Part shown: in pieces, positions 1-64,000 of the stretch
Position numbering within the stretch: the first letter of the stretch is position 1
How the letters are laid out: each line of letters opens with the position of its first letter
Assembly: GCA_016703105.1 (NCBI GenBank)
Contig: JADJCS010000007.1
Span: 143,810-207,809 of the forward strand
Reading direction: 5' to 3'
Origin: Flavobacteriales bacterium
Lineage (GTDB): Bacteria > Bacteroidota > Bacteroidia > Flavobacteriales_F > PHOS-HE28
DNA length: 64,000 nt
Notes under the pieces: generated by a model
The model's input: only the letters and a program-made list of their open reading frames with translations
Told to the model about the DNA's origin: nothing
The model's database searches: none
Translations under genes and position numbers: made by a program

Positions 1-234
1 ATCCCTCCGGAAGACCGTGAACGCTTTGGGGATGAATTCTGAACCCTTCGGAGGCATCTTTCGGCAGCAAACGTAGCATCACTTACCAGGCCGGTTCCGC
101 CCCGCGGGACCCATCTATGCACCGGTGCCTGTTCCTCGTTCGTTCCGCAGATGCGGGCTGTGGTTGGTCCGTGTACCGAAATTCGCCGAGAGAACAGAGC
201 ACCGGATCGGAGCGGACAATTCTCACAACAGAAC

Positions 235-645
235 ATGGGATGGATGAGGAGAGTCGACAAATGGTTCGGACACGAGACGTTCGTAGTGCCCATGAACGAA
301 TGGGAGCGTGTCGTGTCGATCATCCGCAATGAGCCCATGCGCGAGGTGTACATCATGGGTCCCAGGGATTTCGGCACCACCTGCCAGGTCAACGCCGTAC
401 GATCGCTCCATGTGGTCGATGACAAGGGTCGACCCGCGGACCTCACGATCGATCCGGCGATCGAGGTGGGGATCACGAAGCGCTCAGGCGTCATAAGACG
501 CGGGTATTTCGATGGCATCCACATCAAGGATGACCTGTTGATCCTGCCTCGCTCCCGCTTCCGCTTCGGCATGAAGTTCATTCCGCTTTCGGAGGTGGTG
601 AAAGTCGAGGTGTTCCGGGGGGGCATCGGATTCCGTTACGCATGA
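235..645 (+). CDS. hypothetical protein (ORF 151..645; probable start at internal Met MGWMRR)
   Basis: Long ORF with coding-like composition; no recognisable motif. Start uncertain. Confidence 0.35.
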   Translation: MGWMRRVDKWFGHETFVVPMNEWERVVSIIRNEPMREVYIMGPRDFGTTCQVNAVRSLHVVDDKGRPADLTIDPAIEVGITKRSGVIRRGYFDGIHIKDDLLILPRSRFRFGMKFIPLSEVVKVEVFRGGIGFRYA

Positions 646-729
646 GTCCTGCTCCTGCCCGTCCGCTCCAGACACCAGCCCTTCCAGTGTGAGTTCCGTC
701 ACAGACCGGGAAAGCCGGCCGACCGACCT

Positions 730-1155
730 TTGCGCACCATGAAAAAGCTCCTGTTCCTGTTCATCCTCCTGTTCGCAGTGACAGGTGCCTTCCCGCAGAA
801 TGCCCCGCGCCACCACCGCATCATCATGCAGCTCACCAGCGGCGACACGCTGGTGCACAAGAACCTGATGAAACAGTTCAGGAACATGAAGGAAGCCGCT
901 CCCACCATGCAGCTGGAAGTGGTCTGTCATGGCCCGGGCATGGACATGCTGATGAGCGACCGCAGCATCGTGCAGGAAAAAGTGAAGGAGTTCGCCGCGA
1001 AAGGCATCGTGTTCCTGGCCTGTGAGAACACCATCAAGGAGCGCAGCCTCGACCGGACGAAGGTGGTCCCTGATGCGGGGTACGTGAAGGCCGGGATCAT
1101 CCACATCGTGGAGCGGCAGGAGGACGGCTGGAGCTACATCAAAGCGGGGTTCTGA
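730..1155 (+). CDS. DsrE/DsrF-like sulfur-relay family protein with N-terminal signal peptide
   Basis: Hydrophobic signal-like N-terminus (MKKLLFLFILLFAVTGAF). 'VVCHGPG ... FLACENT' arrangement is typical of the DsrE/YchN-like fold. Sits in a sulfur cluster. Confidence 0.55.
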   Translation: MRTMKKLLFLFILLFAVTGAFPQNAPRHHRIIMQLTSGDTLVHKNLMKQFRNMKEAAPTMQLEVVCHGPGMDMLMSDRSIVQEKVKEFAAKGIVFLACENTIKERSLDRTKVVPDAGYVKAGIIHIVERQEDGWSYIKAGF

Positions 1156-1158
1156 CGC

Positions 1159-2586
1159 ATGCGCATCGCATCCTCGCACCGATCGTCCAATGGTCGGTGG
1201 GGCCTGTCCCTTGTCCTATCGGTCGTGTTCCCCCTCTTCGTGAGCGCCCAGCACAGCGAGCAGGACATCCCCAGTGACGACAGCTTGCGAAGCACCGGCA
1301 AGCTGTACGACATCATGAAGCGGGGCGAAGTGGTGGGACGCTTCCGCCAGTACAATATGCTCACCATCAATGATGGAACACCGACGGACTACCATGCGGT
1401 GGCCTTCGGAGGCACGCTCGGCTTCACTTCGCAACGCTGGCATGGCACGCGCTTCAAGCTCAGCGGTGGCTACACCTTCGACTTGGCGACAAGCGACCTC
1501 ACCGTTCTCGACCCCATTACCGGTGCCAGCAACCGCTACGAGATCGGATTGTATGATGTGAACGACCCGCGCCACACCAACGACCTGGCCTACCTACACG
1601 AATTCCAGTTGGACTGGTTGTCGCGCAATGAACGAACACAGGTGGTGATCGGAAAACAAGAATTGAACACGCCCTTCCTCAACCCACAGGATGGGCGCAT
1701 GCACCCCAGCTTGTTCGAAGGCATCTGGGCACAGCACCGCACGACCCACGGCACAGCGCTACAAGGCGGATGGATCTATCGCGTGGCGCCCCGTGGCGCC
1801 AGCGAATGGTACACGGTGGCCGAGAGCATGTCCGTTTTCCCGGTCGGTCGCAACGTATACGGCGAGGGCGCAGAACATGGGGAACACCTCCAGAGCGCGG
1901 GAATTCTAGCGGCAAGCATCAAACAGAAGGTGTACCGCTCGGTGTCGATCACCGCCTGGAATGTTCACACCGAGAACGTCTTCAACAGCGCGTTGATGCA
2001 ACTTGATGCGGGCAAGAAAGAAGCCCGCTGGAGTGCGTCCACCATGGCCATCCGGCAGGACGCCGCGCATTATCGAGGGCACGGCAACGACAGTCTGTTG
2101 TACATGCCAGCGAGCGAAGCCTCTTGGGCGCTCAGTGGACGATTGCGCAATGTGCTCGGCAAATTCCGCTGGCAGCTGAACTACACGCGCATAACCGCGC
2201 ATGGCCGTTACCTGATGCCGCGCGAGTGGGGCCGCGACCCCTTCTTCACGTTCCTGCCGCGCGAGCGTAACGAAGGAGCCGGAGATGTACACGCAGCTTC
2301 ATTGAACCTGATCTGGAGGGCGGACAACGGCTGGCGGATCCAGGTGGATGGCGGTCTGTACCGGATGCCCGAACTCACCGATGCGCGGCTGAACAAGTTC
2401 GTGATGCCATCCTACACGCAGTTCGATGTGAACGCGCAATACCAGTTCAATGGCGGATGGAAGGGCCTTGCTGCGCAAGTACTGGTGCTGGCGAAGCTTC
2501 CACTGCATAGTAACCTCACTGAACGGCAGTCGATCAACAAGGTGGATATGCTGCACGCGGACCTGATCATCAACTACGTGTTCTGA
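1159..2586 (+). CDS. outer-membrane beta-barrel protein (porin-like), hypothetical
   Basis: Signal peptide. Alternating amphipathic beta-strand pattern rich in aromatics. C-terminal '...NYVF' with terminal Phe, typical of OMPs. Confidence 0.5.
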   Translation: MRIASSHRSSNGRWGLSLVLSVVFPLFVSAQHSEQDIPSDDSLRSTGKLYDIMKRGEVVGRFRQYNMLTINDGTPTDYHAVAFGGTLGFTSQRWHGTRFKLSGGYTFDLATSDLTVLDPITGASNRYEIGLYDVNDPRHTNDLAYLHEFQLDWLSRNERTQVVIGKQELNTPFLNPQDGRMHPSLFEGIWAQHRTTHGTALQGGWIYRVAPRGASEWYTVAESMSVFPVGRNVYGEGAEHGEHLQSAGILAASIKQKVYRSVSITAWNVHTENVFNSALMQLDAGKKEARWSASTMAIRQDAAHYRGHGNDSLLYMPASEASWALSGRLRNVLGKFRWQLNYTRITAHGRYLMPREWGRDPFFTFLPRERNEGAGDVHAASLNLIWRADNGWRIQVDGGLYRMPELTDARLNKFVMPSYTQFDVNAQYQFNGGWKGLAAQVLVLAKLPLHSNLTERQSINKVDMLHADLIINYVF

Positions 2587-2672
2587 CACGCGCGTCGCTC
2601 TGTGATGTCAGTCACCGACGGCGCTTGGCGAACTCCGCACCTTTGTACCGCGAAAGCAAAACACCATAGACC

Positions 2673-2972
2673 ATGTTCAAGACATTGTTCGGTATCGGCC
2701 CCAAAGTGGACCTCGGTCAGAAGATCAAGGAAGGAGCGACCATCGTTGACGTGCGCACGGCGGACGAGTTCCGCAGCGGTCATGTGCAGGGAGCGATCAA
2801 CATCCCGTTGGACCGCATCCAGGACGAGTTGAAGAAGCTCGACAAGAGCAAACCGGTGATCACCTGCTGCCGCAGCGGTGCGCGCAGTGGCATGGCCGCC
2901 GATGAATTGAAGCGCCACGGCTTCGACGTCTACAACGGTGGGCCCTGGACCACCTTGAAGAATTCCATGTGA
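2673..2972 (+). CDS. single-domain rhodanese-like sulfurtransferase
   Basis: Rhodanese active-site loop 'ITCCRSGARS'. ~100 aa. Close paralogue of 11432..11740. Confidence 0.85.
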   Translation: MFKTLFGIGPKVDLGQKIKEGATIVDVRTADEFRSGHVQGAINIPLDRIQDELKKLDKSKPVITCCRSGARSGMAADELKRHGFDVYNGGPWTTLKNSM

Positions 2973-3036
2973 GCATCCATGAGGCATTAGAGCCGTGCCA
3001 TTCGCGCGGTTCCCGCCTTTAACGACCTGGTCGATC

Positions 3037-3429
3037 ATGCGCAACCTCTTCGCTCCCGTCCGACTATCCGCACTGCCGCTTCTGCTGATGGCATGCACCA
3101 TGCCCCAACAAGGCACCAACAGCCTGGATGCGGCCGCCTTTGCCGTCCGCCTTGCGGAAAGCGATGCACAGTTGGTGGATGTGCGCACCGCCGCTGAATA
3201 TGCGGATGGTCACATCGCAGGTTCGCGGAACTTGGATCAGACCAGCGGGCAACTGGCACAGAACGTGAACGAACTGGAGAAGTCGAAACCTGTGCTGCTC
3301 TATTGCGCCTCCGGTCGTCGCAGTGCCGCAGCGCGCGCCTACCTTCAGCAGCAGGGCTTCACCGATGTGGTGGATCTGGCCGGTGGGATCGGCGCATGGG
3401 CCGGGGCTGGAAAGCCCATCGAACGCTGA
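3037..3429 (+). CDS. rhodanese-domain lipoprotein
   Basis: Lipoprotein-like signal 'LLLMAC'. Rhodanese catalytic loop 'LYCASGRRS'. Start trimmed from ORF 2995. Confidence 0.8.
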   Translation: MRNLFAPVRLSALPLLLMACTMPQQGTNSLDAAAFAVRLAESDAQLVDVRTAAEYADGHIAGSRNLDQTSGQLAQNVNELEKSKPVLLYCASGRRSAAARAYLQQQGFTDVVDLAGGIGAWAGAGKPIER

Positions 3430-3450
3430 TCGACGGCGTAGCTTTCGGGC

Positions 3451-4944
3451 ATGAGCGTAGGTGCAGCGCAGCTTGGCTTGCGCCAGAACTGGAAACAGTT
3501 CACCTTGCTCGTCATCGTCAACGCCTTCGTGGGCGGCATGGTGGGTATTGAACGCACGGTGCTGCCCATGCTGGCCGAACAGGACTTCGGCATCGCATCG
3601 CGGACGGCCGCGCTCTCCTTCATCGTGGCCTTCGGTATCAGCAAGGCGCTCAGCAACTACTTCGTGGGCAGACTGGCCGGTCGCTTCGGTCGCAAGTCGA
3701 TGTTGGTAACGGGCTGGTTGCTGGCTTTGCCCGTGCCGTTCATGTTGATCTATGCCGATGCGTGGTCGTGGATCGTGGCCGCCAACATCCTGCTGGGTAT
3801 CCATCAAGGCTTCGCATGGAGCAGCACTGTGGTGATGAAGATGGACCTCGTGGGCGAGAAGGACCGCGGCCTCGCCATGGGCTTGAACGAATTCGCCGGA
3901 TACCTCGCGGTGGCGGCGGTGGCCTTCCTCACCGGCTTGCTCGCTGCGGAATACGGCCCGCGGCCGGTTCCGTTCCAGGTGGGCATCGGTATCGCGGTGG
4001 TGGGCCTGCTGCTCACGGTGCTGTGGGTGAAGGATACTGGACACCATGTACATGCTGAAGCAGCGAAGAGCGCGGTGCCGCTGTTGGAAAAGCCCTTCCT
4101 CGATACCTCAGTACGCCATCGCGTGCTCGGAAGCGTGACGCAGGCGGGACTGGTGAACAACCTGAACGACGGCATGCTCTGGGGCCTGCTGCCGGTACTG
4201 CTGGCCGGGCAGGGCTTCAACACGGCGAGCATCGGGGCCATCGCGGCGGTGTATCCAGCCGTGTGGGGTTTGGGGCAATTGCTCACGGGCAAGCTCGCCG
4301 ACCATGTGGACCGCAAGCTGCTGCTGGTGCTGGGCATGGTGCTGCAAGGGATCGCGATCCTCTTCCTTCCCTATGTGGACGCACAAGGCACGTACATCGC
4401 GCTCAGCGCCACGCTCGGCCTAGGCACCGCGCTGGTCTACCCAACTTTCCTGGCCACCATCGCCGCGCACACACATCCGAAGCAACGCGCCGAGAGCCTC
4501 GGCATATTCCGCCTGTGGCGCGATCTGGGCTACGCCATCGGTGCGCTGCTCACCGGCCTCATCGCCGACCGCTTCGGGCTCACCGCCTCCATCCTCTCCA
4601 TCGGGGTCATCACCGTGATATCCGGTCTACTCGTTTGGTTGCGCATGCCGGCGGAACGTCGCTGCCTGGAGCCCATCGACCTGAAAAAGTGGTTGGAAAA
4701 ACCGGATGTGCGTGTAGTGGATGTGCGTTCCCCGGAAGAGTACGCGAGCGGTCACCTGCCGGAGGCCATCAACATACCCGTGGACCGCCTGCTGGAACAG
4801 GCGCGCACCTGGCCAAAGCGGCAGCGCATCGTTACCGTATGCGCCAAAGGCGGTGGCCGCAGCGCACAGGCTGCGCAGTTGTTGCGCGATGTGGGCTTCG
4901 GAAGGACGTGGTGGTTGTGCGGGGGCACATTGGGATGGAGCTGA
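3451..4944 (+). CDS. MFS transporter fused to C-terminal rhodanese domain
   Basis: About 12 predicted TM helices with MFS-type loop 'GRLAGRFGRK'. The C-terminal ~100 aa carry the rhodanese loop 'VTVCAKGGGRSAQAA' with active-site Cys. Confidence 0.8.
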   Translation: MSVGAAQLGLRQNWKQFTLLVIVNAFVGGMVGIERTVLPMLAEQDFGIASRTAALSFIVAFGISKALSNYFVGRLAGRFGRKSMLVTGWLLALPVPFMLIYADAWSWIVAANILLGIHQGFAWSSTVVMKMDLVGEKDRGLAMGLNEFAGYLAVAAVAFLTGLLAAEYGPRPVPFQVGIGIAVVGLLLTVLWVKDTGHHVHAEAAKSAVPLLEKPFLDTSVRHRVLGSVTQAGLVNNLNDGMLWGLLPVLLAGQGFNTASIGAIAAVYPAVWGLGQLLTGKLADHVDRKLLLVLGMVLQGIAILFLPYVDAQGTYIALSATLGLGTALVYPTFLATIAAHTHPKQRAESLGIFRLWRDLGYAIGALLTGLIADRFGLTASILSIGVITVISGLLVWLRMPAERRCLEPIDLKKWLEKPDVRVVDVRSPEEYASGHLPEAINIPVDRLLEQARTWPKRQRIVTVCAKGGGRSAQAAQLLRDVGFGRTWWLCGGTLGWS

Positions 4945-5029
4945 ACGCCGACCTCCAACCATCAGCACGACACGAAAAAGAACGCCCCGGCCGTTGATGA
5001 CCGGGGCGCCTTGAGCATTGACCGTGGGA

Positions 5030-5680
5030 TCAAGCCGGAGCCAGTTCCCTTTTCGCGAGATAGAAATCGATCAGTTCGATCCCCTTCTCATTGAGGCGTG
5101 CGTCGAGGTCCTTCAAGGTCTTTGGCGGTGGCACGATCACCTTGTCGCCTTTTTTCCAGTTCACGGGCATGGCACAGGCGTTCGCGTCCACGGTCTGCAT
5201 GGCTTCCAGCACACGCTTGATCTCATCCATGTTCCGGCCCACGTTCAGCGGGTAGTACATGATGAGGCGGATGATACCCTTGGGATCGATGAAGAACACG
5301 GCCCGGACCGCAGCGGTGCTGCTCGCATTGTCGTGAAGCATGCCGTAGAGATGGGCCACCTTCATATCGATATCCGCGATGATCGGAAAATCCATGTACA
5401 CACCGGTCTTCTCGCGCACCGCTTGTACCCAGGCCACATGGCTATGGATGCTATCGATGCTCTCGCCGATGAGCTTCGTATTGCGGTCCGCGAACCACTT
5501 CTTCTCCTGGGCGAAGCCGGAGAGCTCGGTGGTGCATACCGGCGTGAAGTCGGCCGGATGTGAGAAGAGAATTGCCCAACTACCCTTGATGTACTCGCTG
5601 AACTTGATCGGGCCGGTCGTGGTGAGGGCCTCGAAATCGGGAGCTTGGTCGCCGATGCGGGGCATGTGTGTGGTTTCCAT
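5030..5680 (-). CDS. 1-Cys peroxiredoxin (Prx6-like)
   Basis: 'FTPVCTTE' peroxidatic-Cys motif; whole-length similarity to 1-Cys Prx. True start may be Met at 5665. Confidence 0.9.
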   Translation of the reverse strand: METTHMPRIGDQAPDFEALTTTGPIKFSEYIKGSWAILFSHPADFTPVCTTELSGFAQEKKWFADRNTKLIGESIDSIHSHVAWVQAVREKTGVYMDFPIIADIDMKVAHLYGMLHDNASSTAAVRAVFFIDPKGIIRLIMYYPLNVGRNMDEIKRVLEAMQTVDANACAMPVNWKKGDKVIVPPPKTLKDLDARLNEKGIELIDFYLAKRELAPA

Positions 5681-5741
5681 GGTCGGGTTTGTTATCCGTC
5701 ACAAAGTGAACGCAATAACCGGTCCCGAAGGGTGACGAACA

Positions 5742-6431
5742 TCACTGAACTTGAACGAAGAGCCGGATCGCCTTCGGGTCGAAGCCCAAGCCGTCCACAT
5801 GCCCCATCCAACTGCGCTCCTTGTTGACCAAGTGTACGTGGATGTTCGTGTCGTGGTGCGTGAACACGGCCTTGTGCATGGTGGAAAAGAAGCCGAGCAT
5901 ATCAGCCTCCACGTCCTTCCGTACGAAGGTCTTCCGCCCCTTGTGGGCATCGTCCGGTGAGCGCACCACCGCACCCAGCGGAAGGTCCACCACATGGATC
6001 TCCGCACGCGCGATCCATCCGGACAACTTGAACGCCATCGGCCTGCTCTCGTGGGCGAACCGACTTGTGAGAAAACCATCCAGCTTCGCAAGACCCGTGA
6101 TGCTGTCCGGTAGCGGCACCTCCACCCATTCCGGCACGTTCGCATGCACAAAGAAGGGTGCGGATGCTTCCCGATCGACCTCTACGGCCAGTGCCGTATC
6201 GGAAGTCGCGCGCGACACATAGGCCACACCGTCCCACAGCAGCAACTCTCCTCGAAGGTGATCGAGGGGACCGATACCGAACGCGCCCTGCTTCGCGATC
6301 GTGTCCATGCGCACCAGCCCCGCGAGCTGACCATTGAACATGGTGTTGCGCATGGCGCCGGTAACGAGCACCTGCGCGGAGACTTCCCATGAACACAGGA
6401 GCAGCAACGCAGCGGTGTAAACCTTCCTCAT
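5742..6431 (-). CDS. acetolactate decarboxylase family protein (with predicted signal peptide)
   Basis: 'TM..G...G......gaFGIGp.d.l.GEl...DG..Y' and 'HVHLV...R.wMGHV' blocks match the ALDC fold (AlsD/BudA). Start set at MRKVYTAALLLL, which removes the overlap with the downstream gene. Confidence 0.7.
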   Translation of the reverse strand: MRKVYTAALLLLCSWEVSAQVLVTGAMRNTMFNGQLAGLVRMDTIAKQGAFGIGPLDHLRGELLLWDGVAYVSRATSDTALAVEVDREASAPFFVHANVPEWVEVPLPDSITGLAKLDGFLTSRFAHESRPMAFKLSGWIARAEIHVVDLPLGAVVRSPDDAHKGRKTFVRKDVEADMLGFFSTMHKAVFTHHDTNIHVHLVNKERSWMGHVDGLGFDPKAIRLFVQVQ

Positions 6432-6471
6432 CAGACCATCGGGAATGACCAATACCAGGTTGCCGACACGA

Positions 6472-8052
6472 TCAACGGATGAACCGCGCAGTGAATACGC
6501 GCTGACCGTGGCGCACCTCGACCATGTACGCACCCGGAGCCAGTTGTTGTAGATCCACCTCAAAGGAACGCTCCGCTCCTTTGGCATGCTCGGCCAGAAC
6601 CTGTACCGCGCGACCGACCGTGTCCAACAGGCGGATGCTATACGCTCCGGTCATGTCGGCTCCGATCGAAACGTGCAACACATCCCCCTCGCGGCGCAAC
6701 CGGATATCCACGGCAGCCCCATCCGGAACTAGAATGGATTGCGCCGGATCGACCAGCAGCACACGGAAGATCCGCGAAGAGGCCTCGCTCTGAACGCCGG
6801 TATTGATGAAGAAAATGTTGCCTGCGGTACTCTCGATCCCACCGACCACATGACCCAGCACGATGGTGTCACCCACGAACATTTGCTGGAGCATGATCCC
6901 GCTCGCGTTCTGCGGTGTTCCCGGCCACGGAACGAACTCGGCGCTGGCACCGAGCAATGCGGGCATTGTCCCGACCTGGGCCTCGATCAGGACACCTTGA
7001 CCATCGCGCTGCACCACGCTGATCGTGTTCACGAAGGGCACGTTGATATCGTCCATCAAGGTGCCGTTCCCATCGAAGTAGTAACGGCCGATACCCCCGA
7101 AGAACACGGACCGCATGGCGTTCGAATTAGCATCGTAGAGGCCCACATGGGCACTGTGGTACTGGTTCAGCAGTTGCTCGAACACCGGCACCACCGTGAC
7201 GTTCGTGTCGATGACGTCCAAGGTGTTCAGCCAGGGAATATCATCCACGTACTGGAACACACCCGTGAAGGCGGTGAAGCCCTCCTCTCCGTTCGGGAAG
7301 ATCTGTGGCAGCATGTTGTAGTCCCGACGGTGCAAGTTCATTGTATCCACCAACTCCCAGTAGTCGTTGATCGCCAGTGAGACACCGTCATCATCGATCG
7401 CGAAGCGGCGCACGGCATTGGTGTACTCCTGAATGAAGCCAGGTCCCTGGTTCGGCCCCATCGGATTGTACCGGCCGATGAAACGTTGCCCACCGACCAG
7501 GTAGAAGCGATCGTCTAGCAAGCGCATCTGGCCACCCGTGACCTCCATTCGCGGATCGGTGAGCTGCCGGAAGAAAGGTGCGATGGGTTGGGAGTTGCGA
7601 ATGGCGTCCATCACCCCGGCCAGATCGATCGCGGTGAGGTTGGGATACGTGATGTGGTCGAGCGCGGTGGGCGAATAGCCATAGCCTCCGGCGCAATACA
7701 GTGTGCTATCGCGCTGCTCGAATTCCATGTTGGTGCTCTGCAGCTGTTCCTCCATGGACTGCGGAAGCGCGGAGATCGGTGCGGACCAGACCTGTTGTGT
7801 CACAGGATCCACCACATAGGCACTTAGGTTGTTCCCGGTGGCGAGGAAGGCGAAAGGAGGCTGCCGACGGTGCAGGCCATCGGTGCGCCCGCCGATGATG
7901 AACCACTGCCCATCGTGCTGCCCCCATGCGAAGGATTGGAGCGCAGGCATGCCCGGCACCGTGACCTCCTCAAGCACCAACTCGCGCCCGTCGAAGTACT
8001 GCGCGGACAGGAATAATGGGAGAAATGCGAAGAGCGAGAGAAGTTGCTTCAT
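6472..8052 (-). CDS. secreted protein with T9SS C-terminal sorting domain
   Basis: Signal peptide MKQLLSLFAFLPLFLSAQ. The C-terminal ~80 aa form a beta-rich domain typical of Por/T9SS CTD. Confidence 0.65.
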   Translation of the reverse strand: MKQLLSLFAFLPLFLSAQYFDGRELVLEEVTVPGMPALQSFAWGQHDGQWFIIGGRTDGLHRRQPPFAFLATGNNLSAYVVDPVTQQVWSAPISALPQSMEEQLQSTNMEFEQRDSTLYCAGGYGYSPTALDHITYPNLTAIDLAGVMDAIRNSQPIAPFFRQLTDPRMEVTGGQMRLLDDRFYLVGGQRFIGRYNPMGPNQGPGFIQEYTNAVRRFAIDDDGVSLAINDYWELVDTMNLHRRDYNMLPQIFPNGEEGFTAFTGVFQYVDDIPWLNTLDVIDTNVTVVPVFEQLLNQYHSAHVGLYDANSNAMRSVFFGGIGRYYFDGNGTLMDDINVPFVNTISVVQRDGQGVLIEAQVGTMPALLGASAEFVPWPGTPQNASGIMLQQMFVGDTIVLGHVVGGIESTAGNIFFINTGVQSEASSRIFRVLLVDPAQSILVPDGAAVDIRLRREGDVLHVSIGADMTGAYSIRLLDTVGRAVQVLAEHAKGAERSFEVDLQQLAPGAYMVEVRHGQRVFTARFIR

Positions 8053-8076
8053 GGGTGTTCTGGTCTAGTTGATCGA

Positions 8077-9279
8077 TCAGCCTTGTGCCCTGCCACGCAG
8101 GATGAAGTTCCAGTACAACCGCGGAAGCACTTCCCGCTTCAACTGGTACATGCTCCAGCGCTCTTTGCTCTGGTCGAAGGGAAATGTCTCCTGGGGTTTG
8201 TTGTCGTAGTCGAACTCCGCGAGCACCAGCTTGCCGTACCCGGTGATCAATGGGCACGAGGTATACCCGTTGTAGTCCGCAGGCAGGGGCTTGTTGGCCA
8301 TGGCCGCGAGCATGTTCGCTACGACGGTGGGCGTTTGCTTGCGGATCGCCGCACCTGTCTTCGAGGTAGGTAAGCCGGCAGCGTCACCGATGCTCCACAC
8401 GTTCGCATGCTTCACATGGCGCAGGCTGTGCTTGTCCACATCCACCCAACCGGCGGCGTTCGCCAATGGGCTCTGCTTGATGAAATCGGGAGCGCTCTGT
8501 GGCGGTGTCACATGGAGCATGTCATAGTCCACCCACTTCACCTCGTCCTTGTTCTTCTCCCCGAAGCCAACGAAACGCGCACGCCTGTTCGGGCCATCGA
8601 TCTCTTCGAGCTTCCAGAAGAAGTTGAGATTGATCCCTCCGCGCTCCACCACCTTCAGCAAGGTCTTCTCATAGCGTGGTATCGCGAAGAGCTTGGTTCC
8701 CCCGCTCCAGTATTGGATGTCCATGTCCTTCAGCACACCTTCCCTGCGCCAATGGTCCGCGGCGAGGTACATGATCTTGTGCGGAGCACCACCGCATTTC
8801 ACGGGCGTGTGCGGGTTGTGGAACACCGCCTTGCCCTTTTTCAAGCCCTTGATGCACTCCCAAGTGTAGGGGGCGTAGGTGAAGCTGTAGTTCGAGCAGA
8901 CGCCGTTCTTCCCGAGGTTCTCCTGCAAGCCCTTCACCCCGTTCCAATCCAACTGGATGCCGGGGCACACGAGCAAGTGATCATAACCGATCGCCTCCCC
9001 ACTCGCCAGCACCACCTCGTTCCGCTCCGGTTGGAACGTGGCCACCTTGTCCTTGATCCACTCCGCTCCCTTTGGAATAAAGTCCTTCTCGTTGCGTTCG
9101 GTGTCCTTGATGTTGAAGGCGCCGCCCCCGACCAAGGTCCAGGCAGGTTGGTAGTAGTGCTTTTCCGAAGGTTCCACGATACCGACCTTCAGCTTGCCGT
9201 TCTTCAATAACAACAAGGCGGCTGCGGAAAGACCAGCGTTCCCGCCACCGATCACGAGGACTTGGAAGTGCTTTGCCAT
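8077..9279 (-). CDS. sqr: sulfide:quinone oxidoreductase (FAD-dependent, type II SQR)
   Basis: N-terminal Rossmann 'VLVIGGGNAG'. Conserved Cys-containing blocks and 'IGDAAG' second dinucleotide motif. Length and overall similarity to SQRDL-type SQR. Start trimmed to MAKHF. Confidence 0.8.
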   Translation of the reverse strand: MAKHFQVLVIGGGNAGLSAAALLLLKNGKLKVGIVEPSEKHYYQPAWTLVGGGAFNIKDTERNEKDFIPKGAEWIKDKVATFQPERNEVVLASGEAIGYDHLLVCPGIQLDWNGVKGLQENLGKNGVCSNYSFTYAPYTWECIKGLKKGKAVFHNPHTPVKCGGAPHKIMYLAADHWRREGVLKDMDIQYWSGGTKLFAIPRYEKTLLKVVERGGINLNFFWKLEEIDGPNRRARFVGFGEKNKDEVKWVDYDMLHVTPPQSAPDFIKQSPLANAAGWVDVDKHSLRHVKHANVWSIGDAAGLPTSKTGAAIRKQTPTVVANMLAAMANKPLPADYNGYTSCPLITGYGKLVLAEFDYDNKPQETFPFDQSKERWSMYQLKREVLPRLYWNFILRGRAQG

Positions 9280-9436
9280 GGCGACCGTGTTAGACGATGC
9301 GAACGTATCGCGACCCCTCACCCCCATCGGTGACGATCCTCACCGAACAGCCATTATCCTGACAAGGATCAGTAAAAGGCCACCGCTCCGCATGGAGTTT
9401 TGTTCCGCCGATGTCAACCATGCGCGGCGAACCACC

Positions 9437-10849
9437 ATGAGGATCGAGCAGATCTATACCGGATGTCTGGCGCACGGCGCCTATTACATCGAGAGCAACG
9501 GCGAAGCGGTCGTGATCGATCCGTTGCGCGAGGTACAACCTTACATCGATCGTGCGACGCGCGACGGTGCGAAGATCAAATACGTGCTGGAGACACACTT
9601 CCACGCGGATTTCGTGAGCGGCCATCTGGACCTGGCGAAGAAGACCGGTGCCACGATCGTGTACGGCCCCACGGCCAAGCCCGGCTTCGAAGCGATGGTA
9701 GCCAACGACGGGCAGGAACTCAACGTGGGCAAGGCGCGCATCCGGGTGATCCATACGCCGGGTCACACATTGGAGAGCACCACCTATTTGCTCATCGATG
9801 AGAGCGGAAAAGAGAAGTGCATCTTCACCGGGGACACGCTCTTCATAGGCGATGTGGGACGCCCGGACCTGGCACAGCATGTGATCGCCGACCTCACCGA
9901 GGACAAGCTGGCGGGTATGCTCTACGACTCGTTGCGGAACAAGATCATGCCTTTGAGCGATGATCTGATCGTGTACCCGAACCACGGTGCCGGCAGCGCG
10001 TGCGGCAAGATGATGAGCAAGGAAACGCAGGATACGCTGGGCCATCAGAAGCGCACGAACTACGCACTACGGCCTGATATGACCAAGGAGGAGTTCAAGA
10101 AAGAACTGCTCACCGGCCTGATGCCGCCTCCGGGCTACTTCCCACAGAACGTACTGATGAACATCAGAGGCTACGAGTCCCTGGACACGGTAATGGAACG
10201 CGCACGTGTGGCGCACTCCCCTGAAGCGTTCGAGGCCGCGGCAGCCGCGCACGAAGCCCTCATCATCGATGCGCGTAGCGCGGGCGACTTCGCAAAGGGC
10301 TTCATTCCCGGTAGCATCAACTTCGGCTTGGATGGCAGCTTTGCGATGTGGGTGGGCGAGATGGTCCCCGACCTCAAGCAGCACATCCTGCTGGTCACCG
10401 ATCCCGGAAAGGAAGAGGAGGCCATGATCCGCCTGAGCCGCATCGGGCACGATGGGCTCGTAGGCTACTTGAAGGGCGGCTTTGAAGCCTGGAAAGCGGC
10501 CGACAAACCCGTGGATACCGTGGCACGGATCACCGCGGAGGACTTCGCCGCGCGGTATGCGCTAAAGCCGTTGGTCTTCGACGTGCGAAAGAAGAGCGAA
10601 TACGAGGCGGAACATGTCGTGGGCGCGGTGAACATCCCGCTCAATGAGTTGAACAACCACCTCGCGGAGGTCCCGAAGGACAAGCCCTTCATCCTGCACT
10701 GCGCCGGAGGCTACCGCAGCATGATCGCTGCGTCGATGCTGAAAGCACGTGGCTGGGAGAACTTCCTGGACGTAGCCGATGGATTCGCGGGGATCAAGAA
10801 CACCAGTGTACCACGCACGGCCTTCGTACAACCGACCACTCTGCTGTAA
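9437..10849 (+). CDS. persulfide dioxygenase (MBL-fold) fused to two rhodanese domains (CstB-like)
   Basis: MBL motif 'HFHADFVSGH'. Two C-terminal rhodanese domains, the second with catalytic Cys 'LHCAGGYRS'. Divergent from sqr. Start at ATG 9437 (MRIEQIYTG). Confidence 0.85.
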   Translation: MRIEQIYTGCLAHGAYYIESNGEAVVIDPLREVQPYIDRATRDGAKIKYVLETHFHADFVSGHLDLAKKTGATIVYGPTAKPGFEAMVANDGQELNVGKARIRVIHTPGHTLESTTYLLIDESGKEKCIFTGDTLFIGDVGRPDLAQHVIADLTEDKLAGMLYDSLRNKIMPLSDDLIVYPNHGAGSACGKMMSKETQDTLGHQKRTNYALRPDMTKEEFKKELLTGLMPPPGYFPQNVLMNIRGYESLDTVMERARVAHSPEAFEAAAAAHEALIIDARSAGDFAKGFIPGSINFGLDGSFAMWVGEMVPDLKQHILLVTDPGKEEEAMIRLSRIGHDGLVGYLKGGFEAWKAADKPVDTVARITAEDFAARYALKPLVFDVRKKSEYEAEHVVGAVNIPLNELNNHLAEVPKDKPFILHCAGGYRSMIAASMLKARGWENFLDVADGFAGIKNTSVPRTAFVQPTTLL

Positions 10850-10876
10850 GCGCGCTGACGTTTCGGACCTGTTTGC

Positions 10877-10905
10877 GCGAAGGGCTACCGGTGGTAGCCC
10901 TTCGC
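10877..10905 (+). terminator. perfect 13-bp stem / 3-nt loop hairpin downstream of the PDO-rhodanese gene
   Basis: GCGAAGGGCTACC-GGT-GGTAGCCCTTCGC, 28 nt after the stop codon. No U-tract. Confidence 0.3.
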
Positions 10906-10994
10906 CTTGACGGGTACGACGTTCGCCATGGTGATGATCGTCACGAAAGGGGCGGATCCTTCATCCGACCTTTGCGGTAGAAACACCACGCACA

Positions 10995-11198
10995 ATGAAG
11001 CCGAACATGGGTACCGCCGATCGCATCGTTCGCATCCTCGTCGCTGCGGTCATCGCCATCTTGTACTTCACCGGAACCGTGAGCGGTACGCTCGGGATCG
11101 TGCTTCTCGTGCTCGCAGGGGTCTTCGTGGCCACCAGCGTAGTGAGCTTCTGCCCGCTTTATGCCCCGTTCGGCATGAGCACATGCCCGAAGAAATGA
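10995..11198 (+). CDS. DUF2892 (YgaP-like) small membrane protein
   Basis: 67 aa, two TM segments, C-terminal 'CPLYAPFGMSTCP' as in DUF2892 proteins that accompany rhodaneses. Confidence 0.6.
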   Translation: MKPNMGTADRIVRILVAAVIAILYFTGTVSGTLGIVLLVLAGVFVATSVVSFCPLYAPFGMSTCPKK

Positions 11199-11428
11199 AG
11201 CGCACGTTGCTACTTACCGGTGTCGGCATCGTTCTCGGTGCGGTCGCTGGCTGGTTCTACTGGAGCCAGTTCGGCTGCACCACGGGCTGTTCCATCACCT
11301 CCAGCCCGGTGAACAGCACTTTGTACGGCGCGTTCATGGGGGGCTTGTTCCTCAACTCGTTCACGAAGCCGGCCAAGAGCCCTTCACCACCAGAGGGGAA
11401 CAACTGCGGCACGAATTCCACCCCCTGA
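11195..11428 (+). CDS. small membrane protein with CxxGC motif (DUF6132-like)
   Basis: ATGA start/stop overlap with the upstream gene. One TM helix followed by 'GCTTGCSITSSPVNSTLYGA'. Confidence 0.45.
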   Translation: MKRTLLLTGVGIVLGAVAGWFYWSQFGCTTGCSITSSPVNSTLYGAFMGGLFLNSFTKPAKSPSPPEGNNCGTNSTP

Positions 11429-11431
11429 CCG

Positions 11432-11740
11432 ATGCTACGCTCGCTCTTCGGGATCGGTCCCAAGGTGGACTTGAAGCAGGTGCTTGCTCAAGGCGCTGTC
11501 ATCCTGGACGTACGTACACCCGAGGAATTCGCGCAGGGGCATGTGCAGGGCTCCATCAATATACCGCTGGACGTCCTTACCCAGAACCTGCACCAATTGG
11601 ACAAGGACAAACCGGTGATCACGTGTTGTCGCAGCGGCATGCGGAGCGGGCAGGCGGTACATGTGCTACAGGACCACGGTTTCACCGTACACAATGGAGG
11701 GCCTTGGACCGAGGTCGATCAACTGGTCAAGCAACGATGA
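11432..11740 (+). CDS. single-domain rhodanese-like sulfurtransferase (paralogue of 2673..2972)
   Basis: 'ITCCRSGMRS' loop. Very similar along its whole length to the 2673 gene (MxxxLFGIGPKVDL..., ...NGGPWT...). Confidence 0.85.
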   Translation: MLRSLFGIGPKVDLKQVLAQGAVILDVRTPEEFAQGHVQGSINIPLDVLTQNLHQLDKDKPVITCCRSGMRSGQAVHVLQDHGFTVHNGGPWTEVDQLVKQR

Positions 11741-11985
11741 GAGCACGCCTATTGACCGACTGGCATGCGATGCGCTGGATGCGGCTCGCCTTCGCCATTG
11801 TCTTCCTGTTCGCCGGCATCGCCCAACACGAGCCGGTGGCCTACGCTGCCGCCGCCTTCTTTGGGTTCCAGGCACTTTTTAACGTAGGCTGTTGCGGTGC
11901 CGCCTGCGCGCCACCGCGCAACAAGGTCGAGCAAGGCACGAGCCGCCCTGCGACAGCGGACGTCAGTTATGAAGAGATCAAATGA
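11737..11985 (+). CDS. small hypothetical membrane protein
   Basis: ATGA overlap with the rhodanese stop; hydrophobic core; Cys-rich 'GCCGAACA'. Weak call. Confidence 0.35.
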   Translation: MRARLLTDWHAMRWMRLAFAIVFLFAGIAQHEPVAYAAAAFFGFQALFNVGCCGAACAPPRNKVEQGTSRPATADVSYEEIK

Positions 11986-12296
11986 CCATGGAGACCAAGA
12001 GCCCTTCCTTTAGCACGCTCATCAACGGTGAAAAGCCGGTGGTGGTGGATTTCTACGCCGAATGGTGCGGCCCATGCAAAATGATGAAGCCGATCCTGGA
12101 TCAGTTCAAAGGGATGGTGGGCGATCGCGCCACCGTGATCAAGGTGGATGTGGACAAGAACCCGGCAGCGGCGCAGGCCTATGGCGTGCGGGGCGTGCCC
12201 ACCCTGGCCATCTTCAAAAAGGGGGAGATCGTCTGGCGGAAGTCCGGCGTGGTGAGCGCCGCCCAACTAGAGGGCGTCCTTCAGCCCTTTCTCTGA
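11982..12296 (+). CDS. trxA: thioredoxin
   Basis: WCGPC active site; 104 aa; Trx fold spacing. Confidence 0.9.
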   Translation: MTMETKSPSFSTLINGEKPVVVDFYAEWCGPCKMMKPILDQFKGMVGDRATVIKVDVDKNPAAAQAYGVRGVPTLAIFKKGEIVWRKSGVVSAAQLEGVLQPFL

Positions 12297-12911
12297 GGCC
12301 GGTTTCCAGTCGGCGGAAAGGTGTACTTCGAGGGAGCCCCGCGAAACGGTGACACGTCCCACTTGCTGAAGTTGATGCAACAGCCGGGTGATCACCTCAC
12401 GCGGTGAGTTGAGTTCTTGCGCGATATCCTGGTGGGTGACCTTCAGGATGTGGTTGCCGGTGGCCTGTACGCGCTTCACCAGGTAGTTCCAGAGCTGTTC
12501 ATCGAGCTTTCGGAAGGCCACCACCTCGATGGTCTCCAACAGTTCGCCGAAGCGCTGGGCCTGCGTGTCGCTCACATACCGTCGCCATTCTGGGTATACC
12601 ATCCATTCCTCCATGTACCGCGCGGGTATCATCAGCAACTCGGCATCCTCCTCCACCACGGCCATCACACTGCTGATGCGTTTCGAAACACAACATGTGA
12701 GGGACATGGCACAGGATTCGCCCGGCAGAATGTGGTAGAGGAAGCGCTCCCGCCCTTCGGGGTCCTGGGCCAGGATGCGCAGGCTGCCCTTCTGTACGAT
12801 CGGGATGTGCGTGATGGGGTCACCGGCGCGCATCAACTCGGCACCCGCCGGTAGGGAACGATGCACCACCACGCTCTCGAACTCGCGCTGCAACTTGGGG
12901 TCGGTGAACAT
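12267..12911 (-). CDS. Crp/Fnr-family transcriptional regulator
   Basis: N-terminal cNMP-binding-like beta-roll, C-terminal HTH 'ITHQDIAQELNSPREVITRLL'. Confidence 0.8.
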   Translation of the reverse strand: MFTDPKLQREFESVVVHRSLPAGAELMRAGDPITHIPIVQKGSLRILAQDPEGRERFLYHILPGESCAMSLTCCVSKRISSVMAVVEEDAELLMIPARYMEEWMVYPEWRRYVSDTQAQRFGELLETIEVVAFRKLDEQLWNYLVKRVQATGNHILKVTHQDIAQELNSPREVITRLLHQLQQVGRVTVSRGSLEVHLSADWKPASEKGLKDAL

Positions 12912-12939
12912 GCGTGCAAAGTAGCACGCCCACCCTCAC

Positions 12940-13401
12940 CTAGCGTGCGTCGGGCACCACCTTGCCGCCGGGTCTGGACACCTTGGACGCATCGTAGTGG
13001 AAGAACATATTCGCCCAAATGATCTTGCTGAGCGCATAGAACCAAGGGGCGATAAGCAAAAGGGGGATCCCGACGGCCAGCATCTGTCCGGCCATGCCAA
13101 GCCCCGGGAAAAGCACGCTGACGGCCACCCACACGGTGGCGAACTCGGCCACGCCCAAGGCGTAGGACACATACATCGCTCCGGTGTAGAAGCCGATCTC
13201 CTTGTCGAACTTCGTTCCGCACACGTTGCAATGGCTGTGCAGGTCGCCTACCCTGGCCAGGTCATAGGGATGCGACACGAAGAACTCGCCTTCATGGCAT
13301 ACTGGGCACTTGAAGGTGAAGATGCTGTACAACTTGGTCCCCTTCCACCGCATACCACAAAGTGACGGAACCTTGTTCAGCCGTTCGGTGAGGATCATCA
13401 C
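12940..13401 (-). CDS. DUF983-like membrane protein with CxxC...CxxC
   Basis: 'CPVCHEG' ... 'CNVCG' zinc-ribbon-like pair followed by two TM helices. Confidence 0.5.
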   Translation of the reverse strand: MMILTERLNKVPSLCGMRWKGTKLYSIFTFKCPVCHEGEFFVSHPYDLARVGDLHSHCNVCGTKFDKEIGFYTGAMYVSYALGVAEFATVWVAVSVLFPGLGMAGQMLAVGIPLLLIAPWFYALSKIIWANMFFHYDASKVSRPGGKVVPDAR

Positions 13402-13426
13402 CCTGGAGGTTTGAACGGCGGTTACC

Positions 13427-14821
13427 TCAGCCTTCGCTGCACATCTTCGCCGGGTCCACCCACTTGTCGAAATCCTCGGCGGTGACGTGGCCGAGCGCCA
13501 GCGCTGCGGCCTTGAGCGTGGTGCCTTCCTTGTGCGCCTTCTTGGCGATCTCGGCCGCCTTGTAGTAGCCGATGTGCGGGTTGAGGCTGGTCACAAGCAT
13601 CAATGAGTTCTCGAGGTGACGCTTGATCACCTCCTTGTTCGGCTCGATGCCTTCCGCACAGCGGTCGTTGAAGCTCACGCAGGCATCACCGAGCAGGCGC
13701 GCGCTCTGTAGCACGTTGGCGGCGATCAGCGGCTTGAAGACGTTCAACTCGAAGTGGCCCTGCATCCCACCGATGCTCACGGCCACATCATTGCCGATCA
13801 CTTGCGCGCAGACCATGGTGAGCGCTTCCGGCTGCGTGGGGTTCACCTTGCCGGGCATGATGGAGGAACCGGGTTCGTTATCGGGGATCACCAGTTCACC
13901 GATGCCGCTGCGTGGGCCGCTGCTGAGGATGCGTATGTCGTTGGCGATCTTCATAAGGGATACGGCGAGGCGCTTCAGCGCACCGCTCAGTTCCACCATC
14001 GCATCGTGCGCGGCGAGTGATTCGAACTTGTTCGGCGCGGTGATGAAGGGTAGGCCGGTCAGCTCGGCGATCTTCTTCGCCACCAGCACGCTGTAGCCCT
14101 TCGGAGCGTTGAGGCCCGTGCCCACGGCGGTGCCGCCGAGCGCCAGTTCCCGCACCATCTCCAGGGCGTTGTTCACCGCGCGGATGCCGTTGTCCAGTTG
14201 CTGCACGTAGCCGCTGAACTCCTGGCCGAGGGTGAGCGGCGTGGCGTCCATGAAGTGCGTGCGGCCGGTCTTCACGATGCTGGCGAAATCCTTCGCCTTC
14301 TTGTCCAGTGTGTCGCGCAGTTTCTTCACTCCCGGCAGTGTGACCTCCGCGGTCAGTTTGTAGGCCGCGATGTGCATCGCGGTGGGATAGGTATCGTTGC
14401 TGCTCTGGCTCTTGTTGACGTCGTCGTTCGGGTTGAGCACCTTCTGCTCATCGGCGAGTTTGCCACCGTTCACCACGTGCGCGCGGTAGGCGATCACCTC
14501 GTTCACGTTCATGTTGCTCTGCGTGCCGCTGCCGGTCTGCCAGATCACCAAGGGGAACTGGTCATCGAGCGCCCCGGTGAGGATCTCGTCACACACCTTG
14601 CCGATCAGGTCGCTCTTCTCCTGTGGCAACTTGCCGAGCTCCACGTTCGTGAGCGCTGCGGCCTTCTTCAGGTAGGCGAAGGCATGTACGATCTCGCGCG
14701 GCATGCTGCCCGGCGGGCCGATCTTGAAGTTGTTGCGGCTGCGCTCGGTCTGCGCGCCCCAGTACTTGTCGGCGGGGACCTTCACCTCGCCCATCGTGTC
14801 CTTTTCGATCCGGTATTCCAT
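13427..14821 (-). CDS. fumC: fumarate hydratase, class II
   Basis: '[13 protein letters not shown]' signature; 464 aa; full-length similarity to FumC. Confidence 0.95.
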
Positions 14822-14908
14822 GAACTCAGTTGTCAGTTGTTCGTTGCCAGTTGTCCGTCATGGTGGTCGGCGCCCCGACAACTACCATCTGACAACCGAC
14901 AACCATCA

Positions 14909-16006
14909 TCACACCTTCTGTGATTGCCCCTGCTGCATCAGAAATGCTTTCAGGAACTCATCGATGTATCCGTTCAGCACATCGTCCACGCTGCTGGTCT
15001 CGTGTTCGGTGCGCACATCCTTCACTAGCTTGTAGGGCTGTAGCACATAATTGCGGATCTGGCTGCCCCACTCGATCTTCTTCTTGCCCGCCTCGATCTC
15101 GCTGCGCTTGCTGCGGCGCCGTTCCAGTTCGGCCTCGTAGAGCTGGCTCTTCAGCAGTTGCAGGGCCTTGGTCTTGTTGTCCAGCTGGCTGCGGGTCTCG
15201 GTGTTCTCGATCACGATGCCTGTGGGCGCGTGGCGCAGGCGCACGCCGGTCTCCACCTTGTTCACGTTCTGTCCACCGGCACCGCCGCTGCGGAAGGTAT
15301 CCCAGGTGATGTCCGCCGGATTGATGTCGATGTCGATGGTCTCGTCCACCAGCGGGAACACGTACACGCTCACGAAACTCGTATGGCGCCGCGCATTGCT
15401 GTCGAACGGACTGATGCGCACCAAGCGATGCACGCCGTTCTCCCCTTTCAGCATGCCGAAGGCGAACTCGCCGTCCACCTCCATGGTGGCCTGCTTGATG
15501 CCCGCTGCGTCACCATCCTGGTAATCAAGGATCCGCGTCTTGTAGCCGTTCTTCTCCGCCCACATGCGGTACATGCGCAGGAGCATCAAGGCCCAATCGT
15601 TGCTCTCGGTGCCCCCGGCGCCGCTGGTGATCTGCACCACGGCGCTCAGCGGGTCCTCCTCCGCGCTGAGCATGTTCTTGAACTCGAGTTCTTCCAACGC
15701 TTCGCTGGCCTTCTTGAACTGGGCGTCGAGTTCTTCCTCGGGCACATCTTTGCTCTTGAAGAAGTCGTAGGTCACCTCCAGGTCGTCCACTTCGCGCTTC
15801 ACGCCTTCGAAGAGCTCCACCCAACGTTTGATCTCGCGGATCTTCTGCATCACTCCGCGGGCCTTCTTCTGGTCGTTCCAGAAGTCGGGGTCCTGGGTGT
15901 ACTTCTCCTCCTCCAGGATCCGCCCGCGCTTCTCCTCGACGTCCAGAAAGCCTTTGAGGGCTTCGAGGCGTTCCTTCAATCCGGTGATCTTGTCGATGGT
16001 GACCAT
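14909..16006 (-). CDS. prfB: peptide chain release factor 2 (single uninterrupted frame)
   Basis: GGQ motif '[10 protein letters not shown]' and SPF motif 'RISPFDS'. 365 aa with no +1 programmed frameshift. Confidence 0.9.
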
Positions 16007-16091
16007 GGGCGCCAGCGCTGGCTGGGGGGCTTTGAGCGCACTGCTTTGGGCAGGCAGGCGGCAAAAGTAAGCGGGGCGCGGTGTTGGGGGA

Positions 16092-16553
16092 TCAGTCCTC
16101 CTCCCGCCCCATCGCCGCCCGCACCAGATCGGGTTCGAAGCCGCGGCCGATCAGGTAGCGCAACGCGCGCATGCCGCGCAGTGGTTCGGGCACGCTGCTC
16201 AGTTTCTGCATTTGCTTCCGCAGCAAATTCACGAGCATCGTCCGGTACTCGCCCACATCAATGGCCTGCAAGCCGAATCGGATGCACGGCGCCGAAACGC
16301 GCTTCTGCTGCAAAGCCTGCTGGATCTTCCGTCGCCCCCAGCCCTTCTGCCGGAACTTGCTCACGGCGAAATGCTCCGCGAAGCGCTTCTCATCCAGGTA
16401 GCGCTCGGCGATCAAGCGTGCGATGATGGGCTCGACCTCGCCCTTATGCGCACCCCATCCGTACAGCTTATCGCGCACCTCCTGCTGGCAGCGCTCCTGC
16501 CGGGCGCAATAGGCACGGGCTTTTGAAAGTGCTTCAGGAACGGGAGCGGCCAT
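16092..16553 (-). CDS. recX: recombination regulator RecX
   Basis: ~150 aa, three-helical-repeat pattern, similarity to RecX. Confidence 0.75.
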
Positions 16554-16587
16554 GGGACGAAGATCGTCACCGTGTCCGGTCTCCTAC

Positions 16588-19044
16588 TCACCGCTTCACC
16601 ACATGCGCCGTCCAGAGATCGGTGGTGGTGCGCACTTGCACAGCATACACACCGGCGTGCCAACCGTCCGTATCCAGCGTCAGCGCTGGACCGTTCATAG
16701 TCGCCTGATATATCATGCGCCCGGCCGCATCGAGCACACGCACGTCGGCATCCTCGACCGAGAAGGCGAGACGTAATTGCAGAAGGTCATCCACGGGATT
16801 GGGGGCCAGCCACAGTTCGCCTGCATCCTTGCCTTCCACGGCGGTCTGCACTTCCACGGCGAACACACTGGGCGGTGTGATCACCGGCGCATTGAAGTCG
16901 AAGTAGATGTTGGCGATGTTGGTCACCGTCTCCCCAGGAAGCAGCCCGGTCACCGGAGCGATCCGGAATTTCGCATACCCGTGGCTGCCCGGCTCGTCGC
17001 TGGTACTGTCCGGCAGCATGATGTCTTCGAACACGATGTTCAGCACGCCATCATCCAGGTACCAGGAGCAGGAATGTGAGCTGCCGATGAAGTGCAGGCT
17101 ATCCTGCACAAGACCGGGTGGCAGTGTATCGGTGATCACCACGCGCTCGGCCAGGTAGGTGCCCGTGTTCTGGAAGCGGATGGTATAGGTGAGCGGCGTG
17201 CCGGCCAGGAGCTCGGGCACATCCATGGTGGGCGGGTCCACCAGCTTGTCGTTGGGGTCGTAGCTGCCGAACACCACGAACGGGAGCTGGGCCGCATTGT
17301 CCGCAGGTGTTGGGTCGGAGCCGGGGATGGTCGCGGCCGCGGCATGCAGGCCCGGTGTACCGATCGGCGTGTTCGCCGGCACATACAAATGCACTTGCAC
17401 CTGCACGCTGCTGCCGGGCAATAGGTTGGTGAACGACCAACTCAACGTGTTGCCCACGATGCTGGCGGGCACCGTGCTGGCGGATGTGTAGGTGAACGCC
17501 GGTTCGTACGTCAACTCCAGGGTGGCATCCGTGGGCGAGGTGCCTTGATGCGTGAGCGTACACCAGACCGTATGAGGAAAGCCAGGACGGGCGAGGTTCG
17601 AGGTAAGATCCACGCGCACATCCGTGGTCCCCGGGATCGGTGCGTAGCCGATATCGATCAGGCTATCCACTTGCAGCGGTGTACTGATGGTGATCGCGTA
17701 GGGCGCCGTGGTGTGGTTGTAATAGAGCACGTTCGTGCCGTCCACCACAAACGCACCTGTATCGAGTGCCAGCATGTAACGGCCGTCATTGTCCGCTCCG
17801 GCAAGGTGCGTGCCCGGAGTTCCGATCACCTGGGCGAGGGGGAATGGCGGCTCACCCGGATCGCGCGTACCGTTCGCATTGTCGTCCCGGAAGACATGGC
17901 CCGTCACGCCCTCGGTGGTGGGACAGTCCGGGGTATTGATCAAGTTGCAGATCGGGAAGTCATCCGCATTGGAAGCGGCGTTCAAATTGGGCGGCAGGTT
18001 CGGGATGCAGGTGGTAGTGGCGGACACCTTCCACTCCGTGACCGAGGATGGCACATAAGGGTAGCAGTCGAAAAGCGTGTTCTCGGTGTTGAGGTAGGTG
18101 AGCGAGGACGGCAGCGGCGGCAACTGCGGCACATTGTTCATGTAGGTGGCCTGAAGCCGCTCCAATCCCGCTGGCAATGCAGGGATCGAGGTGACGTTCG
18201 CCAGGTTGTTCAGCAGCAGTTCGCGCAAGGTGCTGGGCAATGGAGGTATGATGGATCCCAAGGTGGCCCCTCCGTATTCCAGCACCTCCAGTGTCGGCGG
18301 CAGCGCGGGAAGGTCCGGCAGCAGGGGCACCACGGTGGTCACATGCAGTTCCTTCAGCCCGGCGGGTAGCGGACCCAGCACCGCGAGATGCAAGTTGCTT
18401 CCGCAGCTCAAGTAGATCAGACTGTCCGGCAGCACGGGCAGGGCCGGAATGTCCGTTTGCGACACGTTCATGTGGCGCAGTTCGTTCGGTAGCGCCGGCA
18501 ACGATGTCACCGCCTGGTTGCGTTGCACATCCAGATGGCGTAGCGTGGATGGAAGAGCCGGCAATGTGTCGAGGTAATGTCCGTACAGATCCAGGTATTC
18601 CAGATAGGGCGGCAGCGTATCGATCACATCAATGGACTGCAGGCCTGCCGTTGGGTTCCAATACCAATCGTTGCGGATGCTCGGCTCGCGCAGGGAATCG
18701 GGCCAGTGGTCCACGTAGCGGATGCGTGTCTCCGAAAAATCCAGGTGAATGGTGCGCAAGGTGTTCGGCAGATCGGTGAGGGTGTCCTCATAGCCGTAGT
18801 TCAGGCCCAGCACCTCCAGGTTCACGAAGAAGCGGATGCCATCGATGCTGTAGCTCCCGTTGGCATCCAGCACGGTAAGGGCGATCACATCGGGGTGCAG
18901 CGTGTCCAGCACGTTCCCGCTTATGGCGTTCGGCACCGCGTCCAGTAGTTTGTCCAGGAAGTCAGGATCATTGATCACGTACTGCGCCTTGCCACTGAGG
19001 GGCATAAGACCAATAGCGAGGACGAAGGCCGCGAAGTATCTCAT
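16588..19044 (-). CDS. leucine-rich-repeat secreted protein with T9SS C-terminal domain
   Basis: Signal peptide (start trimmed to MRYFAAFVLAIGL). Multiple ~22-aa 'LPxLPxxLxxLxv' LRR units. C-terminal T9SS CTD-like beta domain. Confidence 0.7.
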   Translation of the reverse strand: MRYFAAFVLAIGLMPLSGKAQYVINDPDFLDKLLDAVPNAISGNVLDTLHPDVIALTVLDANGSYSIDGIRFFVNLEVLGLNYGYEDTLTDLPNTLRTIHLDFSETRIRYVDHWPDSLREPSIRNDWYWNPTAGLQSIDVIDTLPPYLEYLDLYGHYLDTLPALPSTLRHLDVQRNQAVTSLPALPNELRHMNVSQTDIPALPVLPDSLIYLSCGSNLHLAVLGPLPAGLKELHVTTVVPLLPDLPALPPTLEVLEYGGATLGSIIPPLPSTLRELLLNNLANVTSIPALPAGLERLQATYMNNVPQLPPLPSSLTYLNTENTLFDCYPYVPSSVTEWKVSATTTCIPNLPPNLNAASNADDFPICNLINTPDCPTTEGVTGHVFRDDNANGTRDPGEPPFPLAQVIGTPGTHLAGADNDGRYMLALDTGAFVVDGTNVLYYNHTTAPYAITISTPLQVDSLIDIGYAPIPGTTDVRVDLTSNLARPGFPHTVWCTLTHQGTSPTDATLELTYEPAFTYTSASTVPASIVGNTLSWSFTNLLPGSSVQVQVHLYVPANTPIGTPGLHAAAATIPGSDPTPADNAAQLPFVVFGSYDPNDKLVDPPTMDVPELLAGTPLTYTIRFQNTGTYLAERVVITDTLPPGLVQDSLHFIGSSHSCSWYLDDGVLNIVFEDIMLPDSTSDEPGSHGYAKFRIAPVTGLLPGETVTNIANIYFDFNAPVITPPSVFAVEVQTAVEGKDAGELWLAPNPVDDLLQLRLAFSVEDADVRVLDAAGRMIYQATMNGPALTLDTDGWHAGVYAVQVRTTTDLWTAHVVKR

Positions 19045-19229
19045 GCTGGTGCTTGTTCGACCAATGGACGGAACAAAAGGTATTGCGTTGCCTCCGTGAA
19101 GCTTGCGGCGAAGGCGAGCAGCATTCCGGAGGATCCTCAAGGGCCCGACCGCGCCGACACATAGCGGCAATAGCGGGAATACCATCTCGCAATACAGCCT
19201 TGGACGAAGGCGGCGTGGACTGAAGGTGG

Positions 19230-20540
19230 TTACGGCAGTTGTGCTGCACGCGTCGCCGTGGGCACCACCCCGCCCACGCTGGTGAGGATCGGATCCCTGT
19301 CGTTGAACGAGCCTGCGTACTTCACGGTGCCGTCCAAATTCACGTCGTTCGGGTTGTACACGCTCGGCAGCGTGCCGGTGGGCACCCCACCGCCAATGGC
19401 CACCAACAGCGGATCGCGGTCGTTACCGGCACCGGCGTACTTGATGGTGCCGTTCCCATTGGTATCACCTGGCCACAGCACGCGGTAGTTGTATAGGGTG
19501 TCCCCCACTTTGCGGGCGTTCACGCCCCAGGTGTTCGTAGCGGCAGCGGTGAAATCCACGCCAGTGTGCGCCGACGGTGTTGCCACAGGAGCGCTCAAGG
19601 CCACCGGCGTAGCCGTCATACACCCCAGATGGTTGCGGTGCCGCACGGCCACGTAGTAATTGCCGGGCGCTACGTTGAACGCGATGGCCGAAGTTCCGTC
19701 CGCTCCGTACACGGATCCCATTTGGCTGACCAACCCCTGCCGGGTGGCCACCACCACCGTTGGATCCATCGCAGAGCGAAGTTCCACGCGGACCCAATCC
19801 ACTGGTCCATCCAAGTTGTTGAAGCTCCACCACGCCGTCGGTGCTACCTCGCCACCACCACCGCCCGCCTGTGCATACCCAAGAGCCGTATAGGGCTCCA
19901 GTGCCGGCAGCAGGTTCTGCAGGCGCAGGTTCGCCGGCATATACCCATTGGAATACGGCCCACCGAGCAGGAGGCGCACCCATAGAAAAGCAGTGGTAGC
20001 CAGCGGGCTGGTCTCTACCATCACATCGTCGAACCACGCGGTTGACGTGCCGTTCGCAGAGACTTCGAGCACGATGCAGAACTCCGCGTTCGGGTCGGAG
20101 GAATGATCCACCGGAGGCAGCACATGCGGGGGCACGGCAAAGGGTCTCCAACCTGTATTGCCTCCAATGGTGTAGTAAGCGTTCGAGCCGTAGGCGCTTC
20201 CATCGTTCAAGTGGACCCAGTCCAGCCATACGCGTTGGTTCACATCCGTATCGCTGGCCTTCATCCAGCTGGAGTAGCGGTAGGCCAGGGCGGAGTTGAA
20301 CGGGATGGGATGATACACGCGGCGCACTGGGTTCAGCGGGTCCACCGCGAGCGCCAGAGCGTTCGCTCCGCTGGCCCCGGGCCCCAATGCGATCGGCTGG
20401 CCATTGTCCTGCACCCAACCGTTCAGGCCGTTGGGCCCTTCAAAGTCGAAATGGTATTGCTGCGCCAGCAAAGGTGCTCCGCACAACACGGGCAACAGGC
20501 CAACGCACCACATCCCAAGGTAGCAGGCGGTGATCTTCAT
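19230..20540 (-). CDS. secreted hypothetical protein with C-terminal dockerin-like Ca-binding repeats
   Basis: Signal peptide (start trimmed to MKITACYLG). Two C-terminal 'D.N.DGT.KYAG..NDRDP' repeats. Confidence 0.5.
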   Translation of the reverse strand: MKITACYLGMWCVGLLPVLCGAPLLAQQYHFDFEGPNGLNGWVQDNGQPIALGPGASGANALALAVDPLNPVRRVYHPIPFNSALAYRYSSWMKASDTDVNQRVWLDWVHLNDGSAYGSNAYYTIGGNTGWRPFAVPPHVLPPVDHSSDPNAEFCIVLEVSANGTSTAWFDDVMVETSPLATTAFLWVRLLLGGPYSNGYMPANLRLQNLLPALEPYTALGYAQAGGGGGEVAPTAWWSFNNLDGPVDWVRVELRSAMDPTVVVATRQGLVSQMGSVYGADGTSAIAFNVAPGNYYVAVRHRNHLGCMTATPVALSAPVATPSAHTGVDFTAAATNTWGVNARKVGDTLYNYRVLWPGDTNGNGTIKYAGAGNDRDPLLVAIGGGVPTGTLPSVYNPNDVNLDGTVKYAGSFNDRDPILTSVGGVVPTATRAAQLP

Positions 20541-20701
20541 CGGTTCGGTGGTTCGGGTAGAAGACGGCGGGCCGCACCAGGCGTTGCCGCGAAGATCCAC
20601 TTTCACGGCGGCACCACCATCCGGACCGGTATATACGGTCCATAACTCTGGGCGCATGCGGTGGCGCGAAGCTTCTATCTTGGTGGGGCAGCGCGCACCC
20701 C

Positions 20702-21364
20702 ATGGCCACCGCCCCGCTACACATCGCCGTGGTGGACGATCACCCCCTCGTCCGCAGAGGCTTCGTGGACATGCTGAGCGGCTGGCCCCAAGGCAAGGTG
20801 GTGGTGGAAGCCGCCAATGGCCTGGACTACGAGGAGCGCTGCGCGGAGGTGGGCCATATCCACCTGGCCGTGGTGGACCTGCGCATGCCCGTGCGCGATG
20901 GCTACGACACCATTGCCTGGATCACCCGCCACCAGCCGCGCACCAAAGCGCTCGCCCTTACCTACGACCCCTGCACGCACAGCGCACAGCGCGCGCTGCG
21001 CTGTGGGGCCCGGGCCTTCCTCGCCAAGGGCATCAGGCGCGAGGAACTGCAACGGGCCTTGCACACGGTGCATACCGCGGACTTCTACTACAACACCTAT
21101 GTGGATCGCGCCCTGCGCCGGCAAGTGGAGGAAGAGGCGGCCATGGCGCACCCGGACAAGCTCATCGCCAGCCTCACCCCGCGCGAAAAGGAGTTCCTCC
21201 TGCTCTACACCGCACCCGGCAGCCCCAGCATCGTGGAAGTGGGGCGACGCATGGGCCTCAAGCCGGAAAGTGCCGAAAAGCTGCGCCAGGCCGTGGTAAG
21301 GCGTCTCGGCATTTCCGACCGGGGGGAAATGGTGCGGTTCGTATTGGTACACGGGGTGAAGTGA
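20702..21364 (+). CDS. two-component response regulator, LuxR/NarL family
   Basis: Receiver domain (DD...D...K pattern: 'VVDDHP', 'VVDLRMP'). C-terminal LuxR HTH 'LTPREKEFLLL...'. Confidence 0.8.
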   Translation: MATAPLHIAVVDDHPLVRRGFVDMLSGWPQGKVVVEAANGLDYEERCAEVGHIHLAVVDLRMPVRDGYDTIAWITRHQPRTKALALTYDPCTHSAQRALRCGARAFLAKGIRREELQRALHTVHTADFYYNTYVDRALRRQVEEEAAMAHPDKLIASLTPREKEFLLLYTAPGSPSIVEVGRRMGLKPESAEKLRQAVVRRLGISDRGEMVRFVLVHGVK

Positions 21365-21474
21365 GCCCGCATGACTATCTACTCCGGCGGGCCGGAGACA
21401 CTTTTTCCTCCGCGCAGGGTCACCGTATTCAGGTGCCGAAGCGTCTCGCGAAGGCAGCCCTCGGGACTCTGCGC

Positions 21475-23124
21475 TTATGGGTGATTCGCTGATGGCCGAG
21501 TGAGTTTGCGCAATTCGGCTAAAGCCGCATTGATCTCATCGCCCTTTGCAGCTATCAGATCCATCAATTCGATCGGGGTCCGCTCATCCACATCCGCTTT
21601 CCGGTTCGGGTTCACGGCCTTCAGGTCGTAAACGCTGTTGAGCCGGTCCTTGCGCTTGGCCTCGTCAAGCTTCGCTGCTTCCTCTTGGGCTTTCTTCTTC
21701 CGCGCATCCAGGTCAATGGTCCAACTGCGTTCACTATCGGTGCGGGTGGGTAGCAGGCGGAAGAACTCCTCGAAGTGGTCCAAGGTCATTGGGTTCTTCT
21801 TGCGGATCTTCAGATCGCTGAGGTCGTAGTACCAGATCTTGCGCGTGGGCTGGCCCTTGGTGAAGAAGAGCAAGTTGGTCTTTACGCCTGCGCCCGCTTG
21901 GGTGAAGACACCACCCGGCAAGCTCACGATGCACCATAAATCACACTCGTTCAAGAGCTTCTGCTTAGTCTTCACGAAGGCATCCTCGTTCGCACGGAAG
22001 AGCACGCCTTCGTCGAGCACGATACCGCAACGGCTCTTGTTCTTCATGTGCTTCAGCAAATGCTGTATGAAGAGCACCTGCGTGCTGCTGGTTTTGTAGG
22101 CGAAGTCCGTTTGCGCCTCCTTGCCCTCCTTGCCGCCGAAGGGTGGGTTCGTGAGGATCACATCGAAGAATTCCGGTGCGCCTTCAAAGAGACCTTCATA
22201 GTCAATGCGACCAGTAAGGGTGTTGCCCCACCAGAGGTTGGGCTTGTCGATGCCGTGCAGGATGAGATTGGCCAGCGCGATGGGAAAAATGAGACCCTCT
22301 TTCTCGCGGCCGAAGAAGGTCTTGTTCTTCAGTGTGGTCAACTGGTTGGCCGTGGCCTTGGCGCCGTAGGTGTTGATCACGTGCTCATAGGCCTCGGCCA
22401 AGAAACCACCGGTACCACACCCCGGGTCATAGATGGTCTCGCCGGGTTTGGGGTCGATAGCCTTGACAACCGCTTTGATCACTTGACGAGGCGTGAAGAA
22501 CTGCCCACCGTCGTTGTTCTTTTCGCCCATCTTCAGCAACAGGCCTTCGTAGACCTGGCTGAGCGCGAAGACGTGCGAGGAATCCATGCTTTCCTGTTGC
22601 AGCTCGTGGACTTTGTCGAGCACATCAAGGAAGTTACGCTCCGTATCCACCCGCACTTTCTCCACGCTGTTCATCACCTCGCTGATCACCTTCTGGCGGG
22701 CGGTGGCGCGCGGATGGTCCTTCAGGCTCTTTAGGTAGGGCAGCAACTTCTCGTTCACGAAGGCGAACAAGGAGCCTTGCGGCGCGGACGTGAGTTCCTC
22801 ACGTTTCTTGGCCTTGGGCGCTGCCCAGTCCTGCCAACGGTATGGCGCGTTGATGCTCGCAGCGAACGCGCGCCCTACGGCCTTGTTCTCGCTCGCCTCC
22901 TGTGTCTCGCGCTCATCCAGGATCCGCAGGAAGAGGATCCACGTGAGTTCGGGGATGTACTGCAACGCGCTGGTGCAGCCACCGCGACGCAGGATGTCGC
23001 AGATGGTCTTCACCGCGCTGTTCACGCTGCTTTGCGAGGACAAGGCACGAGCCATTTCCTTCGGCACGCGCTCCTTCTTCACCTTGCCTGGCGCGGCATT
23101 CTTGCGGGGGTGTCCTTTGGGCAT
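21475..23124 (-). CDS. hsdM: Type I restriction-modification system DNA methyltransferase subunit
   Basis: N6-adenine MTase motifs 'DPGCGTGGFL' (motif I) and 'NPPFGG' (motif IV). 549 aa. Confidence 0.95.
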   Translation of the reverse strand: MPKGHPRKNAAPGKVKKERVPKEMARALSSQSSVNSAVKTICDILRRGGCTSALQYIPELTWILFLRILDERETQEASENKAVGRAFAASINAPYRWQDWAAPKAKKREELTSAPQGSLFAFVNEKLLPYLKSLKDHPRATARQKVISEVMNSVEKVRVDTERNFLDVLDKVHELQQESMDSSHVFALSQVYEGLLLKMGEKNNDGGQFFTPRQVIKAVVKAIDPKPGETIYDPGCGTGGFLAEAYEHVINTYGAKATANQLTTLKNKTFFGREKEGLIFPIALANLILHGIDKPNLWWGNTLTGRIDYEGLFEGAPEFFDVILTNPPFGGKEGKEAQTDFAYKTSSTQVLFIQHLLKHMKNKSRCGIVLDEGVLFRANEDAFVKTKQKLLNECDLWCIVSLPGGVFTQAGAGVKTNLLFFTKGQPTRKIWYYDLSDLKIRKKNPMTLDHFEEFFRLLPTRTDSERSWTIDLDARKKKAQEEAAKLDEAKRKDRLNSVYDLKAVNPNRKADVDERTPIELMDLIAAKGDEINAALAELRKLTRPSANHP

Positions 23125-23129
23125 GCGGG

Positions 23130-23573
23130 TCAGGTCTTCAGCGCGCCCTTGGCCAAGCGATCACGAACGGAATTGCTCAGCATCACAGGAGGCTGCTTAT
23201 CAGAACCTGTCATATCAAGGCATCCATCGAAGCGATCAGGAAAAGGAATGATCTGCGCGTGAGCGCCATTCTCGGGGTCTTCTGCGGGATGGGGATCGTG
23301 GCAAACGCACAAGGCCAATGAGCGCACATGGGCGGTGGCCAAGCGGCACAAGCAGTACTTACCGGGATCCGTTGTCGCCTTCTTGGCCCGTTCCAGCGTG
23401 GTCAATCGCTCTACATCCACAGAAAGCCCACTTTCCCCCTTGTCTTTGCGCAACCGGAATGCCAGCGGTGTCGCCGTTCCATCCTCGCGGAAGTAATTGT
23501 CTCCTTCAGCGTACACCCGGCGCAGCAACATGTCAGCGTCAGCGATCGCCTGCCGTGGTATCCTACTTTCCAT
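23130..23573 (-). CDS. hypothetical protein Z, RM-embedded cargo
   Basis: ORF 23130..23630; start ambiguous, with ATGs at 23573 and 23531. Stop is 6 nt before the hsdM start. No recognisable family. Confidence 0.4.
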   Translation of the reverse strand: MESRIPRQAIADADMLLRRVYAEGDNYFREDGTATPLAFRLRKDKGESGLSVDVERLTTLERAKKATTDPGKYCLCRLATAHVRSLALCVCHDPHPAEDPENGAHAQIIPFPDRFDGCLDMTGSDKQPPVMLSNSVRDRLAKGALKT

Positions 23574-24048
23574 GCAGATGGTCCAACAGGCGGTGCGGGC
23601 GGTACGCACCCTCATAAGGATATTCATCACCCTCGATCAGGAGCAATTCGTTGCCGTCCTCTGCACTGAAGTACACTTGGGCCTGCCGTTTACCAGGGGC
23701 CTTGAACTCGATAAACAGTTCGCCGTTGGGCCCTGCACCGATGTGGTTAGGGATGAAACCAGCGTAGCCCAGGTCCTTCACAGCTCGCTTCGCCATGCGC
23801 ACCGTGGCTTGTGATGGGGCAATGGCACCCATGCCGTCCCAATCTGCCTTGAGTGCGCGTGTGCGTTCGATCCGGGCCAGTTGGTAACGCAACTCTTCGC
23901 TCACGGGGTATGAGAGGTGCGCATCGATCACAGAACTGGTGGCGCTGGAAGAGAACGCGATGGTGAGCAGCCCTTTGATCTTGTCCGACCAAACGCTGGT
24001 GTAATCGTCCACTTGCGTGGGTATGCCAAGGCTAAGCGAAGGAGGCAT
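23563..24048 (-). CDS. hypothetical protein Y, RM-embedded cargo
   Basis: 161-aa ORF with ATG start, tightly packed between X and Z. No recognisable family. Confidence 0.4.
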   Translation of the reverse strand: MPPSLSLGIPTQVDDYTSVWSDKIKGLLTIAFSSSATSSVIDAHLSYPVSEELRYQLARIERTRALKADWDGMGAIAPSQATVRMAKRAVKDLGYAGFIPNHIGAGPNGELFIEFKAPGKRQAQVYFSAEDGNELLLIEGDEYPYEGAYRPHRLLDHLHGK

Positions 24049-24778
24049 GGAAGTCGGGTTGGCAGAAGTCCTTGAAAAGCTTCGAACTCAGATCGTGCGC
24101 AGTGTTACCCCAAGCCAGCAGCCCGGCGCGGTCGAAGGATCCTTTCCGCTGCACGGTGGTTTGCCAGATCAGGCGGTCATCGCCGTCACGATCCGTGCCA
24201 CTGCCGATCTGCAAATGCAGTTGGTCGTCGTCGGGCAGGTCGAACAGCTGCTGAAACGAGACGTCCTTGGGCACCATGCCATGGTCGAATTGGTTGGCGA
24301 AGCCGAAGCGTAGGTGCTTGGAGATGAACGACGCCCAATCGGTGAAGCCATAGTCCTTCACCTTCACACTGTCTATGTACCGCAAGGCCACCTGCTCATA
24401 GGGCAAGGTTCCGTCGTAGGCTTTCTCCAGCATTTCCAACCCGTAGATCAGGGTGGGCTGGTAGCTCTCCTGCCAATCGTAGTTCTTGTCCGTATCGTTC
24501 ACGGTGAACACTCCGGGGCCCAATTGCAGCAACGGGCTGGCACCTGGCTCCTTCCGGAATTGCAGCACCGCCTGCCGTGCGAAGAGGTGCTGAGTAAGCG
24601 GATGGAATGGCAGTCGCTGATCCACATGCGGGAAGCGTTCCTGCACATGGGCTTTTAGCGCACCGGCGGCCAAACTATATTTCTGGTCGTACTCCTGACC
24701 CGTAGCCTGGTCGGTATCCAAGGCCCACCGGGCCTCGAAGATCACTTCTTGCAAGGGGGCGTTCGATAGGCGGCTCAT
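24032..24778 (-). CDS. hypothetical protein X, RM-embedded cargo
   Basis: ~250 aa; start trimmed to MSRLSNAPLQEVIFEARW. Directly downstream of hsdS; no recognisable catalytic motif. Confidence 0.45.
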   Translation of the reverse strand: MSRLSNAPLQEVIFEARWALDTDQATGQEYDQKYSLAAGALKAHVQERFPHVDQRLPFHPLTQHLFARQAVLQFRKEPGASPLLQLGPGVFTVNDTDKNYDWQESYQPTLIYGLEMLEKAYDGTLPYEQVALRYIDSVKVKDYGFTDWASFISKHLRFGFANQFDHGMVPKDVSFQQLFDLPDDDQLHLQIGSGTDRDGDDRLIWQTTVQRKGSFDRAGLLAWGNTAHDLSSKLFKDFCQPDFHASFA

Positions 24779-24864
24779 CAGGAGGTCAACGCAAAGTAAT
24801 CCGGCTTGGTGCGCGCGCAACGGCGAGCCTGCTAAATTGTGTTACACAAAGGCATGTTGGCAAG

Positions 24865-26070
24865 CTACCCGCCTCCGAACACCGCCCCCAACAACTTCCC
24901 GGGCAGTGCCTCGATCACCGCACCTTCTTCGTTGCACTTCGCCACGGTACCCCGGCTTAGCCGGATCGCCTTCTCCAACCGATCCGCGATGGAGCGTTGT
25001 TCAGCCAGCGAAGGCACATGTAGTTGCAGACTCTTGATCGTGGGCATGTACACCGTCTTGTGCGTGGCCCCGCTGGATAGGCCTCGGAAAAAATGCCGCG
25101 ATGCCATGAACGCGTACATCAAGTAGCGAGGGTCCAGTTGTTCGCCGCACACCCAGTTCGCGAAGTCCTGACTGGTAGCCATTTCACGCCCCATGATGGT
25201 GGTGAAGCCTACCGACGCCGTGCGCGAAAGACACACCGTTCCCTTCGGGAGCAGTCGCGCGGCGGAGTTCGCCAAGCCCAACTCGTTCGTGCGTTCACCG
25301 GAGCGCATGGCCACTTCTCCATCCAGCCTGCGCACATCGGAGAGTTGCAACCACTCCACATCGCCATGCCACCATTCGGGATGGTTCCGGCTCGGGGTAT
25401 GGCCGCTTTCCAATCGCGCCAACTTGGTGATCAGTTTCCACGACCAGCCCTTTCGTTCACCTACTTCATCGCTGTCCAGTGCTACCGGAACGATACCATG
25501 GAACGCATCCAGCAACAGCTTTGCTTCCAACCTCCCCGCCGCCGCTACCCGCTCCGCCGCCGCCTTGCGCGCCTTCTCTACTGCCGCCAGCTGCCCTGTG
25601 AGCAAACCCGCGATGCGGTTCTGTTCGTTAGGTCCGTGCTTCGGCACCATCATCTTCATCAACTCTTTCATACTCGCACGGGGCATCCTCGACCCGGTGG
25701 TATCTCTCATAGCTAACTCAACCGCTTCAGGACGCCGCAACAAATAGGAGAGATACTCACGGGAAGTGCCGGGGGTCGGAAGCAAGGGGATGATCTCCGT
25801 CGTACACCTTCCGGGCTGGTCGGGCAGTGCGACTTTGTTCAAGTAGGGCCGAAGCTTCCCATAGAGCACATGGCGTTCATCGTAGTAGAACGTGGTGCTC
25901 TTGCCTTCATCCGCGACCGCATCTTCTGGTTCCTTCAGCAGCCGACCAGTCTGCGCCTCGACGTGCTCCAAGCTGAGGTAGGAAAGTCGGCGGGCCTCTG
26001 CGGAGCCACCTTCAACTATCCTCCTGTCTTCGATGCAGAGTGATAACAGCGGGATGAACTCGCTCTTCAT
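24865..26070 (-). CDS. hsdS: Type I restriction-modification specificity subunit
   Basis: 401 aa with two target-recognition domains separated by conserved coiled-coil spacer regions. ATGA overlap with the upstream hsdR tail. Confidence 0.85.
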   Translation of the reverse strand: MKSEFIPLLSLCIEDRRIVEGGSAEARRLSYLSLEHVEAQTGRLLKEPEDAVADEGKSTTFYYDERHVLYGKLRPYLNKVALPDQPGRCTTEIIPLLPTPGTSREYLSYLLRRPEAVELAMRDTTGSRMPRASMKELMKMMVPKHGPNEQNRIAGLLTGQLAAVEKARKAAAERVAAAGRLEAKLLLDAFHGIVPVALDSDEVGERKGWSWKLITKLARLESGHTPSRNHPEWWHGDVEWLQLSDVRRLDGEVAMRSGERTNELGLANSAARLLPKGTVCLSRTASVGFTTIMGREMATSQDFANWVCGEQLDPRYLMYAFMASRHFFRGLSSGATHKTVYMPTIKSLQLHVPSLAEQRSIADRLEKAIRLSRGTVAKCNEEGAVIEALPGKLLGAVFGGG

Positions 26071-26354
26071 GCCGCAAACATCCGCTTCTTGGTTTCCTCG
26101 AACAATACGGCAGGTTCACCGGCTAATTGCAAGGCCTGCAAGCCACCGGCATTGCGCACGGCAGGCGTTTGAAAGATCTGCGGGTTCTCCAGGCCCTCGG
26201 TGCCTTCCACTTTGAATTGCCCGGCAATGGCCAGCAGTGCAGCGCGCGTCTTCTCCGGCAAGGTGTGCAACCAGTCCTCATGCTTGTAGCGGAAGGCCCC
26301 ACGCGGTCTTCCGCGTGCGCGGCAAGGCACCCCAGCCCAGTTGCGCCAGCACAT
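26067..26354 (-). other. hsdR: out-of-frame C-terminal fragment of hsdR (EcoEI_R_C-like tail)
   Basis: '...YKHEDWLHTLPEKTRAALLAIAGQF...ENPQIFQTPAVRNAGGLQAL' is the conserved HsdR C-terminal domain. The frame shift sits at the C/G run near 26295-26300. Confidence 0.6.
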
Positions 26355-28461
26355 CGTACAGGTCGTAGGCTTCCATGGCGTCCACCAGTTGCACCACAGC
26401 CGGGCTGCAACCGCTGCTCACGAGCAGGTGCATCAGTTCCTCGCGCGTGGGTGGGTCCACCCATTGCTGCCGGAACTCTTCCAAACTGTGCGCTTCCTGC
26501 AAGAGACGTGTGGCCAGGCGCTGGCGGTATTCCTCCACGGGTATCGGCTTGGCCTGCCCATCCACCTCCGCCACGATGAAGTGCCCGGCGGGCGATACAT
26601 GCACGTCGAAGCCATCCACGGTGATGATGCGCGGGGGCTCACCCTCGCCGCCTCCTTCACTTCCTTCACCTTCTTTCTTCGGCTTGGTAATGAACTCCTC
26701 ACCGAATAGCCGCGTGGCGTTGGTGTAATCGTAGAGCCGGAACATCAGCTTCTGGCTCTCGGGGTGCAGGCGTGTGCCGCGCCCCACCATCTGGTAGAAG
26801 CTGATGGGACTCTTGAGGTATTTGAAGAAGACGATGTTGCGGATGATGGGCACATCCACGCCGGTGGTGAGCAGGTCCACCGTGGTGGCGATGAAGTGGC
26901 TGCGGGTGCTGGCGCGCAGGTCCGGCAGTTGGTCGTTGCCACTGCTGGCCGCCGTGCATTTGAAGGCGTACATGTCCAGCCGTTCGGCACCGTTGGCGGT
27001 ACACCATGCGGCGTAGAGGTTGTTCAGCTTCACAGCAACGGCATCGGCATGTGCATCACGGGCGCAGAAGATGATGGTCTTCTGTTCCGGACCGCCGCTT
27101 TCCAACAGGTAGTTGAAGAGGTCCTGGCACATGGCCGCCACGCGGTCCGGCAGCATTAAGCTGTTCTCGTAGGCGGTGCTGGCATAGTGCTCCTGTACGT
27201 CGGCCGTGGTAAGCAGCTCCCCTGTGCGAGCATCGCGTGGTTCGCGCGCCATGATCTCCTCCACGGTAAGGCCGCGCTCATCGATGCTCACGCGACCCTT
27301 CTTTATCTCGCATGCGGCGAGGTAGCCATCCTCCACGGCCTGTGTATAGCTGTACTCATAAACCGGTTCGCCGAAGTATTTCAGGTTGTTGGCGGTGATG
27401 GCCTTGTCGGCCTCGGCTTCCTTGGTGTGTGCCTCAACGGTCAGTTCGCGCGGTGTGGCGGTGAGACCGATCTGCGCGGCCTTCGCGTTGCGCTCCAGCA
27501 CTTTGCTCCACTTGCCCCATGCGCTGCGGTGGCACTCATCGATGACGATGTGTGAAAAGTGGTTCTCGGGATAGAAGGTGGTAAGGAAGGACGCGTCGCC
27601 CTCATCCGTATCGACCCCGAGCGTTTGGTAGGTGGCGATGTGAATGCGTGCGTTCTTGGCGTTGTTGGTCTCGCCCTTCTTGTACACCTCGGCGGCATCG
27701 GCACCGAAGGCGTTGTTGAAGGCACCGAGCGCCTGCGTGCGCAGTTCGTCGCGGTCGCAGAGGAAGAGGGCGCGCGTCATCTGGCCGGAATCGCTCAGGC
27801 GCTTGAGCAGATTCACGGCAATGAAGGTCTTGCCCGCACCGGTGGCGAGCGAGAGCAAGGCGCGCTTAGGTTCACCTGTCTTCTCGCACCGCGCCATCTT
27901 CTCGAACACGGCACGGATGGCGGCATCCTGATAATAGCGGCGCGTGCCTTCGCCGGTGGCATAAGGCTGCAACAGTGGCTTGGCGGCCTCGTCGTTCAAG
28001 CTGAAGCCTTGGGCCGATTCGTAGCGTGTGCGCAATTCATCCGGCCCAGGAAAATCGGACATCGGCATTGCGACCGTGGTCATGCCCGTATGCCTATCGA
28101 ACAGCACGAACATGTGCCCGTTGCTGCTGATAACGAACTGCACGTTCAGCCGTTCGCACTTGGCGTAGCACTTGGCTTGTTCCAGACCATGTCCAGGCAT
28201 CAGGCTTTCCTTCTTCGCTTCCAGTACCGCGAGCGCAACGGGCTGTTTGCCGCCGGTAACGCTCACGCGCAGCACATAATCCACCTTGCCGCTGCGCTGC
28301 CTGCGGGCCTTGTTGTCACCAATAAGGTCGATGCCGCCCGCCGTTTCCTCCCGCCGGATGTGGTCCTCGTTCCACCCGCACCGATAAATGGCGGGGTCGA
28401 TGAGCTTGGCGCGGGTGTCGGCTTCGTTGAACAAGGCGGGTGAAAGTAGGGTGCGGAACAA
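26278..28461 (-). CDS. hsdR: Type I restriction enzyme R subunit (frame breaks near C-terminus)
   Basis: N-terminal nuclease/'DUF' region, SF2 helicase motifs ('LATGAGKT', DEAH-like 'VIDECHRS'). The 727-aa frame ends at 26278; the conserved C-terminal domain continues in another frame. Confidence 0.9.
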   Translation of the reverse strand: MFRTLLSPALFNEADTRAKLIDPAIYRCGWNEDHIRREETAGGIDLIGDNKARRQRSGKVDYVLRVSVTGGKQPVALAVLEAKKESLMPGHGLEQAKCYAKCERLNVQFVISSNGHMFVLFDRHTGMTTVAMPMSDFPGPDELRTRYESAQGFSLNDEAAKPLLQPYATGEGTRRYYQDAAIRAVFEKMARCEKTGEPKRALLSLATGAGKTFIAVNLLKRLSDSGQMTRALFLCDRDELRTQALGAFNNAFGADAAEVYKKGETNNAKNARIHIATYQTLGVDTDEGDASFLTTFYPENHFSHIVIDECHRSAWGKWSKVLERNAKAAQIGLTATPRELTVEAHTKEAEADKAITANNLKYFGEPVYEYSYTQAVEDGYLAACEIKKGRVSIDERGLTVEEIMAREPRDARTGELLTTADVQEHYASTAYENSLMLPDRVAAMCQDLFNYLLESGGPEQKTIIFCARDAHADAVAVKLNNLYAAWCTANGAERLDMYAFKCTAASSGNDQLPDLRASTRSHFIATTVDLLTTGVDVPIIRNIVFFKYLKSPISFYQMVGRGTRLHPESQKLMFRLYDYTNATRLFGEEFITKPKKEGEGSEGGGEGEPPRIITVDGFDVHVSPAGHFIVAEVDGQAKPIPVEEYRQRLATRLLQEAHSLEEFRQQWVDPPTREELMHLLVSSGCSPAVVQLVDAMEAYDLYDVLAQLGWGALPRTRKTAWGLPLQA

Positions 28462-28551
28462 CGCGAGGGTATGCCATTAGCCGTCCCGCGATGCCACGAC
28501 CCAACTGAAATGCCTGCGTTCTTCAGGCGTGGTGCTAACCTGCCTACCCGT

Positions 28552-29382
28552 TCACCCTGCCGTGAGCAGGTTCGCAAGCACATTCGCACCAACGTCCTTG
28601 GCGAATTTGGCGGTGTGCCTGGACACCTCCACCGCCGCCCGCATCAACTTCTCACGGTTGCGGTCTTCAATTGTCCCGATCAGTCGCTCCACCCAGGGTC
28701 GATCTTCCTTAACGATGGCTATCGAAGTACCCTCCATCGCATCGCTTAAAGCCCGTGCATCGCGCAGGAGCAATTGCCAACCTTCTTCGTCGATCACTTC
28801 AGCGTTCTCGATGAATGGAAGCTGCAGCTGCACGGACTTGCGGAAGTGCATGTCCATCTGGGTAGACACAGGGCCTTCGATCAAGTTCAAGTACGAAGCA
28901 CGGAAACTCTCGGTCGGGGTGGCGTTCGCGATGATCTTCACCTTCTGGAATTTTTCGCGGATCAGGTCTTTAGAGATGTAGGTGATAAGCCAAGTGCGGA
29001 ACGTTTCCTTTTTCGAGAGGTAAGCACTGTCGTAGAGCACATGCACGATGCGCTCAGTGCTATAGCTCCGCGCTCCGCTATCATCCCCGTTCAGCTCACG
29101 TGAGTTGTTGAAGAAGCGGATCTGTTGGTTGCGCACTTGCTTGGGGTTTACCCTGAACTCCACCTGCAACGCTTCGACCTTTTCATGGAGTGGAACCCTA
29201 CCCCGCACACCGGCAATAGAAGTGATGGAAAGATTGTGCACGTACACATAGAAATCATTCAGGTCGAAACCCTTCAGACAGCTGATCTCCTTCACTTCGC
29301 TCGCAACCACCTTCAATGTAAATGGGCTGAGGACTTGATCACAGTGGATGCGAAATCCGAAGTAGCGCTCAAGATTCGTCAT
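28552..29382 (-). CDS. hypothetical protein, compositionally atypical (lower GC than surroundings)
   Basis: 276-aa ORF immediately upstream of hsdR. GC by eye ~52-55% against ~65% background. No motif assigned. Confidence 0.5.
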   Translation of the reverse strand: MTNLERYFGFRIHCDQVLSPFTLKVVASEVKEISCLKGFDLNDFYVYVHNLSITSIAGVRGRVPLHEKVEALQVEFRVNPKQVRNQQIRFFNNSRELNGDDSGARSYSTERIVHVLYDSAYLSKKETFRTWLITYISKDLIREKFQKVKIIANATPTESFRASYLNLIEGPVSTQMDMHFRKSVQLQLPFIENAEVIDEEGWQLLLRDARALSDAMEGTSIAIVKEDRPWVERLIGTIEDRNREKLMRAAVEVSRHTAKFAKDVGANVLANLLTAG

Positions 29383-29738
29383 CGGATCGGTCTTGGAGTG
29401 ACGCCAAACTACGCGTTACCACTTGGCGATCCATCGCTCGAGGCCGGGATTCTTGGGATCCAAGGCTCTCGGAAGGGCTTCCGAGAGCTTTATGATCCTA
29501 CAAAGCCCAGCGGTGCATCAGGGAAAGTATAATCGACCCAGCTATAGGTGGCCTTCAGCGATCAGGCCCCTTGGCAGCGGGTGCATTCGCACCGCACAAC
29601 CATTTTACCAAGTAATCAATGAGCTCCGCTTACCTCTTCGTTCCGTTCAAGAAGGCATTCACGACAACCTGTCAACCACTAACCAACCAACCCATTGGCC
29701 CACCAACCCATGGGCTCCGCCCACCTTTTTGATCCGCG

Positions 29739-30116
29739 GACCATGGTCTTCACCGAAGACACCTTGGTCTCCCGGTCCGGGACCATAGTCTCCGAACAGT
29801 AGACGATGGACTCCGGACAACAGACCATGGTCCGCAAGCAGCAGCCAATGGTCTCCGACGCGCGGACGATGGTCTACACCGAAGAGACGATAGTCTCCCG
29901 GTGCGAGACCATGGTCTCCGAATAGCAGACCATGGTCTGCGAGCAGTAGACGATGGTCTCCGACGCGGGGACGATGGTCTACTCCGAAGAGACGATCGTC
30001 TCCCGGCGCGGGACCATGGTCTCCGAACAGCAGACGAGGGTCCGCAAACTCTAGACGATGGTCTGCCACGCGCGGACCATGGTCTACGACGAAGAGACGA
30101 TGGTCTTCCGGTCCGG
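29739..30116. repeat. tandem array of ~18 x 21-bp units (core GACCATGGTC palindrome) with 5-unit (105-bp) higher-order periodicity
   Basis: Read directly: units 'acSatggtctNNNNNNNNNNg' cycle through five tail types (..ccgaagag / ..cccggNNcgNg / ..ccgaacagcag / ..gcgagcagtag / ..ccgacgcgggg) about 3.5 times. Confidence 0.9.
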
Positions 30117-30315
30117 TAGCGCGGCCATGCGCCGGTGTGCCGATGCATTTCCTGGAAAGCGCATGGGGCGCGGCTTACAGGCGGTGATCACCCGGTGTAC
30201 CGGGTAAGGATCGAACCCCGGTACACCGGGGGAAAAAGAACGATCGCCGGGGGCTTTGCGATTCACCGGACATAACCAACGCTTTTGTGGGTACAGCAGG
30301 ACAGGCCCTCACCGC

Positions 30316-30948
30316 ATGAAGAAGATACTCTATACCGTAAAGCTTGGATTCACCAAGTTGACCGCCGCGGCCCTGGTCGGAAAGGGACGCACCAATGTGG
30401 AGATGTTGACGGGCAACGCGACCTACGCAACGCCGATCCCGCCACTCGCCACGATCACCGCCGCTTGCGACACGCTCGATGTGGCGAGCAATGCCTACGA
30501 TTTCTCCCGTAGCCGTTTGGACAAGGAGGACCGCGATGTAGCGTTCGCGGAATTGAAGGGGCTGTTGAAGGAATTGGGTGGCTACGTGCAAGCCATCAGC
30601 AAGGGGGACAAGGATCTGATCTTGAGCGCGGGCTTCGAAGTGGAGAAGGCCGCCAGCCCGATCGGGCAGCTCCCCGCCCCGCCCAATGTACGTGCCCTCG
30701 TAACGCCCTACCCCGAGCGCCTCGAGGTGAAGTGGGGGGGCGTAAAGGGCCGCACCACTTATGAACTGTGGATGACCGATGGTGATCCCAAAGTGGAGGC
30801 GAACTGGAAGCTCCACGCCATCACCAGCAAGAACCGCGCGATGGTGGAAGGCCTCACCAGCAACACCATCTACTTCTTCCGTGTAGTGGCGCAAGGCGCC
30901 GCCGGGGCCAGCCCGGTGAGCGATACCGCCAACGCGAAAGCCGCCTGA
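30316..30948 (+). CDS. hypothetical protein with fibronectin type III-like C-terminal domain
   Basis: Start trimmed to MKKILYTV. C-terminal '...YELWMTDGDP...WKLHAITSKNRAMVEGLTSNTIYFFRVVAQGAAG' resembles an FN3 beta-sandwich. Confidence 0.45.
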   Translation: MKKILYTVKLGFTKLTAAALVGKGRTNVEMLTGNATYATPIPPLATITAACDTLDVASNAYDFSRSRLDKEDRDVAFAELKGLLKELGGYVQAISKGDKDLILSAGFEVEKAASPIGQLPAPPNVRALVTPYPERLEVKWGGVKGRTTYELWMTDGDPKVEANWKLHAITSKNRAMVEGLTSNTIYFFRVVAQGAAGASPVSDTANAKAA

Positions 30949-31023
30949 TCCTTATCCTTCGACGCAGACCCCGGTATCCCTCGCACAAGGGATGCCGGGG
31001 TCGCCGGCGTAGAAAGCGATCCG

Positions 31024-31815
31024 ATGCTTACGATGCACCCGCTCGAAACCCACGAACTGCGCGACGCCGCGCAGCTCTGCCCCCGCGACCCCAACGCCCT
31101 GTTGGGGCATTTGCGTTGGTGCATGTGTACGCCTTACGCGGAAGCGTTCTCCATGCGGCTGGGACCCAAAGTGCTCGGCGTGGCCACTCTGGTACACTTC
31201 GGCACCACCTCGCGCGTGGGCTGCTTCCACATCCACCAGGCGCACCAGCGCAAAGGCTTGGGCACCCTCCTCGCACTGCACTTGCGGAATGTGCAGGATC
31301 AAGAGGATCGCTCCACCCTCATGGTGCAAGCCGCACCGCAGGAGGCCGCTTTCTGGGAACGCCTGGAGTTCACCGAGCAATGCACCTTCACCACGTATGC
31401 GAACGGCCACTTCATCGAAGCCAGCCGCGATGAGGTGGCGCTGATGGAACCCGCGCACACCCTCGCCCTTCTGCACCTGGACAAGCACGCCACAGGTGAG
31501 GACCGGCGCGCGCTACTGCTCGAGCATCAGTACGCCGCCCACGCTTACGTGGAGCAGGGACGCGTGCGCGGCGCCCTGCTGCCGCTGGTGGGCCAGGGCC
31601 TCATCATCGCCGATGCGCCAGCGGTAGGCCTCGAACTGCAACGCTGGCTACCGCCCACCCAGCACCGCATTACCGTGCCTGCGGACAATGCCGCCGCCAA
31701 CGAGCACTTGCGCGAACGCGGCTATGATCCCATCGGTAGTAGTGTGCGGCTGGTGCATGGGTCGGCGCCTGCCTTCAAGGCGGAGATGGTTTTTGCTTGG
31801 CCTTGGGGGAGGTGA
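31024..31815 (+). CDS. GNAT-like acetyltransferase family protein (weak)
   Basis: 'VHPEHQRKGLG'-type acetyl-CoA binding motif, seen here as 'IHQAHQRKGLGTLL'. Confidence 0.35.
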   Translation: MLTMHPLETHELRDAAQLCPRDPNALLGHLRWCMCTPYAEAFSMRLGPKVLGVATLVHFGTTSRVGCFHIHQAHQRKGLGTLLALHLRNVQDQEDRSTLMVQAAPQEAAFWERLEFTEQCTFTTYANGHFIEASRDEVALMEPAHTLALLHLDKHATGEDRRALLLEHQYAAHAYVEQGRVRGALLPLVGQGLIIADAPAVGLELQRWLPPTQHRITVPADNAAANEHLRERGYDPIGSSVRLVHGSAPAFKAEMVFAWPWGR

Positions 31816-31906
31816 GCACTACCGGGCATCCCACATTCCGCAGCACCGGTGCGCGAAGCAGCGAACCTTCCGCACCAACCGTCTGTTCGTTCACCAACTT
31901 CGCCGC

Positions 31907-33244
31907 ATGGTACGTTCCATTCTCTTCGCCCTCCTTTCCCTGGCAGCCGCACCCCACCTGCCTGCGCAATGGGTGCCGGGCGACTCCTTTGGCAGCACCT
32001 ACCACCACCAGGCATGCGCCTTCCACGATGTGGATACGGGCCTCTTCGTCTATGGCACGGACAACCCGAACAGCGGCGAGGGCGGCGTGATCATCACCTG
32101 GTCCGGGTTGACGGACTCCGGCGGCGTGATCTGGTACCAGTCCTTCATGAACCTGGAGGACATCGACGTGCGCATGGGCAGCAACGGCCGGCCCATTTAC
32201 CTGGCAGCGGGGCATAAGCAATACGCGTTCAGTGTGGCGTTGCATCCCTACCTGGCCGGTGGCAACCCCTTCCAGTTCGACAGCGTGCGCACGGGCGACG
32301 CCCGCCACTACCGCGCCATCCGCATGCGCAGTGATATCGTGGCCTTCGCCGGCGGCGGCAATTATGTGGGCGACGGCATCATCGACATGAGCGTGGACAC
32401 CGGCTACACGTGGACGAACATCGCGGTGCTGCCGGGTCAACCCGTTTCGCGTCTGCACTTCGTGGACGACCTGCTGGGCTTCGCGGCCACCGGCGGCTAC
32501 CGGCGCCTGGCCGCTTTCGGCGTGAACGTCCCGGACAGCGGCGCCATCTACCGCACCACCGATGGCGGCTTGAACTGGCTGCAGGTACACCGCGATACCA
32601 TCACCGGTTTCTCCGATGTCGCCTTCAGCTCGCTCACCACCGGTGTGGCCACGCGCAACGATGGGGTGATCCTGCGCACCACGGACGGTGGCACCACCTG
32701 GGTGCCCGCCGTGGTGAACCTGCCCGCCGCCAGCGTGATGACCTCCGTGACCTTCCGTCCGGATGGGACCGGCTTCGCCAGTGCGTACCGCGCAGATGGA
32801 GTGAGCGGCTACATATTGATCAGCACCGATGACGGCCAGACCTGGGACGAGAACTTCAACACGAGCGGCTTCAACCACTCGCGCCGCATCTACGATGTGT
32901 ACTTCTACGATGATGCGCACGGCTATGCGAGCACGCACATCCGACCGCTGCGCACCAGCGGGCTGGTGACGGATGTGCCGGAGATCGTAGAGCAAACCCT
33001 CGTCCTCTACCCGAACCCGGCGATCGATCTCGTGCAGCTGGCGTGGGAGTTGCCGGGTGCCGCGACGGGCGGTGGTCGGTTGTCGGTTGTAAGTGCGCAC
33101 GGGCAGTTGGTCAGCGACTTACCGATCGCACCAAGTACCACGAGCTATACGTTGGATGTCTCGAACTACCCGCCCGGACTTTACCATTTGCACTTGGTGG
33201 TGGATGGGCAGCTGGTGAGCGCGGCGAAGGTGGTCATCGAATAA
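31907..33244 (+). CDS. secreted Ycf48/BNR-repeat-like protein with T9SS C-terminal domain
   Basis: Signal peptide MVRSILFALLSLAAA. Repeated 'TTDGG.NW' / 'TTDGGTTW' / 'STDDGQTW' BNR-like motifs. C-terminal T9SS CTD. Confidence 0.7.
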   Translation: MVRSILFALLSLAAAPHLPAQWVPGDSFGSTYHHQACAFHDVDTGLFVYGTDNPNSGEGGVIITWSGLTDSGGVIWYQSFMNLEDIDVRMGSNGRPIYLAAGHKQYAFSVALHPYLAGGNPFQFDSVRTGDARHYRAIRMRSDIVAFAGGGNYVGDGIIDMSVDTGYTWTNIAVLPGQPVSRLHFVDDLLGFAATGGYRRLAAFGVNVPDSGAIYRTTDGGLNWLQVHRDTITGFSDVAFSSLTTGVATRNDGVILRTTDGGTTWVPAVVNLPAASVMTSVTFRPDGTGFASAYRADGVSGYILISTDDGQTWDENFNTSGFNHSRRIYDVYFYDDAHGYASTHIRPLRTSGLVTDVPEIVEQTLVLYPNPAIDLVQLAWELPGAATGGGRLSVVSAHGQLVSDLPIAPSTTSYTLDVSNYPPGLYHLHLVVDGQLVSAAKVVIE

Positions 33245-33259
33245 CGCGTTCGCGACTCT

Positions 33260-34630
33260 ACACTTGCTGCGATAGATCCACTGAAGAGGACTGAGCAGGA
33301 AGGCAGGTGACCCATCGTTCGCGATAGGAGCGAGTCCTATGAATCCTTATTGGTACCTGTCTTCCACTCGGGTCGGAGGCTCAGATAGAATTTCAGGCAG
33401 TCAGGCCTAATAGAGTCATCAAGCATACGGCCCTTCGCTCAGTCCCTCCAGGGATCATTGGTGTAACTCAAAACTACGAGGACATGGACCTATGTATCGG
33501 GATCGATGTGAGTAAAGCCCACCTGGACCTAGCCTTGATGAACGCATCCGGAGCCGTTTTGGGGACCGAGCGGATCACCAATGAAAGCAAGGCGATCAGA
33601 GCATTGCTGAAGCGATGGCACAAGCAGTTCGGAGTGACCAAGGCCAATGCGCTGTTCTGCCTGGAACCTACGGGGCACTATGGGTACCTGCTGGTGGAAG
33701 AACTCATGCGGGCCGGTCTGCCGACCTGGCTGGCACATCCGCTGGACATCAAGCACAGCATCGGAAGCACACGGGGTAAGAACGATCGGATCGATGCCCA
33801 GCGCATTGCCGATTATGCCCGTAGGCACCACGACAAAGCCCGATTGCTGGGGCCTGGTTCTTTGCGCATGAACAAGCTCAAGCAGCTGCTTACGTGCCGA
33901 CGTCAACTGGTGACGGACAAACGCCGCCATCAGGTGAGGATCAAAGACCTGAACCGCCATGTGGACAGATCGCTCCGAGCTTTGTTCGATCGTCTGAGCC
34001 AAGAGCGGATCGAACAGATCGACACGCAACTGGAGAAGATCGAAGCCGCAATTGTGGACCACATCCATGCCGATCCACGGCTACGCGAGCAGTATGTGCT
34101 GCTCCTTAGCGTGGATGGCGTGGGACCCGTATTGGCAGCGCACCTCCTGGCATGCACCGAAGGCTTTACACGCTTTGCTACCGCCCGCCGCTTAGCCTGT
34201 CAGGCTGGTGTGGCTCCCTACGAGCACTCTTCGGGCTCCAGCATCCATGGTCGCACACGCGTATCTCCACAAGCCGACCGCGTGCTGAAAACGCTGCTGC
34301 ATATGGCAGCACTCGGTGTGATAGCTCGTGCTGGTGAGCTCCAGGACTATTACAAACGAAAGCGTGCTGAAGGCAAGGCCCTATGCTGGTGATCAACGCT
34401 GTGCGCTGCAAGATCCTACATCGCCTGTTCGCAGTGGTCCAACGAGGTACCCCCATTTGTCCGGACCCCACTTGCACAGGTCATAGAATAAGGATCAGCA
34501 CCGAGGGCAACGCCCAAGGTGATGGCCGAAGCGATCTTTAATTCGCGCGTGGGTTGTGCGTGGCAATAAATGATCACGTACGGATCCAACAAGATCGCTT
34601 CGCGCCGACGACGGACGCTCGCGAACGCGG
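33260..34630 (+). mobile_element. IS110-family insertion sequence (boundaries approximate)
   Basis: IS110-type transposase ORF flanked by lower-GC non-coding DNA, sitting between convergent genes. IS110 elements lack clear TIRs, so the ends are estimated. Confidence 0.5.
33484..34392 (+). CDS. IS110-family transposase (C-terminal tail frameshifted; tail continues 34389..~34490 in another frame)
   Basis: N-terminal DEDD-type domain 'IGIDVSK', central 'RGKNDRIDA' motif. The conserved C-terminal 'MLVINAVRCKILHRLFAVVQRG' is encoded out of frame just after the stop. Confidence 0.8.
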   Translation: MDLCIGIDVSKAHLDLALMNASGAVLGTERITNESKAIRALLKRWHKQFGVTKANALFCLEPTGHYGYLLVEELMRAGLPTWLAHPLDIKHSIGSTRGKNDRIDAQRIADYARRHHDKARLLGPGSLRMNKLKQLLTCRRQLVTDKRRHQVRIKDLNRHVDRSLRALFDRLSQERIEQIDTQLEKIEAAIVDHIHADPRLREQYVLLLSVDGVGPVLAAHLLACTEGFTRFATARRLACQAGVAPYEHSSGSSIHGRTRVSPQADRVLKTLLHMAALGVIARAGELQDYYKRKRAEGKALCW

Positions 34631-34646
34631 GTAGGAAAAGAGTTGA

Positions 34647-36197
34647 TCAGAACGGCACTTCGTTCCCTTCGCCGTCCTGGATGCTGAAGCCCAGGTATTG
34701 GTGGCTGCCATCGCCCACCACCTTCACGCTCTTGCGCCAGCGCCACCACCACTTTATGCGGATACTGGGGAAGCCCTGGGTGAAATAGGCCGCGAGGAAA
34801 GGGTGTACCTTGAGCGTGAGGCCGCTCATGTCCTTTTCCACCAACAGGTAGTTCAGCGCGCTCTCGATATCGTCGATCAGCAGCACCGGTGCACGCACCT
34901 CGCCGGTGCCGTTGCAGGTGGGGCAGCTCTCGCTGGTATCGATCTCCGTTTCCGGGCGCACGCGTTGGCGGGTGAGTTCGATCACCCCGAAGCGGCTTGG
35001 TGGAAGTACGTTGTGCTTGGCCTTGTCATCGGCCATGGCATCTTTCAATGCCTTGTGCAGCTCGCGGCGGTGGTCGGCCTCGTAGAGGTCGATGAAGTCG
35101 ATGCAGATGATGCCGCCCATATCGCGCAAGCGCAGCAGGCGGGCGATCTCCTTGGCGGCCTCGATGTTGATGTCCAGGGCGTTCTTCTCCTGGTTCTGGT
35201 TGCCGCCCTTGCGGCTGCCACTGTTCACGTCGATCACGTGCATGGCCTCGGTCTTCTCGATGATCAGGTAGGCGCCGCTGGGCAGAACGACCTGCTTGCC
35301 GAAGGCCTGCTTGATCTGCTTGTTGACCGCGAAATTGTCGAAGATGTCCAGCTTGCCTTTGTAGTGCTTCACGATGCCCTTCTTCTCCGGGGCGATCTTC
35401 TCCAGGGTCTGGTAGACCTCGTCGGCGAGCTGCTCGTTGTTGACGTGTATGCTGGTGAAATCCTTGTTGAGCACATCGCGCAGCACGGCACTGGTGCGGT
35501 CGATCTCGCCCAGCACCCGCTTGGGCGGAATGGCGTTGCGCAGGTTGTGGAACATGGTGTCCCAGCGGGACAGCACGGTCTTCAGGTCGGCTTCGAGCTC
35601 CTCGGTGCCTTTGCCTTCGGCGTTGGTGCGGATGATCACGCCGTGGTTGGCCGGGCGGATGCGCTGCATCAGCTCCTTCAGGCGGCGGCGCTCATCCTCG
35701 TCCTTGATGCGGGTGGAGATGCTCACCTTGTTGATGAAGGGCACCAGCACCATGTAGCGGCCGGCGAGGGTCACTTCCGCGGTGAGCCGAGGGCCCTTGG
35801 TGCTGATGGGCTCCTTGGCGATCTGCACCAGCACGCTCTGGCTGGCGCTGATCACCTCGCTCATCTTGGCGTTCTTCTCGATGTCCGGCTCCAGCTTCCA
35901 GCCGTCCAGGACGGAAGAGCTTATCGTGCCGCTCACCGCGCCCTTGGCGAACTTGAAGCTGTTGCGGTACTGCGGGCCCAGATCGAAGTAGTGCAGGAAG
36001 GCGTCCTTCTCGTGCCCCACATCCACGAAGGCGGCATTGAGGCCGGGGGCCACTTTGCGCACGCGGGCCAGGTAAATATCGCCCACGCTGAAGCCGCGCT
36101 CGGTGCGTTCGCGATGCAGCTCCATGAGGAGCTTGTCGCGCACGACGGCGATGGCCACCTCGCCCGCGGAATCGCGGATAATGAGGTCGACGCTCAC
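34647..36197 (-). CDS. rng: ribonuclease G/E family endoribonuclease
   Basis: N-terminal S1 domain, followed by a catalytic-core region with Zn-link Cys pair 'CPTCNGTG'. 516 aa. Confidence 0.9.
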   Translation of the reverse strand: MSVDLIIRDSAGEVAIAVVRDKLLMELHRERTERGFSVGDIYLARVRKVAPGLNAAFVDVGHEKDAFLHYFDLGPQYRNSFKFAKGAVSGTISSSVLDGWKLEPDIEKNAKMSEVISASQSVLVQIAKEPISTKGPRLTAEVTLAGRYMVLVPFINKVSISTRIKDEDERRRLKELMQRIRPANHGVIIRTNAEGKGTEELEADLKTVLSRWDTMFHNLRNAIPPKRVLGEIDRTSAVLRDVLNKDFTSIHVNNEQLADEVYQTLEKIAPEKKGIVKHYKGKLDIFDNFAVNKQIKQAFGKQVVLPSGAYLIIEKTEAMHVIDVNSGSRKGGNQNQEKNALDINIEAAKEIARLLRLRDMGGIICIDFIDLYEADHRRELHKALKDAMADDKAKHNVLPPSRFGVIELTRQRVRPETEIDTSESCPTCNGTGEVRAPVLLIDDIESALNYLLVEKDMSGLTLKVHPFLAAYFTQGFPSIRIKWWWRWRKSVKVVGDGSHQYLGFSIQDGEGNEVPF

Positions 36198-36388
36198 TTA
36201 GGGAAGGGTGTAGGAAGCATGGTGCATCATCCGTTGGGATGTGCGCATCCAAGGCACAGGGTATAGCGCCACCGCAGGGCGGGCGCCCTGGGCCAAGGAG
36301 GGATCCCTAGCGGACCTTCTTCTTGTGCCGGTTCTTCCGCAGGCGCTTCTTGCGCTTGTGGGTAGCCATTTTGTGGCGCTTCCTTTTC

Positions 36389-36904
36389 TTACCGCAGGGC
36401 ATGTTCCTGTTCTTCTAGTTTATTTCTCAATCCTTCGAGCGCCCGATCGGTGGCCTGGAGGGCCTCCGCATCGGTCGTTCGTGTACGATACGTTTCAAAG
36501 GCGGTGATGGCGGCAGTGGTGCTGTCCATCATCGCGTAACTCTGCCCCAATAGCGACCAGGCCTCCGGGAACTTCCCTTCCTGGTCCAGTTCCACCACCT
36601 GGCGGAACCGGCCAACGGCCTTGTCCACTTGCCCGCTTTGAAGACTGAAGAGGCCCAGGTGCCAGTGTACTTCGGCTTCCTCCGGATGTTCCTCGGCCAA
36701 TTGCCGCAGGATCATGATCCCCTGCATGGGCTGGGTGCCGTTCACCAGGGCGATCGCTTCGTCCAGCTTCACCCGCAAGGGCGAAACCTCAGCGGCTTTC
36801 GCGTTCTCGCCGGTCTTCGGCGTACGGGGCAGCAACATCAAAAGAACGACCACCACCACAGCACCGGCGATAGCCAGCCACTGGGGTTTCCCCAAATTCC
36901 TCAT
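36389..36904 (-). CDS. tetratricopeptide-repeat protein with N-terminal TM anchor
   Basis: TM helix 'WLAIAGAVVVVVLLMLL', then TPR-like helical repeats. Confidence 0.5.
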   Translation of the reverse strand: MRNLGKPQWLAIAGAVVVVVLLMLLPRTPKTGENAKAAEVSPLRVKLDEAIALVNGTQPMQGIMILRQLAEEHPEEAEVHWHLGLFSLQSGQVDKAVGRFRQVVELDQEGKFPEAWSLLGQSYAMMDSTTAAITAFETYRTRTTDAEALQATDRALEGLRNKLEEQEHALR

Positions 36905-37191
36905 CCCTGCTTCACGCGGTTCTTCACCTTGTCGATGAAGACGTCCGCGGGCTTGAAGGAAGGCACGTCATGGGCGGGGATCACGATGGTGGTGTTCTGG
37001 GAGAGGATACGGCCGGTCTTCTGGGCGCGGTGTTTCACCACGAAGCTGCCGAAGCCGCGCAGATGGACATCCTCGCCCTTCTCCAGGCTGTTCTTCACCT
37101 CTTCCATGAAAGCCTCGATGGTCACCAAAACGGCGTTCCGCTCTACGCCCGTCCTCTTTGCCAAAATGCTGACCAGTTCTGCCTTCGTCAT
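36901..37191 (-). CDS. hup: DNA-binding protein HU
   Basis: 'MTKAELVSILA...GFGSFVVKHRAQKTGR' HU/IHF signature. Start trimmed to MTKAEL. Confidence 0.85.
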   Translation of the reverse strand: MTKAELVSILAKRTGVERNAVLVTIEAFMEEVKNSLEKGEDVHLRGFGSFVVKHRAQKTGRILSQNTTIVIPAHDVPSFKPADVFIDKVKNRVKQG

Positions 37192-37259
37192 CCCGTACCT
37201 TGTTTGGGGCCGCGAAGATAGCGTTCCAAATGGAACCCGCAATGCATCTTTGTGCCTGT

Positions 37260-38309
37260 ATGTCAAGCCTTTCATGGTTCAGCGCGGCCCTGGCCCCGTG
37301 GTACGCGACCCACAAGCGCGATCTACCCTGGCGACGCACCAAGGACCCCTACCGGATCTGGTTGAGCGAAGTGATCTTGCAACAGACGCGGGTGGACCAG
37401 GGGCTTCCCTACTACCTGCGGTTCGTAGAGCGCTTCCCGGATGTCCGCTCGCTGGCCGGAGCGGAAGAGGACCAGGTGCTTCGGCTATGGCAGGGGCTCG
37501 GCTACTACAGCCGGGCGCGTAACCTCTTGTTCGCGGCCCGGCAGGTGCAGGAACAGCACGGGGGAAAGTTCCCTACGGGCTTCGATGGTTTGCGCGGGCT
37601 TCGCGGCATCGGTGACTACACGGCTGCGGCCATTGCCAGCATCGCTTTCGGGGAACAACAGGCGGTGGTGGACGGGAACGTGTACCGCGTGCTGGCGCGC
37701 GTGTTCGGCATCCGCACGCCCGTGGACAGCAGCGCGGGCGCGAAAGAGTTCCGGGCCCTGGCGAACGCCCTGATCCCGGCTATAAAACCCGGGGACCACA
37801 ACCAGGCTGTGATGGAATTGGGGGCGACGGTCTGCCTCCCCCGGGAGCCCCGCTGCCCGGATTGTCCGCTGGCCGCGAAGTGCCTCGCCCGGCGGGAGGA
37901 CCGCATCACGGAACTGCCGGTGAAGCAGGGGCGCACCAAGATCCGCCGTCGGCATTTCAACTACCTGCTGCTGGATCGGAAAGGCGGTGCCATGCTCCGC
38001 AAGCGCGCCGGCAAGGATATCTGGCAGGGATTGTACGAGCCCCCGCTCCATGAAAGCGACCGCACACTTACGCGCACGGCCTTGCTGAAGCACCTGAACA
38101 CGGAATATGGCGGCACATGGAAAGTGGTGCGCACGGAAAACGCGGTCACGCACCTTCTCTCCCACCAGCGCCTGCACATCACCTTCTGGCACGTGGCGGC
38201 CCCGGCCGGTTACCGCAAGCCGGCGGATTGGAAATGGGTGCCTTTGGCCAAGCTTGACGCGCACCCCCTGCCCCGGCCGGTGGAGCGCTACTTCGAGCAG
38301 ACCCTGTGA
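37260..38309 (+). CDS. mutY: A/G-specific adenine DNA glycosylase
   Basis: HhH-GPD motif, [4Fe-4S] Cys ligands 'CLPREPRCPDCPLAAKC', C-terminal NUDIX-like domain. Start approximate. Confidence 0.85.
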   Translation: MSSLSWFSAALAPWYATHKRDLPWRRTKDPYRIWLSEVILQQTRVDQGLPYYLRFVERFPDVRSLAGAEEDQVLRLWQGLGYYSRARNLLFAARQVQEQHGGKFPTGFDGLRGLRGIGDYTAAAIASIAFGEQQAVVDGNVYRVLARVFGIRTPVDSSAGAKEFRALANALIPAIKPGDHNQAVMELGATVCLPREPRCPDCPLAAKCLARREDRITELPVKQGRTKIRRRHFNYLLLDRKGGAMLRKRAGKDIWQGLYEPPLHESDRTLTRTALLKHLNTEYGGTWKVVRTENAVTHLLSHQRLHITFWHVAAPAGYRKPADWKWVPLAKLDAHPLPRPVERYFEQTL

Positions 38310-38372
38310 ACAACTTGGCGCGGAAGATGCGCGGGTCCCGGCGCTACCTTTGGGCAGCTATCCATACCCACC

Positions 38373-38840
38373 ATGAGCGGAGTGAACAAAGTGATCCTGA
38401 TCGGTAACCTGGGTGCCGACCCCGAAGTGCGGCATCTGCAGAACGGCGCCACGGTCGCCAACTTCCGCATCGCCACCAGCGAGACCTATAAAGACAAGAC
38501 CACCGGCGAGAAGCGCGAGCAGACCGAGTGGCACAGCATCGTGGCCTGGCGCGGCCTCGGCGAGATCACGGAGAAATACCTGCGCAAAGGGAGTAAAGTG
38601 TATGTGGAAGGCAAGTTGCGCACGCGCACGTGGCAGGATCGCGACGGCAACAACAAGTACACCACCGAGGTGCATGCGGAGGAGATGACCTTGCTGGACC
38701 GCCCCACCGGTGAACCACGCCCCGAACTGCAAAGCGCACCGGCCAGCCAGGCAGGTTCCGCGCCGCGTCGCGCGGAAGCGGCCACCACCTCCGCACCTTC
38801 CGGCAGTGGGCCGGAAGAAATGGACGATCTACCCTTCTGA
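38373..38840 (+). CDS. ssb: single-stranded DNA-binding protein
   Basis: OB-fold N-terminus '[15 protein letters not shown]', acidic C-terminal tail 'DDLPF'. Confidence 0.9.
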
Positions 38841-38867
38841 GCGGAGGCATTCGTTGGCCCCTGAGGG

Positions 38868-40193
38868 ATGGAGCCGCCGTCGATGACCCTGATCCTTTTT
38901 ATGGTCGGCTCCCTGGAGCCCATCACCATGGTGGCCCTGGCGGTGATCGCCCTGCTGCTGGTGGGATCCGCGGCGATGTCGGCCAGCGAGGTGGCCTTGT
39001 TCAGCCTGAGCCCGACCCAGCTGCGCGATCTGCGCGAACGGGGTGGTAACCGGGGGGGCCGGGTGATCGAACTGCTCAGCAGGCCGCGCCGCTTGCTGGC
39101 CACGATCGTGATCGCGAACAATTTGCTGAACCTCACCATCGTGGTGTTGAGCACCTTGGTACTGGAAGAGGTGGTCCAGAGCGCGGGTGTGCCCGTTTAC
39201 CTGGTCTTCGCGCTGCAGGTGCTCGTAGTGGCCTTCGTGATCGTGCTGGTCGGCGAGGTGCTGCCCAAGATCTACGCGGCACGCCATGCGATGCGTGTGG
39301 CCCAGAACATGGCTCCTGTGCTCAGCGTGTTGCGCATTACGCTCACGCCGGTGAACGAACTTCTGGTCCGCAGCACCTCCTTTTTGGAGAAGCGCTTGCG
39401 CCCGCGTTCGAACCATACGCTATCGGTGGACAGCCTCGGCCATGCGTTGGAGCTGACCCATGACGCCAGCACCACCGCCGAGGAACAGCGGATCTTGAAG
39501 GGCATTGTGAAGTTCGGCCGGGTGGAAGTACGGCAGGTGATGCGCCCGCGCACCAACATGATCGCGTTCGACAAGGACCTGAGCTTCGCCGAGCTGCTCT
39601 CCGCGATCGTGGAAAGCGGTTTCTCTCGCGTGCCGGTCTACGAGGAGACCCTGGACCGGGTGATCGGCATACTGCACATCAAGGACGTGCTGCCCCATAT
39701 CGACCAGCAGGACCTGAACTGGCACCTCAAATTGCGCGAGCCCTATTACGTGCCGGAGACGAAAAAGCTGGACGATCTGCTGCAAGAGTTCCAGAAGAAG
39801 AAGGTACACCTGGCCATCGTGGTGGACGAATACGGAGGCACCTCCGGCTTGATCACCTTGGAGGATGTGATCGAGGAGATCGTGGGCGACATCACCGATG
39901 AGTTCGATGACGAGGACCTGGTCTACAGCAAGCTGGACGACCACACCTGGGTGTTCGAGGGAAGGACGCCCTTGAACGATATGTACCGCATCATGGGGAT
40001 CGACGGGGAGGTGTTCGAGGAGAACAAAGGAGATAGCGGCACGATCGGCGGGTTCGTGCTGGAACTCACCGGCCGGATCCCGAAGAAAGGCGAGCGGGCC
40101 ACCTTGCGGAACTTCACCTTCGCGGTGGAATCCTCGGACAACAAACGCGTGCGGCGGGTGAAGATCATGGTGAACGATGAGGGCCGTGGCTGA
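38868..40193 (+). CDS. gldE: gliding-motility-associated protein GldE (DUF21-CBS-CorC family)
   Basis: N-terminal 4-TM DUF21, tandem CBS domains, C-terminal CorC/HlyC transporter-associated domain. Lies immediately upstream of gldD as in Flavobacterium. Confidence 0.75.
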   Translation: MEPPSMTLILFMVGSLEPITMVALAVIALLLVGSAAMSASEVALFSLSPTQLRDLRERGGNRGGRVIELLSRPRRLLATIVIANNLLNLTIVVLSTLVLEEVVQSAGVPVYLVFALQVLVVAFVIVLVGEVLPKIYAARHAMRVAQNMAPVLSVLRITLTPVNELLVRSTSFLEKRLRPRSNHTLSVDSLGHALELTHDASTTAEEQRILKGIVKFGRVEVRQVMRPRTNMIAFDKDLSFAELLSAIVESGFSRVPVYEETLDRVIGILHIKDVLPHIDQQDLNWHLKLREPYYVPETKKLDDLLQEFQKKKVHLAIVVDEYGGTSGLITLEDVIEEIVGDITDEFDDEDLVYSKLDDHTWVFEGRTPLNDMYRIMGIDGEVFEENKGDSGTIGGFVLELTGRIPKKGERATLRNFTFAVESSDNKRVRRVKIMVNDEGRG

Positions 40194-40782
40194 CCTACGT
40201 CTGGGGCTCTGCGCGTTGCTGCTCTTCAGTTGCGGCGGCGATCCGATACCCAAGCCGCGCGGGTACTTCCGGATCGATCTGCCCGCGAAGGCCTATGTGC
40301 CTTACCGATCCGCCTGTTTCAGCGCGGAGGTCCCGTCCTTCTCGCGGTTCGTTCCCCGTGCCATGGAGGGACAGAAGTGCTGGGGCGACCTGGACTATGG
40401 CCCGTACCGTGCGCAAGTACACTTGACCTACCGCAGTGTGGTCGGCGACCTCGGACAACTGATCGAGGATGCCCACGATTTCAGAGCGAAGCATGAGAGC
40501 AAGGCGGTGCGGATACGCTCGGAGCGCATATTGAACGACAGCGCACGGGTGTACGGCACCTACTTCGATGTGGAGGGCAATGTGGCCAGTCCGCTGGTGT
40601 TCTACCTCACGGACAGCACTTCGAACTTCCTGTACGGGTCGCTCTACTTCCGCACGCGGCCCAATGCCGATTCACTGGCGCCGATCACCGATCGGATCCG
40701 GGAGGACATGCGCCACTTCGCGCGCACGCTCCGTTGGAACGATGGTCCCGGTTCTGTGCAGCAGGCGCAGGATCACCGTTAG
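40177..40782 (+). CDS. gldD: gliding-motility lipoprotein GldD
   Basis: Lipoprotein signal 'LLLFSCGG'. ~190-aa GldD-like sequence. Overlaps the gldE 3' end by 17 nt. Confidence 0.65.
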   Translation: MRAVADLRLGLCALLLFSCGGDPIPKPRGYFRIDLPAKAYVPYRSACFSAEVPSFSRFVPRAMEGQKCWGDLDYGPYRAQVHLTYRSVVGDLGQLIEDAHDFRAKHESKAVRIRSERILNDSARVYGTYFDVEGNVASPLVFYLTDSTSNFLYGSLYFRTRPNADSLAPITDRIREDMRHFARTLRWNDGPGSVQQAQDHR

Positions 40783-41748
40783 CAGCAGGAGCGCACCGAG
40801 CTGGTGGAGCACGCCAAGCACCAGGTCCACCTGCGTAAGCACGGTGAACACCCCAAGTAGGAACTGGAGCACGACCGCCCCGATCAACCAAGAGGCCAGC
40901 GCCACCGCAGCGCGCAGGAAACGTAGCGCATAGACCACACAGCCTGCGGCCACCAGCCAGGCCAGGTTGCGGTGTACGAACTGAACACCATCGCGATGGT
41001 CCGCGAGATCGTGGAGCCAGTTACCGGTGGCGCGCACGTTCTCCGGCATGAACTCACCGTTCATGAGCGGCCAGGTGTTGTACATGTGCCCCGCATCGAG
41101 CCCGGCGGTGAAGGCACCGTACACGATCTGGAGCACGAGCAAAGCGAGCAGCACCCTTACCCAACGCCCTGCCGGCGTCCCGTCCGTTCCCCAACGCCTG
41201 CGCCCGTCCCGAAGATCGAACACGGTCCAGAGCACCAGACCGAAAACGGAGAAGGCGGCCACCAGATGGATGGCCAGGCGGAAGTGGCTCACATCCGGGT
41301 TCTTCTCCAAGCCGCTGGCCACCATGAACCAGCCCAGGGCGCCTACGAGGCCACCGCCCACCAGGATCCAGATCGAGCGCGTCATCAGCCATCCTTCCAG
41401 GAGGCCGCGCCGCCAGAACACGGCGAAAGGGATCGCGAACACCAGGCCCATCAGCCGCCCCCAGTTGCGGTGCAGGAATTCCCAGAAGAAGATCCGCTTG
41501 AACCCGGCGAGGTCCATGTCCTCGTTCTTCAGGGTGTATTCCGGGATCCGTTTGTATTTAGTGAAGGCCTCTTGCCATGCCGCTTCGTCCATCGGTGGCA
41601 GCGCCCCCATGATCGGCTTCCACTCCGTGATACTGAGCCCGCTATCCGTGAGCCGCGTGATGCCACCGATCACCACCATGCATGCGATCAGCACACAGCC
41701 GGTGATCAGCCAGGTGATCACTGGTCTTCGGTCCTTCGCATGCTGCAT
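40672..41748 (-). CDS. ctaA: heme A synthase (COX15/CtaA family)
   Basis: 8 predicted TM helices with conserved His pairs. 358 aa. 3' end overlaps gldD convergently by ~110 nt. Confidence 0.75.
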   Translation of the reverse strand: MQHAKDRRPVITWLITGCVLIACMVVIGGITRLTDSGLSITEWKPIMGALPPMDEAAWQEAFTKYKRIPEYTLKNEDMDLAGFKRIFFWEFLHRNWGRLMGLVFAIPFAVFWRRGLLEGWLMTRSIWILVGGGLVGALGWFMVASGLEKNPDVSHFRLAIHLVAAFSVFGLVLWTVFDLRDGRRRWGTDGTPAGRWVRVLLALLVLQIVYGAFTAGLDAGHMYNTWPLMNGEFMPENVRATGNWLHDLADHRDGVQFVHRNLAWLVAAGCVVYALRFLRAAVALASWLIGAVVLQFLLGVFTVLTQVDLVLGVLHQLGALLLLTVILRLLHRTGTIVPTERAREVAHVLPDPIGDRRQ

Positions 41749-41843
41749 CGAGGGTCAAAATTACCCGGCCGACCGGGCAATAGGCAGTGCCACGCTAACG
41801 AAAAAGGGGCCGAAGCCCCTTTCACCTTTTCAGCATATGAGGT

Positions 41844-42386
41844 TCAAGCACCCAACAAGCGGGACAACACCCGCAGCAAGCTCGGCATCACCACGGCAGG
41901 AAGAGCGGCGCTCACACTGCGGGCGGCCCCTTCCACTTCCGCCGCTTTCTCGTCCTTTTTCTCCTCCTGGACGGGCGCATCGCCAACCACCTGCTTGGTG
42001 ATGTTCACGGCCATCACCTTGTACTGGCCGTCATGGATCTTTTGGACGGCCTCGACCAGTTGGGCGTCGTTCACTTGAGCGGGATCGAAGGTGACGATGG
42101 CATGGTCCACGGCCTCACCCTCCTCGAACTTGATCTCGGTACCCGCCACGCCGGTCAAGACCGCCAGCGCCTTCTTGATCGACCCGCCGCACATCATTTC
42201 GCAACTCATACCCTCCACGCTCAGGTCCGCGAAGGTGACCGGGGTTCCGGACGTGATCGCCACCTCGCTCACCGTGCGCGCGACGCCCGCGATAGCAGCG
42301 GCCGCACCGGCATCGGACGACGGGGCCTGGGAACAGGCGAAGAGCCCGGCAAGGGCGGTGGAGAGGAAGAGGGCGCGGGTATCCAT
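41844..42386 (-). CDS. heavy-metal-associated (HMA) domain lipoprotein
   Basis: Start trimmed to MDTRALFLSTALAGLFAC (lipobox). HMA 'GMSCEMMCGGS' metal-binding motif. Confidence 0.6.
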   Translation of the reverse strand: MDTRALFLSTALAGLFACSQAPSSDAGAAAAIAGVARTVSEVAITSGTPVTFADLSVEGMSCEMMCGGSIKKALAVLTGVAGTEIKFEEGEAVDHAIVTFDPAQVNDAQLVEAVQKIHDGQYKVMAVNITKQVVGDAPVQEEKKDEKAAEVEGAARSVSAALPAVVMPSLLRVLSRLLGA

Positions 42387-42498
42387 GGGATCGGGCGTTG
42401 GGTATGGATGGGACGCTTGAGGGAACGGAATTGTTACAAAAGTAGTGTGGGCGGACTGAACTAATGATGCAGGACCCGCCGGAATACCTTCGCTGCGG

Positions 42499-43407
42499 AT
42501 GAACATGGCACGCCAGGGACCCGATCGCGTCGCCTGGGGCCTGTTGCTGTTGCTGGCGCTGATCTGGGGCAGCTCCTTCATCCTTATGAAGCGGGGGCTC
42601 TTCCACGAAGGGGTGCCCGTGCTCGGGCCCTTCCAAATGGCGTCCGCCCGGTTGGCGATCGCTTGGGCCGCATTGGCCCCCCTGCTCTTCCGGTACGCGC
42701 CGTTGCTGCGCCAGCACTGGCTCCCGTTACTGGCCACCGGAGTATTGGGGAACGGGATCCCCGCCTTCCTCTTCGCAGCGGCCCAAACGCATATCGACAG
42801 CGCCTTGAGCGGCATGTTGAACAGCCTAACCCCACTGTTCACCATGCTGGTGGGGGCCCTCTTCTTCGGAACTCGAATGCGCGGTTGGCACATTGCCGGG
42901 ATCCTGGTGGGTCTCTGCGGGGCGGTCGGGCTCATCGCCATGAAGAGCGCTGACGGGCTTCCCACTTGGTCGGGTTACGCCGTGCTCCCCGTGCTGGGCA
43001 CCGTATGCTACGGCTGTAGCGCCAACATCGTGAAGCGGCACCTCTACATGTTGCCCTCAGCGGCCACGGCCTGTCTTGCGCTTTCATTCGTGGGTCCGAT
43101 CGGGCTGGCGGGCGCTTTTGGGGATGGGCTTCCGCAGACCCTCGATACGCAGCCGCATGCCTGGACCTCGCTCGGATATGTCGCCCTTCTGGCCGTCATG
43201 AGTTCCGCACTGTCCCTGGTGCTCTGGAACGCACTATTGAAACGCACCTCGGCGGTATGGGCCAGTAGCGTGACCTACCTGATGCCCGTGGTAGCCATCG
43301 GCTGGGGACTGTTGGACGGCGAGGTGCTTAGCCTGGTCCAGATGCTCATGATCGGCGTAGTGCTGGGTGGCGTGTATATGGTGAACCGCGCCGAACGCGT
43401 AGAGTGA
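42499..43407 (+). CDS. EamA/DMT-family transporter
   Basis: 10 predicted TM helices in two EamA repeats. Confidence 0.75.
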   Translation: MNMARQGPDRVAWGLLLLLALIWGSSFILMKRGLFHEGVPVLGPFQMASARLAIAWAALAPLLFRYAPLLRQHWLPLLATGVLGNGIPAFLFAAAQTHIDSALSGMLNSLTPLFTMLVGALFFGTRMRGWHIAGILVGLCGAVGLIAMKSADGLPTWSGYAVLPVLGTVCYGCSANIVKRHLYMLPSAATACLALSFVGPIGLAGAFGDGLPQTLDTQPHAWTSLGYVALLAVMSSALSLVLWNALLKRTSAVWASSVTYLMPVVAIGWGLLDGEVLSLVQMLMIGVVLGGVYMVNRAERVE

Positions 43408-43456
43408 GCGACCCAAGAGCCGTTGGCATAAACCTGCCCCTCTCAACTGGACTACC

Positions 43457-45007
43457 TCACTCGCACACCACCTTGGCCTGCCCCAAGCGCTGCCCATTGC
43501 GGGACGCCACGACCATATAGAGCCCTGGTTTAAGGTTGCCCCGATCCAGTACCACCGTAGGCCCATCGATAAGGGCAGGCTCTTCGCGCACCAAATGGCC
43601 CATGGCATCGAACCATTGCAAATGGTCCGGATAGCCCCGGCCGTGCATATCGAGCACGGCGTGTTGTGCCATCGGTTGCGGGCGAATGCTCAGATCCCCG
43701 TCATGTGATGTACGTTCAGGTTCCACCCGTGTAGGGTTGTCCTCCAAGTAGCGCTTGCAGAACGTGGGTAGACCGAATATAGTGCTAGACAGAAAATGGA
43801 AGGTCAGCGTTGGTTGTTGCTGCACCATGGGGTCATAAGGCAACAGATTGCCGTAGTAGAAGAAGTTCGCGGCGCCGATCGCGATCCCGAAGATCAGTTG
43901 TCCGTTGGGCGCCAATTGTATCAGCGAACCATGGCGCCGAGCGACTTGATATACCGCGTTCCCAACGCCGCCATGGAACTGGACCAGCGATCCTTGTATC
44001 GTGGTTTGATCCATGGAGCTAATGTTCAATTGAAGTGGGTACCAGCCATCTGCGCTGTATGTGGAATCCGTTGGCGGAAGGGTATCCCATTCAGCTAGAT
44101 ACAGGTACTGTCCCGTGGTATCGAACTCCAATCCCATGAAGTGCCTCGCAGGATACCATATCAATTCGGTAACATAGATCGTATCCGTTCCGATGATGCC
44201 CATTGAAATGTTCGTAACTGAATTGAATACCGTGGCAAATGGGCTGGTGGCCACCGTCCCTGCGGCCGCATCGAACTGATAGATCTCCACGGTGGTGGTG
44301 GTATCCGGCGGAGGGCCGTGCGTCACCATGGCCAACACATCACCCTGAACGTTGAACTTCATCGGGCCCCAGAAATCCATGCTCTCGGTGGGTGTGGCGC
44401 TGGGGAGGAAGTTGCTACCCGCATGGGTGATCACCGGCTGTGGAGCGATGCCGGTGGCAGTGAGCAGATAGGACTCGAACGCGTCTGTCCCGTCCACATG
44501 CTGCATGATCCAATATCCGGTGTTGTCCGCGTTCGGGGTGGCGGCCAGTTTCGCCGTCACGCTGTCCGCGTACCAAAAGGTGTTGCCGACCACCGCGCCC
44601 AGGCCGTTGTTCAGGCTCATGTCCACCTCCACCGCCCCCCCGCGATGGTTCGGCAAGTCCTCGTTGATCAGCACGTAGTAGCGGTCCGGATAGGCCGGCT
44701 TGGGGAGCATCATGAATTGCGCGGGCTGGCCCCAGCCCAAGCTGGCTGCGTCTCCCCCAGGTATCATCTGGAAAAGGGCATCACGGATACCAGCACTATC
44801 CGCCACCAGAATGAAATTCCCGCTGGTGTCGCTGATACAGCCGGAGCGCGTACCCACCGGATGGCTGCTCACCATGGCAGAGACCATTGGCGTGCTGAAG
44901 TTCATCCAGATGTCCCGGCCAAGGATCCAGTTCTCATTGTGGCGCTGGGCTTGTGCGCAGAAGACCAGGCCTAGTGTCTGTAGGAAGAAGACGGTGATCC
45001 GTTTCAT
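43457..45007 (-). CDS. secreted protein with T9SS C-terminal sorting domain
   Basis: Signal peptide (start trimmed to MKRITVFFLQTLGLVFCAQA). C-terminal CTD '...LKPGLYMVVASRNGQRLGQAKVVCE'. Confidence 0.65.
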   Translation of the reverse strand: MKRITVFFLQTLGLVFCAQAQRHNENWILGRDIWMNFSTPMVSAMVSSHPVGTRSGCISDTSGNFILVADSAGIRDALFQMIPGGDAASLGWGQPAQFMMLPKPAYPDRYYVLINEDLPNHRGGAVEVDMSLNNGLGAVVGNTFWYADSVTAKLAATPNADNTGYWIMQHVDGTDAFESYLLTATGIAPQPVITHAGSNFLPSATPTESMDFWGPMKFNVQGDVLAMVTHGPPPDTTTTVEIYQFDAAAGTVATSPFATVFNSVTNISMGIIGTDTIYVTELIWYPARHFMGLEFDTTGQYLYLAEWDTLPPTDSTYSADGWYPLQLNISSMDQTTIQGSLVQFHGGVGNAVYQVARRHGSLIQLAPNGQLIFGIAIGAANFFYYGNLLPYDPMVQQQPTLTFHFLSSTIFGLPTFCKRYLEDNPTRVEPERTSHDGDLSIRPQPMAQHAVLDMHGRGYPDHLQWFDAMGHLVREEPALIDGPTVVLDRGNLKPGLYMVVASRNGQRLGQAKVVCE

Positions 45008-45149
45008 GAGCCACATGCTAAGCTCGCATGAAGAGAGCTTCGACAGGCTTTCCATTCGAGGATCAAGGCCGATAGACTCTAGCCACCTCAGTTGGGAGAG
45101 ATCCCTTTCGAGTACGACGAAGCTCGGTGACCATTGCCATCTTTGCCAC

Positions 45150-45896
45150 ATGTACGAAGGCAAGAAGGTGATCGTGGTGCTGCCCGCCTATCGCGCGGCC
45201 CTGACCCTGCAGCAGACCTATGCCGAGATCCCCTTCCCCTTGGTGGATGAGGTGGTGCTGGTGGACGACAAGAGCCCGGACAACACCGTGGACGTCGCAC
45301 ACACGCTGGGGATCAAGCACATTGTGGTACACCAGGTGAACCGCGGTTATGGTGGCAACCAGAAGAGCTGCTACGACAAGGCGCTGGAACTCGGCGGCGA
45401 CATCATTGTGATGCTCCACCCGGACTACCAGTACACGCCCTAGCTGCTGGTGAGCATGATCGCCTTGATCGGCAACGAGGTCTACCCGGTCGTCTTCGGC
45501 TCGCGGATCCTCGGGAAAGGTGCGCTCCGTGGTGGCATGCCACTCTACAAGTACATCTTCAATCGCATGCTCACCCTCACGCAGAATGTGCTGATGGGCC
45601 AGAAGCTGAGCGAGTACCACACCGGCTATCGCGCCTACGCGGGCCATGTGCTGCGCAGCATCGATTACAACCGGCTCTCGGACGATTTCGTGTTCGACAA
45701 CCAGATCGTCGGGCAGATCTTCTGGAAGGGGTATGAGGTGGCGGAGATCACGTGCCCCACGAAGTACTTCGACGAGGCCAGTAGCATCAACTTCAGCCGG
45801 AGCATGACCTATGGCTTCGGGGTGCTGAACGTGAGCTTCCGCTACTTCCTCGCGCGTACCGGCATCCTCGGCTGGCCACTGCTGGGTAAACGATAA
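45150..45896 (+). CDS. family-2 glycosyltransferase (DPM1/GtrB-like) interrupted by in-frame TAG at 45441-45443
   Basis: 'VLVDDKSPDNT' DxD-region and 'HPDYQYTP*LLVSMIALIGNEVYPVVFGSRIL' are continuous across the amber codon. Confidence 0.75.
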
Positions 45897-45899
45897 GCC

Positions 45900-47512
45900 A
45901 TGCTTTCGCTGGGCAAAGCGCGGATCCAACTGCTCATCGCGCTGGGCGCCTTGCTCCTTTTCGTGCCCGGCCTCGGAGCCGTCCATCTCTTCGATTGGGA
46001 CGAGATCAACTTCGCCGAGATCGCGCGCGAGATGGTGGTGAGCGGGGACTGGTCGCGCCCCACCATGGGTTTCGAGCCCTTCCATGAGAAGCCACCGCTT
46101 TTCATGTGGATGCAGGCGGCGTGCATGAACGCTTTCGGCATCGGCGAGTTCGCCGCCCGGCTGCCCAACGCCTTGTGTGGTGCGCTGACGTTGGTGGTGC
46201 TGTTCCGCATCGGGTCCCAGGAGCGTGATCCGATCTTCGGATGGCTGTGGGTCATAGCGTACGTAGGTTCCATTCTCCCCACCTCTACTTCCACAGTGGT
46301 ATCATCGATCCGTGGTTCAACCTCTTCATCTTCCTCGGGCTCTACACCTTCATCCGCTCGGTGCGGGAGCGATCATTGCGACAGTCGATCCTCAGCGGCG
46401 CTCTGGTCGGGCTGGCGGTGATGACGAAAGGCCCTGCGGCCATCATCATCGTCGGGCTTGCGGTATTCACCTACTGGGCGCTGCAACGCTTCAAGGTGTT
46501 CTTCTCCTGGGCCCATATCGGTGCCATGCTGCTCTCGATGGTGTTCATCATCGCGCTCTGGTTCGGTATTGATCTCCTGCGACACGGCCCGGACTTCACC
46601 GTGGCGTTCTTCGAACGTCAGGTCGCCTTGTTCACCGAGGAGGATGCCGGACACGGAGGCTTCTTTGGATATCACTTCGTGGTTCTATTGATCGGTTGTT
46701 TCCCTGCTTCGCTGTTCGCGTTGCAGGAGTTGTTGAAGCCGACGAAGGAAGGGGACGAGCGCCGTGCTTTCCGCACCTGGATGATGATCCTCTTCTGGGT
46801 GGTGCTGATCCTGTTCAGCGTGGTAAGCACCAAGATCGTCCACTACAGCAGCCTGTGTTATTTTCCGCTCACCTATCTGGCCGCCCTTCAAGTGGAGCGG
46901 ATCTGGAAGAAGCAGGAGGGCTTCGGTTGGTCGCGCTTCGCCATGGGCGTGATCGGCAACATCATCGCGCTCGCGGTGGTCGTCCTCCCCTTCGCGGCGA
47001 TGCGTATCGAACGGCTCAAGCCGCTCTTCTCCGCCGATCGGTTCGCGCAAGGGAACCTCGCGGCGAATGTGCGTTGGACCGGTCTGGAGGCCGTCGCCGG
47101 CGCGGTGCTGTTCGCAGCGCTGCTCGCGGCGCATGTGTTGCACAGCAAGGGCAGGTTCCGCCAGAGTTTGTTAGTGAGCTTCGGCGGTGTGGTCCTCTTC
47201 ATCTGGTGTGCGCTGTACTTCTTCGTGAACAACATCGAAGGCTACTCACAACGGGCGGCCGTCGAGTTCTTCGAAGCGCGGCAGGACGAACCGTGCTACC
47301 TCCTTACCAAGAACTACAAAAGCTACGTGCCGGAGTTCTATGGGCGGATGCGTGAACCACAACCCAACGAGGAGGTCCTGCTGGGCGGGCCGATCGATAG
47401 ACCGGTCTACCTCTCCTGCAAGATCACCTCTATGGCGGAAGTGGAAGCGTTGGGAACGTTCCACGAACTCTACCGCAAGAACGGCTTCGTCTTTTTCAAG
47501 CGGGAACCTTGA
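45900..47512 (+). CDS. GT39/ArnT-like (PMT_2) membrane glycosyltransferase, one frameshift near 46277-46286
   Basis: N-terminal frame 45900..~46285 and frame 46241..47512 together give a ~530-aa 12-TM ArnT-like protein. The break is at a CCCC run. Confidence 0.7.
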
Positions 47513-47532
47513 CCGGGAGCCCAACATCGCAC

Positions 47533-48213
47533 ATGAAGGCACACATCCACACTCCGACCAACGATCCCCGACAAAGCATCGACTTCTACACGCGCCTTGG
47601 TTTCACACGGTTATCGGAGGATCCGATGTTGTTCACCGATGGAAGCACGGTGATCGAGGTGGATCCAGACCGGCGCGCGCGTGCGGGTGTGCGTTGCTAC
47701 CACACCGATCCCTCGGCGATCATCGCGAAGCTGGGCGTGAAGGCCCATCCCATCAAAGGCGGCCATGTGGTGAGCGATCCGAGCGGGATATGGGTGTACA
47801 TCATGGAAGGAAAGGCGCCGAAGGTGGATATGGCGGGCGTGGCCACAAGCCTGCTCGGCGATTTCGCCGGGCTCAGTGTTGAAAGCACGGACGTCGCACG
47901 ATCGCTCACCTTCTGGAAGGCGTTCGGTCTGGAGGTCACCATGGGTAGTGCGGAACAAGGTTGGGTGTCCCTGGGTGGTGAAGGCTGGCCGGGAGTGAGC
48001 ATCATGGCCCCGCTGAACTGCCCGCATCTGTTCTTCAACCCCTCGCTCACCTACTTCAACGGCAAGGAGGGCAATCCAAAGGTGATCGCGAACGTGCGGA
48101 AGGCAGGGATCCCGATCACCGAGGAGATCACGCATTTCAACAAGGAGGGCATCGCGGACAACATCATCGTGCGCGATCCAGGCGGCCTCGGGTTCTTTCT
48201 CTTCAACGACTGA
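47533..48213 (+). CDS. VOC (glyoxalase/bleomycin-resistance fold) family protein
   Basis: Two beta-alpha-beta-beta-beta modules; weak motif-level call. Confidence 0.5.
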   Translation: MKAHIHTPTNDPRQSIDFYTRLGFTRLSEDPMLFTDGSTVIEVDPDRRARAGVRCYHTDPSAIIAKLGVKAHPIKGGHVVSDPSGIWVYIMEGKAPKVDMAGVATSLLGDFAGLSVESTDVARSLTFWKAFGLEVTMGSAEQGWVSLGGEGWPGVSIMAPLNCPHLFFNPSLTYFNGKEGNPKVIANVRKAGIPITEEITHFNKEGIADNIIVRDPGGLGFFLFND

Positions 48214-48216
48214 CCT

Positions 48217-49382
48217 ATGGAACCTGACCTGTCCCACATTCTTACCCATCTCGGCGAGGACCGCGAGCGCGGCTACGACGCGGTGGTGCCACCCATCGTG
48301 CAGAGCGGGAACTTCACGTATCCCACCGTGGCGGCGATGCGGGCCACGGTGCAGCAGGAGTTCGACAAGCCCCTTTTACACACGCGGCTTCAATCCGACC
48401 GTGGCGGTGCTGCGGAAGAAGATCGCCGCGCTGGAACGCGCCGAAGATGCGATGGTGTTCAGTAGCGGGAGCGCGGCCATAGCGGCGGCGGTGATCAGCT
48501 TCGTGAAGGCGGGCGATCACATCGTCTGTGTGCGCAAGCCCTACAGTTGGACGAAGAAGCTCCTGGCGGAACTCCTCTCCCGTTTCGGTGTGGATCACAC
48601 CTTCGTAGATGGCACCGATCCGGAGAACTACCGGCGCGCGATCCAGCCGAACACCAAGTTCTTCATCCTCGAAAGCCCGAACTCGCTCACCTTCGAACTA
48701 CAGGACCTGGCAGCGGTGAGCGCGATCGCGAAAGAGCACCGGATCGTTACACTTTGCGACAACAGCTTCAACAGCCCGCTGTTCCAGCGACCCATCGCGC
48801 ACGGCATCGACATGGTGGCGCACAGCGCGACCAAGTACTTGAACGGCCACAGCGACGTGGTGGCCGGCGTGCTCGCCGGAAGCCATGAACACATGCGCCA
48901 AGTCATGGCGAAGGAATTCATGACGCTGGGCGCGGCACCCTCGCCGCACGACGCCTGGTTGCTGATCCGTGGCCTGCGCACGCTGGAGCTACGCATGCAC
49001 CGCAGCGCCGATTCCGCGGAGAAGGTGGCGCGCTTTCTGGAAGGCCATCCGAAGGTGGCCCGGCGTGCACTGGCCGGGGCTGGAGAGCCATCCGCAACAT
49101 GTGCTCGCAAAGCGACAAATGGATCGCGTGGCCGGACTGATGAGCATTGAACTCGACGCACCCGATGAAGCCGCTGTGGAACGCTTCTGCGATGCGCTCA
49201 AGACCTTCCTGATCGCGGTAAGCTGGGGCGGGTACGAAAGCTTGCAGTGGCCCGTGTGCGCACTGAAGGGACCCAGCGGTTACTATACTGACCTACCCTT
49301 CACCATGGTGCGGCTCTACATCGGCTTGGAGGATCCCGATCTTCTCATCCGGGACCTGGAGCAGGCCTTGGCGCGGATCTAA
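48217..49382 (+). pseudogene. PLP-dependent Cys/Met-metabolism enzyme (cystathionine gamma-synthase/beta-lyase family) split over three frames
   Basis: Conserved blocks 'FNPTVAVLRKKIAALE', 'SATKYLNGHSDVVAG' (PLP-Lys), 'YPGLESHPQHVLAKRQM' lie in successive frames. Breaks at C-runs ~48370-48373 and ~49040-49042. Confidence 0.75.
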
Positions 49383-49580
49383 AGGCGCACTCGCGCAGAA
49401 GTCGCCGCACAGATCGAGAACCGACGCGATGTGGAGATGGCTATTGTGATCGAGAGGAACGATGCTGTGTAAGCCAACAGGGCACTTGTCATGGACACTT
49501 CAAGGTAACTGGACCGTTCGGTCGGGTAGCTGAACTCCATGGGAGAAATACCGGCAACGTTCAGATTCCTGCCTCCAAGG

Positions 49581-52019
49581 TCAGAACGTCGCTCGCAAGG
49601 CGACTATGAAGTTCCTACCCGGCGAAGTCATGCCGGACGAGTAGGTTCGATAGCGCGCATCGAGCACATTCTCTACGCCCACCGAAAGCAACACCGCGGG
49701 TGTCACACGGATGCTCCCTTTCACATCCAGCACTTGCCAAGGCGGGCAGAACGGGTCACCCGCAGCATCCAGTGCGTAAATGGGTTTGTCCTTCTCGGTG
49801 GGAGCCAGTTCCTCAGTAGTGAAGCCATCACTGAAAGAGAAGAGCGCCCGCAGATCAACGCGCCCATGTGCCCAGCGTAAGCCGATCCGCCCGAAGGATG
49901 GGGGTGAATGACGCAGCGGTACTACGCTCACTCCATCCTCCGCATCCTCCGAACCTGACTGGCCCGTGTACCGGACCTCTGCGGAGAAACCCGCGAACAA
50001 TATCGCTTCCATGGAAAAGGTCCCGCCCCATACGCGGGCTTGCGCGACGTTCTGGATCGCATCCACGCGGCTCAGGGAGCCTTCATAGAAAATGCTGTCC
50101 GCACCGTTCAGATCATAAGGCCTGCGCACCATGACATCGTCCACGAGGATGTAGAAAAGTGAACCGCTCAGCTTGACACGGTCCAGGATCGTCTTCTCCA
50201 CGCTCAACTCCGCACTATAGGCATACTCCGGTCCGAGATCCGGGTTGGGCACGATCACTGTGCCGGGCTCATTGGAGAACACCTTACCCACGTCATCTAT
50301 GTTCGGGGAACGGAAGCCCGTGCTCAGGTCGATCGCGAGTTTCCATGCGGTCCCCGGTCGCCACGCAGCGCCCATGTTGCCGGTGAGCGCGCCATTGTTC
50401 AGCGAAGTATGCGTGGTCGGATAAGGGAACAGCGTCGTATCGAAAGTCGCCTCAAGACCCGAGCGGCTGTAACGCGCTCCTGCGGAAAGCGTGAGGCGTT
50501 GCGTCAAGTCAGCCATCGCGCCGACATACACCGAACCGGTCCACCACGTCGATCCATCGGGATAACGCGCATTGATGTTCTGATAGGCATCGTCCACCGT
50601 CTCATGCTGTGCCGCGTGGGAACCGACCAGGTTGTGGATGGCCTCCGCGCCGTAGAGCAGTTGAACACGCTTGCCGAGGAACTTCTGCAGATCGAGGTTC
50701 AGCCAAAGACCATCGACTTGTTCCTTCTGAAGAGTGATCTCTGTTTGTCTGAACCCGCGTTGTGTCCGGCTTTCGTCATACCGCTGGGAAGCGATCACGA
50801 GATGCGCCTTTGTCCATGGGCCACGTTTCGCGATGTGGCTTACCTCACCGCTGATCATCCGCCAGGCCTGTGGCCCGTAGTTCCACACCGCCCACCGCGC
50901 TGATCCATCGCCCCGTGCTGTGATCATCGCGTCATAGCGCGGATGATCGCTGGTTGTGGTGTAATAGCCGTTGAGCCCGACCTCCAGCCCGTGGATCGGA
51001 CGGTAGGCGAGCTTCGCCATGTAGGCGTAGTTCTCGAAGGCCGTTCCCATTTGGAGCTTGGGATCCACGTTCACCACCTGGCTATCCACCCCGTTGAACG
51101 TTCTGACGTACCACGGGCGCAAGTAGTCATCCAAGCCATCGGAGCCCATGCGCAGATCGCCGTACCCGGTAAGCGAAGCACTACCGACGAAGGCGAACTT
51201 GCGCGAACCGATGCCGAGGTCCACATGCCCCGCTAGCTCGTTCGCTGCGCTTGCCGATCGCAGATAGCTCGTACCGCGCACCAGCAAGCCACTGTCCGCA
51301 CTGAAACCTGGCCGCAGCAGCCGGAAGTCCATAACCCCACCGATGGCGTCACTACCATAGGTCATGGCCCCTGGCCCGTATACCACTTCGGCATGCTCCA
51401 CCGCGTGTACGTCCACGTTGATCACGTTCTGCAAATTGCCAGCGCGGTAGATGGCGTTGTTCATCCGCACGCCGTCCACGACGATGAGCACGCGGTTGGC
51501 CGCGAAGCCGCGCAGCATGGGACTCCCCCCGGCCTGCTGTGTCTTTTGCACGAACACCTCCCCGCTTTGCTGCAGCAGGTCCGCGCTAGTACCCGGGTTG
51601 TGGAACGCAACATCCGCCGCGCGCATCACGGTGATCCGATCCGGTACCCGTGTACCATCCTGCTCCCAGCGATTGGCGCTCACCACCATTTCGGGCATCT
51701 GGAAAGGAACGACCACCAGGGCCACCCGATAGCCACGACGGACCACGTCGTCCCAAGCGATCCGCACTACAGGATGGCCTGGAACGATGAACGACAAAGT
51801 GTCCGATCCCAGGTCCGCGACGACCCTCACTTGCCCGTTCACGTTGGTCGTACCGAGAGGCCGGCTGAACTTGGCGAGGACCTGAACGCCCTCCAATGGG
51901 CGGTCCGCACCCTCCTCCACCACGGTGATGGTCTGCGCCTGTAGCAGGAGCGTCCCCGCCAGGGTGCAAAGGGAACATATGACGCTGCGAAGCACCACGG
52001 CCCAACAAATGAAACGCAC
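49581..52019 (-). CDS. TonB-dependent receptor (intact)
   Basis: Signal peptide, plug domain, 22-strand barrel pattern, C-terminal '...ALRATF'. 812 aa; GTG start. Confidence 0.9.
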   Translation of the reverse strand: MRFICWAVVLRSVICSLCTLAGTLLLQAQTITVVEEGADRPLEGVQVLAKFSRPLGTTNVNGQVRVVADLGSDTLSFIVPGHPVVRIAWDDVVRRGYRVALVVVPFQMPEMVVSANRWEQDGTRVPDRITVMRAADVAFHNPGTSADLLQQSGEVFVQKTQQAGGSPMLRGFAANRVLIVVDGVRMNNAIYRAGNLQNVINVDVHAVEHAEVVYGPGAMTYGSDAIGGVMDFRLLRPGFSADSGLLVRGTSYLRSASAANELAGHVDLGIGSRKFAFVGSASLTGYGDLRMGSDGLDDYLRPWYVRTFNGVDSQVVNVDPKLQMGTAFENYAYMAKLAYRPIHGLEVGLNGYYTTTSDHPRYDAMITARGDGSARWAVWNYGPQAWRMISGEVSHIAKRGPWTKAHLVIASQRYDESRTQRGFRQTEITLQKEQVDGLWLNLDLQKFLGKRVQLLYGAEAIHNLVGSHAAQHETVDDAYQNINARYPDGSTWWTGSVYVGAMADLTQRLTLSAGARYSRSGLEATFDTTLFPYPTTHTSLNNGALTGNMGAAWRPGTAWKLAIDLSTGFRSPNIDDVGKVFSNEPGTVIVPNPDLGPEYAYSAELSVEKTILDRVKLSGSLFYILVDDVMVRRPYDLNGADSIFYEGSLSRVDAIQNVAQARVWGGTFSMEAILFAGFSAEVRYTGQSGSEDAEDGVSVVPLRHSPPSFGRIGLRWAHGRVDLRALFSFSDGFTTEELAPTEKDKPIYALDAAGDPFCPPWQVLDVKGSIRVTPAVLLSVGVENVLDARYRTYSSGMTSPGRNFIVALRATF

Positions 52020-52105
52020 TGGCCCGGATGTAACGAGTACACCCGGGCCAGCTTGTTGCGCGCCGCGAGAACGTCAGAACGAAGCGCGCAATATGTGTGC
52101 GGTGA

Positions 52106-52639
52106 TCACATGGTCTTCCGCATTCGCTTCGGCCCGTACCAGAGCCAGAAGCCAGTGATCGTGAAGGTCACCAATGCCGTACCCATGACGCTCGTGTAGA
52201 CGAGTTTGAACCATTCGCCTTTGATGCCGAAGAGATGGTCCACGATGGAACCGTCATGCACATTCTCGATGAAGTCCGATCGGCGCCGTTCAATATGCAA
52301 AAGCTCTCCGGTTGTGGCATCCAACTGGATCCCCCAGAAGTGATCGAGGAAGACGAACTTGACCATTCCCTTCTCTGGCCGCACATCGATGCGCTCAAGA
52401 TCGAGGGCGAGCGTGGAAGAGATCGAATCATGCAATATGCGGCAAGCGTTCCGGTGCAGGCTGGTGATCGGCAACCAGTTGGCCATATCTGTGGAGGCGC
52501 CTGTGTAGGACTTCGGTAGGATAATGCCGTTGCTATGTTTCTTCCAACCCAACAGAAGACCGGTGCCAGCGACCACGAAAAAGAAAGCGAAGAGGCACGC
52601 GCCGGTGATGCGGTGGACCTTGCGAAAGGTCCGCAACAC
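52106..52639 (-). CDS. PepSY-associated TM helix protein
   Basis: 'RKVHRITGACLFAFFFVVAGTGLLLGW' PepSY_TM N-terminal motif. Start approximate (non-ATG). Confidence 0.5.
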   Translation of the reverse strand: MLRTFRKVHRITGACLFAFFFVVAGTGLLLGWKKHSNGIILPKSYTGASTDMANWLPITSLHRNACRILHDSISSTLALDLERIDVRPEKGMVKFVFLDHFWGIQLDATTGELLHIERRRSDFIENVHDGSIVDHLFGIKGEWFKLVYTSVMGTALVTFTITGFWLWYGPKRMRKTM

Positions 52640-52731
52640 ACGCGCCTGGCGCCTCCTGGGGGTCTGAACATCAGGGTGAGAGGGTCGGTGGGGGCCGCAG
52701 AGCCCCACCTCGATCCGCCTGGGTCTCGTGA

Positions 52732-55184
52732 TCAGAACGAAGCGCGCAATGCCAGTAGGAAGTTGCGTCCCGGCGCCGTGATACCGGATGAGTATGGCCG
52801 GTAGCGCTGGTCGGTGATGTTTTCCACGCCGGCCGTCACTTGCAAGGCCTTCACGATCTGATAGCTCCCCTTGAAGTTGAGGGTGTACCAACTAGGCGCA
52901 TAGGGATCACCGTTGTCATCCAAGGCATAGATCGGCGTCTTGGCCTGCTCGCTGGGTGCCAGGTCATCAAAGGTGAATCCCGCGCTGAAGTCCGCGTACA
53001 GCCTGAGCCGGATCTTCTTGCGTTCCCAACTAAGCCCTGCGCTGCCGAACGCGGGCGGGCAGTGCCGGAGGGGAACGTCGATGATGTTATCGTCATCCTG
53101 CTCCACGCCATCCTGCCAGTTGTAACGTGCATCGAGCCCGATACCAAGCCCAAGTTTCGCGTCCACGGCGATCAAGAAACCCAGCACGGTAGCCTGCGCG
53201 GCGTTCTGGATCGCATCCACTCGGCTCAACTCACCATCGTACATGATGCTGTCCTGCCCATTGAGTTCGTAGGGACGCCGGACCATTGCGTTGTCCAGCA
53301 GGATGTAGTACCCGTTCGCACGCAACCGCACGCGATCCCAAGCACCTTCTCGATGCCGATCTCGGCGGTATAGGCATACTCCGGTCCGAGTTCCGGGTTC
53401 GGTACGATCACCGCGCCCGGTTCACTGTCGAACACCTTGCCGATGTCATCGATGTTGGGCGAACGGAAACCCGTGCTCAGATCCAGCGAGAATTTCCAAG
53501 CCGTTCCAGGGCGATAGGCCAGGCCAAGGTTCCCGGTGAGCGCATTGTTGTTCAAGCTCGTCGCGGTAACGGGATAGGGGAACAACGAGGTGTCGAACGC
53601 GCACTTCAGCGCCGACCAATTGAAACGCGCACCGCCGGATAGGGTGAACCGCTCACTGGGATCGCGCATGGCGCCGACGTAGACCGAGCCCGTATTCCAA
53701 GAGGAACCATCGGGATAGCGGGAATTGATGACCTCGAACTCGCCGTTCTCCTGATCCACGCGTTGCCGGGTGGACCCTACGTCGTTGGTGACGAACTCGG
53801 CTCCATAGAGCAATTGCGTGCGAGCCCCAGGTCCTTCTGCAGGTCGAGATTGCCCCAGATGCCGGATACCTGTTCCGCCTGCGTGCGGAGCCGTGAGTTC
53901 CCGAAATTCCGATCGTTCCGGCTCTCCTCATAGTCCTGGTAAGCGACGGTGAGGCGTGCCGTGCTCCATGGACCACGCTTGGCCTGATGCTGAATACGCA
54001 AGCTGCCCATCAGCCAGTCCTGCGGTCCATAATACCACTCAGCGGAGCGCGGAGCGTCGTTGCGCAGTTCGATGAGCCTGTCGTAGCGCGGCACATCACT
54101 GGTCGTGCTGTAGTAGAAGTTCGCCCCGATCTCCAGCGATGCGACTGGGCGATAGGCGAGCTTGCCCATGAAGTTCATGTTGTCATAGGCGCTTCCCACT
54201 TGGAGTTCGGGATCGCTATTGATCACCATGCTATCCGCACCATTGATCACCTCGGAATACCAGGGGCGCAGATAATCGTCGGGGCCTTGTGTGCCCATGC
54301 GTAGATCCCCGAACCGAGTGAAGGAGGCGCTACCCACGAAGGCGAGTTTGCGTCCACCAAGGCCGAGGTCGAGATGCCCTCCGTACTCGCTCGCAGCGGA
54401 ACCATATCGTGCTGCGGCTCCTCCTCGGAACAACAGCGTGCTGTCCGCACTGAACTTGGGGCTCAAAAGGTGAAAGTCCATGACTCCACCGATGGCATCG
54501 CTTCCGTAGGTCATGGCCCCCGGGCCATGGATCACTTCGGCCCGTTCCAGTGCGTACGGATCGGCGCTGATCACGTTCTGCAGGTTCCCTGCCCGGTAGA
54601 TGGCGTTGTTCATACGCACCCCGTCGACCACGATCAGCACACGGTTGGCCGCGAAGCCTCGAAGCATAGGACTGCCTCCACCCAATTGGCTTTTCTGCAT
54701 GAAAACCTCTCCGGTCTGTTGGAGCATATCGGCCGCGGTGCCGGGGTTGTTGAACACGATATCGCGCGGCTTGATCACAGTGATCTGATCGGGCACACGG
54801 TCCGCTTCTTGTTCCCAACGGTTGGCGCTGATGACCACTTCGTTCAATGGGAACGCCGCAGCGGTAAGCACGATGCGGTTCTCGCTCTTGGCCAAGTCGC
54901 CAAAGGCCACGGTGTTGGGCCCATAACCGAGCAGGTGGAGATGCAGACTATCCGAGCCCGCGAGGGATGCGATGGAGGCGCGACCGCGTACATCCGTCAG
55001 CACAGGGGCATTCGCATCGGCTCCTGTAATGGAGACCCCTCCAGGGGTCGGTCCGTATCCTGATCGACCACGGTTATGGTCTTGCGCATTGAGACGCCAC
55101 CGCAGCGAACGTCAATAGGACGATGATGGTCCTTGATGTGATCATGTGAAAGGTGAAAGAATGGACCAAGGAAACCCACATCAT
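52732..55184 (-). pseudogene. TonB-dependent receptor paralogue with >=4 frameshifts
   Basis: The signal-peptide frame, the 82-aa fragment, and the 408-aa, 195-aa and 199-aa ORFs are collinear with the intact receptor at 49581..52019 but lie in different frames. Confidence 0.8.
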
Positions 55185-55535
55185 GACCTCCCCTTAGGAG
55201 GACACGACATCGCCGCCCGACCTTGGTGAAAAGGCGGCTATGCAAGCAGATCGATGATCAAGCCTTGGGCGGGGGCACCTGCACATTGCGGACACCGCTC
55301 AACAGCGTGGCCCGTTCACAGGGATACCGAACGGACATCGGGGTTCGAACCGGAGAGAAGCTGAAGGGGGCTTCGTCGGGGACCGCTTTGCAGAACGCCA
55401 GGATGTGGCCGGTTTGCTGGCGCCCCATGCCCCGTGTACCCATCGCCAGGTCAGTGGGAAAGACGGCGCATGGCGCGCCAAGATAACAGGTCGACGTCGG
55501 TCCTTTTGGCGCTCGGAGGACAACGGCCGCTCTGT

Positions 55536-57731
55536 TCAGGGATCGGTCGGGTTTGCGGCCCGGATATCAAGCACCGCACGGGCAGCAGCGTGCCCGTGAT
55601 CGAGAAGCCGCTCCAATTCAGCGGCACGCTCTATCGGTACGATCAAGTCGTTCACTTGGAGGGCTGACCGCAATAGGACCTGCCGTTCGTCGATCCGATC
55701 AAGGTTGCACCTGTACTGCGTACTTCCGCAGGTATCCACGCCGACAATGGCGGATCGAAGGTCCACATCCACGGGCCGGTCGAAACCCACCTGGATCGAC
55801 AGTTCATCACGCTGCGCGAAATCCCAATGGAACGGAAGATCACGACCCGCCGCTCGAAACCCCTCGGGCAGGGCATGCTCCAGAAGACCCGAGAGATCGA
55901 GTTGCCAGGTATCCTCACCGGTGGCAGAGAGAGCCTGCGATAGATCGAGCTCCATCTCAATGGCCTGCCGGAAGGGCGGGTCGGTTTGCAGTGGGGCCAT
56001 CCGCTGGTCGATCAACCGGGCATGGGGTGAATGGTCCGGCCGATGACCGTATGCGGGGAGCACTGTGCTATCCACTTCATTGAACAAGTAACTGGCGCGC
56101 CCAAGTGTGCTGAACTGACCCATGAGGAGAACGCGCACGTGAACATGTACGGTGCGTTGCGCGAGGTCCACCTCCATATCGAAATGGACCTCACGCACAT
56201 TCTCATATGGGGGTGCAATGGGCAGGTCGGTGAAAACCGGATGCACCGGCCCATCGCTCACAAGCAGCCCCAAGTTGTTCAACAACGCGGATGTCCCTTG
56301 CCAATAGAAAGGGAACTCGTTCGCCATAAGACCCGACCGGGAACACTTGGGGTGCATCCACAGAAGGCCATCACCATCGCGCACCGCGAGGAGGAACTCG
56401 TTGCCCCAAAGCGGGGATATGTAGCGATCGTCCATTCGACCCACGCGCGCATCCAAGACGTAGGCCGAGGTGTAATCCACGAAATAGTGGTCGATGATCT
56501 TGGCATAGAGATCATACCGGCTGATGGCCCGTAAGCGGCTCTCGTTCACCTGGTCCCCCATCCGCGGTCGGCCCGTCCAGTGATCATTGTCGTACCAGGC
56601 ATTGTCCGGTTCGAAAGTGAACCTTGTGGCGATCCGTTCGTGGATCCGTTCGATGCGCCGAGCGACCGGTTCTTGTCCCTGGCCAAGGGTTGTGGATCGT
56701 ATGAAGTCCTTGAGCAGCTCGTTCTGATGATCGGGTACGTTCTTGCGCGCCACCTGCTTCCACCAGAGCGCCTTGTCCTCTCGCTCACGCAGCACATACA
56801 TCCAATACGGCTGCTGAACAGGGATACCACTGAGGTGGTCACGTCGCCAGTAACGTGGGTCATCCGGTTCGAGGCGTACCACGATGTGGGGTAAAAGATC
56901 GGCCGGGCGTGCGTTCACTTCATCCATACAAGCGGGCAGATCCTCCATGTGCCAAGTGCATCGTATTTCATCGCCTTCCTCCTGGCGCTCGGTGGCAGGC
57001 CAACCCATGAGCACAAGGCCATGCTTGCGATGGTACACGATCTCGGTGCGCTGAGCCCTGATGGGCAGTGTCCCATGGAAGAAGACCCGCCAACTGGTAA
57101 GCCGGGACCAATTGTCCACCCAATAGCGTGCGCGCCATCCGTAGCTCCGCGGTGCGTTCAGATCGTACGGCACCATATATTTCCATCGGAACTCGACCAC
57201 GTCGCCCGTGCGGATCCCCGCTACATCGAGCAAGTAGCTCCATGCTTCTTCGTTCGTGATCGGGGTCCGCACCTTGGCGCGCTGCACGCTTCCCGTAACG
57301 TGAAGTTCCTCCCATGATCCGTCTGGGCGCACGACCCGGGCCGCGAAAAGATCCAACCGGACGTTGAACCAAAGGGGATGCGCCTGCCCGTTCGGATCCG
57401 CTGGACCTGAAAGTTGACGATCGGAAAGGGGATCCAAACTCTCTGGGACAGTGACATGCCCGAAGGCCCGGATGCTCGCCTGATCGGTGAAGCGTATTAC
57501 CCTACGCCGCTCGAAGAACACACTGAGGAACTCCGGTTTGATATTGCGCAGGCGGATGGACAAGGCCTCGTCCAAGATCTCCGGACCAGCCGCTATGCCG
57601 ACCGACCAGGACGGATCCCAGGCGGGATCCACACTCCAGTCATACTGCGCGCGGAGAATGGATAGATCTTGGGCCTCGATCGCGCTCATCAGCACGATCG
57701 CGAGGATGGCCGATGTGCAACGCGGGAACAC
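55536..57731 (-). CDS. large secreted hypothetical protein
   Basis: 731-aa ORF, signal peptide MFPRCTSAILAIVLMSAIEAQ (GTG start). No family assigned. Confidence 0.5.
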   Translation of the reverse strand: MFPRCTSAILAIVLMSAIEAQDLSILRAQYDWSVDPAWDPSWSVGIAAGPEILDEALSIRLRNIKPEFLSVFFERRRVIRFTDQASIRAFGHVTVPESLDPLSDRQLSGPADPNGQAHPLWFNVRLDLFAARVVRPDGSWEELHVTGSVQRAKVRTPITNEEAWSYLLDVAGIRTGDVVEFRWKYMVPYDLNAPRSYGWRARYWVDNWSRLTSWRVFFHGTLPIRAQRTEIVYHRKHGLVLMGWPATERQEEGDEIRCTWHMEDLPACMDEVNARPADLLPHIVVRLEPDDPRYWRRDHLSGIPVQQPYWMYVLREREDKALWWKQVARKNVPDHQNELLKDFIRSTTLGQGQEPVARRIERIHERIATRFTFEPDNAWYDNDHWTGRPRMGDQVNESRLRAISRYDLYAKIIDHYFVDYTSAYVLDARVGRMDDRYISPLWGNEFLLAVRDGDGLLWMHPKCSRSGLMANEFPFYWQGTSALLNNLGLLVSDGPVHPVFTDLPIAPPYENVREVHFDMEVDLAQRTVHVHVRVLLMGQFSTLGRASYLFNEVDSTVLPAYGHRPDHSPHARLIDQRMAPLQTDPPFRQAIEMELDLSQALSATGEDTWQLDLSGLLEHALPEGFRAAGRDLPFHWDFAQRDELSIQVGFDRPVDVDLRSAIVGVDTCGSTQYRCNLDRIDERQVLLRSALQVNDLIVPIERAAELERLLDHGHAAARAVLDIRAANPTDP

Positions 57732-57734
57732 GAC

Positions 57735-59039
57735 CTACTTCTTTCTCATAAAGATACGGATGGGTACTCCAGTATACGGGAAGTGGTGGCGGATCTTGTT
57801 CTCTAAGAACCTCAGGTAAGGGCCCTTCACGTATTGCGGCAGGTTGCAGTAAAAAGCGAACGAGGGTACGACCGTAGGCAATTGGTTCACGAACTTGATA
57901 CGGATCACCTTGCCCTTGTTCATGGGCGGCGGCAGCCGCTCGATCTCCGGGAGCATGATGTCGTTCAACTTCCGCGTGGGGATCTTCCGCCTGCGGGCCT
58001 CCCACACTTCCATGGCCTGCTCCATCACCTTGTGGATACGCTGCTTTTCCAGCACCGATGTGAACACGATGGGCACATCGTTGAAGGGAGCGAGCCGCGC
58101 GCGGATCTGGGCCTCGAACTCCTTGGCGCTGTTGGTCTCTTTCTGCACCAAGTCCCATTTGTTCACCACCACCACAAGGCCTTTGCCGTTCTTCTCGATC
58201 ATGGAGAAGATGTGGAGGTCCTGTTGATGGACCCCTTCGGTGGCATCAATGAGCAGAAGGCACACATCGCTATCCTCGATGGCGCGGATGGAACGGATCA
58301 CACTGTAGAACTCGATATCCTCATCCACGCGCTGGCGTTTGCGTATGCCTGCGGTGTCCAGAAGCACCACATCGAAGCCGAACACCGTGTAGCGCGTGTT
58401 GATCGGATCGCGCGTGGTGCCGGCGATCGGCGTCACGATATTCTGCACGCGGCCCAGTAACGCGTTAACGAGAGAGGATTTCCCTACGTTCGGGCGACCC
58501 ACGATCGCGAGCTTCGGCACATCGGGCAGGGCCTCCTCACTGGGTTTGGTGAAGCTGGCTACAAGTGCATCCAGGAATTCGCCGGTACCCGCTCCGCTCT
58601 GTGCGCTGATGCAATAGACCTCGCCCATGCCGAGCGAATAGAGTTCAGCGGCGGCGTACTGCTTATCGTTCGTGTCCACCTTGTTGCCCAGCAGAAGCAC
58701 CGGTTTACGCGCTTTGCGCAACATGCGGACGATGGCTTCGTCCAATGCGGTGAGGCCGGTCATTACATCCACCATGAAAAGGATGGAATCGGATTCATCG
58801 ATGGCCAGTTCCACCTGACGACGGATCTCTTCCTCGAACACGTCATCACCACCGGGAACGTAGCCTCCCGTATCGATCACACTAAAGACGGTGCCGTTCC
58901 ATTCGGCCTTGCCGTAGTGCCTGTCACGCGTGGTGCCGGCCGTGGGGTCCACGATGGCCTCCTGCCGTTCGGTGAGCCGGTTGAAGAGCGTACTCTTTCC
59001 GACGTTCGGTCTTCCGACGATGGCGACGATGTTGCTCAT
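57735..59039 (-). CDS. der: ribosome-biogenesis GTPase Der (EngA), tandem GTPase domains
   Basis: Two G-domains ('GRPNVGKST', 'GRPNVGKSS') and a C-terminal KH-like domain. ATG at 59039 overlaps the era stop. Confidence 0.9.
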   Translation of the reverse strand: MSNIVAIVGRPNVGKSTLFNRLTERQEAIVDPTAGTTRDRHYGKAEWNGTVFSVIDTGGYVPGGDDVFEEEIRRQVELAIDESDSILFMVDVMTGLTALDEAIVRMLRKARKPVLLLGNKVDTNDKQYAAAELYSLGMGEVYCISAQSGAGTGEFLDALVASFTKPSEEALPDVPKLAIVGRPNVGKSSLVNALLGRVQNIVTPIAGTTRDPINTRYTVFGFDVVLLDTAGIRKRQRVDEDIEFYSVIRSIRAIEDSDVCLLLIDATEGVHQQDLHIFSMIEKNGKGLVVVVNKWDLVQKETNSAKEFEAQIRARLAPFNDVPIVFTSVLEKQRIHKVMEQAMEVWEARRRKIPTRKLNDIMLPEIERLPPPMNKGKVIRIKFVNQLPTVVPSFAFYCNLPQYVKGPYLRFLENKIRHHFPYTGVPIRIFMRKK

Positions 59040-59914
59040 CAGTATCCGTAGCGTTTCAATTTCGCGGCATCCTGGCGCCAATCAGGATCGACTTTCACAC
59101 GAAGATCGAGGAAGACCTGCACCCCGAGGAAGCGTTCGATCGCCTTGCGGGCCTCCGTACCCAACTTGCGCAAGGCGATGCCGCCGCGGCCGATCACTAT
59201 CCCCTTCTGGCTTTCGCGCATCACGATCACATCGGCCTGGATGTGGGTGATCTTCTCCTTCTCCTCGAAGCTGTTCACCACCACCTCGGTGCTATAGGGG
59301 ATCTCTTTCTGGTAATAGGCCAGGATCTTCTCCCGGATCATCTCGCTCACGAAGAAGCGCATGTTCCGATCGCTCAGTTCATCCTTCGGGAAATAGGCCG
59401 GGTGCTCCGGTAGTTGCTCGATGAGGTGTTGGCGCAACTCATCGACCCGGAACCCGTGCAGCGCGGAGATGGGCACGACCTTCGCGGCGGGCAAAGCCTT
59501 TTGCCAAAGCTCGAGGGACTCGAGCACGGCAGCCTCGTCGCCCCGGTCCATTTTGTTCACCAAGAGCAACAACGGGCCATTGAACCGCTGCGCACGCTGC
59601 AGGACATTCTCCGAGCGCTCAGGGCGTTGACCGAGTTCTACGAGCACCAGGAGGATGTCGGCGTCCTTGAGCGCACTGTCCACTGCATCCATCATGCGTT
59701 CATGCATGGGATACTGCGGGTCAAGGATCCCCGGGGTGTCACTCAGGACCAATTGGTGGTCCTCCCCATTGAGAATACCCAGGATGCGGTGACGTGTGGT
59801 CTGCGCCTTGGGATTGGTGATCACCAATTGTTCACCGAGCAGGGCGTTGAGCAGGGTGCTCTTGCCCACGTTCGGCTCACCAATGATGTTCACGTATCCG
59901 GCTTTGTGCGCCAT
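59039..59914 (-). CDS. era: GTPase Era
   Basis: G1 'GEPNVGKST', G3 'DTPG', G4 'NKMD', C-terminal KH domain. Confidence 0.9.
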   Translation of the reverse strand: MAHKAGYVNIIGEPNVGKSTLLNALLGEQLVITNPKAQTTRHRILGILNGEDHQLVLSDTPGILDPQYPMHERMMDAVDSALKDADILLVLVELGQRPERSENVLQRAQRFNGPLLLLVNKMDRGDEAAVLESLELWQKALPAAKVVPISALHGFRVDELRQHLIEQLPEHPAYFPKDELSDRNMRFFVSEMIREKILAYYQKEIPYSTEVVVNSFEEKEKITHIQADVIVMRESQKGIVIGRGGIALRKLGTEARKAIERFLGVQVFLDLRVKVDPDWRQDAAKLKRYGY

Positions 59915-59996
59915 GGGTCGATACCGCGAAGTTCGCGGTACTTGGGTCGGGGTGGTCGGGAACGCGAAGGCCCGGCTTGCACCGGGCCTTCCTTTG

Positions 59997-60069
59997 TAGC
60001 GGGGGTAGGACTCGAACCTACGGCCTTCGGGTTATGAGCCCGACGAGCTACCATCTGCTCCACCCCGCA
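59997..60069 (-). tRNA. initiator tRNA-Met (anticodon CAT)
   Basis: Cloverleaf read from the reverse complement: 7-bp acceptor stem with a 1:72 mismatch, three G-C pairs in the anticodon stem, loop CUCAUAA, TPsiC arm GGTTCGAGTCC. No CCA encoded. Confidence 0.75.
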
Positions 60070-60118
60070 CTAGGGGGGCAAATGTAGCAATGATCGGGCG
60101 CCTCTCTGGGAATAAGTT

Positions 60119-62050
60119 TCAGTTCGCCGTTTCGGCCAGGGCTTCGAGCTTGGCGGCGGCATCCTCCCATTCGGCCATGGTACTGGCGATGCGTTGCGCC
60201 AGCTCCCCGAGGCGGGCATATCCCTTGTCAACCTCGGAAGCGGCTACACCGCTCGTCATAACACGGGCCTGAAGAGCTTTCTCCTCCTGCTCCAAGGTGG
60301 CCAACTGTTTCTCCAGACGCTCCACCTGGTTCTGCAAGCGGCGCCGCTCCTTGTCGCGTTCCTTCTTCTCGTGGTAATCGTTCTTCGACCCGCTTTCCTG
60401 GCGGGCTGCCGCTTGTCGGGCACTACTGGCCCCCATGTCGGCCGTTTGCAGTGCCTTGCGCTTCTCGATCAGCTCCAGGATGTCCATGTGCTGGTCCCGG
60501 ATGCGCAGGTCATCCAATTCGAGAAGGCGATTGGTGAGGCCGGTGAGGAAATCGCGATCATGGCTCACGAGCAGGAAGGTGCCGTCGTAGTTCTTCAGGG
60601 CTTCCTTCAGCACATCCTTGCTCTGAATGTCCAAGTGGTGGGTGGGCTCATCGAGCAGCAGGAAGTTGAGCGGTCGCAACAACATGCAGCAGAGGGCCAG
60701 ACGCGCGCGCTCACCGCCGCTCAGCACTTTCACCTTCTTGTCGACATCCTCTCCGCTGAACATGAACGCACCCAGCATAGCACGCACGCGTACTCGGTTG
60801 TCCTCGCTGGCAGCATCTTCCGCCGTTTCCAACACCGTGCGCTGCGGGGTCATGCGCTCGGGCATGTCCTGGGCGTAATATCCAACGATCACGTTGTGAC
60901 CCAGACGGATCTCACCTTCATAGGGCTCCTCGCCCACGATCATGCGCACCAAGGTGCTTTTGCCGGTGCCATTGGCCCCGACCAACGCGAGGTGCTCCCC
61001 TTTGGCGATGGTCAGTTCAGCGTTCTGGAAGATCTTCTTCGGGCCGTAGGACTTGCTGACGTTCTTCACCTCCGCCACCAACTTCCCGCTGTTCGGAGCG
61101 GGAGGGAATTTCACCAACATCTTCCGTAGGTCCTCATCCTCCACCTCGATGCGGTCAAGCTTCTCCAGCTTGGTGATAAGGCTCTGCGCGAAAGCCGCCT
61201 TGCTCGCCTTCGCCCGGAATTTGTTGATGAGATCGGTGGTTTCCTTGATGTAGCGCTGTTGGTCCTTGGCCGCAGCGGATTGCTGCTCGCGCTCCACCTT
61301 GCGCAATTCCACGTATTGGGTCCAAGGCACCTTGCGATCGATGAGTTCGCCACCGGTGACCTCCAAGGTGCGTTTGGTAAGGCGGTCTAGAAAGGTCTTG
61401 TCGTGTGAGATCAGGACCAACGCGGCAGGATAGGTCCGCAGCAGGTCTTCCAACCACTGGATGGCGGGCAGATCGAGGTGGTTGGTGGGCTCGTCGAGGA
61501 GGAGCAGGTCGGGCTGCATGAGCAGGATACGTGCGAGTTCCGCCCGCATCCGCCAGCCACCGCTCAACTCTGACAGCGGGCGATGCATATCCTGCCCCAC
61601 GAAGCCGATGCCTTTCAGCATGCGCTCGATCTGCATGTCATGGTCCGCTGCGCCCAAGGCATTGAGCCGGTCATGCGCGTGGGCCAGCAAGGTGGCCAGC
61701 TCCATGGCCTCCTCGTCGGTGATGGTGCCCTCCAATTCCTTCTCGATGCGGGCCAGGGAAGCGTTCAAGGCCTGCGCCTCTTCGAACGCCTTCTCCGCGA
61801 CCTGCCAGGGTGTGAGTTTCAGGTCATGGTCCATCTGCTGTGGCAGATAGCCCATGGTGAGCTCCTTCGGCTTGCCCACCGTGCCCTTGTCGAACTGTTG
61901 CTGGCCCGCGAGGATCTTGAGCAGGGTGCTCTTACCCGCACCGTTCCGCCCCACCAAACCAATGCGGTCATCACTTCCGATGAAGAACGAAACCTCATCG
62001 AACATGGGCCGTTGGCCGAAGTGCAAGGTCAGTCTCGATACGTCGATCAT
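60119..62050 (-). CDS. ABC-F family ATPase (tandem ABC domains, no TMD)
   Basis: Two Walker A motifs ('GRNGAGKST', 'GANGTGKST'), two signature 'LSGG' motifs, charged inter-domain linker and C-terminal coiled coil. Confidence 0.9.
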
Positions 62051-62162
62051 CGCGGTGCTCTAGCCCCCGAGCTCGGCCGGTGAAGTATGCCTGCTGGAGA
62101 AAGGGGCGCAAAAGTAGCGAAGCCCCGGGATCCGGGGCTTCGTAAGGCTCATAGGGGAAAGA

Positions 62163-63029
62163 TCAGAAGTTCCAGAGATCGTGCTCGAACTCAAAGAGGG
62201 ATTGCTTGATCTCCTCCCCTTCAAGCAGCGCATCAAGACCGGTCCGGTACACCCCGATCTTCCGATCGTACACGTTGCTCCACTTTGTAATGGTGCTCGA
62301 GAACTGGCGCTTCCAGAAGATATCCTCGAAACTGCGCCGTTCCGCATCGTTCTCCCGGTTGAAGACCTCCCAGTTGGCGAAGACATACCTGCACTCTGGG
62401 AAGTACAGCCAGAATAGGGTTTGGAATCCCTTGGATTCACCATCCTGTCCCTTCTTTTCGATCATCGGCGCAATGCCAATGATCCGGATATCGATCTTGC
62501 TGCGTTGCTTATCGAAGATCCAATCCTCCTTGATCCTGTACCGTTTGACATCCGAGGATTCCAGAGATATCTCTTGAATCACCTGCTGCATATCACCAGG
62601 GTTGTCCGGATCCTCGGTGTACGAAGTGTCCAAACGCATGAACATGGTCTTCAGATCGGATGGAAGTAAGGGTGTCTTGAATTCGTCCTCTTCGACCAAG
62701 TCCCCGGCATAGTACGCTGTGATACTTCCGTCGGTGAGCAGTCCCTGACGGATCACATCGAACAGACTCTTTCGATCGCTGATAGGGGTGATCGGATAAT
62801 ACAGCGGATGGTTGATCTTCTCGCGCATATCGATCTCCCGCCAAACACGTCGAGCGTACATGACATCCGCTTCACGAATGTGGGTATAAGGGACTACCCG
62901 TTTTGTCTTCGTATGCTCCTTTATGTACGCACCGTCCAAGACCGTTTGGGCTTGCACTGGAGCCATGACCATCACAAAGATCACGATCGGACCAAGTATC
63001 CGAATTGCGCTGGGCTGGTGCTTCTTCAT
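62163..63029 (-). CDS. gldN: gliding-motility protein GldN
   Basis: Signal peptide; ~290 aa; similarity to GldN; immediately downstream of gldM. Confidence 0.8.
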   Translation of the reverse strand: MKKHQPSAIRILGPIVIFVMVMAPVQAQTVLDGAYIKEHTKTKRVVPYTHIREADVMYARRVWREIDMREKINHPLYYPITPISDRKSLFDVIRQGLLTDGSITAYYAGDLVEEDEFKTPLLPSDLKTMFMRLDTSYTEDPDNPGDMQQVIQEISLESSDVKRYRIKEDWIFDKQRSKIDIRIIGIAPMIEKKGQDGESKGFQTLFWLYFPECRYVFANWEVFNRENDAERRSFEDIFWKRQFSSTITKWSNVYDRKIGVYRTGLDALLEGEEIKQSLFEFEHDLWNF

Positions 63030-63044
63030 GGCTTCTAGGATTGA

Positions 63045-64000
63045 TCAGGTGACCTTCAAAGACAGCGATCCGATGCTGGTGATGGTACCATCCGGCTTCT
63101 TCACCTTGATGTTATCGATGTACACCTTCGCACCGGCCTTTACTTTCTTGAGCATGTCCTTTTGTTCCTGAGAGACCTTATTGCCCTTTGCGGACTTCTC
63201 GGCGTAAGTCCCCCCCATCGTCACACCAATGTTGAATTCGATCACCTCGAACTTCAGATCGAACTCAAAGCCTTCCATCTTCGCGATCACGCCGAGCGCG
63301 GCAGTTAGTTCAGATGCTTTGATCGTCGCATCACTCACTCCCTTCCCTCCGAACTGCGGTGTCGGGTTCGGTACGGACTTCACCCGGAATTTAACACCCG
63401 GCATGCTCTTGCGTTGGCCCCCAGGCATCTCCACGCTTACGCTCACAGTAGCTTCAGTGCCTTTGCCCGGCTTCACGATATAGCCCTGGGCCCCTTTGGT
63501 GATACTACCGTTGTCAATGCTGGGCTGGATCTTGTCCGCCGAGAATCCGGGAACGCTCACATCCACCGGGTTGTCGATGCCGCGGTAGAACACGTTCATC
63601 TTGGTAGGGCTGACCACAAGGTTGGGCTGCGCCACCTCGTAGTTCGCATAGAACGGATAACGCCGCTCCTCCTGTCCCGCCTGCTTGAACTTGATGATAC
63701 CCTTCCATTCCTTGGCACCCACGCCCTGGCCGGGGAGGCGCAGTTTTCCTTTGCCATCGGCTCCGATGGGAACAACTTCCTTATCGCCGATCACCTCCAT
63801 TTTCACCGTGTCGATGGTGCCGTTCTTCGACAACTCGACCACCGGATGGTTGAGCGGGTCGTATCCAGCCAGGTACACATCGGCCCGGAACGAATCGCCG
63901 ACCGTGATGTAATTGCTCACCGGCAGAACGACCGGTGCCAGCTCGGAGAATTTCATTGCAGCTCCTTCCACATCGCCCATGAGGAAACCCACGCATTCGT
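63045..64000 (-). CDS. gldM: gliding-motility protein GldM (3' portion; gene continues past window end)
   Basis: C-terminal ~315 aa of a GldM-like protein; ORF open to the window edge. Confidence 0.75.
   Translation of the reverse strand, partial: ECVGFLMGDVEGAAMKFSELAPVVLPVSNYITVGDSFRADVYLAGYDPLNHPVVELSKNGTIDTVKMEVIGDKEVVPIGADGKGKLRLPGQGVGAKEWKGIIKFKQAGQEERRYPFYANYEVAQPNLVVSPTKMNVFYRGIDNPVDVSVPGFSADKIQPSIDNGSITKGAQGYIVKPGKGTEATVSVSVEMPGGQRKSMPGVKFRVKSVPNPTPQFGGKGVSDATIKASELTAALGVIAKMEGFEFDLKFEVIEFNIGVTMGGTYAEKSAKGNKVSQEQKDMLKKVKAGAKVYIDNIKVKKPDGTITSIGSLSLKVT

Follow-up and report, generated by a model that had tools for sequence, protein, structure and literature searches.

The question raised by this locus is what kind of gene lies directly upstream of hsdR in a type I restriction-modification (R-M) operon of a Flavobacteriales bacterium, and whether it belongs to that system or simply resides beside it. 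The original prediction had described a low-GC orphan, probably acquired recently by horizontal transfer and placed as is typical of Abi or anti-restriction-control genes that hitch-hike with R-M systems. Combining base composition, homology searches, structure prediction and the genomic contexts of relatives, the present analysis of the window (the whole 64,000-nucleotide stretch of DNA studied) points, at roughly even odds (a probability of about 0.5), to a member of a rare, mobile and modular conflict family, built of an N-terminal sensor and a C-terminal output and carried as cargo co-resident with the R-M system. A function in defence, the role of each domain and the independence from R-M are what we infer from these lines of evidence.

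The gene and its restriction-modification neighbourhood

The 276-aa ORF occupies exactly the predicted coordinates, 28552..29382, on the minus strand, as seen from the ORF list and its translation. Its ATG start is confirmed because homologues open with the same M-x-N-x-E-x-Y-F-G-F motif, and a reading as a spurious ORF was rejected, since the protein is conserved and its AF2 model confident. The stop at 28552 precedes the hsdR start at 28461 on the same strand, with a 90-bp spacer between them (28462..28551, minus strand); the same spacing was called in a metagenome contig (L001), and the head-to-tail placement upstream of hsdR was correctly foreseen. A promoter and terminator scan found one weak hairpin with a T-run in the spacer (28528..28512), not above shuffled expectation, and the region 28300..30400, which includes the sequence upstream of the gene, had no Rfam match.

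The R-M system of the window is complete, with hsdR, hsdS and hsdM all on the minus strand. The gene for the restriction subunit, hsdR (26278..28461), encodes 727 aa and matches Pfam ResIII (6e-34) and SWI2_SNF2 as well as PADLOC REase_I (2.5e-82). It is followed by the specificity-subunit gene hsdS (24865..26070; Pfam Methylase_S and PADLOC Specificity_I, 1.8e-63), a minus-strand gene for a TIGR04255-family protein (24032..24820; NCBIfam TIGR04255, 1.3e-21), two ORFs without assignment and, finally, the methyltransferase-subunit gene hsdM (21475..23124; Pfam N6_Mtase, 1.5e-55, and HsdM_N). The gene under study sits, as had been proposed, at the low-GC edge of this hsdR-hsdS-(TIGR04255)-hsdM island. 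It matches no type I R-M subunit family, and both of its domains proved unrelated by hhalign to the adjacent TIGR04255 protein and to a 161-aa ORF.

Base composition

Estimated beforehand at 52-55%, the GC content of the gene is 53.2% on computation, against a window mean of 60.3%; the ~65% assumed for the background was ~5 points too high. The difference of 7 points places the gene 2.8 SD low (the SD of 831-bp windows in the stretch being 2.5 GC points), at the 1.8th percentile of same-size windows and within a local trough at ~28500..29750. Among the ~50 long ORFs of the window, the only one with lower GC is that at 62163..63029 (51.6%). By codon position, the GC of the gene is 55/36/68%. 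With a codon table built from 32 non-island genes of the window, the amino acids of the protein and the codon preferences of the window give an expected GC of 56.6%, the mean for genes being 60.6% (SD 2.3), and the deficit is therefore split about half and half between protein composition (~4 points) and codon choice (3.4 points). Observed minus expected GC has a z of about -2.2, lower than that of any other gene in the window, with hsdS and two further genes close to it. Sliding-window GC and codon usage thus do set the gene apart from its background, but by a smaller contrast than had been supposed.

In 11 of 11 loci compared at the DNA level, the family gene lies 4.5-18 GC points under its surroundings, and its GC (27% to 62%) follows that of hosts ranging from 37% to 68%. 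Because every member examined is below host GC yet tracks it, low GC is a family-wide trait and not a date stamp for acquisition. The idea of a recent horizontal acquisition was an overstatement, as codon usage accounts for only about half of the deficit and the trait is shared by the family.

A rare family outside the named libraries

The protein had no meaningful match in Pfam, NCBIfam, PADLOC or PHROGs, a SigX match at E 0.022 being due to chance. The defence HMMs of PADLOC-DB v2 gave 0 families at E<=0.01, and the protein is without match to any validated defence family. Pfam searches at E<=5 with 36 N-terminal and 40 C-terminal domains produced no recurrent family, nothing but designed helical bundles and noise came back when the PDB was searched with sequence profiles of the family and of the C-domain, and the gene has no housekeeping homologue. 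The absence of a nameable homologue therefore stands as far as named families are concerned, but 'orphan' does not, for an exhaustive phmmer search of 1.84 billion representatives recovered 96 homologous cluster representatives at E<=1e-3, 65 of them at E<=1e-10. E values reach 1e-34 for full-length distant members, and the N-domain profile retrieves the window protein by hmmsearch at 1.8e-63. Nearly all of the phmmer matches, which are 186 to 583 aa long, cover only query residues 1-~190. A word-indexed search of 5.8 billion clusters yielded three proteins; P0001, from a metagenome, is near-identical and departs from the window protein at one of 276 aa, while a further two are homologues with ~45% identity along most or all of the length.

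The family amounts to ~100 clusters among 15 billion proteins, spread sporadically among metagenome-assembled genomes (MAGs) of Bacteroidota, Acidobacteriota and Pseudomonadota. GTDB genomes searched with close homologues contained no related loci. A scan with a degenerate DNA pattern found at least 119 loci, with at least five true members, and the same pattern in IMG/VR gave one true member among 52 loci. Searches by tblastn of 72,556 plasmid records (three queries: the window protein, L141 and L104) and of 50,697 phage records (two queries: the window protein and L141) had no N-domain match. Both domains are missing from four libraries; a shallow literature check found no describing paper, and the family may have been described under another name.

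The constant N-terminal domain

As modelled by AF2 with the family alignment (pLDDT 90.2, pTM 0.71), residues 1-190 of the protein fold into a beta-sandwich into which helices are inserted, residues 192-194 form a disordered hinge and residues 199-275 a six-helix bundle. On the minus strand of the window, this corresponds to an N-terminal constant domain (aa 1-192; 28807..29382), a low-confidence linker (aa 193-198; 28789..28806; pLDDT <50 at residues 192-194) and a C-terminal helical-bundle domain (aa 199-276; 28555..28788). The family alignment has nearly invariant N-domain residues at G9, Y47, H49, N79, K81, Q82, N92, K147 and T174, and all of the N-domain motifs, i.e. the M-x-N-x-E-x-Y-F-G-F start, VYxH, VNxKQ(x5)hxFxN, KIK and T..D, are present in the window protein. 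More than 15 representatives are stand-alone N-domains of ~190 aa. Structural neighbours of the N-domain are generic only, and hemolysin resembles it no more than beta-sandwiches do in general (TM<=0.31 normalised by query length, identity <=15%).

Exchangeable C-terminal modules

The commonest C-terminus in the family is the helical module of the window protein, which it shares with 40 others of ~80 representatives compared by all-against-all BLAST. This module of ~80 aa has the consensus ...LKxxGxWxLxxAExIGxxxxxxxIKxxxG, and its profile matches the window ORF at 1e-14. The C-domains of the window protein and its closest relatives form a divergent, linker-less subtype; the linkers of relatives are longer and Gly-rich. 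No activity could be identified for the helical domain, which has no Pfam or PDB relative, and the 64-kb window contains no second copy of either domain. Profile searches also recovered the helical module in free-standing form, as proteins of 57-160 aa made up of a Gly-rich segment and the helical domain. Two of these free-standing copies adjoin genes for TIR-NB-ARC-WD40, HTH-TIR-Roc-WD40, trypsin-NACHT, Trypco1 and FHA proteins, neighbourhoods of the type that Kaur et al. 2020 (PMC7159879) describe for NTP-dependent conflict systems. Pfam models of the EAD domains, searched at E<=5 and within HMMER sensitivity, matched neither the window C-domain nor 40 homologous C-domains.

Elsewhere in the family, the N-domain is joined to different C-terminal domains. 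By Pfam, 88 members include Trypsin_2 (5) and TIR_2 (4), with CHAT, PNP_UDP_1, PRTase-CE and EAD8 found in one member each. At least eight more classes of C-terminus were distinguished, along with several TM-like tails, and some members have no C-domain. The PADLOC matches of relatives (SAVED_TIR, ThsB, RT-Protease_XI, PRTase_III-A, a PN-superfamily effector and LmuA) come solely via C-terminal domains of the TIR, trypsin, PRTase and PNP types.

Genomic contexts of relatives

Contexts were compared at 12 independent loci, a small and non-random sample, of which four are of defence type. Genes with the architecture of the window gene (N-domain plus helical module) lie in type I R-M loci twice, in the window and at P0002, where the order on one strand is family gene, Mrr, HsdR (1012 aa, EcoR124_C type), HsdS, AAA_13 and HsdM. 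Because the architecture of this R subunit differs from that of the 727-aa HsdR of the window, the R-M association at P0002 is probably independent. On an IMG/VR contig (L141), a gene of the same architecture is found in the low-GC cargo segment of a P2-type prophage, beside the P2-type tail genes (sheath, tube, tape measure, gpU and gpD), where it adjoins an AAA_15/AAA_21 ATPase matching the AriA, NsnB, GajA and Old models. Two others (L006 and L007) are solitary among ordinary genes, and another (L067) is likewise solitary, its annotated neighbour being one flanking ORF with no PADLOC match.

Members with other C-termini add further contexts. In Terriglobales (L180, L181 and L182), a retron-type reverse transcriptase (RT) gene (PADLOC RT_VI, 4e-64) is followed, after a 390-nt gap, by an N-trypsin gene and an overlapping gene for a 145-aa multi-TM protein; the interval between RT and family gene had no Rfam match in L180. 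In L183-185, a gene for a 137-aa TM homologue (50% identity to the 145-aa protein) and then an N-trypsin gene lie between moeA and an aldo-keto reductase gene, and in L005 a TM homologue precedes a stand-alone N-domain. A small multi-TM partner is thus common to three independent loci (L005, L180 and L183), and the window has no homologue of it. A gene of ~200 codons upstream of some family members was considered as one conserved partner and dropped, that of L007 being an unrelated single-TM coiled-coil protein. L104 and L079 are N-TIR proteins, one flanking ORF of L104 having no PADLOC match, and the C-terminal region of L073 was read as a putative PNP-type nucleosidase. No recognisable defence neighbour was found at L006, L007 or L183 (by Pfam marks) or at L005.

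A candidate defence gene and the alternatives

The swapping of effectors on a constant domain, the patchy distribution, the solitary low-GC insertions and the repeated defence neighbours together argue for a mobile conflict or defence gene. In the mechanism proposed, the N-domain, with a putative polar patch (Y47, H49, N79, K81, Q82, N92, K147 and T174), would act as a sensing or regulatory and self-association module, and the exchangeable C-terminal module would provide the output, the helical bundle of the window protein perhaps serving as an adaptor or as an effector without enzymatic activity. The gene itself would be defence-island cargo that borders the type I R-M operon on its 5' side, neither a subunit nor a regulator of it. 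A more ambitious version, put forward tentatively, is that the ~190-aa beta-sandwich domain founds an undescribed anti-phage family, in which it might serve as a trigger-sensing, oligomerising switch that licenses interchangeable outputs, possibly TIR, trypsin or CHAT proteases, PNP nucleosidase, PRTase, TM segments and the new helical module; such systems might mostly consist of a single gene, sometimes accompanied by the small TM partner.

The same architecture can be read with the roles of the domains reversed, so that the N-terminal beta-sandwich is the toxic part (an enzyme, or a latent pore- or oligomer-former), the helical C-domain an adaptor or autoinhibitor, and the TIR, protease and PNP fusions double effectors. 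Judging from the sequences, the conserved polar residues, the stand-alone N-domains and the N-domain-EAD8 fusion would be no less compatible with an effector or an enzyme than with a sensor. The residues are nearly invariant and suggest a catalytic or ligand-binding site, the lone ~190-aa domains number more than 15, and EAD8, to which the N-domain is fused once, recruits effectors (Kaur et al. 2020, PMC7159879). The small TM partner and the trypsin fusions, moreover, are reminiscent of the protease-licensed pore-formers Pepco and EACC1 (bioRxiv 10.1101/2025.11.14.688446), and the independent circulation of the C-domain near STAND NTPases is adaptor-like. However, where classical effectors are swapped at one position beside a constant domain, that domain is usually a sensor or regulator, the resemblance to hemolysin is too generic to lend weight (TM<=0.31, identity <=15%), Pfam models of Trypco, EACC1 and gasdermin give no match, and the N-domain model contains no hydrophobic or amphipathic stem-like segment. 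The reversal is rather unlikely, and pore formation by the window protein on the model of Pepco and EACC1 would be pure conjecture.

Less probable are readings that tie the gene to R-M, to retrons or to no defence function at all. As a dedicated accessory, it would modulate, guard or back up HsdR, or act as a restriction-alleviation or anti-restriction factor; the anticodon nuclease PrrC, embedded in the EcoprrI hsd locus and held in check by that locus, is the precedent. Such a tie is suggested by the location of the gene, which shares the strand of hsdR and ends 90 bp ahead of it, by retention of the adjacency in two independent metagenome contigs of the same species, and by the ~45%-identical P0002, also upstream of a type I R-M system with an HsdR of different type. 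However, Mrr separates gene from hsdR at P0002, the same architecture occurs without an R-M neighbour at L006, L007, L067 and L141, and in relatives TIR, trypsin or PNP replaces the helical domain. The protein also has no HTH, ATPase or nuclease motifs, and its pI of 8.4 is unlike that of the acidic ArdA and Ocr. Direct comparison with anti-restriction proteins (ArdA/Ocr and ArdB/KlcA) gave no Pfam match, the pI being 8.4 overall and 9.2 for the N-domain, and a protein of 276 aa with a beta-sandwich and a helical bundle and no match to an HTH family differs from R-M controller (C) proteins of ~80-100 aa. A controller or anti-restriction role is therefore without support, and an accessory role at large is very improbable, although two of the twelve contexts are type I R-M loci, both among the closest homologues, which leaves room for a specific R-M link. 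Of the predicted 'Abi or anti-restriction-control hitch-hiker', the Abi-like half is reasonable in view of the effector fusions, sporadic spread and defence neighbours, but the anti-restriction or control half is not, given the missing HTH, the pI of 8.4 and the many relatives (most of them) without R-M. A non-defence accessory gene, its GC lowered by a composition rich in Lys, Asn, Ile and Phe and its R-M adjacency due to chance, would agree with the compositional origin of about half of the GC deficit, with several plain housekeeping neighbourhoods and with a protein that matches no defence database. It is nonetheless improbable, considering the fusions to six different immune-typical effector or adaptor domains, the four defence-type contexts in 12 loci, the extreme rarity and patchy phyletic spread, and the solitary low-GC insertions among unrelated housekeeping genes. 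That the window gene is a retron effector is hardly credible: an N-trypsin member in one Acidobacteriota lineage does follow a retron type-VI-like RT at a distance of 390 nt, and the C-terminal repertoire (PRTase, trypsin and TIR) overlaps that of retron effector types, but BLAST found RT homologues neither in the window nor in the other family loci, Rfam gave no match upstream of the window gene, and the RT lies at a contig end, so that its own effector may be off-contig. With RT absent, the retron hypothesis is effectively refuted for the window.

Significance

A modular immune protein that swaps effectors is of a well-known kind; the novelty lies in its constant domain and its helical module. 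If the reading as a mobile conflict gene is confirmed, prokaryotic immunity would gain two uncatalogued modules, a constant beta-sandwich and a mobile helical domain, and the putative conserved polar patch would be a tractable way into a new sensor or effector. If true, it would also add to the defence genes lodged on the 5' side of type I R-M operons, a case that bears on how R-M loci serve as landing pads for second-line defences. Should the beta-sandwich domain indeed found an undescribed anti-phage family, the window gene would be its first R-M-linked example and belong to its commonest subtype. The ecological weight of the family is small, as it is very rare and its N-domain has no match in the plasmid and phage records searched, and many comparable candidate families already await testing.

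Comparison with known systems

Among the closest parallels are the NTP-dependent conflict systems (Kaur, Burroughs, Iyer & Aravind 2020, eLife 9:e52696), which likewise attach a repertoire of trypsin, CHAT/caspase, TIR and PNP effectors to a constant part. EAD8 occurs in one family member, and the free-standing helical copies are found near TIR-NB-ARC-WD40, trypsin-NACHT, Trypco1 and FHA genes. The effector-associated domains of those systems, EAD1-11, are defined as helical adaptor domains present both on an effector and on a nearby-encoded partner (NTPase/VMAP) (Kaur et al. 2020, PMC7159879); unlike in those systems, no STAND, MoxR or GTPase partner and no second C-domain copy lies near the window gene, and neither window domain matches the EAD, Trypco or EACC1 Pfam models at E<=5. 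Pepco (Trypco1/2) and EACC1 (bioRxiv 10.1101/2025.11.14.688446) are small non-enzymatic proteins whose genes are linked, in defence islands, to those of trypsin- or caspase-type proteases, and a subset of the present family is fused to trypsin- or CHAT-type proteases and paired with a small TM protein. However, there is no sequence match to them, and the window protein has neither a protease fusion nor a protease neighbour.

The logic of a constant, ligand-type domain with interchangeable TIR, protease, nucleosidase or TM outputs is that of the CBASS Cap effectors (SAVED/STING), the SLOG domain of Thoeris ThsA and the cNMP-binding effectors of Pycsar. The family differs from these in that its constant domain is a beta-sandwich and not CARF/SAVED, STING or SLOG, that most members are apparently solitary, and that none of the contexts seen has a gene for a cyclase, a TIR-signal generator or any other signal producer next to the family gene. 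Retron effectors (PADLOC types III-A PRTase, XI protease and XII TIR) have overlapping effector domains, and one lineage of the family lies directly downstream of an RT, but the window and 10 other loci have no RT or msr/msd and the N-domain appears in no PADLOC retron model.

As regards location, Abi genes are found within type I R-M loci, such as PrrC in EcoprrI and RloC/AAA_13-type genes between hsd genes. The present gene has no ABC-ATPase or anticodon-nuclease domain, unlike PrrC and RloC, and most members of its family lie outside R-M loci. It is nevertheless, as in loci of the PrrC/RloC type, a non-R-M gene that shares the strand of an hsd operon and lies within it or at its border, and the AAA_13 gene of P0002 and the TIGR04255-family gene of the window both stand between hsdS and hsdM.

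Palindrome array and divergent gene upstream of the studied ORF

The 930-bp non-coding gap that separates the start of the studied ORF (29382) from the divergent gene at 30316 contains a repeat array, at window positions 29738..30106 (+), of approximately 18 units with a spacing of exactly 21 bp. Each unit combines a variable 9-bp spacer with a palindrome of 12 bp, RGACSATSGTCY, of which AGACCATGGTCT is one instance, and a super-period of 105 bp, equal to five units, is superimposed on the array. Within the whole window, 14 of the 16 matches to the palindrome fall inside the array, versus 0.47 expected by chance. The array is kept in both near-identical contigs from metagenomes (L001 and L003) but is absent beside other family members; a search of Rfam gave no match to it. 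The array looks like a set of putative phased binding sites for a dimeric DNA-binding protein.

The divergent gene (30316..30948, +) encodes a 210-aa protein with a helical N-terminal part and an fn3-like C-terminal part, for which PADLOC returned no match. A homologue of this protein (27 % identity; E-value of 4e-8 in a small database) is encoded at 266..877 of L005, where P0101, a stand-alone N-domain member, follows two genes later; the gene may be a recurrent neighbour of the family or may lie there by coincidence.

Other genes of the window

The interval between hsdS and hsdM holds three inserted genes (23130..24820, -), namely one for a TIGR04255-family protein (24032..24820, -; 1.3e-21) and two ORFs without a named family (23563..24048 and 23130..23630, both -), neither of which had a match in Pfam, PADLOC or PHROGs. 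In the restriction–modification locus of P0002, a homologue of the studied protein, an AAA_13 gene occupies the same position. Elsewhere, the ORF with the lowest GC content in the window (51.6 %) encodes 288 aa (62163..63029, -) and has a codon-usage deviation close to that of the studied gene, and a BNR/Sortilin-type repeat protein (31688..33244, +) has a sorting domain for type IX secretion (Por_Secre_tail), which points to a host of the Bacteroidota/FCB group for the window.

Neighbours of family members in other loci

Alongside their family members, three independent loci, i.e. L005 (1023..1631), L180 (2884..3321) and L183 (2246..2659), encode a small multi-TM protein that is conserved, with its copies being related by BLAST (E-values of 7e-41 and 6e-13) and sharing the N-terminal motif K-Y-I-P-x-D-I-V-x-A-W. 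Its gene lies either upstream or downstream of the family gene, depending on the locus, and is absent from the window; the protein has no match in PADLOC and no Pfam family listed in the contig tables.

In L180 (33..3321; Terriglobales MAG DATEGH010000270.1), and likewise in L181 and L182, a reverse transcriptase (RT) gene is followed by a 390-nt gap, the gene for an N-domain-trypsin protein and, overlapping the latter, the gene for the multi-TM protein, here 145 aa. Rfam gave no match within L180 1..1700, and, because the contig ends at the RT, any upstream ncRNA or effector of the RT would fall outside the visible sequence. The RT is retron type-VI-like (PADLOC, 4e-64), and the arrangement could represent a new retron effector pair or else two adjoining systems.

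Follow-up and report, generated by a model that had tools for sequence, protein, structure and literature searches.

A conserved array of 21-bp repeats upstream of an FN3-family gene in Flavobacteriales and its possible role as a phased operator array

Introduction

What does a satellite-like array of 21-bp units do between a type I restriction-modification island and a small FN3-family gene in a member of the Flavobacteriales? The array lies near the middle of the window, by which we mean the whole stretch of 64,000 nucleotides of DNA that was analysed. A first-pass annotation, made from the letters of the window alone, had described the array and offered three candidate roles: an iteron-like protein-binding array, a phase-variable or recombinogenic minisatellite at the boundary of a defence island, and a decayed heptad-repeat coding sequence. 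Here, the structure of the array is described and compared with orthologous and related loci, and the possible explanations are weighed against each other.

Materials and methods

Loci of relatives were reached through homologues of the 210-aa protein encoded downstream of the array and comprise L211, L212, L213, L216, L218, L219, L220, L221, L222, L223, L224, L225 and L226, of which L219–L221 are near-identical copies of one lineage. One further homologue locus is known from gene calls alone, without DNA. Two DNA-pattern scans blind to genes were used in addition, one of genomes and one of metagenomes. These scans returned many 21-bp repeats with GACNATNGTC, coding and chance ones among them, so that a match to the DNA pattern alone means little; only matches with a gene of the family downstream were used. 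The recognition helices of linked regulators were compared with the repeat cores in eight lineages, a comparison that is confounded by phylogeny. The regulator of L211 was left out of it, being located downstream of the gene, like a second regulator in L225.

Results and discussion

Anatomy of the array

The array sits in a 933-bp gap between genes (Table 1). In a layout starting at position 29739 it consists of 18 units, each exactly 21 bp long and without indels, which confirms the approximately 18 consecutive units at 29739–30116 that had been read from the sequence. Tandem Repeats Finder yielded period 21 and, more strongly, period 105 (29801..30112, 3.0 copies, 84% matches, 0% indels, score 435). 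As these are the only periods given by the program, a heptanucleotide (7-bp) unit is absent here. Runs of a similar word with a 7-bp unit were seen in other Bacteroidota loci and look like a separate phenomenon.

Table 1 Features of the window around the array
Feature	Position	Strand	Basis or remark
NarL/FixJ-type response regulator, receiver and LuxR/GerE helix-turn-helix, candidate binder	20702..21364	+	
Type I restriction-modification island	21475..29382	-	between regulator gene and array
hsdM	21475..23124	-	restriction-modification island
TIGR04255-family gene	24032..24820	-	restriction-modification island
hsdS	24865..26070	-	restriction-modification island
hsdR	26278..28461	-	restriction-modification island
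276-aa gene, function not assigned	28552..29382	-	restriction-modification island
Leader conserved with L035	29650..29738	.	left synteny limit ~29650
Small terminator-like hairpin and T-run within leader	29711..29733	+	sequence scan
21-bp repeat array, 18 units	29739..30116	.	unit layout, Tandem Repeats Finder, orthologues L152 and L035
Spacer, array to hairpin	30117..30187	+	in stretch ~96% identical to L035
GC-rich hairpin, two 17-nt arms, 12-nt loop	30188..30233	+	present in six lineages
Gene-proximal block ACATAACCAACGCTTTTG-TGGGTACAGC-AGGAC-AGGCCC	30270..30315	+	conserved across six lineages
210-aa protein gene, helical N-domain and FN3	30316..30948	+	gene consistently attached to array
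GNAT-family acetyltransferase	31024..31815	+	3' of FN3-family gene in most relatives

The consensus core of the unit is (A)GAC[C/G]AT[G/A/C]GTC(T)CC, usually with TCC after the core, and can be summarised as GACnATnGTC. It is followed by variable tails of 8–10 nt, which fall into five types and build a 105-bp higher-order repeat of five units. The order of the tails is A B C C' D E, A B C D E, A B C D E, A B. The period of 105 bp and the five tail types agree with the earlier description of a super-repeat, except that the first super-repeat has six units. The perfect palindrome GACCATGGTC, claimed for about half of the units, was found in only 6 of 18; GACGATGGTC is present in five units and the palindrome GACGATCGTC in one. 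The word GACNATNGTC occurs 14 times in the 64-kb window, every time inside the array and in register, compared to an expectation of 1.16 and a maximum of 4 in 100 dinucleotide-preserving shuffles.

Information content reaches about 2 bits at unit positions 1–3, 5–6, 8–10 and 13, while most tail positions have 0.2–0.6 bits. Core positions 4 and 7, the two variable ones, mirror each other across the dyad. This conservation is the pattern of a putative dyad-symmetric protein site. Since a spacing of 21 bp corresponds to two helical turns, all such sites would be placed on the same DNA face.

Orthologues and exchange between units

Two orthologous loci were available for comparison. L152, an independent JGI metagenome contig from the same species, is 98% identical to positions 27969..31320 of the window without gaps. 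The 20 differences within its array are all located in the second half and form a block-wise mosaic. L035 is a congeneric MAG (Flavobacteriales bacterium Hade_18-Q3-R52-61_BATAC.255) with about 90% identity to the window from 29640 to 33255, and its units can be aligned one-to-one with those of the window. Both loci carry the same 18-unit array, which rules out an assembly artefact.

Compared to L035, the array diverges faster than its flanks. Its identity is 86% (47 differences at 336 comparable positions), whereas the interval of roughly 170 bp that separates it from the next gene is about 96% identical. The differences sit mostly in the tails and the core is held. Unit 13 of the window is identical to unit 8 of L035, and unit 15 is closest to unit 10. 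That some units match the unit one super-repeat away better indicates exchange of sequence within the array, with the unit number kept. As to copy number, the proposed phase-variable or recombinogenic minisatellite is not supported, since 18 units were counted in the window, L152 and L035 and 20.7 units in each of L219, L220 and L221, few genomes being compared; sequence exchange between units does occur.

Conservation of the array upstream of the FN3-family gene

In the window, the array ends about 200 bp before the ATG of the 210-aa protein gene. This protein has at least 149 homologues, nearly all of about 210 aa and, where named, from MAGs of Flavobacteriales. All 12 of the 12 other Flavobacteriales loci with DNA have an array with a 21-bp period in the same position and orientation, 200–360 bp before the ATG. 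Eleven of them contain 13–21 units (Table 2), and the remaining one (L213) shows degenerate periodicity only. For L213–L215 (62% protein identity), no array was detected by Tandem Repeats Finder; in the 900 bp upstream, the autocorrelation has its maxima at lags of 42, 21 and 63.

Table 2 Arrays upstream of homologues of the 210-aa protein
Locus	Protein identity to window	Units	Core
L211	78%	>=13 (contig end)	GACCATGGTC
L212	65%	~20	AACTGAACAGTT
L216 (and near-identical L217)	58%	~19	GTACATGTAC decaying to TTATGTAC
L218	54%	~18	alternates GCCGATGACGGC / GGGCATCGCCC
L219–L221	59%	20.7	GTACATGTAC
L222	58–59%	20.3	TCGATCG
L223	62%	~18	GTAGGCCTAC
L224	57–58%	~17	CTCAAGAG
L225	57%	~15	ACCATnGAG
L226	60%	13.9	GTACATGTAC

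The cores are lineage-specific and each is locally found only inside its own array. Genome CP064979.1 harbours two paralogous modules with different cores. Super-repeats of two units (42 bp) are common in the relatives, and the cores of L224 and L225 are barely palindromic.

Among the loci found by the DNA pattern alone, the profile of the 210-aa family matches the ORF directly 3' of the array in L120, L122, L126, L146, L147, L148, L151, L174 and L182; L080 and L162 give weak matches. In these contigs from peat and lakes, the order is array, GC hairpin, gene. They also feature a Shine-Dalgarno-like AGGAGG before the ATG, for which reason they are probably of non-Bacteroidota origin. The profile matches indicate that the pairing of array and gene reaches well beyond the Flavobacteriales clade. 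In L130 and L136 the pattern match turned out to be a His-rich stretch inside a long ORF. Arrays of Cryomorphaceae (L016, L068, L085) were treated as unrelated 21-bp arrays, their conserved part being GGTCCCGAGTT and not the palindrome; one of them adjoins a large gene taken to be sprA. Four viral contigs match the bare DNA pattern.

A functionless minisatellite that was expanded by slippage or unequal crossing-over and is now drifting could account for the 105-bp structure and the exchange of units, both being products of unequal exchange, and for the lower identity to L035 in the array than in its flanks. Such drift does not agree with a position, period, length (13–21 units) and orientation that are kept at protein identities of only 54–65%, nor with the same arrangement in another phylum-level group. 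Divergence is also concentrated in the tails with the core held, no indel is present in 18 units and the copy number is identical in three orthologues. This explanation is already strongly disfavoured, and we regard it as very unlikely.

Coding and CRISPR readings

A coding heptad repeat, or the remnant of one, would fit the unit length, as 21 bp equal seven codons, and the three reading frames that stay open across the array. These frames were correctly reported; two are on the minus strand and one is on the plus strand. They are explained by the repeat unit itself, which lacks stops in these three frames. Several stops occur in the remaining three, and in the stop-free plus frame no start codon precedes 29901. 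The longest array ORF has a GC3 of 0.53, compared to 0.68–0.88 in the flanking genes. Substitutions relative to L035 are distributed over the three codon phases as 18/16/13, without codon-phase bias, and no Pfam match was obtained for the array ORFs. The L035 array contains one +1 and one -1 indel, to which little weight is given, since the FN3-family gene of this MAG shows an apparent frameshift and the assembly may contain sequencing errors.

The strongest argument is the comparative one, and direct inspection of 13 related loci answers the coding question. Short ORFs called on the arrays of relatives lie on either strand and vary in length, and the cores are unrelated, hence also the peptides. 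The decayed heptad-repeat coding sequence suggested before finds no support in these results, and we see next to no chance that the array is coding. The arrays instead explain a class of spurious 'hypothetical proteins' of 80–170 aa placed on them by gene callers.

With CRISPR arrays the locus shares regularly spaced short palindromic repeats in an intergenic position near defence genes. It differs in that the 11-nt 'spacers' are not unique but recur as five types in a fixed cycle, and in a period of 21 bp instead of about 60–70 bp. No cas family was among the Pfam and PADLOC matches of ORFs scanned between 9 and 45 kb. The earlier statement that this is not a CRISPR is correct.

Genomic neighbourhood

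The restriction-modification island left of the array is transcribed away from it, and the nearest island gene starts 357 bp left of the array. The island is missing at the corresponding place in L035, which carries other genes left of about 29650, one of them TIGR04255-like by sequence. The array was said to lie at the boundary of a defence island, and this is borne out by the synteny with L035, which starts at about 29650. The island lies outside the array module, but it defines the left boundary of the module. The array belongs to the gene on its right and not to the restriction-modification island.

No direct repeats flank the island. A tRNA fragment or att site in the hairpin region with GGATCGAAC was considered and rejected, as neither ARAGORN nor Rfam gave a match there. 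L035 lacks the IS110-family element that the window carries at 33484..34392.

Hairpin and gene-proximal block

In the Flavobacteriales loci, a GC-rich hairpin is always found between array and gene. Across six lineages, both sides are changed in a compensatory manner at 9 of 18 predicted pairs. The word TGGGTACAGC (30288..30297) is invariant across the six lineages, likewise AGGCCC just before the ATG. The gene-proximal block at 30270..30315 probably represents a core promoter or else a short 5' leader. A promoter scan, which does not cover Bacteroidota promoters, gave no sigma-70-type consensus. The distance from the array to TGGGTACAGC clusters at 15–19 mod 21, is blurred by indels and is given no weight as evidence.

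The hairpin raises the question whether the array acts at the RNA level. In that case, the array would be part of a transcript, either at the 3' end of the regulator mRNA or in a long leader ahead of the downstream gene, and pairing between neighbouring palindromic cores would produce a row of hairpins controlling stability or termination. The RNA of the array is predicted to fold with -198.7 kcal/mol (z = -9.2 compared to shuffles), the two-unit super-repeats of the relatives would suit such a row, and the conserved hairpin closes the region, followed by a T-run in L211, L212, L216 and L219. However, the fold score is a trivial outcome of repeated palindromes. Eleven of the 18 window cores are not self-complementary (self-pairing of GACGATGGTC results in two G-G mismatches), the cores of L224 and L225 are not palindromic, and the variation at core position 4 is independent of that at position 7. 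Rfam gave no match, not even at E <= 1, and the array persists where no upstream gene would transcribe it (window, L035). An RNA-level element is hence considered unlikely.

A linked NarL/LuxR-type regulator as candidate binder

The first-pass annotation had named a LuxR-type regulator as candidate binder. This looks well aimed, since a NarL/LuxR-type gene lies directly upstream of the array in eight other lineages. In L212, L218, L219, L222, L223, L224, L225 and L226, a gene with a LuxR/GerE helix-turn-helix ends 30–150 bp before the array, in most of these lineages with a fused receiver domain. The window regulator is 44–48% identical to the regulators of L219 and L211 and gives full-length matches to the NarL, UvrY and FixJ models. 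Without the restriction island, the window would have the same order of regulator, array, FN3-family gene and GNAT gene.

Wherever two cores differ, so do the recognition helices; those of L219 and L226, both with the core GTACATGTAC, are nearly identical. This match of helix and core would agree with co-evolution of regulator and site and is suggestive only.

We propose that the array is a conserved non-coding phased operator array that is bound cooperatively by the linked NarL/LuxR-type regulator, and estimate that this reading has about an even chance of being right. The module would comprise, in this order, a LuxR-type regulator gene, the array, the GC hairpin, the promoter-proximal motif, the FN3-family gene and the GNAT gene. 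The array would provide 18 copies of a 10–12-bp palindromic operator (GAC-N4-GTC), 21 bp apart on one helix face, to which dimers of the response regulator would bind. Upon phosphorylation, the regulator would spread cooperatively along the array and form a long nucleoprotein filament, which would switch the operon of the FN3-family and GNAT genes. The type I restriction operon to the left might, in this genome, come under the influence of the filament too. What the comparisons show are anatomy, core constraint, stability of the copy number, conserved position, linkage with the regulator gene and lineage-specific cores; we infer protein binding, the regulator encoded at 20702..21364 as the binder, and the direction of the effect. 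The proposal agrees with a phase of exactly 21 bp, with the dyad symmetry of the conserved positions and with the presence of a linked regulator gene.

Precedents exist in the same protein family. DosR/DevR of Mycobacterium tuberculosis binds the palindrome TTSGGGACTWWAGTCCCSAA, which likewise contains GAC-N4-GTC (PMC2275270). Its tandem boxes are centred 21 bp apart (-42.5 and -63.5) on the same face, as would be the case here; when the phase is broken, cooperative binding is lost, and the boxes are used in divergent intergenic regions, as is the case in the window (PMC3177182). DevR/DosR promoters, however, have 2–4 boxes reaching the -35 region, whereas the array has 18 putative sites, read from sequence, which end about 200 bp before the gene and are organised in a satellite-like higher-order repeat. 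In Bordetella, BvgA, also of the NarL/FixJ family, occupies sites every two helical turns at the pertussis toxin and fha promoters, where up to six head-to-head dimers with 22-bp spacing bind to one DNA face after nucleation at one site and cooperative spreading (PMC7250471). The six BvgA sites are mostly weak and dissimilar and lack a tandem-repeat sequence structure, and the most downstream one abuts the -35 element, in contrast to 18 near-identical cores in the window.

Several observations count against binding by the linked regulator. An array of 18–21 sites is three times the largest array described for the NarL/LuxR family, and neither its distance from the gene nor the hairpin in between agrees with the classical picture. 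The regulator gene of the window is 8.4 kb away from the array, L035 has no regulator within 3.7 kb, and L216 has none directly upstream of its array. To these have to be added the barely palindromic cores of L224 and L225. At the peat and lake loci no LuxR-type gene adjoins the array, the neighbours being HigBA, an ECF sigma factor and DinB.

These latter loci, with array and gene but without an adjoining LuxR-type gene, also point to a phased operator array with another binder, either a regulator from an unlinked gene or, as an autoregulator, the protein encoded downstream. Across phyla, the constant partner of the array is the FN3-family gene and not the regulator, and in the window and L035 the array is intact despite its separation from the regulator gene. 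Lineage-specific cores beside a fast-diverging linked gene recall autoregulators. On the other hand, the FN3-family protein has no recognisable DNA-binding fold in its predicted model, acidic and basic residues are about equal in number in its N-domain (our count), and the LuxR-type gene lies exactly upstream of the array in eight lineages. Another binder is a possibility we take seriously but consider doubtful.

Iterons and centromere-like sites

F sopC and R1 parC are examples of arrays in which a short protein-binding repeat, in some cases with an inverted-repeat core, is present in many phased copies. In plasmid iterons and centromere-like arrays, specificity changes quickly between related elements.

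The locus could be read as the iterons or the centromere-like site of an integrated plasmid or mobile element, because phased 17–22-bp direct repeats and arrays with inverted-repeat cores are a hallmark of plasmid origins and partition sites, whose specificity typically changes fast from one relative to the next. Those arrays adjoin rep or par genes on mobile replicons. Here, neither rep nor parA or parB was found among the scanned neighbours, and the locus is chromosomal and syntenic across genera. No AT-rich unwinding region is nearby (local GC 0.55–0.62), the array has no match in 72,556 plasmids, and no relative of the 210-aa protein was found in viral contigs. An origin or partition site is accordingly highly improbable. 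For the iteron-like protein-binding array proposed at first, this means that the protein-binding part is favoured, as a putative phased binding-site array, and that replication iterons are not, with no rep, par or origin features nearby.

The downstream protein and its restriction-modification company

The AlphaFold2 model of the 210-aa protein (pLDDT 89.8) shows a helical bundle closed by a two-stranded sheet, and a C-terminal FN3 domain. Structure and sequence searches with the protein gave matches to the FN3 part only, and neither NCBIfam nor PADLOC has a model for it. Among the best 150 representatives at 50% identity, about 50 are proteins of 195–230 aa matched end to end; the remainder are giant multi-FN3 proteins.

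In 8 of 13 Flavobacteriales lineages, restriction-modification genes lie no further than about 6 kb from the FN3-family gene. These are type I systems in the window, L218, L222 and L223, a large N6/N4 methyltransferase in L216, a methyltransferase plus XhoI in L224, an MmeI-like gene in L226, and Eco57I/MmeI-like genes at the locus of P0023. The binomial tail for 8 of 12 lineages (the denominator before the window was added) is 3e-10 to 3e-6 for a background of 3–10%, which was assumed and not measured. Either the locus is a hotspot for restriction islands or the module has a role there.

According to the first of these possibilities, the repeats would act as a recombination or insertion hotspot or boundary element and mark or create a site where restriction-modification cassettes are exchanged. 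In agreement with this, the window loses its synteny with L035 about 90 bp to the left of the array, where the two genomes carry different cargo (the type I operon in the window, the TIGR04255-like gene and others in L035), and the restriction-modification genes accompany the module as often as stated above. On one peat contig, a diverged array is found beside an integrase and directly upstream of hsdR. The positions at which the window and L152 differ are clustered, and units were exchanged between super-repeats. The restriction genes, however, vary in place, some lying upstream of the regulator gene, others separating it from the array and others again downstream of the FN3 gene, and these differing positions mean that the array is not their common junction. 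The island of the window has neither flanking direct repeats or att-like sites nor an integrase, arrays also occur without restriction-modification genes near them (L212, L225), and the conserved core, exact phase and stable unit number would be left unexplained. We judge a hotspot role to be improbable.

As to the second possibility, the 210-aa family keeps company with restriction-modification systems and is for this reason a candidate for some function in defence islands or close to them. Regulator gene, array, FN3-family gene and GNAT gene might even be a previously undescribed functional unit of defence islands, a suggestion that is speculative and that we consider rather unlikely. If it were true, a signal-sensing switch could control or cooperate with the neighbouring restriction-modification systems. 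The long lineage-specific array would then be an ultrasensitive cooperative switch or a private sink for the regulator, and the FN3-family protein would be an effector.

Conclusion

No description of such arrays or of the 210-aa gene family was found in the searchable literature. Known phased operator arrays of NarL/LuxR-type regulators have 2–6 sites; 13–21 near-identical ones would be an extreme case, with an array length held across many lineages, a small-satellite organisation and a core rewritten from lineage to lineage. Because many pairs of regulator and core are available for swaps, the locus would be a natural system for studying the co-evolution of regulators and their sites, and it would also be suited to the question of how cooperative DNA filaments set thresholds. 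In addition, the array flags a widespread and uncharacterised gene family.

Elements between the regulator gene and the FN3-family gene

The GC hairpin between the array and the FN3-family gene is conserved in the window and in five Flavobacteriales loci found via FN3-family homologues (L211, L212, L216, L219 and L223), with 9 of the 18 pairs changed on both sides. After the hairpin comes a T-run in L211, L212, L216 and L219; in the window and in L035, a congeneric MAG, an A-run takes its place. The loop sequence is TAAGGATC for the window versus GATCCTTA for L219, as if it had been inverted. Just 5' of the ATG, the words TGGGTACAGC and AGGCCC are unchanged in six lineages despite a protein identity of only 54–78%, and the peat lineage has the similar word CGTGTAAGTACCC at this place. 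The block may be an unusual promoter or leader element. Several relatives have an AT-rich palindrome (TACCATAC-TATA-TGGTA type) in the interval that separates the stop codon of the regulator gene from the array; it was not seen in the window.

Coordinates of features in the window and in related or compared loci
Feature	Locus	Position
GC hairpin	window	30188..30233
TGGGTACAGC; AGGCCC	window	30288..30297; 30303..30308
AT-rich palindrome	L212	about 5195..5225
AT-rich palindrome	L216	about 5310..5330
AT-rich palindrome	L219	about 5228..5250
AT-rich palindrome	L226	about 4378..4400
Blocks of differences to L152	window	28318-28387, 29955-30151, 30953-31052, 31275-31308
IS110-family element	window	33256..34490
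Transposase ORF (DEDD_Tnp_IS110, Transposase_20)	window	33484..34392
Apparent frameshift in FN3-family gene	L035	3428..3564
Strongly diverged 21-bp array	L173	2271..about 2900
Cryomorphaceae 21-bp arrays	L016; L085; L068	14..539; 5249..5562; 56..103
475-aa protein	window	19230..20657 (-)
Relative of 475-aa protein	L216	8669..9385

Comparison with the closest relatives

Compared with window positions 27969..31320, the conspecific metagenome contig L152 shows 69 differences, which are clustered in blocks, suggesting recombination tracts rather than point mutation. L035 is devoid of the IS110-family element at the orthologous site, where the flanks are contiguous. In L035 a frameshift seemingly splits the FN3-family gene; an assembly error is the probable cause, which weakens any argument from single-base indels in this MAG.

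Other repeats of 7 and 21 bp

A strongly diverged 21-bp array was found on the peat metagenome contig L173, and the same sequence is carried by the peat contigs L129 and L187. In this array the core is retained and the tails are unrelated. The array lies directly 5' of a type I hsdR gene, adjoined by an integrase and a DUF3800 gene; these contigs carry no FN3-family gene.

Cryomorphaceae MAGs contain different intergenic arrays with a 21-bp period (unit CGCGACGATGGTCCCGAGTTG, super-repeats of 84 and 231 bp), the conserved part of which is not the palindrome of the window array. One of them adjoins a 1620-aa ORF, a putative sprA judging by its sequence. Short runs with a 7-bp period, e.g. GACCATG GTCCATG GACTATG GACCATG GTCTAT, occur in many Bacteroidota genomes (loci L005, L015, L017, L027, L030, L032, L042, L047, L061, L066, L072, L076, L084, L092, L094, L101 and L102), several directly adjoining a conserved gene start (ATGGCAAAAAAGAGCATTTCAGA). 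Heptamer runs resembling these were observed in the Chloroflexota loci L003, L057 and L074. The 7-bp runs seem to be a heptamer phenomenon separate from the 21-bp array (compare PMC4679880).

Neighbourhood of the module

Restriction-modification systems are found near the regulator-array-FN3 module in the window, L216, L218, L222, L223, L224, L226 and the locus of the FN3-family homologue P0023, which make up 8 of the 13 lineages. They are of several types, and the place of their genes relative to the module differs between lineages. The neighbour of the regulator gene encodes a 475-aa protein without a match in Pfam, NCBIfam or PADLOC. Since L216 encodes a 50% identical relative at a distance of about 2 kb from its FN3-family gene, this protein may be a further member of the neighbourhood.

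Follow-up and report, generated by a model that had tools for sequence, protein, structure and literature searches.

In the 64,000-nucleotide stretch of DNA analysed here (the window), two genes for TonB-dependent receptors lie in tandem on the minus strand, one of them intact (rec1) and the other one (rec2) interrupted by several frame breaks. This raises the question of whether rec2 is decaying in the cells or was broken in the assembly. As discussed below, the frame breaks are most likely an assembly artefact, i.e., consensus errors made when a metagenome was assembled from long reads at low coverage, rather than mutations of the cells.

Layout of the locus and the breaks in rec2

The features concerned are the following, where handles such as L004 and L005 denote assemblies of relatives.

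45900..47512, plus strand: PMT_2 glycosyltransferase gene, broken at 46276 (G4 in the window, G5 in L001)
48217..49382, plus strand: gene of a Cys/Met-metabolism PLP enzyme, convergent with rec1, with +1 at 48377 (A3 to A4) and +1 at 49064
49581..52019, minus strand: rec1, intact TonB-dependent receptor, uninterrupted ORF of 812 aa from a GTG start
52106..52678 (by homology, upper end approximate), minus strand: PepSY_TM gene, 190 codons, between the two receptors
52679..52731, minus strand: spacer separating the PepSY_TM gene from rec2, containing a hairpin rich in G+C (GGTGGGG...CCCCCACC)
52732..53337, minus strand: rec2 segment 5, C-terminal barrel, ending in ...LLALRASF and then a stop
53338..53339, minus strand: rec2 break 4, loss of one base (CTTG-GGATC in the window, CTTGTGGAC in the L005 type, ATCGCGGATC in the L004 type)
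53340..53822, minus strand: rec2 segment 4, barrel, 161 codons
53823..53824, minus strand: rec2 break 3, net -1 (window GGGGCT-CGCAC, L005 type GGGTGCTCGCAC)
53825..55039, minus strand: rec2 segment 3, comprising the N-terminal extension, a TonB-box-like motif (EVVISA), the plug and the first barrel half
55040..55041, minus strand: rec2 break 2, G4 in the window against G5 in seven of seven conspecifics
55042..55083, minus strand: rec2 segment 2 (KTITVVDQDTDRPL)
55083..55095, minus strand: rec2 break 1, -2 (55095) and +1 (55083) within 13 bases, net -1
55086..55184, minus strand: rec2 segment 1, signal peptide MITSRTIIVLLTFAAVASQ, ATG at 55145, alternative in-frame ATG at 55184
55258..55472, minus strand: remnant of s179, a small membrane-protein gene, 323 bases missing at 55454

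An earlier note on this DNA had described an intact 812-aa receptor at 49581..52019 in tandem with a broken paralogue, with a PepSY-TM gene between them. This layout was confirmed: rec1 is an uninterrupted ORF, and the protein encoded between the receptors matches PF03929 with 36.5 bits (cut-off 28.8; 36.2 bits for the L004 protein), although the match covers only model positions 2-160 of 295 in a protein of 190 aa. rec1 is identical to the database protein P0057, the annotated length of its orthologues in conspecifics is 805 aa, and no indels were found in it relative to the seven conspecific assemblies. In Pfam, rec1 matches Plug (PF07715, 62.4 bits, cut-off 23.9) and TonB_dep_Rec_b-barrel (PF00593, 96.4 bits, cut-off 27), and the rec2 orthologue P0121 reaches 67.4 and 130.2 bits, respectively, also above the gathering scores. 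Both receptors end in F, the TonB-box-like motif is EVVISA in one (rec2) and EMVVSA in the other, and the two signal peptides, read directly from the sequence, are MITSRTIIVLLTFAAVASQ (rec2) and ...CTLAGTLLLQAQ.

The rec2 gene spans 52732..55145/55184 on the minus strand and is readable end to end. It was recovered by tblastn of rec1 against 52600..55400 in four pieces of differing frames, with 48-65% amino-acid identity. When the signal peptide is included, there are five segments (55145-55086, 55083-55042, 55039-53825, 53822-53340 and 53337-52732, in frames 2, 0, 1, 2 and 0 by upper coordinate modulo 3), i.e., three reading frames and four net -1 shifts. The at least four frameshifts reported earlier therefore stand, and what had been described as at least five frames corresponds to five segments in three frames; the start given at that time, 55184, belongs to the same ORF and is an in-frame ATG upstream of that of the signal peptide at 55145. 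The insertion of one base per break (four in total) restores an 805-aa ORF without internal stop or other lesion, which aligns over 100% of its length with the intact 805-aa protein of a conspecific MAG, at 96% identity. Segment 3 falls within MBK6754010.1 (P0124), a 408-aa ORF in the annotation of the source MAG; this fragment is recorded from one contig only, and no match to the 55040 site was found when JGI metagenomes were scanned.

Differences are also found on both sides of rec2. Upstream, the 323-base gap leads to a stop after six s179 codons, and a 3-base in-frame deletion at 55469 is common to the window and L005. Downstream, a multiple alignment showed that the spacer is shorter by 7 and 3 bases than in most conspecifics, with indels in the L005 spacer too, and a 6-base difference at about 52672 removes the ATG used by the conspecific PepSY_TM gene; in-frame start candidates are GTG 52639 (AGGAGG 12 nt upstream) and GTG 52708. 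Neither the deletion of 323 bases nor the gaps of 7, 6 and 3 bases have the form of classical Nanopore errors, and the disrupted s179, rec2 and PepSY_TM start form one functional module, with a possible back-up, rec1, left unscathed; both observations count against an artefact.

Conspecific assemblies, allele types and ancestry

At the same position, rec2 is intact (804-818 aa, 96-99% DNA identity) in seven conspecifics, namely L001, L003, L004, L005, L007, L008 and the Logan/ENA protein P0127, and it is broken in L006 at positions other than those of the window. Other genes are struck in these assemblies: L001 presents der, encoding an essential GTPase, split into 183 + 244 aa, a split 731-aa gene and an EamA gene without 102 bases, whereas rec1 and gldM are split in L003, and gldL together with rec2 in L006. 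Sister MAGs also carry private indels of ±1-2 bases elsewhere. No frame breaks were found in L004 and L008, and the coding indels of L005 are in-frame only.

The relatives are "population bin" MAGs obtained from Danish wastewater plants with Nanopore plus Illumina reads, and JADJFW, JADJUU, JADJHV, JADJJC and JADJAP are placed in one species cluster, 277_1, in Supplementary Data 3 of the source paper (PMC8012365). These MAGs were assembled with CANU at about 10x Nanopore coverage, and Racon, medaka and Illumina reads were used for polishing; three rows of the cluster list Illumina at 7.5-9.5x, Nanopore at 9-15x and a polymorphic-site rate of 2.7-5%, and the authors call the MAGs chimeric population bins and acknowledge platform errors (PMC8012365). 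The window proteins MBK6754010.1 and P0057 fall within the accession run of the relatives, and the MAG of the window appears to derive from the same project.

Two further genes of the window are frameshifted. Removal of both insertions from the Cys/Met PLP gene yields a 387-aa protein as in conspecifics, and its breaks, like that of PMT_2, are probably consensus errors as well, which is possibly also the case for the 323-base s179 gap and the small gaps at the PepSY_TM start. The 49064 indel lies at the edge of a short patch encoding the ancestral 'VHWPGL', a real private allele of the window. Indels are restricted to about 46-55.5 kb, with 11 events in 48.1-55.5 kb plus the one at 46276; the region 3428-24821 (21.4 kb compared) has a single gap, which is intergenic, and no private indels were found in 55469-64000, so that at least 30 kb of the compared window is essentially indel-free. 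Since the window is not generally error-prone, an artefact needs a local cause, which could be strain mixing or low coverage.

In this regard, no gene of the stretch varies more between strains than rec2, whose two allele types differ at about 10% of sites. The allele-switch intervals make up 26% of rec2 and contain five of its five indel events (chance about 0.0013): break 1 lies in a patch in which L004-type and L005-type bases are mixed, break 3 within a 9-column switch interval, and break 4 at the exact point where the L005 type gives way to the L004 type. Homopolymer length changes account for only three single-base events (55040, 46276 and 48377). Reads of different haplotypes would have been merged, making the consensus flip from one allele type to the other, with a base dropped or added at the joins, and in short homopolymers a Nanopore length call may have been left uncorrected. 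The rec2 mosaic could also reflect real recombination; this and the restriction of homopolymer changes to three of the single-base events count against an artefact.

The substitutions were compared with those separating L004 and L005, two assemblies without frame-disrupting indels, which differ by about 411 substitutions and 5 indels (roughly 1:80), none of them frame-disrupting in coding sequence. The window-private changes comprise 96 substitutions and 11 indel events, 8 of which disrupt genes. In rec2, 13 private substitutions are synonymous and 5 nonsynonymous (codon positions 4/2/12), compared with 13:7 in the intact rec1 and 26:10 in the 731-aa gene; relaxed selection on the rec2 of the window was therefore not found, its private substitutions resembling those of intact neighbours.

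In 80 other species, rec2 is the only receptor present at the locus and rec1 is absent there, which makes rec2 the ancestral copy and rec1 a lineage-restricted addition. The inspection of relatives proposed in the earlier note thus yields one receptor in other species and both in conspecifics. rec2 shares 64-88% identity with its orthologues of other species, and rec1 shares 57.6% with its own rec2 and 51-58% with rec2 orthologues elsewhere. The s179 gene lies upstream of rec2 in conspecifics and many other Bacteroidota (about 45 of 80 other loci), and a PepSY_TM gene stands beside the rec2 orthologue in just 2 of these 80 species and is absent in the sister species L002. The DNA-level alignment of the two receptors proposed in the earlier note gave about 68% identity, which indicates old paralogues. 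A recent tandem duplicate was rejected, as rec1 and rec2 are not each other's closest relatives.

Consensus errors, gene loss or true variants

If the breaks were real, the strain would be losing the ancestral, widely conserved s179-rec2 module, dispensable through the later-acquired paralogue rec1, by means of a 323-base deletion, four frameshifts and a lost PepSY_TM start codon. Such recent pseudogenisation is improbable, considering that the module is intact in seven conspecific assemblies and that the frame-repaired rec2 has no stop codon or further lesion. The disrupted elements are contiguous, s179 and rec2 occur together in those approximately 45 loci, and rec1 is indel-free, all of which would suit gene loss; yet the rec2 indels fall at allele-switch points, and the third-position bias leaves few neutral rec2 substitutions for five indel events, far above about 1:80. 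Likewise, the clean flanks (55.5-64 kb and 3.4-24.8 kb) imply that the assembly is good elsewhere, but two unrelated conserved genes 3-9 kb off are frameshifted too, and sister MAGs show the same lesion types in essential genes. Multi-base deletions are unusual for basecalling error, although L001 comparably lacks 102 bases of its EamA gene. In a wider version of decay, the differing breaks of receptor genes in the window and in L006, L003 and L001 may represent recurrent loss-of-function variants of the population, e.g., under phage pressure. The earlier note had left degeneration and an error-dense region side by side; degeneration after duplication is not supported, given the intact conspecifics and the unrelaxed selection, and the error-dense reading is favoured because the broken copy is the ancestral conserved orthologue and neighbouring unrelated genes are also frameshifted. 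The restored full-length second receptor, which according to the earlier note would leave a simple tandem pair, is supplied by proxy in the conspecific assemblies.

It is possible, though rather unlikely, that the larger differences (s179 deletion, spacer and PepSY_TM ATG) are true variants and only the single-base frameshifts are consensus errors, in which case rec2 would be intact but possibly regulated differently in the strain. The spacer and PepSY_TM N-terminus of L005 also vary, with true-looking +1 and +3 indels, the 55469 deletion is shared with L005, and the window has real private alleles such as 'VHWPGL'; however, the length of the 323-base gap is not divisible by three and its ends lack a clean repeat, and with the 102-base gap in another gene of L001 it is conceivable that gaps this large arose during assembly in these data. 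Phase variation or programmed frameshifting, through slippage at repeats or translation through the shifts, has a practically negligible probability: one break (55040) does lie within a G run, but the longest rec2 homopolymer has 5 bases, the runs at breaks are G3-G5 or non-repeat, and all four shifts would need reversal or bypass, three of four lying outside repeats. A phase-variable locus was effectively refuted, since no long repeat tract occurs at the break sites.

If decay were true, this would be a modest case of receptor paralogue replacement in progress within a species. Under the preferred reading of consensus errors, the locus is a caution that a strain-variable stretch of a Nanopore-derived population-bin MAG can gather enough consensus indels to mimic a multi-hit pseudogene amid a clean contig, and that such genomes need to be compared with conspecific assemblies or reads before a pseudogene or a gene loss is called.

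The locus in relation to known systems

As the rec2 breaks are most likely consensus errors, the locus is ordinary, and the two TonB-dependent receptors and the PepSY_TM protein are ordinary members of known families. The minus-strand cluster comprises the 731-aa protein, s179, rec2, the PepSY_TM inner-membrane protein and rec1, and would be real and functional, with a predicted role in iron- or heme-type uptake, in an activated-sludge Flavobacteriales (PHOS-HE28) bacterium.

Both receptors align end to end with TIGR01785/TIGR01786 (HemR, HmuR), their best-scoring subfamilies, but they remain below the curated cut-off of TIGR01785 (316.85 bits), the rec2 orthologue scoring 201.4 and rec1 167.3. 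They resemble the heme/hemoglobin group in the plug, the 22-strand-type barrel domain, the TonB-box-like E[VM]V[IV]SA and the C-terminal aromatic residue, and their FRSP and NPEL/NPDL boxes recall the FRAP/NPNL of heme receptors. In heme receptors, a conserved histidine lies between the FRAP and NPNL boxes, whereas none was found in the 19 residues between the FRSP and NPEL/NPDL boxes, and an extra N-terminal CarboxypepD_reg-like extension, scoring under the Pfam cut-off, is a further difference. Due to the subfamily scores under cut-off, the missing inter-box histidine and the extension, the receptors are left without a substrate label.

PepSY_TM proteins often adjoin siderophore receptors, as in the case of the ferric-siderophore reductase FoxB, a type with four transmembrane helices and paired histidines that binds two hemes. 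The PepSY_TM protein of the window is similar to siderophore-linked ones in lying on the same strand directly beside TonB-dependent receptors with PF03929 above cut-off, and differs in its length of only 190 aa, its partial model coverage and its rare position next to rec2 orthologues. In Neisseria, the TonB-dependent heme receptors hmbR and hpuAB are phase-variable via poly-G tracts of 8 or more; here too, rec2 is interrupted where a G run differs in length by one base (55040), but the run has 4-5 bases and three of the four breaks are outside repeats. Finally, like long-read indel errors, the lesions are single-base, lie in part in short homopolymers, split conserved ORFs and differ between same-species assemblies, an essential gene also being struck in a sister MAG. 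Unlike typical long-read errors, those of the window are confined to about 9 kb and lie mostly at haplotype-switch points rather than in homopolymers, which implicates the polishing of mixed strains rather more than the raw basecalling.

The receptor pair and its conspecific counterparts

It was previously claimed that this region carries a tandem pair of TonB-dependent receptor genes with a PepSY_TM gene between them, and this arrangement was borne out by the ORFs, the Pfam domains and the segments recovered for the second receptor.

Features of the receptor locus (window positions)
49581..52019, minus strand: rec1, the intact receptor, an uninterrupted 812-aa ORF with Plug and TonB_dep_Rec_b-barrel above the Pfam cut-offs
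52639-52708, minus strand: start region of the PepSY_TM gene, lacking the conspecific ATG
55145-55086, 55083-55042, 55039-53825, 53822-53340 and 53337-52732, minus strand: rec2, the upstream receptor paralogue, five collinear segments in a three-frame reading
55258-55472, minus strand: s179, a small membrane-protein gene (L004:13569-14108 in the conspecific locus L004), cut by a gap in the window
55536-57731, minus strand: 731-aa protein with a signal-like N-terminus

When rec1 was used as a tblastn query, a second receptor was found upstream on the same strand, in pieces and in different frames, with 48-65% identity. Its segment frames (2,0,1,2,0) correspond to four net -1 shifts, and repair with one base per break yielded an 805-aa ORF with zero stop codons, in agreement with the description of rec2 as readable end to end and broken by frameshifts; the ATG at 55184 lies upstream, in frame, in the same ORF. 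The PepSY_TM gene scored 36.5 bits against a Pfam cut-off of 28.8, and a GTG in frame at 52639, with AGGAGG ahead of it, could serve as an alternative start that would retain the entire Pfam-matched region. The tandem receptors with their PepSY_TM gene are a real, ordinary locus. Considering that rec1 and rec2 share about 58% protein and 68% DNA identity, they are old paralogues, and this divergence rules out a recent tandem duplication.

The degeneration of rec2, one of the two readings that the earlier note had offered, was not favoured by comparison within the species. The repaired rec2 matched the intact 805-aa database protein P0001 over its full length with 96% identity, and L001 (JADJFW), the contig of P0001, matches window positions 42645-64000 with 98% DNA identity and shows the same order of receptor, PepSY_TM and receptor. 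Six further conspecific loci (L003-L008) were retrieved by look-up with the Der protein of the window. It was verified that L001, L003, L004, L005, L007 and L008 each carry an intact rec2, as does the Logan/ENA record P0127 at the protein level, the full receptor thus being restored by conspecific assemblies rather than by reads; in L006 it is split too, at positions other than those of the window.

Distribution of the indels

A multiple alignment of window positions 48082-64000 with the seven conspecific loci defined the window-specific events, none of which was found in rec1 or between 55469 and 64000.

Window-specific indels in the alignment
48377 and 49064: Cys/Met PLP gene, two +1 insertions
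PepSY_TM start and rec2–PepSY_TM spacer: gaps of 7, 3 and 6 bases, of which the last (at about 52672) deletes the usual ATG
rec2: five events (-2, +1, -1, -1, -1)
55454: s179 gene, 323-base gap

The Cys/Met PLP gene (48217-49382, plus strand) is split into three ORFs, with an A3 to A4 change at 48377, and removal of both extra bases gives a 387-aa Cys/Met enzyme as in conspecifics, 79-87% conserved across other species. Further upstream, a PMT_2 glycosyltransferase gene (45900-47512, plus strand) is broken at 46276, where L001 has G5 and the window G4; another indel relative to L001, at 47502, may be an error of the window or of L001, which alone covers this region and has errors of its own. 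An EamA-family gene (42499-43407) carries 102 bases, at 43165-43266 on the plus strand, that are absent from L001; they amount to 34 codons and one predicted membrane helix, and the window ORF is intact (302 aa). Genes at 30-41 kb appear full length, and a comparison of window 3428-24821 with the conspecific assembly JADJUU revealed 147 mismatches and a single, intergenic gap in 21.4 kb, so that sequencing error spread evenly over the window was rejected. The indels cluster within about 46-55.5 kb. The window as a whole is therefore not error-dense, and the alternative reading of an error-dense region is favoured for this stretch only.

Origin of the rec2 breaks

The apparent decay of rec2 probably stems from local consensus errors in a Nanopore MAG of low coverage and mixed strains, in which two classes of error may have been at work, namely homopolymer length errors and indels arising at merges of reads from different haplotypes. 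Supplementary Data 3 of the Danish study by Singleton et al. 2021 (PMC8012365) groups five related MAGs (JADJFW, JADJUU, JADJHV, JADJJC and JADJAP) in one species cluster, 277_1, placed by GTDB in Flavobacteriales, family and genus PHOS-HE28. Three rows of that table give an Illumina coverage of 7.5-9.5x, a Nanopore coverage of 9-15x and a polymorphic-site rate of 2.7-5%, and the pipeline described there used CANU on Nanopore reads, followed by polishing with Racon, medaka twice and Racon once with Illumina reads (PMC8012365). The window's MAG presumably belongs to the same project, since the accession of a window protein is intermediate between the JADJAP and JADJFW accessions; its 408-aa rec2 fragment (P0124) is MBK6754010.1, its rec1 is P0057, and both were recorded from a 347,792-base contig.

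No other gene of the stretch varies as much among conspecifics as rec2, whose two allele types (L004:14221-16638 and L005:14217-16631) differ in 234 alignment columns along 2.4 kb, against 9 in rec1. This polymorphism is mostly synonymous (91 synonymous and 28 nonsynonymous changes private to L005), and the pattern suggests that a divergent rec2 allele may have been imported by recombination. The window rec2 is a mosaic of both types with 38 switches, and all five of its indel events fall inside switch intervals, which make up 26% of the gene (chance about 0.0013). At 53339 and 53823 the window has the L005 type minus one base, and the change from L005 to L004 type lies at the join in the former and within about 6 bases of it in the latter, while site 55040 is a G5 to G4 change, for which a JGI metagenome scan returned no matching sequence. 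In the Cys/Met PLP gene, the 49064 insertion borders a short segment encoding VHWPGL. Since this is the state found in other species, the segment represents a real third haplotype, with the indel at its boundary.

Private indels of 1-2 bases were also found in three sister assemblies of one and the same project, each at its own positions: in der (5786-7087), the 731-aa gene (7133-9285) and the rec1 start (near 13220) of L001, in rec1 and gldM of L003, and in gldL and rec2 of L006. The der gene encodes an essential GTPase, and gldM and gldL are gliding-motility genes. No such private indels were found in L004 and L008, and in L005, with its truly divergent rec2 allele, the coding indels are all in-frame. 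The pair L004 and L005, neither with frame-disrupting indels, differs by about 411 substitutions and 5 indels with zero coding frameshifts, and the changes private to the window comprise 96 substitutions and 11 indel events, 8 of them gene-disrupting.

Genuine recent loss of the s179-rec2 module is improbable; what speaks most for it is the 323-base gap, together with the fact that the disrupted elements are contiguous. The private substitutions of rec2 (13 synonymous, 5 nonsynonymous; codon positions 4/2/12) depart from neutral equality among codon positions (chi-square about 9.3, 2 d.f.), and their pattern is similar to the private synonymous:nonsynonymous counts of rec1 (13:7) and the 731-aa gene (26:10). 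Judging from these sites, at most a handful would post-date any inactivation, with which five indel events are a poor fit. Phase variation and programmed frameshifting were rejected on inspection of the repeat runs in rec2.

Ancestry and putative function of the receptors

In a scan that took one genome from each species, 80 loci with 43-76% identity were recovered, the window's own species not being among them; its best match, L019, belongs to a different species and has no megablast match to the window. The number of receptors in relatives, a check that the earlier note had proposed, was one in all 80 loci, in each case nearer to rec2 than to rec1, and two in the sister species L002, an Illumina/megahit contig in which both receptors are intact (826 and 820 aa). 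Rec1 is confined to the window's species and L002, its orthologues being seen as only three database proteins with 84-89% identity (P0062 is that of L002), and, outside the window's species, PepSY_TM comes after the rec2 orthologue in just two. In close relatives, the 731-aa protein is kept upstream of s179 and rec2 (38-51% identity), and a convergent Cys/Met gene directly follows the receptor. The ancestral order in related species is the 731-aa protein, s179, one receptor and the convergent Cys/Met enzyme gene, and rec1, with or without PepSY_TM, is an insertion restricted to the species of the window and a single sister species. Given the single rec2-like receptor in 80 of 80 loci, the supposedly decayed rec2 is the ancestral orthologue and has been conserved, and rec1, the intact copy, is a lineage-restricted addition.

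The s179 gene represents an unannotated small protein family of about 175-205 aa, whose members begin with a transmembrane helix and share a conserved core (...EFxxxGxMYDVV...CxxDxxET) and PPP[KE] at the C-terminus. Its homologues immediately precede the receptors of this clade in about 45 of the 80 Bacteroidota and Ignavibacteria loci (L011, L013, L027, L031, L043, L049, L057, L068, L070, L073, L079 and others), cultured isolates among them. Neither s179 nor the 731-aa protein matched a family in Pfam or NCBIfam.

No histidine was found between the FRSP and NPEL/NPDL boxes of either receptor. The heme/hemoglobin receptor model TIGR01785 was the best-scoring subfamily for rec2 and rec1 (201 and 167 bits, below the cut-off of 316.85), and the substrate of these receptors is likely an iron complex or heme.
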